A stretch of 19,251 nt of DNA, taken from positions 2,827 through 22,077 of IMG/VR virus record IMGVR_UViG_3300037067_008629; one strand, 5' to 3'. The notes below the pieces were generated by a model. It made no database searches. It saw nothing but the letters and a program-made list of their open reading frames with translations, and had not been told where the DNA came from. The position numbers and the translations under genes were made by a program. This DNA comes from a virus. Taxonomy: Duplodnaviria > Heunggongvirae > Uroviricota > Caudoviricetes. Shown piece after piece: positions 1 to 19,251 of this stretch; within the stretch, counting starts at the first letter, position 1, and each line of letters opens with the position of its first letter.

Positions 1-10
1 GACGGGTACG

Positions 11-175
11 TTACTTAACTCGATATTCACAACCATCCCAGTTCCATTGTGGGTCAGTTGTCTCAAGCCATACCTTAGAATAATTCATTCTATACTCTAT
101 TTTTGCTCCATTTAAATAAGCTTCCATCACTTCGATAGCTTGTCTAAATAAAGTAATTCTTTCAGTAGTGTTCAT
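11..175 (-). CDS. small hypothetical phage protein
   Basis: ORF track 11..193. Start moved to ATG 175 (MNTTER), which forms an ATGA overlap with the upstream stop. The EAYLNGAKIEYR...WNW...YRVK pattern resembles common small phage proteins. Confidence 0.7.
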   Translation of the reverse strand: MNTTERITLFRQAIEVMEAYLNGAKIEYRMNYSKVWLETTDPQWNWDGCEYRVK

Positions 176-507
176 ACTAATTCTCGAAGCCATTGGTCAT
201 TTTGCCAAGCAGTAAATTCCCGCGTTGTACCCGGATACTGTATTATTTCGGTAATACGACGGTATGGACTCTTCGTTGCAATATCATAAGCAGCGGTTCG
301 AGCTTGTCGTAAAGTTTCGAGTCGATCCTGAACCCATTGAGAAGAAGATAGCACAAAAAAGATACGGGCAAAAAATGTTCCATATTCTCTTTTGTCAATC
401 TTAAAGTTTACTGGAATCTCTGCAATCAGTTTCCACTCTCCAGTTGATCGTATATAGCGTTCAACATTATACTGTATCGGATAGGGATAGGTCAGTTTTT
501 CAAGCAT
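172..507 (-). CDS. hypothetical protein
   Basis: 111-aa ORF overlapping both neighbours in the same orientation; no recognisable motif. Confidence 0.7.
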   Translation of the reverse strand: MLEKLTYPYPIQYNVERYIRSTGEWKLIAEIPVNFKIDKREYGTFFARIFFVLSSSQWVQDRLETLRQARTAAYDIATKSPYRRITEIIQYPGTTREFTAWQNDQWLRELV

Positions 508-739
508 ACGGGTCTCTATTCTTAGCTGTATCTTCTTCAGTTGCTAGTAAATACACATCAGTTGGACCAATCTTATGCATCCACGACACCAAATTATCTA
601 ATGGCTGACCAATAAAACACTTGATTACAGGTGCTGCATCTTTAATCTTGCCATTACGCACTGTCACCTTGACAGTCAGCTTCTCGTTACTGAGTTGATA
701 GTGACAAATTATTGATGGAAATTTTAGTGATTCAATCAT
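500..739 (-). CDS. hypothetical protein
   Basis: ORF track 500..787. ATG 739 (MIESLKF) reduces the overlap with the upstream gene to 8 nt. Confidence 0.6.
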   Translation of the reverse strand: MIESLKFPSIICHYQLSNEKLTVKVTVRNGKIKDAAPVIKCFIGQPLDNLVSWMHKIGPTDVYLLATEEDTAKNRDPYA

Positions 740-1025
740 TTCTGTCACCAATATTAAGCCTAGGTGCAGGCATTGTTGCAACCTCATTAATTAAATTAGA
801 ATCACTTTTTAAAATTGGGCAACAGGTTCTACTGCTAGAGCACCAAACCCATTTTGTCTTCGCTGATCGTCTACGGAGTCTCCAGTATAAAATAACTGGC
901 CACTTCCAAAGATACTCTCGAATATATGGTTGTTCACATGGAGCACAGAGACACATTCCACAAATCGCTCCACATGCACCCCAAATTCCAAACGCTAAAC
1001 CAATACTACATATCAAGATAAACAT
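732..1025 (-). CDS. hypothetical protein with N-terminal hydrophobic, Cys-rich segment
   Basis: MFILICSIGLAFGIWGACGAICGMCLC is a likely transmembrane segment. SD-like GAGGGA lies upstream. Confidence 0.6.
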   Translation of the reverse strand: MFILICSIGLAFGIWGACGAICGMCLCAPCEQPYIREYLWKWPVILYWRLRRRSAKTKWVWCSSSRTCCPILKSDSNLINEVATMPAPRLNIGDRND

Positions 1026-1354
1026 AGATATCCCTCTAAAACACTCATCGTTCTCTTTGTTAAAATTGGCAACTCTTCAAACCAGCCAATTGCTATTTGT
1101 TTATCGGGCTCACAAACACTCGGGTTGCCGACCCAATTAGTACACTCAAACGCATAAATCTCATTCTCAACGCCGAGAATTCTTCCACCTATCCATTCCA
1201 GTCCTGTCTCTTCCTTTAACTCTCGCTTGGCGCAAGTAATCGCAGTATCATAGGATTTAAACTTACCACCTGGAAGTTCCCATTTACCATCAGTACGAAG
1301 CTGGAGTAGAATGGCATTATTGCGTCGAACTACGATAATTGAACGGTTGGCCAT
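1013..1354 (-). CDS. NUDIX hydrolase
   Basis: Nudix box GGKFKSYDTAITCAKRELKEETGL (GX5[E/D]X7REUXEEXGU), preceded by WELP. SD GAGG upstream. Confidence 0.9.
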   Translation of the reverse strand: MANRSIIVVRRNNAILLQLRTDGKWELPGGKFKSYDTAITCAKRELKEETGLEWIGGRILGVENEIYAFECTNWVGNPSVCEPDKQIAIGWFEELPILTKRTMSVLEGYLCLS

Positions 1355-1908
1355 ACATACCTCTTAGTTGGAGTTTCAGACCAGCGATAACCTACATAAG
1401 GATTGTGCTGCTTAGGTTTACGCCACCATAAATCATCAGCGTTGTGATTTGCAATTCTTAAGTCTGACATTTCACAGTCTCGTAAAATAGGCAAATCCCA
1501 AGTCTGAAGAATATCATTTAAATCTTTTCGACAATATGGACAGCGACTTGCAAATTCAGCTTGGAAACCCTTGAGGAGCAATGCTGCACGGTGAGAACTA
1601 TGAAATGCATCGTCGCCGAGCCGTGGTGGTATCGGTGAATTCTTATCGGCATACATATCAAAATACTGCATTAGATTGTCATTATATCCTCTTTGTACCC
1701 ACTCAAAACTCATTGTATGCCCATAAAGAGCGAGTTGCCCCGCATATCCCACCCACATCTTAACGGCTGGATGATGTTGCCAAGCTGTTGATTGACCAAG
1801 TAATACTTGAAGAATCTGCTTGGCTTCAACTCGCTGTTTTCCAAGACGTTGACGATCAAGGATTTTGGCAGATTTAAGATAACCGGGATAAGGTAAAAAG
1901 GTTTGCAT
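1330..1908 (-). CDS. pyrimidine dimer DNA glycosylase / MSMEG_6728-like protein
   Basis: MQTFLPYP...LDRQRLGKQRVEAKQIL...W.HHPAVKMWVGY...EWVQRGY...SHRAALL...YVWP is the pattern of this family. Start set at ATG 1908 (MQTF), not TTG 1926. Confidence 0.85.
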   Translation of the reverse strand: MQTFLPYPGYLKSAKILDRQRLGKQRVEAKQILQVLLGQSTAWQHHPAVKMWVGYAGQLALYGHTMSFEWVQRGYNDNLMQYFDMYADKNSPIPPRLGDDAFHSSHRAALLLKGFQAEFASRCPYCRKDLNDILQTWDLPILRDCEMSDLRIANHNADDLWWRKPKQHNPYVGYRWSETPTKRYVWPTVQLS

Positions 1909-1942
1909 ATTAATACTATACCACAAATTTAGCGGTTGTCAA
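1909..1942 (-). promoter_or_regulatory. sigma70-type promoter, family copy A; predicted leaderless start
   Basis: TTGACA (1942-1937), 16-nt spacer ending TGTGG, TATAGT (1920-1915), 6 nt, then ATG 1908. The -35 overlaps the TGA stop of the upstream gene. Confidence 0.8.
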
Positions 1943-2328
1943 ATAAATAAATCCATAAATTTTTGAAGTCGCTTCTTACGGTGAATAAGTTCATCATCTG
2001 CTACTTTAGCCCGTAACTCATATTTTTCTCGCTTCTTTCGATCATTCGCGGCCTGTATATAAGCTATACAATGCTCTACCATTTCATCCCATGGGCCAAA
2101 ATCCCAATGTTCGCGTGGATCAAATATAAATTTGTTATGATACTGAAAAATAATCTCTAATTCATCGGTATCAGGATGAACAATCTTTACCTTAAATTCT
2201 TCAACCTCGTTGATTCGATGATAAAAGAACTTGAGACACCTTACTTTAAAACAGCCTTCTTCAATTAAAGGCAACGAGCCTAATTCAAAGCATTCTCGGA
2301 CAATATTGAATAATTCTTTTCGATTCAT
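1939..2328 (-). CDS. hypothetical protein
   Basis: ORF track 1939..2352. ATG 2328 (MNRKELF) forms an ATGA overlap with the upstream stop. Confidence 0.7.
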   Translation of the reverse strand: MNRKELFNIVRECFELGSLPLIEEGCFKVRCLKFFYHRINEVEEFKVKIVHPDTDELEIIFQYHNKFIFDPREHWDFGPWDEMVEHCIAYIQAANDRKKREKYELRAKVADDELIHRKKRLQKFMDLFI

Positions 2329-2600
2329 TGTTCTACCCCAATAATCGCCCACGGATAATCATCAATCCAAATATCAGGTATCCAGCCAATCTTTTTACAC
2401 GTTTCGTATTTTGAATTATGCCTACAGAAAATAACTTGTAAGCCTGTTTCTTTTTTAATTTCTCGCTCACTTTCAAACAAATAAAAACGTGACGTAACAA
2501 TCCTCACATCATATTGGTATTCTAAAAGAATAGCAATAATCTTACGCCACATTTCTGGACTAACTGTAAAAGTATCGTCGTAATCAAGTGCAATTTTCAT
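2325..2600 (-). CDS. HAD-superfamily hydrolase-like protein (minimal, phage type)
   Basis: MKIALDYDDT (motif I DxD), IVTSR (motif II), K, and WIDD (motif IV). Confidence 0.7.
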   Translation of the reverse strand: MKIALDYDDTFTVSPEMWRKIIAILLEYQYDVRIVTSRFYLFESEREIKKETGLQVIFCRHNSKYETCKKIGWIPDIWIDDYPWAIIGVEQ

Positions 2601-2851
2601 AGTATATCCAGTCCAAATTGTAACTGTTCACGTAACCATTCTTTAACCTTTGAGAGTATTATTCTCGGCTCTGTACCATGGGTAAATTGCATTAGATGAT
2701 GAGTATTGGGGTAGTCATGCCAACTAATATCAACAATAATTGGGTCATTTTCATCCCACCAGCCATCCGTCCAAATATAAAAAGGCCCAAAATGAAAACC
2801 ATCCATTAACTCTTTAGTAGTTATTGTTCGTGGCGTATCAGCGTATAACAT
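2597..2851 (-). CDS. hypothetical protein
   Basis: 84-aa ORF whose stop forms an ATGA overlap with the downstream gene. Confidence 0.65.
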   Translation of the reverse strand: MLYADTPRTITTKELMDGFHFGPFYIWTDGWWDENDPIIVDISWHDYPNTHHLMQFTHGTEPRIILSKVKEWLREQLQFGLDIL

Positions 2852-2853
2852 GA

Positions 2854-3066
2854 CTAATCTTCAAATATCAGTTGTTCAGTAAATAGATCAAATCGAACAC
2901 TTTGGTAAGCTTCGGCTTTAATCTCTTCAAATGACGGTAGGCCTGGTAACAATGCCGCTACAATTTTTGCCTTTGACTCTGACACTTCCTGCCAGAATTG
3001 TGTATAATTATCCCAAAGCCAGTAATTATCTCCAACGCATCTAATTATGTGATTATATTTTCGCAT
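2854..3066 (-). CDS. hypothetical protein
   Basis: ORF track 2854..3081. ATG 3066 (MRKYNH) matches the promoter-family geometry. Confidence 0.65.
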   Translation of the reverse strand: MRKYNHIIRCVGDNYWLWDNYTQFWQEVSESKAKIVAALLPGLPSFEEIKAEAYQSVRFDLFTEQLIFED

Positions 3067-3100
3067 ATTTAACTCTACCATATATTATACGTGTTGTCAA
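3067..3100 (-). promoter_or_regulatory. sigma70-type promoter, family copy B; predicted leaderless start
   Basis: TTGACA (3100-3095), 17-nt spacer ending TATGG, TAGAGT (3077-3072), 5 nt, then ATG 3066. Encoded in the last codons of the protease gene (LDNTYNIW*). Confidence 0.7.
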
Positions 3101-3689
3101 GTGCCTTTAATAGATTATCATGTCCTTTGATAGTTTTTAAAAATTCTCGCACCCGCAAGCAATGAGTACCATGGGCTCCAGTTTTATCTGATCCAAATAA
3201 AATAGCCGCTACTGTACCATCTTCATAGAATAGTGGACCACCAGAATCTCCACTTCTCGTGGAGACATCAATAGCCACCCAATCAGGTGTTGATGGTGCA
3301 AAAAAGCTCACAACCTTCCCAGTTGCTTCAGCATATTTATTGTAACCATAACCACAGACAGTAAGTTTATCGCCTATTTGTGGTTCTTTGTTGCTCAGTT
3401 GGGAAACCGGCAGTGTCTCATTTACTACCAATGCTGCTAGGTCCCAAGTCTGATCTTTAGCAATTACGGTAGCTGGTAAACCAGCTACCGTATAGGGGCC
3501 ACCATCCTTAATGACATGGTTAGCAGTTAGTATTAATGTCTGACCACTAGTTGTTGCCACCGATACTCCAGAGCCAAGAAAATTACCAGCTTGAATACGG
3601 TGGACTGTTGGGCGAGGATCACTAATCATTAAGTAAGCTAATACACCAATGATTAGTAGTGTCATTCCGGTATCAGTAACTTTTTTCAT
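3075..3689 (-). CDS. trypsin-like (S1) serine protease with N-terminal membrane anchor or signal
   Basis: Complete triad: LTANHV (His), DLAAL (Asp), GDSGGPL (Ser). Hydrophobic LLIIGVLAYLMI near the N-terminus. ATG 3689 preferred over GTG 3701. Confidence 0.9.
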   Translation of the reverse strand: MKKVTDTGMTLLIIGVLAYLMISDPRPTVHRIQAGNFLGSGVSVATTSGQTLILTANHVIKDGGPYTVAGLPATVIAKDQTWDLAALVVNETLPVSQLSNKEPQIGDKLTVCGYGYNKYAEATGKVVSFFAPSTPDWVAIDVSTRSGDSGGPLFYEDGTVAAILFGSDKTGAHGTHCLRVREFLKTIKGHDNLLKALDNTYNIW

Positions 3690-3691
3690 CT

Positions 3692-4227
3692 TTAGGTCCA
3701 CATATACGACTTAATAACTATTAAACGATGCAGATTCCTTTCTAACTCTTTTTCAACATCAGCATCAAGCTTCTGTAACTTCTTAAATCCATCAGATATG
3801 CTTGCTTGTCATCTTCTGTTGCCCATTGAGGGCACCATTCATCATACTCATCATTCATGGGCACCCAATCCACAACAGGATTGTGCTTTTCGATTTCTTT
3901 CCAAATCGCCTCACTATCAACTTCATATTGTTTGTTATAATAGTTATTCCACCAATCATATAACTCCTGCATTTCTTTACGAGCGGCCTTGTGATGCTCG
4001 GTTGCATCCCAATCAACGTTACCGGGTGAACATTCCTTCTCAATAAATTGAGATAGAATCTCAAACATCATATGTGGTAGCAATGAGCAACGGTCACACC
4101 AAGTATGTGGAAGATAACGTGGTTTGATCGTTGTATGCCGATGCCAGCAAAAACATTTGATACGATACCATATTTCGCCTAAACGCCAGTTGTAAGGAAT
4201 CTTACAATATAATTCTTTAAGTTTCAT
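3692..4227 (-). CDS. hypothetical phage protein with a -1 frame discontinuity near 3750-3790 (frameshift, indel or pseudogene)
   Basis: The 0 frame stops at TAG 3742. The -1 frame reads FKKLQKLDADVEKELERNLHRLIVIKSYMWT* to TAA 3692-3694, 2 nt before the protease ATG. Confidence 0.6.
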
Positions 4228-4411
4228 TTTTATCAGCCATCCAATTGTTGTGTTTTAAGTATAGCATCATTCTACGCTGTTTGTCCCAAATAAACACTTT
4301 GTATATACCCTGATTTTTTCTTAATACAATAAGAAAATCTTTGGCAGCTTGTTTATCATTAGTTGTCCAAGTATGCGTGACACCACCGACAAACCAAATT
4401 ACTACATACAC
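4217..4411 (-). CDS. hypothetical protein
   Basis: 64-aa ORF with a GTG start; overlaps both neighbours. Confidence 0.55.
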   Translation of the reverse strand: MYVVIWFVGGVTHTWTTNDKQAAKDFLIVLRKNQGIYKVFIWDKQRRMMLYLKHNNWMADKNET

Positions 4412-4599
4412 TTTGCTACCTCACAGTAAAAATTAGGGAACGCTTCGTTGCCAACAAGCGTCACTTCAGTTACTTGGCATGGCCACTGTATTTTATGCTC
4501 AAAAAGTTTTTGATAAAAAGAAATTTTCAACACATCCCCAACTTCTAAATGCGGAAGAGATGTCCAACTTGTAAATAGTGGGTATGTCTTAGTCGTCAT
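4402..4599 (-). CDS. hypothetical protein
   Basis: ORF track 4402..4653. Start moved to ATG 4599 (MTTKTYP), which has SD GGAG 7 nt upstream and avoids a long overlap with the 4589..4729 gene. Confidence 0.6.
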   Translation of the reverse strand: MTTKTYPLFTSWTSLPHLEVGDVLKISFYQKLFEHKIQWPCQVTEVTLVGNEAFPNFYCEVAKCM

Positions 4600-4729
4600 G
4601 ATATAGCTCCAACGCATAGCTATACCCGTCCCAATTATCCACTCCAGCGGCAATTAATGCGTCTAATAAACGCTCAGAGTCCATTAGGCGGTCATATTCG
4701 TCTTTTGAAATAGTTACTTCATCACTCAT
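4589..4729 (-). CDS. small phage protein with GVDNW motif (46 aa, absent from ORF track)
   Basis: MSDEVTISKDEYDRLMDSERLLDALIAAGVDNWDGYSYALELYHDD*. Strong SD AAGGAG. L.AL..AGVDNW.GY is a motif I recognise from small phage proteins. Confidence 0.85.
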   Translation of the reverse strand: MSDEVTISKDEYDRLMDSERLLDALIAAGVDNWDGYSYALELYHDD

Positions 4730-4881
4730 TTTATATACTCCTTGTACCAGCCACCCAGCATCAATGGCAATAGTTGTAAATACGCAAAACCATATAAACC
4801 ACAGTTAAAGAAATCATGTACTTCAACTATACTAGTTTTCCCCGCTTGAATACCAACGTCGAGTGTATAAGCCCAGGATAA
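4726..4881 (-). pseudogene. C-terminal fragment of an ATP-grasp (R2K/DUF4343-like) gene, no start codon of its own
   Basis: The open frame reads LSWAYTLDVGIQAGKTSIVEVHDFFNCGLYGFAYLQLLPLMLGGWYKEYIK*. AYTLDVG...EVHDFF.CGLYG resembles that family's C-terminus. Its TGA forms an ATGA overlap with the next gene. Confidence 0.55.
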
Positions 4882-5009
4882 TCATGTTCAATCCCAATAA
4901 ATGAATCATAGGTATCCCCGATACTAAAACCACCGTTTTTTGCAACAATAACATATCTGCCAATAATGTCTTCGATAGTATATTGATTAAATTTAGCTTG
5001 TTCCATCAT
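4827..5009 (-). CDS. hypothetical protein (60 aa); overlaps the ATP-grasp fragment
   Basis: SD GGAG and an ATGA overlap with the upstream gene. Confidence 0.6.
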   Translation of the reverse strand: MMEQAKFNQYTIEDIIGRYVIVAKNGGFSIGDTYDSFIGIEHDYPGLIHSTLVFKRGKLV

Positions 5010-5158
5010 TCTCTCCCGTCAAGTGCATTATGAACAACTAGTGGACCATCGGCATACGGTAGTCCATTTTCATCTAGCCATTCAACTCGTGGATCACACC
5101 AACAATCAGAGTTTTCTTGGTGTTCTCGTAAATCGTCAATTGGTAGCACATTTATCAT
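5006..5158 (-). CDS. small phage protein with H/C motif (50 aa, absent from ORF track)
   Basis: MINVLPIDDLREHQENSDCWCDPRVEWLDENGLPYADGPLVVHNALDGRE*. ATGA overlaps at both ends; the H...CWC...H residues suggest metal binding. Confidence 0.8.
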   Translation of the reverse strand: MINVLPIDDLREHQENSDCWCDPRVEWLDENGLPYADGPLVVHNALDGRE

Positions 5159-5988
5159 CGTGGCATCCTTACTACAGGGAGTCCGTCAAGAATCAGGTAA
5201 TTGGGTACATCATATTTATCGACAACAAGAACCACTTCTAATGCATACTTACAGATTTCAGCCATACCTTCATAATTGAGTTTGTCGGCCGTATCTGAAG
5301 CTTTATGATAATTTCGATGCAGCCCAGTATGCAAAAAGATTGCTGGAATCTTCTTTTCAAGAAACGATGCATTATCGCTACCTGGATCATTACGCAATGT
5401 CACTTGATTAGCAAATGGATACTTTTGAAACAATGGTTTCAGAAGACTCTCAATTTGTACCGGAGCCGTGAGTCCTGCCTTTAAATAGCCAATCATATCA
5501 ATATTGAGCATAAATAAATGCTTATCAATTGGCCACTTTGGGTTATCACAATAAAATTTAGACCCAATCAATTGCTGTTCTTCACCAGCATACAATTGAA
5601 AAGAAATAGTATGGCGTGTTGGGATATCCTTTAGCATTTTTGCTAACAACAGAACGCTCGCAGTACCGGAAGCATTATCATCAGCGCCTGGTGTGCCACG
5701 TACTGCGTCATAATGTGCCCCAATAACTATCACAGTATCTAATGCAGCAGTTTTAGTGGCAAGAATATTGCTTGCAGTCCAACGACCGTAAGTAAACTCT
5801 TGTGCTTCAACTGGGTATCCCAATCCGCTTAAGCGGGTTGTGAGATAATCAGCCGCTTCATTACAGCCTTTAGTGCCAGAAACACGCGACAAACTGGAAA
5901 GTTTAGTAACAGTTTCTCGAAGTTCTGGTGCTTGGCCGAAAACTGAGGTTGCGAATAAACATACAATAATAAATAGTAACTTTTTCAT
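5155..5988 (-). CDS. M28-family zinc peptidase with signal peptide
   Basis: GAHYD, GADDNASG, GEEQQLIGS, NIDMIG, SDNASF and YH motifs. N-terminal MKKLLFIIVCLFATSVFG is signal-like. Confidence 0.92.
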   Translation of the reverse strand: MKKLLFIIVCLFATSVFGQAPELRETVTKLSSLSRVSGTKGCNEAADYLTTRLSGLGYPVEAQEFTYGRWTASNILATKTAALDTVIVIGAHYDAVRGTPGADDNASGTASVLLLAKMLKDIPTRHTISFQLYAGEEQQLIGSKFYCDNPKWPIDKHLFMLNIDMIGYLKAGLTAPVQIESLLKPLFQKYPFANQVTLRNDPGSDNASFLEKKIPAIFLHTGLHRNYHKASDTADKLNYEGMAEICKYALEVVLVVDKYDVPNYLILDGLPVVRMPR

Positions 5989-6227
5989 TTCCCTTTCCTC
6001 ATTTTGATTTCATTACGATAAACGGCTTGTTTTGCGTCTGCGATAGCTTGGTCAGTGAGTAGACGCTTTATTCTAAGATCATTTATATCTAGGCCATACA
6101 TATCGGCAAAATTTGGCAACTCTTTAAGGCAGGCTCGTACATTTTTATACTCGCAAAAAATCTGACTAGCTTCCCAAGTATCCCTCTTAATCTCTAACAA
6201 TAATCGTGGCGTCCTAAATTCATTCAC
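5985..6227 (-). CDS. hypothetical protein
   Basis: 80-aa ORF tightly overlapping both neighbours. Confidence 0.65.
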   Translation of the reverse strand: MNEFRTPRLLLEIKRDTWEASQIFCEYKNVRACLKELPNFADMYGLDINDLRIKRLLTDQAIADAKQAVYRNEIKMRKGK

Positions 6228-6423
6228 CGTAACTCTCCATTTTTGTGAGTATTTTAAAACCGTTCTTTAATAGTATCATAGCTTCTCTAGGTGTTATTCG
6301 CTTAGCACGAAAATCTAAACCTAAGTCTTGTAGTAATTGAAGGTGTGATTGGAAAGGGCCATGTAATAAATACCCAGCCGATAACCAATGGCAATTTACA
6401 TTTCTTTCTAAGTGGTAGTACAT
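6220..6423 (-). CDS. hypothetical protein
   Basis: ORF track 6220..6477. ATG 6423 (MYYHLE) sits 1 nt after the endonuclease stop. Confidence 0.55.
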   Translation of the reverse strand: MYYHLERNVNCHWLSAGYLLHGPFQSHLQLLQDLGLDFRAKRITPREAMILLKNGFKILTKMESYGE

Positions 6424-6424
6424 A

Positions 6425-6820
6425 TTAAGATATAAGGTACTCTTTCCATTTATGACCAACATCAATTGTTGCAGCATTATCTTTTAATTGTGATGTAGGT
6501 ATTAAATATTTCTCACCCGTATCTGTCAGAATAAATAAAAGTTCGCTAGTCGTTTTATCAAAATAATGAGAAATTCCAGACCAACTTTGATTTCCACCAT
6601 TTGTCTTTAAAATTACAGTAAAACTACCTGAAGCCCTTCTATTAGTCGAGGTTTTAACTTGCACTCGCTGTAAATTCTTATCTTTTTCCACTATTAAATC
6701 ATAGCGTTGACTTTCTGATATTGGTATACTAACAGAATAGTCATTATTCATAAACCAACTAATAGCAACACCTACGCCAATGTCGCCTTGTTTTCTAGGA
6801 TTTGATCGTTTAATAGTCAT
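6425..6820 (-). CDS. PD-(D/E)XK endonuclease, I-Ssp6803I / PDDEXK_5-like (putative free-standing homing endonuclease)
   Basis: KQGDIGV...VSIP...RYDLIVE...RVQVKT is the PD-(D/E)xK pattern typical of the group I intron-associated family. Confidence 0.8.
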   Translation of the reverse strand: MTIKRSNPRKQGDIGVGVAISWFMNNDYSVSIPISESQRYDLIVEKDKNLQRVQVKTSTNRRASGSFTVILKTNGGNQSWSGISHYFDKTTSELLFILTDTGEKYLIPTSQLKDNAATIDVGHKWKEYLIS

Positions 6821-6822
6821 AG

Positions 6823-6904
6823 TGGGTTAGGTAAGAATCGAACTTACTCTCCGCTATTGCGGGCTTGATTTACAGTCAAGTTCTCGGCCATCGAGAGCTA
6901 ACCC
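6823..6904 (-). tRNA. trnY: tRNA-Tyr(GUA), type II with long variable arm; CCA not encoded
   Basis: Acceptor stem GGGTTAG/CTAACCC plus A73; D stem CTCG/CGAG; anticodon arm CTTGA-CTGTAAA-TCAAG; variable hairpin CCGC-AATA-GCGG; T arm GTAAG-TTCGATT-CTTAC. Confidence 0.93.
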
Positions 6905-6952
6905 AGGGCTCATACGTTGTCATTCCGGCCGCTGACGCCCATCCGACCGTCA

Positions 6953-7330
6953 TCAATTGAACAGTTTGAGGTATGAAAGAACCAACCCGATGATAAATCC
7001 TACTGCCGAGCCAACTAGCACCCTAGCGACAAGGGCACGATCAGAATTATCAAAGTTGTCACAGATACTAAGCCTCTGTACAGGCACTTCATCCGCCTCT
7101 TGCATAAGCCCAAGTGCTTCCTTCCACTCGTCTGGTATCTCAGATTCAGTTACCTCTTGACCTAAATCTGAGACTTGAAAAACTTGGTCGGTAATCTTGC
7201 CAGTGGCATCGGGACCCAAGCCACAAACCAAGACGCTTGGTGATACTCGTGAGCCACGTACATAAATTGCCTTTGTAGGATAGACAACAGCGTATTCGCT
7301 ATTTGTAGTTTTATAATATTGTTTACGCAT
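6953..7330 (-). CDS. hypothetical protein with C-terminal transmembrane helix
   Basis: 125-aa ORF ending LVARVLVGSAVGFIIGLVLSYLKLFN. Confidence 0.7.
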   Translation of the reverse strand: MRKQYYKTTNSEYAVVYPTKAIYVRGSRVSPSVLVCGLGPDATGKITDQVFQVSDLGQEVTESEIPDEWKEALGLMQEADEVPVQRLSICDNFDNSDRALVARVLVGSAVGFIIGLVLSYLKLFN

Positions 7331-7331
7331 A

Positions 7332-7673
7332 TTAATTTGCTAAACTAAAAATTTCCTCAAAAACGCGAGAAACCTTAACTGGTCCATGGACCAAGATAGC
7401 CTGTAATACTCTATCCATAATATAACATTTTAAAGAGGTTGTAAAATGTGTGTTATTAGGGCCACCTACAAAATTTATCATCATCGGTGATGTATCAATA
7501 TTATGTGTGCCCATCTTATAAAACTGAACAAGTTTTCTTAAGGTACATTTACCTTGCTTACCAATAATGATAAATTCATCACCAGTCATTTCCAGTGAGT
7601 TTAACAAGATATAGGCGTCCACTAGTATCATATCTGCCAGTAGATTCTCAATAGCCCACAAATGTCCTTTCAT
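7332..7673 (-). CDS. hypothetical protein
   Basis: 113-aa ORF with an ATGA overlap to the upstream gene. Confidence 0.7.
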   Translation of the reverse strand: MKGHLWAIENLLADMILVDAYILLNSLEMTGDEFIIIGKQGKCTLRKLVQFYKMGTHNIDTSPMMINFVGGPNNTHFTTSLKCYIMDRVLQAILVHGPVKVSRVFEEIFSLAN

Positions 7674-7936
7674 ATCGACAGCATCCTCGAATGATTATCA
7701 TAAGCATCCAATGCTGCTAAAACATTTGGAATTGATTCTTTGTACTCTGGATGGTCTTTTACTATATCAAGTAGCCAAATAGCACAGTCTCGTGCTGCGT
7801 TCATTAGATTTTTACCGACACCTTTGACACTAGGCTTATAGCAAGTCGATACCATATAGTGTCCGTTCGCTCGGATATCAACCCGAATGCCCCCTTGAGC
7901 TTGTGCTAAAGCATTTAGTAGTTCTGCTTCTCTCAT
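7670..7936 (-). CDS. hypothetical protein
   Basis: 88-aa ORF; ATGA overlap with the def stop and a promoter-family copy directly upstream. Confidence 0.7.
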   Translation of the reverse strand: MREAELLNALAQAQGGIRVDIRANGHYMVSTCYKPSVKGVGKNLMNAARDCAIWLLDIVKDHPEYKESIPNVLAALDAYDNHSRMLSI

Positions 7937-8340
7937 ACTATAATCCTAGCACATATTTCTTGGTTTGTCAAGTCCCACGGTAATTTTCCATTTAAATGAT
8001 CCATTTCATGCTGTATAATAAACGCTTGTTGCTCAGCAAATACCCCCTCAGAAGTACTAATACGATTATATCGTTTACGAGTATAATCTACATTAGGAAG
8101 ACTGAGACACCCTTCATCTACATTTACTTCTTCTGAATAGTCATAAATAACAAGATTCTGAAATACTTGACCCCATGAGGTTACAAATAAATGTGCATCT
8201 AAACCAACTTGATTCGCAGCTAAGGCTATTCCACCTGACTGCCCTAATAGTATAAACATTTGATTAATTGTCTTTTGAGAGACAACAGCCCGTTTACACT
8301 TCATTAATAGAGCAGGGTCTGGATAAGTCAGTATTTGCAT
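7933..8340 (-). CDS. def: peptide deformylase (compact phage type)
   Basis: Motif 1 GIALAANQVG, motif 2 EGCLS, motif 3 QHEMDHLNG. Confidence 0.93.
   Translation of the reverse strand: MQILTYPDPALLMKCKRAVVSQKTINQMFILLGQSGGIALAANQVGLDAHLFVTSWGQVFQNLVIYDYSEEVNVDEGCLSLPNVDYTRKRYNRISTSEGVFAEQQAFIIQHEMDHLNGKLPWDLTNQEICARIIV
7937..7971 (-). promoter_or_regulatory. sigma70-type promoter, family copy C; predicted leaderless start
   Basis: TTGACA (7971-7966), 17-nt spacer ending TGTGC, TAGGAT (7948-7943), 6 nt (TATAGT), then ATG 7936. Encoded in the def C-terminal tail LTNQEICARIIV*. Confidence 0.7.
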
Positions 8341-8374
8341 ATTATAATTATACCACAGATTTTACGGTTGTCAA
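8332..8374 (-). repeat. 43-bp direct repeat, copy 1 (promoter D plus ATG CAA ATA of def)
   Basis: Checked base by base: identical to 9641-9683, with mismatching flanks on both sides. Confidence 0.97.
8341..8374 (-). promoter_or_regulatory. sigma70-type promoter, family copy D; predicted leaderless def mRNA
   Basis: TTGACA (8374-8369), 16-nt spacer ending TGTGG, TATAAT (8352-8347), a second TATAAT, then ATG 8340. Confidence 0.85.
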
Positions 8375-8520
8375 ATAGGTTGCATTTTATGCTGTTCTCT
8401 ATATTGTTGAATATGTAATTTTATATACTCAAGATGATACCACCTTGCGTCAATTGGTGGCCTATCAACAAATTCTAATGCCGATAGGTTTACACACTGC
8501 CTTTTCAATTGGTATGCCAT
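8371..8520 (-). CDS. candidate 49-aa protein overlapping the 3' end of the repeat gene (absent from ORF track)
   Basis: MAYQLKRQCVNLSALEFVDRPPIDARWYHLEYIKLHIQQYREQHKMQPI*. SD AGAGGA 6 nt upstream; the TGA stop lies within the -35 of promoter D. Confidence 0.4.
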   Translation of the reverse strand: MAYQLKRQCVNLSALEFVDRPPIDARWYHLEYIKLHIQQYREQHKMQPI

Positions 8521-9598
8521 TATTTATCCTCTGTCTAAGCATAGTTGTTGTGACTTGACAACGTAAATCTCTTGATACTGAACCTAGGGATGGGAACCAT
8601 TCTCCCCAAACAAAAAACTTTTTCTGTCGGCCCACTGCTCTATTTACTGCTTCATGGAGTGGTATACCCCTCTGGATTCTACCTCTAAGATTATCTAGAG
8701 ATACTTGACAACGAGCATCTTCTGCAACACATCGTAAAGAAGGGAACTTTTTGTTCCAGACAAAAAATCCAACTGACTTAGCAACTGGCTTAGCAACTGG
8801 CTTAGCAACTATTGACCTATTTTTTACTCTATGGCAAAGTGTGGTATAGGATACTTGACAGCGTGGGTCCTTAGCAACTTCTGCTAAAGAAGAAAACCAT
8901 TCTCCCCAGACTAAAAACTTTTCTTTTTGAATATTCTTCTGAGTTGCTTCTTCAAGTGTCAATCCATTATGGAATCTACGCCAAAGTGTTGTAAAAGATA
9001 CTTGACAACGTGGGTCTATAGATATAGCTTTTAAAGAAGGAAACTCTTTTCCCCACACAAAAAATGTTTCTTTTTTAACTGCCTCTTCGATTGTAATATT
9101 TTGTTTCATTCTATGTTTCAAGGTATCATAGGTTACTTGACATCTTGAATCATTTGCAATTGCTGTTAAAGATGGAAACTGTTCCTCCCAAACTGTGTAA
9201 AATTTTCCTAATCTGCCTATCCTGGGATTAAGAGCTTCTTCAATAGATAATCCATACTTGAGCCGTTTATACAATTGTTTGCTTGTAATTTTACATCTTG
9301 AGTCATTTAATACTGCTGTAATTGATGGAAATTTTTCACCCCAAACAACACACTCTCTACGTCTATTTTGATTTTTTACAGCTTGCTCAATTGTAACACC
9401 TTTTTGGACTTTTTGACACAGAGTTATATAATGAACCTCACACCGGCTGTCTTTGGCAATAGCATTTAATGATGAAAACCATTCATTCCAAACAAAAAAT
9501 CTATTAACCTTTAATTGAGTACTTTTAACTTCAGTACTAGGAATAGTTGCACAAGGTATTTTCTGTAATAAATTATCAGGTATTTTAATCGCTGGCAT
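8465..9598 (-). CDS. tandem-repeat protein with seven ~45-50-aa HTH-like modules; putative DNA-binding protein
   Basis: Consensus F-x-V-W-G-x-x-F-P-S-L-x-x-V/I-x-x-D-x-R-C-Q-V-S/T-x-x-x-L-x-x-R-x-x-x-G-x-x-x-E-x-A-V occurs 7 times. The CQV codons recur at 135-150 bp spacing (8555, 8705, 8855, 9002, 9137). Confidence 0.85.
   Translation of the reverse strand: MPAIKIPDNLLQKIPCATIPSTEVKSTQLKVNRFFVWNEWFSSLNAIAKDSRCEVHYITLCQKVQKGVTIEQAVKNQNRRRECVVWGEKFPSITAVLNDSRCKITSKQLYKRLKYGLSIEEALNPRIGRLGKFYTVWEEQFPSLTAIANDSRCQVTYDTLKHRMKQNITIEEAVKKETFFVWGKEFPSLKAISIDPRCQVSFTTLWRRFHNGLTLEEATQKNIQKEKFLVWGEWFSSLAEVAKDPRCQVSYTTLCHRVKNRSIVAKPVAKPVAKSVGFFVWNKKFPSLRCVAEDARCQVSLDNLRGRIQRGIPLHEAVNRAVGRQKKFFVWGEWFPSLGSVSRDLRCQVTTTMLRQRINNGIPIEKAVCKPIGIRIC
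8777..8810 (+). repeat. 12-bp tandem repeat (about 2.8 copies) encoding VAKP VAKP VAKS
   Basis: cttagcaactgg cttagcaactgg cttagcaact. Confidence 0.95.
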
Positions 9599-9616
9599 AA
9601 TATTTTGCCTTATGAA

Positions 9617-9649
9617 TTATTTATCAAATACATGCACAAATATTTGCAT
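9617..9649 (-). other. 10-codon upstream mini-ORF MQIFVHVFDK
   Basis: Starts at the ATG inside repeat copy 2 and shares its first three codons with def. Ends TAA 9619-9617, 18 nt before the repeat-protein ATG. Confidence 0.55.
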
Positions 9650-9683
9650 ATTATAATTATACCACAGATTTTACGGTTGTCAA
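9641..9683 (-). repeat. 43-bp direct repeat, copy 2 (promoter E plus ATG CAA ATA)
   Basis: Identical to 8332-8374; offset 1,309 bp. Confidence 0.97.
9650..9683 (-). promoter_or_regulatory. sigma70-type promoter, family copy E
   Basis: Same sequence as copy D. Encoded by the last codons of the 9657..9947 gene (LTTVKSVV*), whose TAA lies in the -10. Confidence 0.85.
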
Positions 9684-9947
9684 GCGAACCCCAGGTAATA
9701 TCTTATCAGGAGAAATTCCATTAGGATCAGCAAGAAATATCCTTCTTAGGAATTGACTGGACCGGCCATTATTAGGCGTCTCAGGAAAAAGTGTAGCATA
9801 CCCAACACACACTCGTGGCTTCCTTGTCCGGCTTCTAGTTACTACAATCTTCTCAATTACTTTTATGTCTTTAAGCAGCACAAGCCAAACAATAGCGTCT
9901 TCATACTGATAGGCATTTGTTTGAACTAATCTAAATCCTTCTCTCAT
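9657..9947 (-). CDS. hypothetical protein
   Basis: 96-aa ORF with SD GGAG 6 nt upstream. Confidence 0.7.
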   Translation of the reverse strand: MREGFRLVQTNAYQYEDAIVWLVLLKDIKVIEKIVVTRSRTRKPRVCVGYATLFPETPNNGRSSQFLRRIFLADPNGISPDKILPGVRLTTVKSVV

Positions 9948-9948
9948 A

Positions 9949-10809
9949 TTAGACTCCTACTGGTGGACTAACATTATAACGACTATGTACAACACCTAAT
10001 TCACCCGACCCTCTTTGGTGTTGTGGAACCCAGAATCGACCATAGACTCCACGGCCAAACATTCCAGGACCATCTTCCTTATAATGCATAAAATGCCCAC
10101 GACAAATATGCAATCGTTGTTGAATATCAGTTGAAGTTGGATTTGGATTTCGTCTGATTGTCGTTGGCTGAATATTTATCGTATGGTAAGAAACTTGCGG
10201 TACTTTGGTTCTACGATACCATTTTGCTGGTTGTGCATATTCATCTGTATCGTCTTGAATGGTAACATTCTTGCAATTCATAAATGATAAAGTATGTGCA
10301 ATAACACATGGTATACTAAAGGAAGTATCTTTATTACGAACTACACCCAGTATACTACCATTTGAATCTAGGCCAATTACAAATTCGCATCCAATAGTTG
10401 AAATTCTATTATTGACAAAATGAAATACAAATCCGCGAAGTTCACATTGTGTCTCTGGAGGTAGATTCTTAGTTAAATGTTTATTGACTAGTACTAGAAG
10501 CACACCAACTTGCGATGTATTTTGTCCTGACTTTATACCCTCTATTGGATCATAATTATTAATCCACTCAATAAAACATGCTTCAAATGGAGGTTTACCA
10601 CATCCCTGTCTTATATCATAGGCACTCAAAGGCTTATCTGCTGGAAATAAATACTTCTCAATATTATCAGCTATAATTATAGGTAAAGTATTTTTTTGTA
10701 GTCCAGTTATAAAGCTATGCATAATTTTTTCCCAAGTTGGATTATCAGCCAATTCTTTGGGTTGAAACGTACTTTTTTGTAATAAAATTCTATCAGCTAA
10801 TCTCAACAT
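9949..10809 (-). CDS. conserved-looking phage hypothetical protein
   Basis: 286 aa with SD GGAG. The C-terminal RLHICRGHF.HY...FWVP.H.RG..E.G.V...Y motif is recognisable from uncharacterised phage proteins. Confidence 0.8.
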   Translation of the reverse strand: MLRLADRILLQKSTFQPKELADNPTWEKIMHSFITGLQKNTLPIIIADNIEKYLFPADKPLSAYDIRQGCGKPPFEACFIEWINNYDPIEGIKSGQNTSQVGVLLVLVNKHLTKNLPPETQCELRGFVFHFVNNRISTIGCEFVIGLDSNGSILGVVRNKDTSFSIPCVIAHTLSFMNCKNVTIQDDTDEYAQPAKWYRRTKVPQVSYHTINIQPTTIRRNPNPTSTDIQQRLHICRGHFMHYKEDGPGMFGRGVYGRFWVPQHQRGSGELGVVHSRYNVSPPVGV

Positions 10810-10810
10810 C

Positions 10811-11353
10811 TTAATCTCCTGTTATAATACACGAATACCAGATATTGTCCTTGCCTCTCGCCATATCGGCTCCAAAGTATTTATGTTTCTTTGAGGCTGT
10901 CTTCCAATGTCCAGGCGATTGTCTCCAAGAGGTAAACATTTCGGTCCCTAAATCAAACATGGAATCGTCTTTTTGACGTTCCCAAGATTCGGCAGCGATT
11001 TCCGAATAAGCATATTTTCCTAATGTTTTGTATAATTCTTCAACACGCTCTTGAAACTTTTGATGACCTTGTTGTCGATGGTCTGCCTGATATTTTGCAT
11101 GTCGGGCGGCCATTTCCATAAGTACTGGATTTTGTTCTGATTCACATACATGCGCACCTGCAAATACTTTACCGGCTTCGATTAAACCAATCTGACTTGG
11201 TGTCAATAAGCTAGGTATGATATTATAATCAGGTATGATATTGTAATCTGGCACATCCATCCATAGATGACTACAGTTTGAGCAACTGTAACTTGTTCTC
11301 AAACAGAATACAGAATTGACAAAACCACACTTTGGGCAGATTACATCTTTCAT
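10811..11353 (-). CDS. Zn-ribbon plus CAP (SCP-like) domain protein
   Basis: N-terminal CPKC...CSNC, followed by A.RHA.Y...H...EI.A...W..SPGH...FG..MA, the CAP-domain pattern. Confidence 0.7.
   Translation of the reverse strand: MKDVICPKCGFVNSVFCLRTSYSCSNCSHLWMDVPDYNIIPDYNIIPSLLTPSQIGLIEAGKVFAGAHVCESEQNPVLMEMAARHAKYQADHRQQGHQKFQERVEELYKTLGKYAYSEIAAESWERQKDDSMFDLGTEMFTSWRQSPGHWKTASKKHKYFGADMARGKDNIWYSCIITGD
11213..11248 (+). repeat. 18-bp tandem duplication encoding PDYNII twice
   Basis: aggtatgatattataatc / aggtatgatattgtaatc (1 mismatch). Confidence 0.9.
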
Positions 11354-11511
11354 TGAACTGCCTTTGAGGTTGCTTTGTAAACATCGGTCATCCCTTGATT
11401 ACCAATAGCCATACCACACAAAAAACTACCTCTTGTAATTCCCCAAAGAATTCCAAGACCCAGAATGGGTACTACATAACAAACCATCAAACATTTTAGA
11501 ATTATATTCAC
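11350..11511 (-). CDS. small membrane protein
   Basis: ORF track 11350..11553. GTG 11511 forms a GTGA overlap with the nrdJ stop; the N-terminal half is hydrophobic. Confidence 0.55.
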   Translation of the reverse strand: MNIILKCLMVCYVVPILGLGILWGITRGSFLCGMAIGNQGMTDVYKATSKAVQ

Positions 11512-14500
11512 GAGCAACCTCCTGAAGAACCACACCCATAACACAGGTAACAACTACCAACCCGTACACAGAGTTGGCCACAATTATCACAGATTGGTGC
11601 ATCTAGCGTACCAACTGAGGGACTATTTACATCTACTGGAATATTAGTTGTAAAATGATTTGCCAACCAGCGGAAAATATAATCAACAATTGACTTAGCA
11701 ATCTTTATATCTTTATTTTTCGTAAAGCCCATGGGCTCAAAACGTACATGAGTAAACTTATCAATAAATTCGCTCAGAGGTACACCATACTGTAGGCCAA
11801 TTGAAGTTGCCAGTCCAAAGCAATCAAATATACCGCCTAATGTACTCCCTTCTTTGGCTACTGATATAAAAATCTCTCCAGGTTTACCATCGGGATACAA
11901 ACCTACTGTGAAATAACCTTTATGGCCATCAATAGTAAACTTGTGTGTGATACTCTCCCGAGTATCAGGCAAACGATTCCGGATGCTAGTAGGGAGCAAT
12001 TCTTTCTTAATATTTAATGGCTGATAACCTTTGCTACCATCACGATAAATGGCCATTGACTTTAAACCTAGTTTCCAACCCAGCATATAAGCTTCTTGAA
12101 TATCGTCAATCGTTGAATCAGTTGGCATATTGATTGTCTTTGAGATTCCACCACTTAAAAATGGTTGTGCTGCTGCCATCATTTTTAGATGTGCTTGCCA
12201 AGGAATCTGATTATCTCCCAAGGAAGTTGCAAATACTTTTAATTCACTATTGGTTAAATACGGGTCTCCGATTAAAGTTTCAGTTGTTTCTAAGCGACTT
12301 AAAATACTTGTTTGTAGCTGTTCACTAATTCCTAAGGACCTCAGCCCCGCTTCTACAGATTGATTTACAAGCTTCAATGTACCACCACCAACAAGCGTCT
12401 TAGTTTTCACTAACGCAAGCTCTGGTTCAATTCCAGTTGTATCGCAATCCATTAGGAAACTAATGGTTCCAGTTGGAGCACAAAGAGTTACTTGCGAGTT
12501 ACGAAAGGACTTACAGACTAAAACTTCTTGCCATAAATTATCAGTGCCAATAGTTTGCGGATTTGCAGCAGCGTGCTTTTTTAATACTTTACCCATACTA
12601 ACTTTATCATAGGCTTCAAATGCTCCAAGTTCTTTCGCTATTTCTGCACTGGTCAAGTATGCCCTAGCAGTAAGAGTTGATGTAATCTTGCTGCAGAGTT
12701 GTCGCGATTCGTCCGAGTCATACGGTAACCCCATTGACATCAAAAGAGCACCAAGATTTGTAAATCCAAGACCTAATTGTCGGCAAGTATGTGCATTTCG
12801 GGCAATCTCTTCAAGTGGATAACTTGCCTGATCTACTAAGATATCTTGTGCAATAATAAGAATTCTTACAACTTTTTGAAACGTATCGTAATCAAATTGA
12901 CCATTCTTAAGAAATTTCAATAAGTTTATAGATGCCAAGTTACAGGCTGAACCGTTAGGTGCTAGAAATTCTGAATTATGCACCACAAGTCCATGTCTAT
13001 TACCAGAAGATGATACTACAAAATTATGTGTCCCTTCGACTTCCATATCATAGACTGGTACTCTTTTTTCTAAATGAATAAAGTCAACATTTTCGACTAC
13101 ATCATTTGTTAAATCTCTATTTTCATTAACCCATTGACAAAGTTCGGACCAACTTTGCCCTTGAATTGATTTACAATTAGCGGTGGGTAAGATATTGCTT
13201 AATTTCCATAGTTTTATATATTTATTCCAAAGAGCGGCACTAACATACCCATACATATCTTCAATAGTTTCATAGAATTCTACTAATGCTTCTGGTTCTA
13301 CATTAAGATAACGTGGATTATTCTTTCCCTTGGAATGCCCAGATAAATGTAAAAATTTTGATTTTAATTGTAAGTTTGAAAAACTATAGTTCTCAAGACT
13401 TTCATCAATATGATGGACGTGATAGTCATTAGAGACTGTGGTTCCTGTCGTCTGTTCATAAACAAAACGATGTAAATACTGACAACCATTAGGATGCTGT
13501 TTGGTACATTTATGATTTAACATTAAAACACCACGTCTACGTGGATTTTCTTTGATACTTAGTTTCTTGAGTCGATGCCCCGGCCTCAAATATTTTGCTT
13601 CTAATGTGTCTCCTTGGCGGGTGTAGAATAAATGTTCCGGCGTACAAGTTACAACAATACCCTTATTCGTAGTTACTTTAATTAAATTCTGTGTATATCC
13701 TGATCGCCAAATACGTTTTATTGTTTTTAGTACTGGTAAATTGGTGTCTAAATCATAGCTGAATACTTTTATATTATTTGCCCGCTTTTTAACCAGTTGA
13801 TTAAATGTTAGTTTACCTTCATTTGTGATGATTTCCGTGTCACCTGTGAAGCAACACGGATTTGAAGAATTGATTCTACCAACATGTGGTACAGTATTAT
13901 AATTATTGATAGTAGTTGAATACTGAACACCCGGATCACCACAGAGCCACGTACTCTCAGCAATCTTCTTCCATAAATCTCGTGCTTTAAATACTGGTCC
14001 ATTTTGTCCAGTAGTTACCCATTTAGTCACCCACTCCGTATCATTCTTAACAGCTTGCATAAATTCATCAGAAATTTGAATGCTAATATTCATATTCTGA
14101 TACATAACGGATTTTGCTGCCCGCTCTGGAGTTACACCACTCGCAATTAATAATCTTGCATGGGCTTCTTCTTCAGCTTTGCAGCTAATAAACTTATCAA
14201 TATCTGGGTGGTCAATGTTGAGACAATGTAACAATGCTGCCCTGCGAGTCCGACCTGCTGAAGTTACAACCTCTGCAACTTGGTCATAGATTCTCATAAA
14301 ACTAAGTGGACCAGATGAATGGCCACCGCCACTAATACCCTCGCATGTTGCACGTAATGGAGATAAGTTTGTACCTGTTCCAGAGCCAAACTTAAATAAC
14401 ATAGCATCGGTCTGAGCCAGGCCCATGATGCTATCCATATTGTCCTCAACGCCTTGGATAAAACAAGCAGAACCTTGTGGGTATTCAAATGGATTCTGAC

Positions 14501-14927
14501 AAGGTTCGACCTGCTGAGATTCCTTATTCCAATACCAATTACATGGCTCACCTATGACTCCATATTTTTGATAGAGTCCTACATTAAACCACACAGGTGA
14601 ATTAAATGCACAGTATTGATGCAATAATAACCATGTTAAATCATCACAAAACTCTGTACTATTTTCAAAGTAGCCATCTTCTACGCCCCATTGTGAAATT
14701 GTATCCGCAACTCTTGAAACTAATTGCTGGATGCTTGTTTCTCGGTCTGGAGTTCCAATTGCACCGTAGAAATATTTACTGGCAGCAATATTTACCGCCA
14801 TTTGAGACCAGCTGCTAGGTGCAAGAACATTTTCTTGTCGAAAAATTACCTTATCACCCTGCTTTATTTCAGCAGTCCTCTTTTCCCAAGTAATCGGTTC
14901 GCCACTAAATTGTCGCTCGTAATTCAT
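11508..14927 (-). CDS. nrdJ: adenosylcobalamin-dependent (class II) ribonucleotide reductase with intein
   Basis: AFNSPVWFN, SACFI, GSGTG, NPC|SE, ACNLASINL and APTGTISF motifs; TSCPD-like C-terminal domain and terminal Cys cluster; SD AAGGA. Confidence 0.96.
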   Translation of the reverse strand: MNYERQFSGEPITWEKRTAEIKQGDKVIFRQENVLAPSSWSQMAVNIAASKYFYGAIGTPDRETSIQQLVSRVADTISQWGVEDGYFENSTEFCDDLTWLLLHQYCAFNSPVWFNVGLYQKYGVIGEPCNWYWNKESQQVEPCQNPFEYPQGSACFIQGVEDNMDSIMGLAQTDAMLFKFGSGTGTNLSPLRATCEGISGGGHSSGPLSFMRIYDQVAEVVTSAGRTRRAALLHCLNIDHPDIDKFISCKAEEEAHARLLIASGVTPERAAKSVMYQNMNISIQISDEFMQAVKNDTEWVTKWVTTGQNGPVFKARDLWKKIAESTWLCGDPGVQYSTTINNYNTVPHVGRINSSNPCCFTGDTEIITNEGKLTFNQLVKKRANNIKVFSYDLDTNLPVLKTIKRIWRSGYTQNLIKVTTNKGIVVTCTPEHLFYTRQGDTLEAKYLRPGHRLKKLSIKENPRRRGVLMLNHKCTKQHPNGCQYLHRFVYEQTTGTTVSNDYHVHHIDESLENYSFSNLQLKSKFLHLSGHSKGKNNPRYLNVEPEALVEFYETIEDMYGYVSAALWNKYIKLWKLSNILPTANCKSIQGQSWSELCQWVNENRDLTNDVVENVDFIHLEKRVPVYDMEVEGTHNFVVSSSGNRHGLVVHNSEFLAPNGSACNLASINLLKFLKNGQFDYDTFQKVVRILIIAQDILVDQASYPLEEIARNAHTCRQLGLGFTNLGALLMSMGLPYDSDESRQLCSKITSTLTARAYLTSAEIAKELGAFEAYDKVSMGKVLKKHAAANPQTIGTDNLWQEVLVCKSFRNSQVTLCAPTGTISFLMDCDTTGIEPELALVKTKTLVGGGTLKLVNQSVEAGLRSLGISEQLQTSILSRLETTETLIGDPYLTNSELKVFATSLGDNQIPWQAHLKMMAAAQPFLSGGISKTINMPTDSTIDDIQEAYMLGWKLGLKSMAIYRDGSKGYQPLNIKKELLPTSIRNRLPDTRESITHKFTIDGHKGYFTVGLYPDGKPGEIFISVAKEGSTLGGIFDCFGLATSIGLQYGVPLSEFIDKFTHVRFEPMGFTKNKDIKIAKSIVDYIFRWLANHFTTNIPVDVNSPSVGTLDAPICDNCGQLCVRVGSCYLCYGCGSSGGCS
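12975..13853 (-). mobile_element. intein with HNH endonuclease in NrdJ (293 aa, residues 359-651)
   Basis: Begins CFTGDT and ends VYDMEVEGTHNFVV...VVHN, followed by Ser. Block B CTPEHLF; HNH-type LHRFVYE...VHHIDE..EN....NL. Confidence 0.95.
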
Positions 14928-14936
14928 AGTTATCCT

Positions 14937-15254
14937 TTAGAAGTTTAAATTATTTTCAATTTCTATTTTATTTCGTAAGTCAATGAGTCTTTGATGCATT
15001 AGTAGCATAGCTGGATTTTCACCAGTTTGGGATTCAATTTGTCGTATCATTTCAGTCATATATGCTATTAATTGAGCATAGCGTTCTTTCCAATGTTTTA
15101 CCTCAGACTGTAATATTTCTGCACAGTTGAGGCAGCTATGAACTGGTATTATTACATGTTGCTGACAAACTGGGCAGGTTAATTCCAAGCTAGTAAAAGT
15201 TTGAAGATTAAAATCATCTGGATGCCCAGAGCTAAAAGTATGAAAACAAGGCAT
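14937..15254 (-). CDS. hypothetical protein with two CxxC motifs and a coiled-coil-like tail
   Basis: CPVC and CLNC motifs, followed by a helical heptad-like region. Confidence 0.65.
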   Translation of the reverse strand: MPCFHTFSSGHPDDFNLQTFTSLELTCPVCQQHVIIPVHSCLNCAEILQSEVKHWKERYAQLIAYMTEMIRQIESQTGENPAMLLMHQRLIDLRNKIEIENNLNF

Positions 15255-15257
15255 GAG

Positions 15258-16883
15258 TTATTCCAAATTAATTTGTAAAAGTTGATCGCCAAATACCGCA
15301 GGTAATGCTTTACCAAATTCTATTAGCACACCTTGCATTAACTGTCGAATTTGCCACTGTGCATGTTTATTCAAAGCTCTTTGAATAAAAATTGACCTCC
15401 ATTGACGTAGATTAGCTGTCATTACGATTTCAGTTTTAGTAGCATTAGGAAGACATTCACGAGCATCTTCTGGTGGAATACCTTTCTTAAGATAATATAA
15501 ATACTCCAGATAATTATCTGCACGACTAGCAAGCCACGTCCTACTTGGTCCAGTAAACCAATTATCTGGATACTTTTCTAAGAATTTATCATCCATATAA
15601 AAATTAAAGGTATTAACATCCAAAAAATGATAAGGACCACAGGGGATTCCAATCTTTGGTGGGCATATTACTTGAAAACCTTTTTTAGAGTAATTTACAA
15701 ATCTCTGTGATTCTTGGCAATTGTGGACAACAAAACCATTGGCGACAAAATTATGCCAAGGTGCTTCCATTTCAATATCATATGTCTCAGTTACTTTGTC
15801 AGGAATAATTGAGATTATGGTGTCTGAAAATACAGATTGTACGGCCTGACCGAAGTGAAATTGTTTATGACAGGGCTCGCAAAGAATACAAATATTGTCG
15901 GGCGTGTTATTTAAAGTATCTCCATCTTTATGGTGTCTAACAAGTCTCGCCTCTGTGGTGCCACAAGTAAAACATTGAATTGCCTTATATAATCTATTAG
16001 CCCGACAACGACCTGACATTGGTGTAGCATTCTCGCCCTTCCACATTGGGTTTTTAGCACCCAAATGTATTTTTGATAAATATTCAATAGCCTCAGGGGA
16101 AAACATTCCCTTTGTGCCATGTCCAGGGCGTCTATTAGGCCGCATTGAATGTGGCTTTTGTAAACCAAAATGACGTAACCATTTTCCGAGAAAAGATTCA
16201 CTCACTCCCGCTTTTTTAGCTACTTCTGCTCGGGTTAAATTTTGTCTAAGATAAAGATTTTCCAACCATTCTTTATTTTTGTAAGCCAAAAGTCCGTTAG
16301 CAATAATCTTATCTCCGGGCTTTAATTGTGAGAGTTTTTTCCACCCATTAGGCGTCAAAAATCTATGGTTAGCTGTTGCTCGAATATCTCGGCCAAATTC
16401 AGAAGTCACTTTATAGACTTGTTGCCGTCCACTATAGCTAATAGACTTTATTCCATTGGCAATTAAAACCCCCTCCGAATTCACACTTCGTAATTTAATT
16501 AGTTTTAATCGTCCTTTTCTCTTTGGATCAAGAGACATGTTATAAAGCTGTTCTAAAGTCCAACGTTTTGCATGGTGTCGTTTCGCACTAGGCATTGATA
16601 CCACAGTAGTATCTCCGGCGAGACAATATGAAGCAATTCTATGCCGAACGAGTTGATGGCTCATTGACCGTGAGCCAATAATTCGTACACTTGCTGAAAC
16701 ATGCTCTAATACACTATCATGCCCTAAATCTCGAATCATTTTAACAAACTTAGATGCTGAATCATTAGTGATTCTATCTTCACTTTTATAGGCCGTTCTA
16801 CCCGCTAACTCCAATAACTTCAAATGCTCATCATTTAGTGGAGTTAAAATCTCAATTCTCGGTGGAACTACTGTTATTAACAT
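15258..16883 (-). CDS. thyX: FAD-dependent thymidylate synthase with intein
   Basis: GH.SVLEH, the RHR-X7-S motif (RHRIASY|CQES), EDARECLP...TEIVMTANLRQWR and HAQWQIR. Confidence 0.95.
   Translation of the reverse strand: MLITVVPPRIEILTPLNDEHLKLLELAGRTAYKSEDRITNDSASKFVKMIRDLGHDSVLEHVSASVRIIGSRSMSHQLVRHRIASYCLAGDTTVVSMPSAKRHHAKRWTLEQLYNMSLDPKRKGRLKLIKLRSVNSEGVLIANGIKSISYSGRQQVYKVTSEFGRDIRATANHRFLTPNGWKKLSQLKPGDKIIANGLLAYKNKEWLENLYLRQNLTRAEVAKKAGVSESFLGKWLRHFGLQKPHSMRPNRRPGHGTKGMFSPEAIEYLSKIHLGAKNPMWKGENATPMSGRCRANRLYKAIQCFTCGTTEARLVRHHKDGDTLNNTPDNICILCEPCHKQFHFGQAVQSVFSDTIISIIPDKVTETYDIEMEAPWHNFVANGFVVHNCQESQRFVNYSKKGFQVICPPKIGIPCGPYHFLDVNTFNFYMDDKFLEKYPDNWFTGPSRTWLASRADNYLEYLYYLKKGIPPEDARECLPNATKTEIVMTANLRQWRSIFIQRALNKHAQWQIRQLMQGVLIEFGKALPAVFGDQLLQINLE
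15720..16625 (-). mobile_element. intein with HNH endonuclease in ThyX (302 aa, residues 87-388)
   Basis: Begins CLAGDT and ends TYDIEMEAPWHNFVANGFVVHN, followed by Cys. Block B ATANHRF; HTH-like LTRAEVAKKAGVSESFLGKWLR; HNH C..C...RHHKDGDTLNN..DNI..LC..CH..FH. Confidence 0.95.
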
Positions 16884-17068
16884 TATATTTCTGCCCTTAT
16901 TTTGCGTCCTGTTTGTAATATCCCACGAACCTCACGAGTAGGATCATAAGGAGCGTTATGTTCCTGCCTCTCAACTTCGGGACCTTCGATCCAAAGTTCA
17001 GATTGGCGAGTTAATTCATCAAACTCTTTCTTTGAGAGAGTTTCATATCCTGGTGTAATGTTTGCCAT
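16883..17068 (-). CDS. hypothetical protein
   Basis: 61-aa ORF with a TAATG overlap to thyX. Confidence 0.6.
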   Translation of the reverse strand: MANITPGYETLSKKEFDELTRQSELWIEGPEVERQEHNAPYDPTREVRGILQTGRKIRAEI

Positions 17069-17069
17069 T

Positions 17070-17504
17070 TTAACCCCCTAGTATTTCTGTCCCATGCCTA
17101 GAATATTGATCCAATAATTTTTTAACTACGCTTTTTTCACACGCCTCTAAAGTTGCAAAATCTTCTAATATACCAATTTCCATGGTATCATAAATCCGGT
17201 TTTTATGTCTAGCGACCACAGAGGTTTGTTTTTCAGTCTCACAATAATAGTGACTTATTTTTATATCATCGTTTGACACCTGTTTTGGGTATCGCCAAAA
17301 GGCAATATTTAACTTCCCCACCAGCATGTCGCCATCGTTAAGTAAAACGCTACATCCTCTTCCTGGTTGTCTCGGAAATCCATTTACACAGGTGTTGTGC
17401 GTCGGTACTCGTTGGGGTTTTGTTGCTAAAATTTTGATATCCGACAATATATTGTGATTTGAATCTTGGCCTAAAAATATCGTGGTATTGTATAATAGTT
17501 GCAT
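17070..17504 (-). CDS. hypothetical protein; diverged paralog of 17508..17930
   Basis: Shared blocks: YNTTIFL / YNDTILL, LVGKLNI / LVGNIWI, EDFATLEACEK / QDFQTLEECKE. Confidence 0.7.
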   Translation of the reverse strand: MQLLYNTTIFLGQDSNHNILSDIKILATKPQRVPTHNTCVNGFPRQPGRGCSVLLNDGDMLVGKLNIAFWRYPKQVSNDDIKISHYYCETEKQTSVVARHKNRIYDTMEIGILEDFATLEACEKSVVKKLLDQYSRHGTEILGG

Positions 17505-17507
17505 AAG

Positions 17508-17930
17508 CTACCTTTTAATAACGGCCACTCCAAATTCTTGAAATGAAGCTGCTAATTGATGCACAGCATTCTCTTTGCATTCTTCTAGTGTCTGAAAATC
17601 TTGTCTAATAGCTACTCCATAAATATTGTACCCATCTAAGCTTGCTTGAATACCTTGAGAACCACCCCAAGAAGTGTCTTCATAGGTAACAGTTTTAAAT
17701 AAATCCGAAAAATTAAGCTGTTGTGGCACGCGCGCCCCCTCTATCCATATATTACCAACTAAGTAGCTATCTTCATCCAAATCCATTATAAAAGTATGTT
17801 TAGCAAGAGTACCATTTATAGATGGAACAATTTTGTCAGTAGGTTCGGCATGAATAACTACTTCTGTTCGGATATCAAAACTAATATCTGGGAACAACAA
17901 AATTGTATCATTGTATATTCCTGAAATCAT
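17508..17930 (-). CDS. hypothetical protein; diverged paralog of 17070..17504
   Basis: Same shared blocks and similar length (140 vs 144 aa). Confidence 0.7.
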   Translation of the reverse strand: MISGIYNDTILLFPDISFDIRTEVVIHAEPTDKIVPSINGTLAKHTFIMDLDEDSYLVGNIWIEGARVPQQLNFSDLFKTVTYEDTSWGGSQGIQASLDGYNIYGVAIRQDFQTLEECKENAVHQLAASFQEFGVAVIKR

Positions 17931-17931
17931 A

Positions 17932-18396
17932 CTAATTATATAACCTCAATAATTTCTTGTGTAAACTTCCAGGTGACTCACGATTATCTAATGATTTAAT
18001 CCGCCCAGACTTTTCAATTACATTTCCAACATATTGTGAACAGAAAATCCCACGAGTATCATTTGACCACCAACCTCGCAGCCGATACGGCCGACCCAGC
18101 TGAGCGGTTGCATATGCTAGCATTGCTGTAATTTCACTTGTAGTATATGCAACTTTGGGTTGCATACTAAACCATGAAAAATTACGCCGCTGCCAAAAGC
18201 CCGATCTCTCTAAAGTACCTAAATGGGCCTGATAAGCAGAGAGTTCTAATTTTCTAACCTTAGGTGGTGTTGCCTCATAAACAATACCACTAAATACAAT
18301 AGCCACATGAGTTAATAAACTGCCCGTATTATTGCTAATTGGCCCCACTAACAAGCCACCCTTCCAAAAGATAACTGAACCATCACACATTATCAA
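17932..18396 (-). CDS. permuted papain-like NlpC/P60 protein (YiiX/YaeF type)
   Basis: THVAIV (His) precedes YEA...LGRPY...IFCSQYV (Cys), the circularly permuted order of this family. The start may be ATG 18390. Confidence 0.8.
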   Translation of the reverse strand: MIMCDGSVIFWKGGLLVGPISNNTGSLLTHVAIVFSGIVYEATPPKVRKLELSAYQAHLGTLERSGFWQRRNFSWFSMQPKVAYTTSEITAMLAYATAQLGRPYRLRGWWSNDTRGIFCSQYVGNVIEKSGRIKSLDNRESPGSLHKKLLRLYN

Positions 18397-18706
18397 TTAC
18401 TCTCTGTGACCATAGAAATTCTTGAATTAAGTTTTTCTCAATATCATATACCCGCAATCCAATAAAGAAACAAGGTCCAGAAGACCATGGGTCGGCTTGT
18501 AGAAATTCTTCAGCTGTACAACCATTGGTCAGAAAATGCTGATATAATGGATACTCATCATCAAACATACCGTTGTAATAAGCACACACTTCTAACTTAA
18601 CGGGATAGGTACGACCACAATGTGGACAAGGTAGGGACCTCTCTTCATGTAAATCTAAAAAATTCTGTGCCTCGACTGTCAATCCCATATATTGGTCAGA
18701 ACGCAT
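18383..18706 (-). CDS. hypothetical protein with CPHC motif
   Basis: 107-aa ORF with a TAATG overlap to the upstream gene. Confidence 0.7.
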   Translation of the reverse strand: MRSDQYMGLTVEAQNFLDLHEERSLPCPHCGRTYPVKLEVCAYYNGMFDDEYPLYQHFLTNGCTAEEFLQADPWSSGPCFFIGLRVYDIEKNLIQEFLWSQRVIDNV

Positions 18707-19059
18707 TAGATACTCCTTAAATAGGCCATATATGCTCGTTCGCAGTTATCCGAGCAAAATGATTTATTATCATAGCAGTAATCACCACATTCAGGACACA
18801 TGCCTGTTGGTTCAGGTGTACCTTCAACCCACTCAATATACACTCCATGACCTTTAGAAGGAAATTGAATGGCAGTTGGGTCAATAATCGTGCCATTACG
18901 ATCAATTAGCCACCAATGCTCGCGTTCACCCCATATTGGGCACATATAGTGGCCGCGAACTCGTTTGAGTTCAGGACAAGCTTCAGCCATGGCTAATGTA
19001 ACTTTAGCACATTTACCATAAGCGTCTTCAAAATTTTTACATATCCACTTACTATACAC
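18706..19059 (-). CDS. putative transglutaminase/papain-like Cys-His-Asp protein with C-terminal Cys cluster
   Basis: GKC...VRGHY...EHWWL...IIDPT..QF, then CPECGDYC...FCS..C. Start moved from 19221 to GTG 19059 because 19052..19213 occupies another frame. Confidence 0.55.
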   Translation of the reverse strand: MYSKWICKNFEDAYGKCAKVTLAMAEACPELKRVRGHYMCPIWGEREHWWLIDRNGTIIDPTAIQFPSKGHGVYIEWVEGTPEPTGMCPECGDYCYDNKSFCSDNCERAYMAYLRSI

Positions 19060-19213
19060 TATTCTTCCCTCGTGGGAACCAAGGCTCCTCATCATTTCCC
19101 AGCTTTTTGTTTTGTTTTTGCAACTTTTTGTTGCGTTTCTGCAACTGTCGCTGCTGATCCTTTGCGTCTTTCTTATAGCTGTAATCACTATTCTTACGCC
19201 ATGTACGTCCCAT
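19052..19213 (-). CDS. small basic Lys/Gln-rich protein (53 aa, absent from ORF track)
   Basis: MGRTWRKNSDYSYKKDAKDQQRQLQKRNKKLQKQNKKLGNDEEPWFPRGKNSV*. ATG lies 1 nt after an upstream TAA; contains an imperfect 21-bp repeat (19103-19144). Confidence 0.7.
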   Translation of the reverse strand: MGRTWRKNSDYSYKKDAKDQQRQLQKRNKKLQKQNKKLGNDEEPWFPRGKNSV

Positions 19214-19251
19214 TTTAGCAACCTATCCTCATACGTCGTTCTGCTACTGCA

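Follow-up and report, generated by a model that had tools for sequence, protein, structure and literature searches.

On the minus strand of this phage DNA, promoter-like motifs of the host type are written into the 3' ends of genes and end a few nucleotides ahead of an ATG, which raises the question of whether they produce mRNAs that begin with the start codon itself. The first-pass annotation described five such copies (A-E), proposed that each gives a leaderless mRNA, and suggested that the related copies may also act as homology joints in the shuffling of gene modules. The window is the whole 19,251-nt stretch of DNA analysed, and genome-wide counts refer to the 86-kb genome. The copies probably represent the main host sigma-70/sigma-A promoter type of the phage, a subset of which is placed for leaderless starts on ATG.

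Architecture of the promoter copies and their genes

All five motifs are found on the minus strand at the reported positions, with TTGACAA beginning at 1942, 3100, 7971, 8374, and 9683 (Table 1), and the distance from the first T of the -35 box to the A of the ATG is, as described, 34 nt in every copy except C, where it is 35 nt. Every copy possesses a spacer of 16 or 17 nt and a TAnnnT -10 box, which is separated from the ATG by 5 nt in B and by 6 nt in the other four. The extended -10 TG ascribed to all copies is present in 5/5, at -15/-14, and also in a further copy that abuts tRNA-Ile. The sigma-70/sigma-A consensus score of A-E is 10-12 of 12, with weak -10 boxes in B and C. PHROG annotation of the large proteins returned replication genes only, with no host clue, and a look-up of sequencing runs listed no RNA run that contains this stretch. 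A weaker candidate at 17931-17963 is doubtful because GAGG sits in its spacer.

Table 1. Features of the window discussed in the text.
Feature	Positions	Strand	Description
Putative promoter A	1909..1942	-	TTGACA, 16-nt spacer with TG, TATAGT, 6 nt, ATG at 1908
Putative promoter B	3067..3100	-	TTGACA, 17 nt with TG, TAGAGT, 5 nt, ATG at 3066
Putative promoter C	7937..7971	-	TTGACA, 17 nt with TG, TAGGAT, 6 nt, ATG at 7936
Putative promoter D	8341..8374	-	Perfect TTGACA, 16 nt with TG, TATAAT, 6 nt, ATG at 8340
Putative promoter E	9650..9683	-	Sequence same as D; followed by just a 10-codon relic ORF
Weaker candidate	17931..17963	-	TACACA, 17 nt, TATAAT, 4 nt, ATG of 140-aa gene
Gene A	1330..1908	-	Pyrimidine-dimer DNA glycosylase, 192 aa; Pfam PF03013, E 7e-23
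Gene B	2854..3066	-	70 aa; homologue in relative G001
Conserved 113-aa gene	7332..7673	-	ATGA overlap with gene C ahead of it
Gene C	7670..7936	-	88 aa; between promoter C and conserved 113-aa gene; ATGA overlap at both ends
def	7933..8340	-	Peptide deformylase, 135 aa, predicted leaderless; Pfam PF01327, E 9e-20
Repeat arm 1	8332..8374	-	Exact 43-nt direct repeat, -35 T through third codon of def
Inter-arm cassette	8375..9640	-	~1.3 kb; encodes 377-aa protein (8465-9598)
Repeat arm 2	9641..9683	-	Exact 43-nt direct repeat

The overlaps with upstream stop codons are also as claimed: TGA lies in the -35 box of A and D, TAG or TAA in the -10 box of B and E, and an ATGA overlap is found at C. Promoter B is situated in a gene for a trypsin-like protease, at its 3' end, and promoter C is contained entirely in the last codons of def. 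The ORF whose stop falls in the -35 box of D has only 49 codons and overlaps the end of the 377-aa gene. Any such promoter must interrupt two of the three upstream frames with a stop, since TTGACA contains TGA and TATAAT contains TAA. The promoter's own TGA or TAA would usually supply the stop of the preceding gene, and this overlap is mostly a by-product of the motif letters in a genome that is 96% coding. With almost all genes on one strand, such density also accounts for the writing of promoters into the tail of the preceding gene.

The ATGs of A, B, C, and D open ORFs of 70-192 aa, for which homologues exist in relatives in the case of A, B, and def; none was found in the relatives for gene C. 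The start codons of gene A and def are fixed by homology because the Pfam profiles begin at residue 1 and residue 2, respectively: residues 1-79 of gene A align to profile positions 1-77 of PF03013, and residues 2-125 of def to positions 3-150 of PF01327. No Shine-Dalgarno (SD) sequence is present upstream of either start.

The consensus of the copies consists of TTGACAA, a spacer of 16-17 nt whose last bases are T(G/A)TGn, the -10 box TATAAT, and a discriminator rich in AT/AG. The dominant form of bacterial promoter combines a 5-bp discriminator with a YRY start element centred on the transcription start site (PMC12641261), and +1 is therefore expected on the A of T-A-T(G). The preferred start would be a purine with a pyrimidine on either side, located at the seventh base past the -10 box, and in the subset this base is the A of the ATG; with this spacing, the start element T(-1)A(+1)T(+2) falls on the ATG. 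As the start codon is ATG and nothing lies between it and the predicted +1, the predicted transcript has no SD. An RNA that begins with AUG is thus expected to be translated without one, its 5'-terminal AUG presumably being bound directly by 70S ribosomes. What is observed directly is the motifs with their enrichment and spacing rule, together with the conservation and indels among relatives; from these we infer that the promoters are active, where exactly +1 lies, and that translation is leaderless. The comparative evidence supports the predicted leaderless mRNAs for A, B, C, and D; for E the prediction fails, as discussed below. The genes concerned would be those of the DNA glycosylase, B, C, and the deformylase, plus at least three more in the genome, and the same promoter type may also drive SD-led mRNAs and tRNA precursors. 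Longer read-through transcripts may serve these genes as well.

Enrichment and conservation of the promoter-ATG spacing

A pattern search gave 3 matches against 0.27 expected, and TTGACA-N13-15-TGN-TANNNT occurs six times in the whole genome, each time on the coding strand. The whole-genome scan by pattern revealed that the motif is enriched just before ATGs relative to Markov shuffles. At 47 promoter-like sites on the coding strand, an ATG stands 4, 5, and 6 nt past the -10 box in 4, 4, and 8 cases, compared with ~0.5 at each remaining offset, and offsets 5 and 6 together account for 12 sites versus a mean of 1.7 in the shuffles.

The five annotated copies all exist, and they belong to a larger family whose members also precede SD-led genes and tRNAs. 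In this genome, real ORFs follow at least seven junctions of the leaderless type (A, B, C, D, and at least three more). The copy abutting tRNA-Ile has no ATG, so the ATG is not part of the promoter; its predicted +1 falls 2 nt ahead of the mature 5' end of the tRNA. ARAGORN and Rfam detected no RNA genes in the window. The annotation's view that most other genes use SD sequences or coupling agrees with the SD-like sites found in ~75 of 127 coding-strand ORFs, most of the rest looking coupled; an SD is missing from ~44 genes, which for the most part are apparently coupled to the preceding gene. GTG or TTG starts occur in 10 of the 75 SD-led genes and in none of the leaderless type.

The comparison set comprised this genome, the 175-kb IMG/VR phage G001, and three metagenome contigs. 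G001 is collinear with 45-80% amino-acid identity and contains 25 strict matches, 23 on the coding strand, while the reversed-pattern control gave 0. Exactly 6 nt separate the -10 box from the ATG in ten of these matches; nine open ORFs of 86-498 aa, and the tenth abuts a tRNA-like sequence and resembles the tRNA-Ile copy described above. The other strict matches in G001 have 17-50-nt leaders, several with clear AGGAG or GGAGG. Across the clade, 32 leaderless-type junctions were collected from the genome and its relatives, in which the start codon is ATG in 32/32, T occupies -1 in 30/32, and the ATG lies 5-6 nt past the -10 box in 30/32 and 7 nt past it in the other 2.

Orthologous junctions are kept, with diverged spacers, at gene A and the DNA methylase, 112-aa, 161-aa, def, and 113-aa genes, the first four of which also retain the 5-6-nt spacing. 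The gene A orthologue of G001 preserves promoter, 6 nt, and ATG, and the def junction in the orthologue of the related sequence L058 is the same as here. The gene B orthologue in G001 has other neighbours and no such promoter, and the B junction is not conserved there. In the reference phage collection no near-identical record was found. A query with a 277-aa protein returned one distant contig, L001, which is without the motif, and among the 20 loci obtained with the methylase the promoter is present in G001 alone; the alignment query with the 113-aa gene gave G001 again and nothing else. The feature appears confined to a narrow clade, since the motif is missing from more distant phages that have orthologues of the methylase or 277-aa gene.

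Gene gain at the junctions and alternative readings

Copies D and E form one exact 43-nt repeat and are not independent. The ATG of E opens only a 10-codon ORF (9649-9617, including the stop), and the 377-aa gene starts 51 nt beyond it; the leaderless start proposed for E is replaced by a 51-nt leader with a relic ORF. The cassette between the arms is missing from L058 and from a contig of run X1. It probably entered at the def promoter, leaving the 43-bp promoter plus three codons on both sides, and copy E would be a by-product of the entry. The 377-aa protein is built of ~50-aa internal repeats and has weak PHROG matches to HNH-endonuclease families at residues ~101-177. A homing endonuclease is therefore one possible identity, although no Pfam domain, nuclease or other, was found in it. 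A query with this repeat protein gave no relatives.

A further unit is gained or lost at promoter C, which is conserved in L058 and G001, with a similar junction before the orthologous gene in L066. Gene C is missing from all three, and contigs of runs X1 and X4 skip 7670-7932 and 7676-7938. The 113-aa gene of the relatives stands directly behind the C-type promoter and is predicted to be leaderless there; in this genome it would be demoted to ATGA coupling behind gene C. A 130-aa gene in G001 is likewise bounded directly by a conserved promoter on one side and a conserved gene on the other. At the 5' junction of def, G001 has different genes and no promoter. Three junctions fit the gene gain and loss with breakpoints at the copies that had been predicted.

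These observations bear on the less likely possibility that the copies are chiefly recombination joints or mobile regulatory cassettes, similar to the PeSLs (promoter-early stem-loop cassettes) of T4-type phages. Modular shuffling would then account for how the copies spread and are conserved, with leaderless expression incidental. Recombination and mini-circles have been documented for PeSLs (PMC2839356), and the copies here resemble them (PMC2839356, PMC4122927) as repeated, strong sigma-70-like early promoters among small variable genes, with gene gain or loss at copies and a duplication-flanked unit that could form a circle. In one contig of run X3, position 9640 is connected with 8332 by way of the repeat, the arrangement expected of a circle or tandem copy. 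This join is not accepted as proof, because the 43-nt repeat is longer than the assembler word length (k=31) and the depth is ~3x, and an assembly artefact could explain it. In contrast to PeSLs, the copies here overlap coding sequence rather than occupying intergenic spacers, abut the start codon directly, and are not accompanied by a stem-loop terminator: the 70-nt segments that precede A-E do not exceed shuffles in folding (z -0.8 to +1.5), a weak hairpin with a T-run is seen for B alone, 46 nt upstream, and downstream of each copy an ORF begins at once. There is also little homology to recombine on, as most copies share polymerase-contact positions only and their spacers differ, and recombination does not explain the strict 5-6-nt spacing or the T at -1. 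The idea of homology joints is therefore partly supported, by the duplication-flanked cassette, the contigs that skip units, and two independent insertions in which the extra genes sit exactly between conserved promoters and resident genes, and it lacks the stem-loop of the PeSL model. Such joints would in any case be compatible with leaderless promoters.

More speculatively, the unit of stop codon(s), promoter, and ATG might be a gene-capture site: promoter copies would recombine, possibly by way of small circles that each carry one copy, and newcomers would integrate exactly at +1. Leaderless expression would then pass to the newcomer, and the resident gene would fall back on ATGA coupling. 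Gene turnover in this clade of large uncultured phages would be driven by a process equivalent to PeSL shuffling but with no stem-loop.

It is unlikely that the promoters are real while the genes are translated mainly from polycistronic read-through by coupling or re-initiation, with the tight spacing reflecting compaction. The dense gene arrangement on one strand, the upstream stops within or just ahead of the promoters, and the many SD-less genes that look coupled would fit. Compaction alone, however, would permit any spacing, and other copies of the family have 17-50-nt leaders, whereas the leaderless-type junctions hold to 5-6 nt with T at -1 and start on ATG without exception. The upstream stop is moreover ~30 nt from the ATG in A and D, far for coupling.

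Functionless chance or compositional matches in AT-rich DNA are refuted in practice: although weak matches are common (93 promoter-like sites in a simple consensus scan of the window versus 66 in shuffles), strict matches in this genome are confined to the coding strand, the spacing peak is well above shuffles, the reversed pattern is absent from G001, and positions are kept at orthologous genes.

Known systems and consequences

The predicted leaderless placement of a host-type promoter subset is a well-supported new example of strategies known in other phages. The cI mRNA of lambda from PRM starts at a sigma-70 promoter on the A of AUG, and its translation needs the 5'-terminal AUG. Whereas lambda cI and other leaderless phage or transposon genes are isolated regulatory cases, the present design is repeated, with at least 7 genes predicted in this genome and at least 19 in G001. 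The early promoters of T4, T5, and SPO1 form a near-consensus family for host polymerase with conserved bases beyond the hexamers; they are concentrated in regions of early genes and of nucleotide metabolism, and tRNA genes are served by some of them. The copies here resemble them in these traits. To our knowledge, SD-bearing leaders follow those early promoters, and a fixed 6-nt distance to the ATG has not been described.

A close parallel is found in Thermus phages, in whose host phylum leaderless mRNAs are in wide use, and whose middle and late promoters reportedly lack a -35 box, according to work on YS40 and P23-45. Most transcripts of phiYS40 and Lalka27a are leaderless (bioRxiv 10.64898/2026.04.20.719267, which cites earlier YS40 work). 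In those lytic phages many RNAs made by host RNA polymerase have the A or G of the initiator codon as their 5' end, as would be the case for the predicted leaderless genes here. The promoters here differ in having a full consensus -35 box together with an extended -10. Leaderless starts are moreover predicted for just a part of the family, SD-led genes dominate, and the evidence is that of sequence.

The combination of promoter, 5-6 nt, and T-ATG provides a rule that should fix start codons and transcription units in an uncultured clade of 86-175-kb phages. These starts will be placed wrongly by gene callers built around SD sites; in the ORF lists, for instance, genes A and B are given starts further upstream, at TTG or ATG codons within the promoter. 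One promoter family may serve SD-led, coupled, and leaderless initiation in a single phage, for reasons that possibly include space saving, escape from control directed at mRNA leaders, and translation when host initiation is altered. With new genes placed exactly at the junctions, the connection of promoter repeats with modular evolution can be tested in phages other than the T4 type.

An IMG/VR-wide scan returned at least 119 stretches with the 6-nt pattern and 113 with a 9-nt control, counts that are not comparable. Only the share of long ORFs differs: among the matches listed, an ORF of at least 60 codons follows in 61% and 36%, respectively. This suggests that the same layout is present in many other phage contigs and may be under-reported rather than rare.

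Promoter copies and start codons

All five motifs that the first-pass annotation had placed here are confirmed by reading the minus strand. Each copy, A to E, consists of TTGACAA, a spacer of 16 or 17 nt whose final three bases are TGn, and a TAnnnT box, which is separated from an ATG by 6 nt in A, C, D and E and by 5 nt in B. A pattern search returned 3 matches against 0.27 expected, and the stricter pattern TTGACA-N13-15-TGN-TANNNT has 6 matches in the whole genome, on the coding strand every time; these are A to E and one copy upstream of tRNA-Ile(UAU). The coding strand carries 47 promoter-like sites, and an ATG begins 4 nt past the -10 box in 4 of them, 5 nt past it in 4 and 6 nt past it in 8, against about 0.5 at each other offset; the counts at 4, 5 and 6 nt on the non-coding strand are 0, 1 and 1. 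Offsets 5 and 6 together give 12 occurrences versus a mean of 1.7 in second-order Markov shuffles.

The annotation had described a family of five. The five copies stand but the membership limit does not, as a looser scan adds further junctions with long ORFs (see the table). Across the clade, comprising this genome (G000), the phage relative G001 and the metagenome contigs L058, L066 and L067, 32 leaderless-type junctions were counted, in which the promoter is followed directly by a start codon, ATG in all 32. A second sub-type, TTGACT-N16-TATAAT-AGAGT-ATG, has an invariant AGAGT and 5-nt spacing and recurs at least 8 times in the clade.

Promoter copies, further junctions and neighbouring genes (window coordinates unless labelled otherwise)
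Feature	Position	Strand	Gene or product	Remark
Copy A	1942	-	gene A, pyrimidine-dimer glycosylase	gene near the motifs
Copy B	3100	-	gene B, 70 aa
Copy C	7971	-	gene C, 88 aa
Copy D	8374	-	gene D (def), peptide deformylase	gene near the motifs
Copy E	9683	-
Leaderless-type junction	genome 32249		DNA methylase, 248 aa	looser scan
Leaderless-type junction	genome 26238		161-aa gene	looser scan
Leaderless-type junction	genome 23030		112-aa gene	looser scan; TTGACT sub-type
TTGACT sub-type, relatives	L058 6197; several G001 sites
Weaker junction	17963			looser scan
377-aa protein	8465-9598	-	six to seven ~50-aa repeats (150-nt DNA period)	cargo of 43-bp-flanked cassette
Trypsin-like protease	upstream of B			gene near the motifs
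Class II ribonucleotide reductase	11508-14927	-		gene near the motifs

Comparative evidence makes a leaderless mRNA, as proposed in the annotation, a well-supported prediction for four of the five copies (A to D) but not for E, whose ATG opens ten codons only (a 377-aa repeat protein begins 51 nt further on) and which is a duplication relic. Pfam profiles align from residue 1 of gene A and residue 2 of def, and both starts are thus fixed independently; no Shine-Dalgarno (SD) sequence lies upstream of either. The contrast drawn with the remaining genes, said to use SD or coupling, holds, since an SD-like site is found at about 75 of the 127 coding-strand ORFs and most of the others look coupled to the preceding gene. 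In a survey of 49 bacteria (PMC12641261), the dominant architecture has a discriminator of 5 bp and, after it, a YRY “start element” of 3 bp with the TSS at its centre. With a 6-nt gap between the -10 box and the ATG, the T-A-T of “...T ATG” coincides exactly with the position of the YRY element, and the base before the ATG is T in 30 of 32 junctions; the +1 would then fall on the A of the ATG, with T-A-T at the start-element position.

The overlap with upstream stop codons is present as described, but it does not stand as a separate design feature. One reading frame meets the TGA within TTGACA and another the TAA within TATAAT; the third gains a TGA when the ATG is followed by A. Such a built-in stop terminates the upstream ORF in 16/32 junctions; the ORF ends elsewhere inside the promoter in 7 and at most 42 nt before it in 9. 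The overlap largely follows from placing a promoter of this kind in a genome so tightly packed with genes.

The sixth strict copy (genome 1180-1288, locus L033), about 1.5 kb before the window start, serves as an internal control: it carries the same promoter with no ATG, and mature tRNA-Ile(UAU) begins 2 nt past its predicted +1, which indicates that the ATG is not part of the promoter itself. The phage appears to tend to put functional RNA ends at the start site. The syntenic promoter of G001 adjoins a degenerate tRNA-like sequence, then tRNA-Ile, and tRNA precursors from both copies would be nearly leaderless. We also note that in unrelated viral contigs (IMG/VR loci L082, L091, L098 and L129) the same consensus promoter is followed after 6 nt by ATGCATCAGTAGCTCAATTGG, in which a tRNA seems to begin 2 nt past the predicted +1.

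Junctions in related phages and gene gain

G001, recovered from IMG/VR by a search with the reductase, is 175,377 bp, rated complete, and collinear with the first 36 kb of G000 at 45-80% amino-acid identity. It has 25 strict promoter matches, 23 of them on the coding strand, with 0 for the reversed-pattern control. In ten, the gap to an ATG is exactly 6 nt; nine of these open ORFs of 86-498 aa, including orthologues of gene A and the methylase, and the tenth adjoins tRNA-like sequence. The remaining matches lie mostly in one cluster at 124-142 kb and have leaders of 17-50 nt, several with AGGAG/GGAGG. This cluster (loci L009-L021), which looks like an early host-takeover region, is dense, with about 14 copies of this promoter type. 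ATTAAT stands in front of nearly all of them, and downstream of many comes a conserved TGTAATGTTCGG... leader or small ORFs led by an SD.

In L058, whose reductase is 84% identical, the C promoter is retained, and so are the junctions of def and of the 161-aa and 112-aa genes; L066 and L067 have one junction each. In orthologous junctions the hexamers, TG, spacing and ATG are kept while the spacers differ, the pattern expected if selection acts on promoter function and start position. Phages further removed, which have the methylase or a 277-aa gene in common with G000, lack the motif.

Comparison of the relatives points to gene gain at the copies. Promoter C is situated within the last codons of def. 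In L058 and G001 the orthologous promoter leads straight into the counterpart of the 113-aa gene (7332-7673), with a like junction in L066; in G000, gene C, bounded by two ATGA overlaps, separates the two, and exactly 7670-7932 and 7676-7938 are missing from contigs of metagenome runs X1 and X4. G001 shows a similar case, a 130-aa gene that separates a conserved promoter from the 161-aa gene's orthologue. These and other junction events indicate that new genes have repeatedly appeared at promoter-ATG junctions, where the newcomer would take the leaderless start and the resident gene would become coupled. The def 5' junction of G001 is without promoter and has other genes; the def remnant there (11440-11520, locus L028) is a 38-codon ORF joining N-terminal and C-terminal codons, and the promoter embedded in the def tail is still intact. 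Gene B has its promoter in G000 only, and G001 arranges the neighbours of B differently. Past the protease (window 2325-3701, G001 3796-5718) the small genes keep their orientation and differ in order: the window reads B, 84 aa, 91 aa, 137 aa and G001 reads 137 aa, 91 aa, B.

The repeat-flanked cassette

D and E share an exact repeat of 43 nt (8332-8374 and 9641-9683), which begins at the -35 T and reaches codon 3 of def. L058 has one promoter, with the upstream flank of E and def directly 3', and an X1 contig joins 9909 to 8376 with 20 other letters between. Together these indicate that a single promoter before def was ancestral and that the 1,266-bp cassette is an insertion which left a promoter copy on each side. 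A circle integrating through the shared 43 bp would have this outcome. One contig from run X3 reads from 9640 straight into 8332 via the repeat, which fits a circle or tandem copy and can equally be an assembly error, the 43-nt repeat exceeding the 31-nt assembly word and the depth being only ~3x. The 377-aa cargo has weak PHROG matches to HNH-endonuclease families and no Pfam nuclease domain.

The promoter-containing elements (PeSLs) of T4-type phages, to which the copies had been likened as homology joints for gene shuffling, combine sigma-70-like promoters with terminator stem-loops, recombine and form mini-circles (PMC2839356). That proposal is partly borne out: new genes at junctions and the cassette speak for it, and the behaviour may be similar, but the defining stem-loop is missing here, as the 70 nt upstream of each of A to E fold no better than shuffles.

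Known systems and genomic setting

Leaderless phage transcripts are already established. In Thermus phages YS40 and Lalka27a the initiator codon forms the 5' end of most transcripts (bioRxiv 10.64898/2026.04.20.719267), phage transcripts are described as “often leaderless” in a phage transcriptome paper, and phiKZ has no leaderless transcripts. The promoter-ATG layout is a clear instance, open to extension, of strategies already known, in a phage clade new to them, and not a new kind of system. A scan of IMG/VR for the consensus promoter plus 5 nt and TATG found at least 119 stretches; 61% of the listed matches precede ORFs of at least 60 codons versus 36% for a control pattern shifted by 3 nt (113 stretches, a count not comparable with the former), so the layout is not confined to this clade.

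The virus record is a single contig of 86,077 bp with 38% G+C, of which the window covers bases 2827-22077. Crude ORF calling on the whole record finds about 135 ORFs that take up 96% of the DNA, and 127 of them lie on the minus strand. The record may be a fragment, since the complete-rated G001, 175,377 bp long, is collinear with its first 36 kb. The reference phage collection searched holds no close record; matches come from DNA runs only (groundwater, landfill and bioreactor metagenomes), and 0 of the RNA runs searched contain the sequence. ARAGORN and Rfam report no tRNA at 6823-6904 (-), the region syntenic to the tRNA-Tyr that ARAGORN places at 10353-10438 in G001. The thymidylate synthase ORF (15258-16883, -) is 541 aa, with HNH-endonuclease-like matches at residues ~195-355, versus 239 aa in G001, and the reductase is 1139 aa versus 1285 aa; these size differences suggest that the two phages carry different intein or endonuclease insertions.

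Follow-up and report, generated by a model that had tools for sequence, protein, structure and literature searches.

Recombination between repeated sigma-70-like early promoters gives rise to indels between related phages, as described for the promoter-early stem-loop cassettes (PeSLs) of T4-type phages (Arbiol, Comeau & Krisch 2010, PMC2839356; Comeau et al. 2014, PMC4122927). The locus described here is located in a window of 19,251 nucleotides (the whole stretch of DNA that was analysed), which is part of an 86,077-bp contig from an uncultured, long-tailed phage. In this window, a gene for a protein of seven repeated modules (the cargo gene) lies upstream of def, bracketed by two copies of a 43-bp promoter repeat. 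The parallels with the PeSLs are a non-essential gene between copies of a strong sigma-70-like phage promoter, indel breakpoints (relative to related phages) inside the promoter motif, the absence of a dedicated recombinase from the available contig, and a promoter for the cargo in addition to the one kept by the downstream gene. There are also differences: the window phage is not T4-type, the stem-loop or terminator half just upstream of the promoter is missing at the def locus, and the def-locus repeat overlaps the 3' end of a coding gene and contains a start codon, predicted to give a leaderless mRNA. PeSLs are numerous and accompany many ORFans of hyperplastic regions, whereas here a single cargo-flanking pair is present, the two members of which are 100% identical.

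Morons, reportedly described in 2000 by Juhala et al. and by Hendrix et al. in lambdoid and other tailed phages, are a descriptive class for which flanking repeats are not required. Like a moron, the cargo is an extra gene with its own promoter, placed between genes that are adjacent in related phages; unlike one, it lacks a convincing terminator and does not deviate in base composition (its G+C content resembles that of the surroundings), and its promoter duplicates the resident one. With integron cassettes and CALINs it shares the layout of a promoter-dependent single-gene unit between repeated sites, in principle excisable as a circle. In contrast to these, it has no integrase and no attC-type imperfect palindrome, and the repeats are direct, identical promoters instead of the tyrosine-recombinase sites of integron cassettes.

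The free-standing homing endonuclease genes of phages include seg and mob of T4 (Edgell, Gibb & Belfort 2010, PMC2988022; see also Barth et al. 2023, PMC10448857); the displacement of promoters by their insertion is a recognised problem (PMC2988022). The def locus resembles them in having a single gene between conserved genes, related DNA-binding modules and a promoter-bearing gap, and differs in that the cargo has neither a nuclease domain nor a co-conversion tract, and in its 43-bp duplication, which is not produced by homing. In our analysis, the def locus probably represents a single, evolutionarily recent insertion of a gene at the def promoter, and not an autonomous mobile element.

Promoter repeat and cargo unit

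The 43-bp direct repeat is present without a mismatch at positions 9641–9683 (copy A) and 8332–8374 (copy B) of the window; like all other features described below, it is on the minus strand. It is the longest exact direct repeat of the phage contig, where the pair is unique, and about 5 × 10^-16 pairs of this length would be expected there by chance. On the coding strand, it begins with a perfect −35 box and ends with codon 3 of def, as originally noted; its elements are TTGACA, TATAAT behind a 16-nt spacer (a TG-extended −10), six further nucleotides and ATG CAA ATA. Both copies score 12 of 12 hexamer matches to the sigma-70-type consensus in a promoter scan. As proposed earlier, the cargo gains a promoter while def keeps its own. 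Outside the 43 bp, the identity between copy A and copy B falls at once to the random level (27–35% on both sides).

Copy A, with its −35 box at 9678–9683 and its extended −10 box at 9656–9661, followed by ATG CAA ATA, contains the last nine codons and the stop codon of the upstream gene (9657–9947). This gene, encoding 96 amino acids, gives a weak DUF6009-like match and is kept in relatives, where it directly precedes def. The predicted promoter of copy A now drives a short upstream open reading frame (uORF) and the cargo gene. The uORF (9617–9649), as read from the sequence, is predicted to be leaderless and contains ten codons, of which the first three are the duplicated start of def; it stops 18 nt before the cargo ATG, with a Shine-Dalgarno-like AAGG motif at 9608–9611. 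The uORF was also considered as a diverged remnant of the 5' end of def and this was rejected, because the 8 matches among 18 nt beyond the repeat are not significant.

The inserted unique DNA (8375–9640, 1,266 bp) is found in none of the relatives. Its main component is the cargo gene (8465–9598, 377 amino acids), which is preceded by a leader of 42 nt and followed by an AT-rich 3' untranslated stretch (8375–8464). In the latter, the only hairpin is weak (6 bp, a loop of 11 nt, no U tract; fold z of −1.2), and a terminator scan makes no call there. A 49-residue open reading frame (8371–8520) is probably non-coding, given that it has no family match and overlaps the cargo gene. The inventory of a 377-residue seven-repeat gene, a 10-codon uORF and a 49-residue reading frame had already been noted, as had the absence of an integrase, transposase or nuclease inside the unit. 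No terminal inverted repeats and no attC-like structure are present at the cargo ends; the sole Rfam match (20 bits, against a cut-off of 45) is located outside the cargo, and a PADLOC run found nothing.

The cargo gene is also present in the Logan assembly of run SRR18595300, which may share the sample behind the phage contig. Here it is located at positions 73–1206 of a 1,326-bp contig, so that its start is where the 42-nt leader puts it. The length of this contig equals 1,266 plus twice 30 bp, as expected for a k=31 unitig of the cargo bounded on both sides by the repeat.

Copy B contains the same promoter and abuts def (7933–8340), which encodes a peptide deformylase of 135 amino acids (Pfam Pep_deformylase, E 9e-20), for which an exact-sequence look-up of the protein returned no record. 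The start of def is the ATG of the repeat, with the Pfam match beginning at residue 2 and an in-frame stop codon located just upstream. A Shine-Dalgarno motif is absent before this ATG. Judged from the promoter spacing alone, transcription from copy B should begin at the A of this start codon, and the def mRNA would then be leaderless.

Empty site in relatives and other family promoters

An empty allele, which the original prediction had suggested looking for in related genomes, is present in six contigs (L003 to L008) from different samples, found in JGI, ENA and Logan assemblies. These are about 80% identical in DNA to the window and have the 96-residue gene, one promoter and an intact def in contiguous order, the stop codon of the first gene being 7 nt away from the def ATG. 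The homology between the window and the relatives breaks exactly at the repeat borders, and runs unbroken on the upstream side of copy A and on the downstream side of copy B; positions 6259–6303 of L003 align to both copies. No co-conversion or donor-flank signature is observed, the identity to L003 beside the insertion (0.78–0.88) being like that of the remaining flanks.

Seven of the 43 promoter positions differ between the window and the relatives, and all seven differences are common to both window copies. Six are in the spacer, which varies freely between lineages, and the seventh is in the third codon. At a divergence of about 16%, the probability that 43 sites would remain unchanged is around 6 × 10^-4, so either the duplication postdates the split or the two copies undergo homogenisation, the two options that had been put forward beforehand. 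The insertion appears to be recent, while gene conversion between the copies could also give perfect identity. The two empty-site lineages are 91% identical mutually and each is about 80% identical to the window; they count as a single clade, and parsimony therefore allows gain as well as loss. In more distant relatives (62–65% identity in the 96-residue protein), neither the cargo nor def is found after the 96-residue gene.

About eight single-gene differences are present between the window and L003, with a flanking repeat only at the def insertion. Only two of the eight or so are at promoter-ATG junctions, which is not above chance (estimated p of about 0.3). The window phage also contains several selfish elements that are absent from L003, namely inteins in the ribonucleotide reductase and ThyX genes and a PD-(D/E)XK gene.

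The window contains five or six promoters of the same family, of which only one pair brackets an inserted gene. They are formed by TTGACA, 16–17 nt with TG, a −10 box, 5–6 nt and ATG, and their orthologous positions are kept in relatives; the sequence that family members have in common extends only from TTGACA to ATGC(A/G)AAA. The closest other member (1900–1942), the only other close one in the contig, is identical to the repeat at 35 of the 43 positions. It is the predicted leaderless promoter of a Pyr_excise-like gene and is conserved in L003. The family promoters other than the pair itself differ from the repeat at 8 or more of the 43 positions.

A second insertion is located at promoter C (7943–7971), inside the 3' end of def, where promoter and inserted gene together occupy 7670–7971. 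The gene (7670–7936, encoding 88 amino acids) is missing in relatives; its insertion point is exactly at the junction of promoter C with the start codon of a gene for a protein of 113 residues. Here the promoter is not duplicated, and a ribosome-binding site (GAGGA) for the displaced gene is contributed by the insert. This shows that genes inserted behind these predicted leaderless promoters must restore downstream translation. In an unrelated phage (L010–L012), a GIY-YIG gene with the same modules as the cargo is bracketed by two similar consensus promoters. These have a common 13-nt core with no further occurrence in 9.5 kb; a search for the corresponding empty site found that the neighbour gene has no relatives in the collections.

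The seven-module protein

The cargo protein consists of seven modules of about 49 residues each, and the 33 residues that fall outside the array are all located ahead of the first module. In an AF2 model with a pLDDT of 90, each module contains two strands and three helices, and an invariant D-x-R-C is present in the modules; AF2 of the whole protein without an alignment was uninformative (pLDDT 35). No Pfam domain is found in the protein, nor is a nuclease domain or a remnant of one. Homologous modules of about 47 residues occur C-terminal to GIY-YIG (P0002, P0003), LAGLIDADG (P0004) and HNH-type domains, the module is also present in PHROG 3377 ('HNH endonuclease'), and some members of the family are fused to Vsr-like nucleases.

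Weak fold matches are to the helix-turn-helix DNA-binding parts of I-TevI (PDB entry 1t2t, Z 3.2) and I-HmuI (PDB entry 1u3e, Z 2.7), while a Foldseek search of the PDB with a good two-module model and a profile search of the PDB sequences gave no match. By sequence relationship, the seven modules are assigned as a putative DNA-binding array of the homing-endonuclease type. The module family is very large and has no Pfam model. About 80 of its 96 high-scoring members are without any Pfam domain; most being nuclease-free, stand-alone module arrays are a normal form of the family and not necessarily decay products.

Origin of the arrangement

No second copy of the cargo was found in the collections searched. 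Scans of viral contigs with the cargo protein and the 96-residue protein as single queries gave nothing, a tblastn search of cultured phages with the cargo protein gave one marginal match to an unannotated fragment, and a blastn search of cultured phages with positions 7300–10900 gave no match. The non-coding ends of the cargo have no blastn match in the genome or in any of the fetched loci. A degenerate promoter pattern was not found in viral contigs, and metagenome contigs gave only two known empty-site relatives. A search for the repeat gene beside other promoter copies had been suggested; no such case was found, and the promoter sequence was recovered only from the known empty-site relatives.

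The proposed insertion would have started from a state in which the 96-residue gene ended within a strong consensus promoter and the def mRNA began at the A of its ATG. A foreign unit of 1,266 bp, made up of the leader and the seven-module gene, would have been joined in by the general recombination and replication machinery of the phage or its host. For this, the recipient DNA ends may have paired with the donor via the short leaderless-promoter sequence, from TTGACA to ATGCAAA, after which the non-homologous tails would have been trimmed to the limits of the homology and the cargo copied in. If each recipient end gave its own full promoter, two identical 43-bp copies bordered at the homology limits of the promoter family would result. 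The borders do coincide with the limits of the sequence shared by the family, as would be expected if the promoter motif was the place of recombination. That the donor also had promoter homology is presumed, as no other cargo copy or flank was found.

A leaderless gene needs an AUG at the 5' end of its mRNA. An insertion would therefore leave def expressed only if the promoter was rebuilt immediately before the def ATG. The surviving product would keep the C-terminus of the upstream gene, the expression of the cargo and the expression of def, and selection would explain its survival. As a by-product, the perfect 43-bp repeats, 1.3 kb apart, may allow the cargo to be removed precisely through homologous recombination or single-strand annealing. 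Phage_integrase, Resolvase, RecT, ERF and RecA have no match in the 86-kb contig, which represents about 64% of the phage, so that the missing part could hold a recombinase. The integron-like mechanism that had been proposed is not supported, with no tyrosine or serine recombinase in this approximately 64% complete contig and no attC-like inverted repeats; likewise, nothing points to an accordion (copy-number) mechanism. A transposon or insertion sequence was rejected, since a transposase and inverted ends are both lacking and the usual target-site duplications are far shorter than 43 bp.

An active PeSL-type cassette, repeatedly excised as a 1,309-bp circle with one promoter and re-integrated at any family promoter of the same or a co-infecting phage, is an unlikely source of the arrangement. 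The order promoter-cargo-promoter, together with the empty site of the relatives, is the layout that the PeSL mini-circle model expects after integration, and the similar promoters of the phage could serve as landing sites, but with differences at at least 8 of 43 positions they are poor homology partners. The promoter-bracketed GIY-YIG module gene of the unrelated phage speaks for such a cassette, while the cargo itself is at no second location in any collection searched. No other window gene is flanked by promoter repeats, and the other indels, about seven in number, have none. Furthermore, the stem-loop half of a PeSL is missing, and a circle integrating at def would produce chimeric copies and not identical ones, unless it came from the same site. 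The original idea of a promoter-targeted cassette can thus be retained as far as the borders are concerned, which fit recombination at the promoter motif; repeated movement is not borne out, as there is no close copy of the cargo and no other repeat-flanked indel.

It is also doubtful that the cargo is a decayed free-standing homing endonuclease gene, which would have cut near the def promoter, been copied in by double-strand-break repair and later lost its nuclease domain. Such an origin would be consistent with the homologous modules that follow nuclease domains (GIY-YIG, LAGLIDADG, HNH-type), with the presence of the module in PHROG 3377, and with I-TevI and I-HmuI as best, though weak, fold matches to the DNA-binding parts. 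The window phage is rich in selfish elements that L003 lacks, and free-standing endonuclease genes sit amid conserved genes and displace promoters (PMC2988022). No nuclease remnant is present, however, with only 33 residues before the first module and a leader of 42 nt, and the absence of a Pfam domain in about 80 of the 96 high-scoring relatives makes the nuclease-free state ordinary. There is no co-conversion tract in the flanks, and homing explains the spread to a homologous site, not the 43-bp duplication of the first insertion.

That the cargo is ancestral and was lost by precise deletion in the relatives, with gene conversion or promoter selection preserving the identity of the window copies, is improbable. 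One loss is as parsimonious as one gain, given that the empty-site contigs form a single clade, and a precise deletion between the 43-bp repeats would be scarless. Selection alone would not hold 43 of 43 positions identical in a promoter whose spacer varies freely, and conversion over just 43 bp between random-level flanks is possible but would need continual events. The distant relatives (62–65%) are without the cargo, and also without def after the 96-residue gene.

A more speculative variant, which we regard as slightly less probable again, is that the seven-module protein recognises the promoter-plus-start segment of about 43 bp, the length that seven modules would span at about 6 bp each. 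The repeat would then be binding site, insertion target and expression signal at once, and the cargo a 'promoter-homing' gene, mobilised in trans by a nuclease of its own phage or of a co-infecting one, with duplication of the target allowing the leaderless host gene to survive. If so, the promoter-bracketed GIY-YIG relative of L010 would be a second example, still bearing its nuclease. Finally, an assembly artefact, by which the cargo was spliced into this metagenome-assembled contig via a shared 43-mer, is very improbable, since two junctions would need to be wrong together, and usual reads, like the final k-mers of assemblers, are longer than the repeat. No reading frame or signal is disrupted, and the 1,326-bp Logan contig indicates that in the raw data at least 30 nt of the repeat adjoin the cargo on each side.

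The insertion at the def locus, as we interpret it, is a known way in which phages gain and lose genes, and not a new kind of mobile element. As a clean natural example of gene gain in a phage, it offers the states before and after the event: an empty site, a filled site and base-exact borders, which together point to short promoter homology guiding recombination. The PeSL idea is extended to phages other than the T4 type, and to promoters joined to start codons within coding sequence. The family of tandem DNA-binding modules, with its link to homing endonucleases, merits a study of its own. The locus also draws attention to a little-noticed constraint, namely that a gene with a leaderless mRNA tolerates an insertion upstream only if its promoter is rebuilt. 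The two neighbouring insertions in the window represent two ways out: in one the promoter has been duplicated, and in the other a ribosome-binding site has been supplied.

Architecture of the repeat and of the empty site

All genes of the window lie on the minus strand. As the original prediction held, the segments 8332–8374 (copy B) and 9641–9683 (copy A) are identical over their full 43 bp; they form the longest exact direct repeat of the 86,077-bp virus contig, in which about 5e-16 such pairs would be expected by chance. Read on the minus strand, the repeat consists of TTGACA, a 16-nt spacer ending in TGG, TATAAT, six bases and ATG CAA ATA. It provides the only 12/12 match of the promoter scan in the window, and as six bases separate the -10 box from the ATG, transcription is expected to start at the A of the ATG. 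Copy B adjoins def (7933–8340). The Pfam deformylase match starts at residue 2, no ribosome-binding motif precedes the gene and an in-frame stop is located directly upstream, so the def mRNA is predicted to be leaderless. Copy A contains the final nine codons and the stop of a 96-aa gene (9657–9947), and is followed on its 3' side by a predicted leaderless uORF of 10 codons, 18 nt containing an AAGG motif, and a 377-aa gene (8465–9598). Beyond the 43 bp, the likeness between the two copies falls to the level of random sequence. A Logan contig of 1,326 bp, assembled at k=31 and unable to reveal an empty-site variant, confirms both repeat-cargo junctions. The cargo (8375–9640) has a G+C content like that of its neighbours; no inverted repeats were found at its ends, and it contains no convincing terminator (by terminator scan and folding) and no RNA family.

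Relatives of the 96-aa protein are rare, with only six among 5.8 billion proteins. Those with 81–82% identity are encoded on contigs that were assembled from several samples (JGI, ENA and Logan assemblies), and these six contigs (L003 to L008) have the empty allele for which a search of related genomes had been proposed: a gene of 94 to 96 aa, with a single promoter written into its end, followed by def, the ATG of which lies 7 nt past the stop wherever gene calling retained the whole def frame. Aligned at the DNA level, the relatives match the window through the 96-aa gene and into copy A; the match picks up again with the first base of copy B and extends into def, and positions 6259–6303 of L003 align with copy A and copy B alike. 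Given these breaks at the repeat borders, the insertion measures 1,309 bp, made up of 1,266 bp of unique cargo and one extra 43 bp. In more distant relatives (62–65% identical), a ribosome-binding site and another gene come next after the 96-aa gene, and both def and the cargo are absent.

The promoter of the relatives is orthologous, differing at seven of the 43 positions, mostly in the spacer, and all seven differences are common to both copies in the window. Identity to the relatives is about 80% in the flanks, and 91% between the two empty-site lineages themselves. Had the copies been separate since the split, several spacer differences would be expected; 43 unchanged sites at that divergence have a probability of about 6e-4, so that either the duplication is young or the copies are being homogenised. 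We infer that the event may be recent; on parsimony alone, a single loss would explain these sequences as well as a single gain. The repeats are long enough for a homologous or annealing-type deletion, so that the 1,309-bp unit can reasonably be regarded as a candidate for precise excision.

The cargo protein and its module family

In the 377-aa protein, 33 amino-terminal residues precede seven modules of about 49 aa, all with an invariant D-x-R-C, plus the pattern W-G-E-x-F-x-S-L; no Pfam domains were found in it. Four sequence relatives carry 2 to 10 such modules behind other domains, which are GIY-YIG in P0002 and P0003 and LAGLIDADG in P0004; the amino-terminal stretch of P0001 resembles, by eye rather than by a tool result, an HNH-type domain. 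The modules are also matched by PHROG 3377, annotated as 'HNH endonuclease'. Searched with a profile made from 24 modules, a set of 1.84 billion proteins yields 8,858 cluster representatives, and a single protein can contain as many as 28 matched stretches. About 80 of 96 high-scoring members have no Pfam domain, and a minority have MTES_1575 or Vsr-type, GIY-YIG-type or T5orf172 domains. An AlphaFold model of two modules, calculated from 98 aligned module pairs (pLDDT 90), has a beta-hairpin and three helices in each module. None of the structural matches of this model is strong; among the best, at Z about 3, are the helix-turn-helix portions with which I-TevI and I-HmuI bind DNA, and a small DNA-binding protein from Paulinella. 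Taken together, the Pfam, module-relative and structure-model results point to a nuclease-free array of putative DNA-binding modules, of the same kind as homing endonucleases use.

The module, of about 47 aa in the wider set (8465–9598 of the window and proteins P0013–P0160), represents a very large family without a Pfam model, mostly stand-alone, with some members fused to GIY-YIG, LAGLIDADG, HNH or Vsr/MTES_1575 nucleases. Between 8550 and 9450 (plus strand), the opposite-strand reading of the invariant R-C-Q-V codons in each module is TTGACAACG, an inverted near-copy of the 9-mer opening the duplicated promoter; this is probably a coincidence.

The P0003 gene (GIY-YIG and two modules) is located at 3841–4558 of L010, and also in L011 and L012, contigs of an unrelated G+C-rich phage. 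Its predicted leaderless start lies six bases past a TTGACT-16-TATACT promoter, and at its stop codon the gene runs into the -35 box of a second, similar consensus promoter. A 13-nt core common to both promoters occurs only at those two places in 9.5 kb. Looking for relatives that might show an empty site here gave none in the searched collections. From its sequence arrangement, this promoter-bracketed gene is a possible second example, and a lead.

Route of insertion and other differences between the phages

Any mechanism has to explain both the perfect identity of the copies and the position of the borders, which coincide with the edges of promoter-family sharing: in this phage the family has common sequence only from TTGACA to ATGC(A/G)AAA. 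Most likely, two recipient DNA ends annealed to or invaded donor promoters of the same family. Once non-homologous tails had been cut back to where homology stops, the cargo would have been copied in, leaving a complete promoter of its own on each recipient end. This end-annealing route is favoured because it accounts for identity and borders alike. Reciprocal crossing-over with the promoter of a donor, or with a circle, would account for the borders, but predicts chimeric copies instead of identical ones. A random illegitimate join with subsequent selection would account for the identity, but leaves the borders unexplained. Under the favoured end-annealing route, selection would account for survival of the product: leaderless translation requires a 5'-terminal AUG, and without a promoter directly before its ATG, def would lie inside a longer transcript lacking a ribosome-binding site. 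A donor of the cargo was not found in the searched collections, and no match to a tyrosine or serine recombinase, RecT, ERF or RecA is present in the contig, which is only about 64% complete.

About eight single-gene insertions or replacements and two inteins distinguish the window from L003; among the former, a flanking repeat is present only at the 1,309-bp def-promoter insertion. A second insertion lies behind promoter C (7943–7971), located inside the end of def, which in the relatives drives a predicted leaderless gene of 111 aa. In the window, an 88-aa gene missing in the relatives (7670–7936) sits exactly between promoter C and the ATG of the corresponding gene, here of 113 aa. The displaced 113-aa gene has GAGGA ten bases before its ATG, a ribosome-binding site supplied by the insert, and is predicted to have switched naturally from leaderless to Shine-Dalgarno-led translation. 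Behind predicted leaderless promoters, then, the two insertions preserve translation of the following gene by two different means. With about five leaderless promoters among 37 gene boundaries, two of eight insertions at promoters are no excess (estimated p about 0.3), and nothing in these counts therefore points to a general targeting of promoters.

Elsewhere, the class II ribonucleotide reductase (11508–14927) and ThyX (15258–16883) genes each contain one intein of about 280–295 aa, both absent from L003, with an HNH_3 match in the former intein and helix-turn-helix matches in the latter. A gene for a 131-aa PD-(D/E)XK endonuclease (PDDEXK_5, 6425–6820) is located where L003 has a short gap, and has a homologue elsewhere in the genome of a more distant relative. 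A block of three small genes (4228–5005) takes the place of R2K-family, T7 Gp5.9-like and 100-aa genes (8925–10018 of L003).

Relation to known systems

A real, well-bounded gene insertion at a duplicated, predicted leaderless promoter is confirmed, and the earlier interpretation of the cassette is partly supported. A moron is an extra gene with a promoter between genes adjacent in relatives, a definition that the insertion fits. An integron-like mechanism, as had been suggested, is not supported: no integrase is found in the contig (about 64% complete) and no attC at the cargo ends. The cargo gene is similar to free-standing homing endonuclease genes but lacks a nuclease; according to a review, genes of this type insert at promoter sites and may push the promoter aside (PMC2988022).

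The closest known system is the promoter-early stem-loop (PeSL) of T4-type phages. Strong early promoters of sigma-70-like type, each with a neighbouring stem-loop, are repeated there on either side of ORFans; they coincide with the breakpoints of indels that distinguish related phages, and they form mini-circles by recombination, with no dedicated recombinase involved (PMC2839356, PMC4122927). In common with PeSLs, the def-promoter locus has the promoter, the position of the breakpoints and no recombinase (in a contig about 64% complete). The stem-loop and the multi-copy cassette array are missing, and a start codon is fused to the promoter, which itself lies within a coding gene. The def-promoter insertion is a variation on the promoter-mediated gene shuffling already known from phages.

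What the first reader, a model, noticed from the sequence alone, without database searches (positions are those of the whole stretch)
8465..9598. Seven-module repeat protein with a fixed scaffold and variable putative recognition helix: candidate modular DNA reader
Seen: after a 33-aa leader come seven repeats with near-invariant VW, F[PS]S[LI] and D.RC, and A[VLT] in six of them. The segment after RCx[VI] varies: HYITLCQK, TSKQLYKR, TYDTLKHR, SFTTLWRR, SYTTLCHR, SLDNLRGR, TTTMLRQR. No HNH, GIY-YIG or PD-(D/E)xK motif is visible. Knowledge from memory: single or double copies of a similar beta-hairpin plus HTH module (NUMOD1/IENR1-like, ...TL..Rl..G...e.A) accompany phage homing endonucleases as DNA-binding domains. 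Inference: a nuclease-free array of seven could read a long DNA site module by module, in the manner of zinc-finger or TALE arrays. It might act as a regulator of the promoter family, a shield against the phage's own or competing homing endonucleases, or an anti-defence factor. The conserved Cys in each repeat could be structural or redox-sensitive.
Basis: partly seen in the sequence, partly recalled or inferred. Interest (0 to 1): 0.85.

Follow-up and report, generated by a model that had tools for sequence, protein, structure and literature searches.

The report
Nuclease-free seven-module HTH DNA-binding array
An uncultured phage gene encodes a very basic protein made only of seven copies of the small DNA-binding unit that homing endonucleases use to find their targets; it has no cutting domain, and it belongs to a large, unnamed and unstudied family of such arrays (4 to 28 units) that probably bind long stretches of DNA.

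Summary
Window 8465-9598 (minus strand) is one intact 377-aa ORF: a 33-aa leader, then seven ~48-aa units with the stated invariant residues and the stated variable segments.

Relatives carry the same unit next to GIY-YIG, LAGLIDADG, Vsr-like or HNH nucleases. A profile of the unit also finds 9,905 proteins, and 79 of the 151 best are unit-only arrays. Complete nuclease-free ORFs occur in bacterial genomes, and unit number differs at one orthologous locus (14 versus 28+22). This argues against a truncated remnant, though it does not exclude one.

DNA binding, site length and biological role are untested. The gene lies in a 1,309-bp cassette between two identical 43-bp consensus promoters, upstream of def. 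No Pfam or NCBIfam model covers the unit, and I found no paper on such arrays. This scan has already noted similar nuclease-free HTH arrays on other DNA; whether they are the same family was not tested.

The parts
8465..9598 (-). CDS of the 377-aa array protein (P0001), stop codon included. pI 9.85, with 63 K+R against 33 D+E.
9500..9598 (-). 33-aa N-terminal leader. No family match, and no significant similarity to the N-termini of the GIY-YIG relatives.
9365..9499 (-). Unit 1 (aa 34-78)
9218..9352 (-). Unit 2 (aa 83-127). Modelled: hairpin, helix 1, D.RC loop, helix 2 (variable), short helix 3.
9065..9199 (-). Unit 3 (aa 134-178). Modelled, and the part aligned to I-TevI 203-241, sCTP-23166 3-47 and I-HmuI 120-165.
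8930..9064 (-). Unit 4 (aa 179-223)
8783..8917 (-). Unit 5 (aa 228-272). Its C-terminal helix is replaced by an (AKPV)x3 linker.
8770..8810 (-). 12-nt tandem triplication that encodes the AKPV linker between units 5 and 6
   Evidence: family D4
8633..8767 (-). Unit 6 (aa 278-322)
8483..8617 (-). Unit 7 (aa 328-372). 56% identical to the first unit of each of the GIY-YIG relatives P0003 and P0004.
9641..9683 (-). Upstream copy of the exact 43-bp repeat: TTGACA, 16 nt, TG-TATAAT (12 of 12 consensus), plus ATGCAAATA. It overlaps the last codons of the upstream 96-aa ORF.
9617..9649 (-). 10-codon mini-ORF. It begins with the duplicated def start codons and ends 18 nt before the array gene's ATG.
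   Evidence: read from the sequence
8332..8374 (-). Downstream copy of the 43-bp repeat: the promoter and first three codons of the peptide deformylase gene.
7933..8340 (-). Peptide deformylase gene directly downstream of the cassette (context only)

Best explanation
The gene encodes a nuclease-free, strongly basic DNA-binding protein. It is built from seven diverged copies of a homing-endonuclease-type module: a beta-hairpin, helix 1, a D-x-R-C loop, helix 2 and a short helix 3. Each module most likely places helix 2 in a major groove of double-stranded DNA. The outward face of helix 2 (positions i, i+1, i+4, i+5, i+8, i+9) is the hypervariable part. Short linkers would let the seven modules line up along a site of several tens of base pairs. 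With no catalytic domain, the protein would act by occupancy, for example as a repressor or blocker at a long specific site. It is transcribed from a perfect sigma-70-type promoter as the cargo of a 1.3-kb moron-like cassette inserted into the first codons of the phage def gene, with the promoter and start codons duplicated. Shown here: the repeat anatomy, the confident fold, the absence of a nuclease, the use of the same module by nucleases in relatives, and the abundance and length variability of nuclease-free arrays. Inferred: DNA binding itself, the binding mode, the site length and the biological role.
Confidence: 0.7

Rival explanations
1. It is a decaying remnant of a free-standing GIY-YIG homing endonuclease gene that lost its nuclease domain. 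The array would then be functionless cargo of an old insertion, on its way to deletion.
For: The closest relatives by sequence, P0003 and P0004, are GIY-YIG endonucleases in phage-like contigs. The gene sits in a discrete intergenic-type insertion, as free-standing homing endonuclease genes do. Unit 5 is partly degenerate, with a slippage-type insertion. The genome has only one gene with this module.
Against: It has seven units against 2-3 in the nuclease-bearing relatives. The frame is intact, and all seven units keep the scaffold residues although dS is saturated (dN about 0.45, dS about 1.5). No nuclease remnant lies upstream or in another frame, and the leader is not similar to the relatives' N-termini. 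Unit-only arrays are about half of the best family hits and are complete genes in cellular genomes. The gene has its own perfect promoter.
Confidence: 0.13
2. It is the DNA-targeting subunit of a split system. The array would bind a long site and recruit or block a separately encoded nuclease or another effector: trans-acting homing, protection of the phage's own sites from a homing endonuclease, or defence or counter-defence.
For: In relatives the module is the targeting arm of at least four nuclease classes. Two giant arrays lie next to a ResIII helicase, an N6_N4 methyltransferase and an AAA_15 ATPase, and another lies 5 kb from a GmrSD gene. The phage carries several homing elements: inteins in RNR and ThyX, and an HNH-AP2 fusion reported by earlier scan note e1-1689958.
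Against: No partner gene is conserved across the neighbourhoods examined. The phage neighbours have no recognisable nuclease domain. The defence-gene proximity rests on two loci.
Confidence: 0.12
3. It is not a dsDNA reader at all, but a repeat scaffold that binds RNA, single-stranded DNA or proteins.
For: Binding has not been tested. sCTP-23166 also pulled down a protein, CP43 (PMC10319021). Long repeat arrays are often protein- or RNA-binding.
Against: The best fold matches are three dsDNA-binding HTH domains. The module is fused to DNA endonucleases in relatives. The protein carries a strong positive charge.
Confidence: 0.05

Closest known systems
[quoted passage not shown]
   Same: A small beta-hairpin plus helix-turn-helix unit of about 45 aa, with the second helix expected in the major groove. 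It is found C- or N-terminal to GIY-YIG, HNH and other homing nucleases, and sometimes in two or three copies.
   Different: No sequence-profile link: Pfam NUMOD1 gives no hit at E<=10. The loop between the helices is longer and carries the D-x-R-C signature, and there is an extra short third helix. Here there are seven copies and no nuclease, and in the wider family up to 28 copies.
DB-sCTPs of Paulinella chromatophora (sCTP-23166, PDB 8B6E; PMC10319021)
   Same: The same fold class without any nuclease. dsDNA binding is shown (KD 3.4 nM). The core is conserved and the DNA-proximal helix residues are variable.
   Different: The sCTPs are single-module, ~50-aa eukaryotic nuclear-encoded proteins. 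The protein here is a covalent seven-module array in a phage. No sequence similarity was detected.
Free-standing GIY-YIG homing endonucleases with this same module (P0003, P0004; metagenomic, uncharacterised)
   Same: The same sub-type of unit (VWGE.F.SL ... D.RC). Their first unit is 56% identical to unit 7. They sit in a phage-like context.
   Different: They have an N-terminal LEM-3-like GIY-YIG domain and only 2-3 units.
TALE, zinc-finger and Myb repeat arrays (functional analogy only)
   Same: Tandem small DNA-reading modules with a fixed scaffold and variable contact residues.
   Different: Unrelated folds. No recognition code or fixed base-pairs-per-module relation is known or shown here. 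The longest Myb-type HTH arrays that I know of have 3-5 units (from general knowledge, not checked here).
Pfam PF07768 PVL_ORF50 and multi-HTH (psq / HTH_36 / NUMOD1) phage proteins
   Same: Long relatives (P0006, P0008) reach 32-33 bits on PVL_ORF50 summed over many units. The Atlas feature search places P0001 near clusters of 260-520-aa multi-HTH phage proteins (scores 0.85-0.87, leads only).
   Different: P0001 itself has no PVL_ORF50 hit, and no individual stretch passes. The function of that family is also unknown.

Membership tests
Unnamed 'D-x-R-C' beta-hairpin/HTH module family (defined here by profile A1) | Unit matches the profile, with G5, D17, R19, C20, R30, G34 and A40 conserved | tested here: met
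   All seven units have i-E 1e-18 to 1e-21, although they were part of the seed. The profile independently recovers 9,905 proteins, 403 of them at E<=1e-30.
NUMOD1 / IENR1 (Pfam PF07453, SMART SM00497) | Significant match to the family's sequence model | tested here: not met
   No NUMOD1 hit for P0001 even at E<=10. The profile search of PDB sequences does not find I-TevI or I-HmuI.
NUMOD1 / IENR1 (Pfam PF07453, SMART SM00497) | Fold equivalent to the I-TevI and I-HmuI C-terminal HTH | tested here: inconclusive
NUMOD1 / IENR1 (Pfam PF07453, SMART SM00497) | Occurs as a DNA-binding appendage of homing nucleases | tested here: met
   Seen with GIY-YIG, LAGLIDADG_3, MTES_1575/Vsr and T5orf172/MUG113 domains, and with annotated HNH endonucleases of cultured phages.
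Homing endonuclease (GIY-YIG, HNH, LAGLIDADG, PD-(D/E)xK/EDxHD) | Presence of a catalytic nuclease domain | tested here: not met
   No Pfam nuclease domain. Only 33 aa lie before and 5 aa after the units. The open frame extends 6 codons upstream. tblastn finds no remnant nearby.
PVL ORF-50-like (PF07768) | Match above the gathering score | tested here: not met
   No hit for P0001. Only summed, stretch-less hits appear in very long relatives.
Modular one-module-per-subsite DNA readers (TALE / zinc-finger-like behaviour) | Each module contacts a defined, contiguous subsite, and specificity is set by a few variable residues | not testable with these tools
   Only the variability pattern on one helix face is shown. 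No DNA co-fold or binding data are available.

The most novel reading that the evidence does not exclude
The D-x-R-C arrays are a natural class of long-site DNA readers. Each HTH module would read its own subsite, and arrays of 4-28 modules would specify sites of tens to hundreds of base pairs. New specificities would arise quickly by unit duplication and by change of the helix-2 face. This phage would use one such array, delivered on a promoter-bearing cassette, to occupy a specific long site: its own promoter family, a homing-endonuclease target, or host DNA.
Probability: 0.3. Interest if true: 0.8.

Novelty: new variant of a known kind. Interest (0 to 1): 0.55.

Why it matters
Homing-endonuclease HTH modules are known as single or double appendages of nucleases. 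A large family in which the same module is strung into nuclease-free arrays of up to 28 units has no curated model (Pfam, NCBIfam) and no description in the papers I could search. If the modules read DNA additively, this would be a further natural architecture for recognising very long sites, alongside zinc fingers and TALEs. It would be testable with small, well-folding units whose scaffold and variable face are already clear. For phage biology, it would show how selfish-element parts are reused as nuclease-free DNA binders carried on promoter-bearing cassettes.

Tried and rejected
- Single-sequence AF2 of the whole protein gave an unusable model (pLDDT 35).
- Foldseek of the two-unit model found nothing significant against the PDB or AFDB Swiss-Prot.
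- The profile search of PDB sequences returned only designer PPR proteins. These are 2.6-3.4-bit matches to a short V-T-Y-x-T-L ... E-E-A-L word, summed over nine identical repeats, so they are spurious.
- tblastn of P0001 against 50,697 phage records gave no match.
- The search for related loci with P0001 in genome contigs gave no relative.
- The search for close relatives of the phage, to look for a cassette-free allele, failed. The def query's best hit is 42% identical, the 96-aa ORF has no relative, and the 286-aa ORF has one distant high-GC hit. The insertion history therefore could not be tested.
- Laying contigs of four metagenome runs showed no contig that joins across the cassette. 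One low-coverage landfill contig joins 9640 back to 8332 through the 43-bp repeat. This could be a circular or tandem form, or an assembly path taken because the flanks were not covered, so it is not used as evidence.
- No RNA holder was listed.
- The 33-aa leader has no significant similarity to the N-terminus of P0003.
- A maximum-likelihood tree of 20 units was unresolved for the P0001 units, so it cannot say whether the array grew by internal duplication.
- PHROG and Pfam scans of neighbouring genes found no nuclease or partner.
- Literature searches for NUMOD1/IENR1 arrays and for tandem-HTH arrays found no description of such proteins.

Full report
**What is there**

The finding lies on the minus strand. 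Window 8465-9598 is a single ATG-initiated ORF of 377 aa. The frame is open for only six more codons upstream (383 aa stop-to-stop), so there is no room for a hidden N-terminal domain.

After a 33-aa leader come seven units of 45-51 aa:
- VW is at residues 36, 85, 136, 181, 230, 280 and 330.
- D.RC is at residues 50, 99, 150, 195, 244, 294 and 344.
- F[PS]S[LI] is present in all seven units.
- E.A[VLT] is present in six units.

At DNA level the units are seven copies of a 62-nt block, 65-76% identical to the reference copy and spaced 135-153 nt apart. The unit cores are 46% identical in protein and 59% in DNA. dN is about 0.45 and dS is saturated at about 1.5. These are therefore old duplicates that have kept their scaffold.

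Unit 5 is atypical. Its last short helix is replaced by (AKPV)x3, encoded by a 12-nt tandem triplication at 8770-8810. The protein is very basic, with pI 9.85 and 63 K+R against 33 D+E.

**Fold**

Pfam and NCBIfam give no real match to P0001. PHROGs gives phrog_1065 (unknown function, 1.5e-13) and the C-terminal part of phrog_3377, 'HNH endonuclease' (1e-10).

Single-sequence AF2 failed. With a 134-row alignment of unit pairs (A2), units 2-3 fold with pLDDT 91.5. Each unit is a beta-hairpin, a short helix 1, an eight-residue loop carrying D-x-R-C, a nine-residue helix 2, a Gly turn and a short helix 3. The mutual orientation of the two units is not fixed (pTM 0.57).

Foldseek on the pair found nothing in the PDB. 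The exhaustive VIA-align scan of 48,161 representatives gave these top three:

|---|---|---|---|
| 1 | I-TevI DNA-binding domain, 1t2t | 203-241 | 3.1 |
| 2 | Paulinella DNA-binding protein sCTP-23166, 8b6e | 3-47 | 3.1 |
| 3 | I-HmuI, 1u3e | 120-165 | 2.6 |

**Relatives and architectures**

The word-indexed search found four relatives:
- P0003 and P0004: a LEM-3-like GIY-YIG domain plus 3 or 2 units.
- P0005: LAGLIDADG_3 plus 3 units.
- P0002: an HNH-like N-terminal stub plus 10 units.

P0004 sits among small unknown genes of a phage-like contig.

A 44-position profile of 25 units (A1), run against 1.84 billion representatives, found 9,905 proteins at E<=1e-3 and 403 at E<=1e-30, with up to 28 units in one protein. 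Of the 151 best hits:
- 79 have less than 60 aa of non-unit sequence at either end or between units. They carry 4-28 units (median 6), and 72 of them start with Met.
- 53 with longer extensions (80 aa or more at an end, or 100 or more between units) were scanned. Among them Pfam recognises MTES_1575 or Vsr-like nucleases (6), GIY-YIG-type domains (LEM-3, T5orf172, MUG113; 6) and LAGLIDADG (1). Many extensions remain unassigned.

In cultured Bacillus, Staphylococcus and Enterococcus phages, relatives of P0002 are annotated HNH endonucleases.

A degenerate DNA pattern for the consensus unit hit 74 stretches in species-representative genomes. These include Armatimonadota, Planctomycetota, Streptomyces, Nocardia, Kitasatospora, CPR bacteria and one archaeon. 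Within them are complete stop-to-stop, unit-only ORFs that lie inside contigs: L096 (9 units), L141 (8), L089 (7), L133 and L125 (6), and L100 (5).

At one orthologous locus the array content differs sharply. The downstream FAA-hydrolase gene is 95% identical in protein and the flanks are 91-98% identical in DNA. One genome has a single 14-unit gene, the other has two adjacent genes of 28 and 22 units, and array DNA matches only in pieces of 64-89% identity.

Nuclease-free arrays are thus a common state of the family, and unit number changes fast. This argues against the 'truncated remnant' reading, although it does not exclude it for this locus.

**Which positions vary**

Across 993 units the scaffold is strongly conserved: G5 91%, W14 92%, D17 94%, R19 93%, C20 81%, R30 97%, G34 90% and A40 94%. 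The least conserved positions are 21, 24, 25, 28, 29, 32 and 33. The last six are one face of helix 2, in an i, i+1, i+4, i+5, i+8, i+9 pattern. In P0001 these positions carry mostly polar, basic or aromatic residues.

This fits a recognition surface, but any exposed face would also vary. The conserved Cys is replaced by Ala or Ser in 12% of units and has no conserved partner ligand within the unit. It is most simply a small structural residue, not a metal or redox site; its burial was not examined in the model.

**Genomic setting**

The window belongs to an 86-kb IMG/VR phage record. Near-identical sequence occurs in groundwater and landfill metagenomes. Only this one gene in the record has the module.

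The gene lies between two identical 43-bp direct repeats, at 9641-9683 and 8332-8374, spaced 1,309 bp apart. This confirms earlier scan note e1-5399893. Each repeat is a perfect TTGACA, 16 nt, TG-TATAAT promoter followed by ATGCAAATA:
- The downstream copy starts the peptide deformylase gene.
- The upstream copy overlaps the end of a 96-aa ORF and opens a 10-codon mini-ORF, which ends 18 nt before the array gene's ATG.

A third, diverged promoter of the same type (8 substitutions) lies at 1900-1942. The layout is that of a promoter-bearing, moron-like insertion into the first codons of def. It would be excisable by recombination between the repeats. I could not find a cassette-free relative to prove the insertion.

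Neighbouring genes include a class II RNR with an intein carrying an HNH domain, and ThyX with an intein. Homing elements are therefore frequent in this genome.

**Mechanism and rivals**

The best-supported reading is a nuclease-free, multi-HTH dsDNA-binding protein that acts by occupying a long site (confidence 0.7). The fold, the charge, the use of the module by four nuclease classes and the sCTP precedent support DNA binding. The site, its length and the biological role are inferred.

A role at the duplicated promoter is attractive. The I-TevI structure that matched here (1t2t) is titled as its DNA-binding domain bound to an operator site, and from general knowledge I-TevI represses its own gene through that domain. 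This role is untested for P0001.

The rivals are:
- A decaying endonuclease remnant (0.13). This is disfavoured by seven intact units against 2-3 in nuclease-bearing relatives, by constraint on the scaffold, and by the abundance of complete nuclease-free arrays.
- The targeting subunit of a split system (0.12). There are two suggestive neighbourhoods, next to R-M-like genes and near GmrSD, but no conserved partner.
- A scaffold that does not bind DNA (0.05).

**Novelty**

The module is of a known kind, the homing-endonuclease HTH. It is not a sequence member of NUMOD1, no curated model covers it, and I found no paper on long nuclease-free arrays.

The scan has already described similar nuclease-free HTH arrays in other genomes (e1-5191350 and e1-2804891). 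I did not test whether those are the same family.

I rate it a new variant of a known kind, of moderate interest as a single locus. Interest would be higher for the family as a whole if modular reading were shown.

Noticed in passing
window 8332-8374 and 9641-9683; third copy 1900-1942: Two exact 43-bp copies of a perfect extended -10 sigma-70 promoter plus ATGCAAATA bracket the array gene. A diverged third copy (8 substitutions) also precedes an ATGCAA start. Transcripts from these promoters would be leaderless or nearly so.
   Followed up: partly
window 9617-9649 (-): A 10-codon mini-ORF is created by the duplicated def start codons. It ends 18 nt upstream of the array gene's ATG, which has only a weak AAGG Shine-Dalgarno.
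   Followed up: no
window 8332/9640 junction, run X3: One low-coverage landfill-metagenome contig joins 9640 back to 8332 through the 43-bp repeat. This could be a circular or tandem cassette form, or an assembly artefact.
   Followed up: partly
window 11508-14927 (-) and 15258-16883 (-): The class II ribonucleotide reductase carries an intein with an HNH_3 domain. ThyX carries an intein with HTH_28/HTH_3 matches.
   Followed up: no
L003 10001-18258 versus L163 139-2358: At an orthologous high-GC bacterial locus upstream of an FAA-hydrolase gene, one genome has adjacent 28-unit (1537 aa) and 22-unit (1202 aa) array genes and the other has one 14-unit (739 aa) gene. In L003 a ResIII helicase, an N6_N4 methyltransferase and an AAA_15 gene lie just upstream.
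   Followed up: partly
P0040, P0051, P0076, P0079, P0093, P0097, P0105 and others: A recurrent architecture has 4-8 units followed by a ~280-aa C-terminal region. In five members this region weakly matches the MTES_1575 restriction-endonuclease fold, and in one it matches Vsr. These are probably EDxHD/Vsr-like homing nucleases with this targeting arm.
   Followed up: partly
window 9949-10809 (-): A 286-aa ORF of unknown function. Its C-terminal 110 aa match phrog_20769 (unknown function), and it has one distant relative in a high-GC phage contig (L002).
   Followed up: no
window 5155-5988 (-) and 7933-8340 (-): The phage encodes both an M28-family peptidase and a short (135-aa) peptide deformylase.
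   Followed up: no
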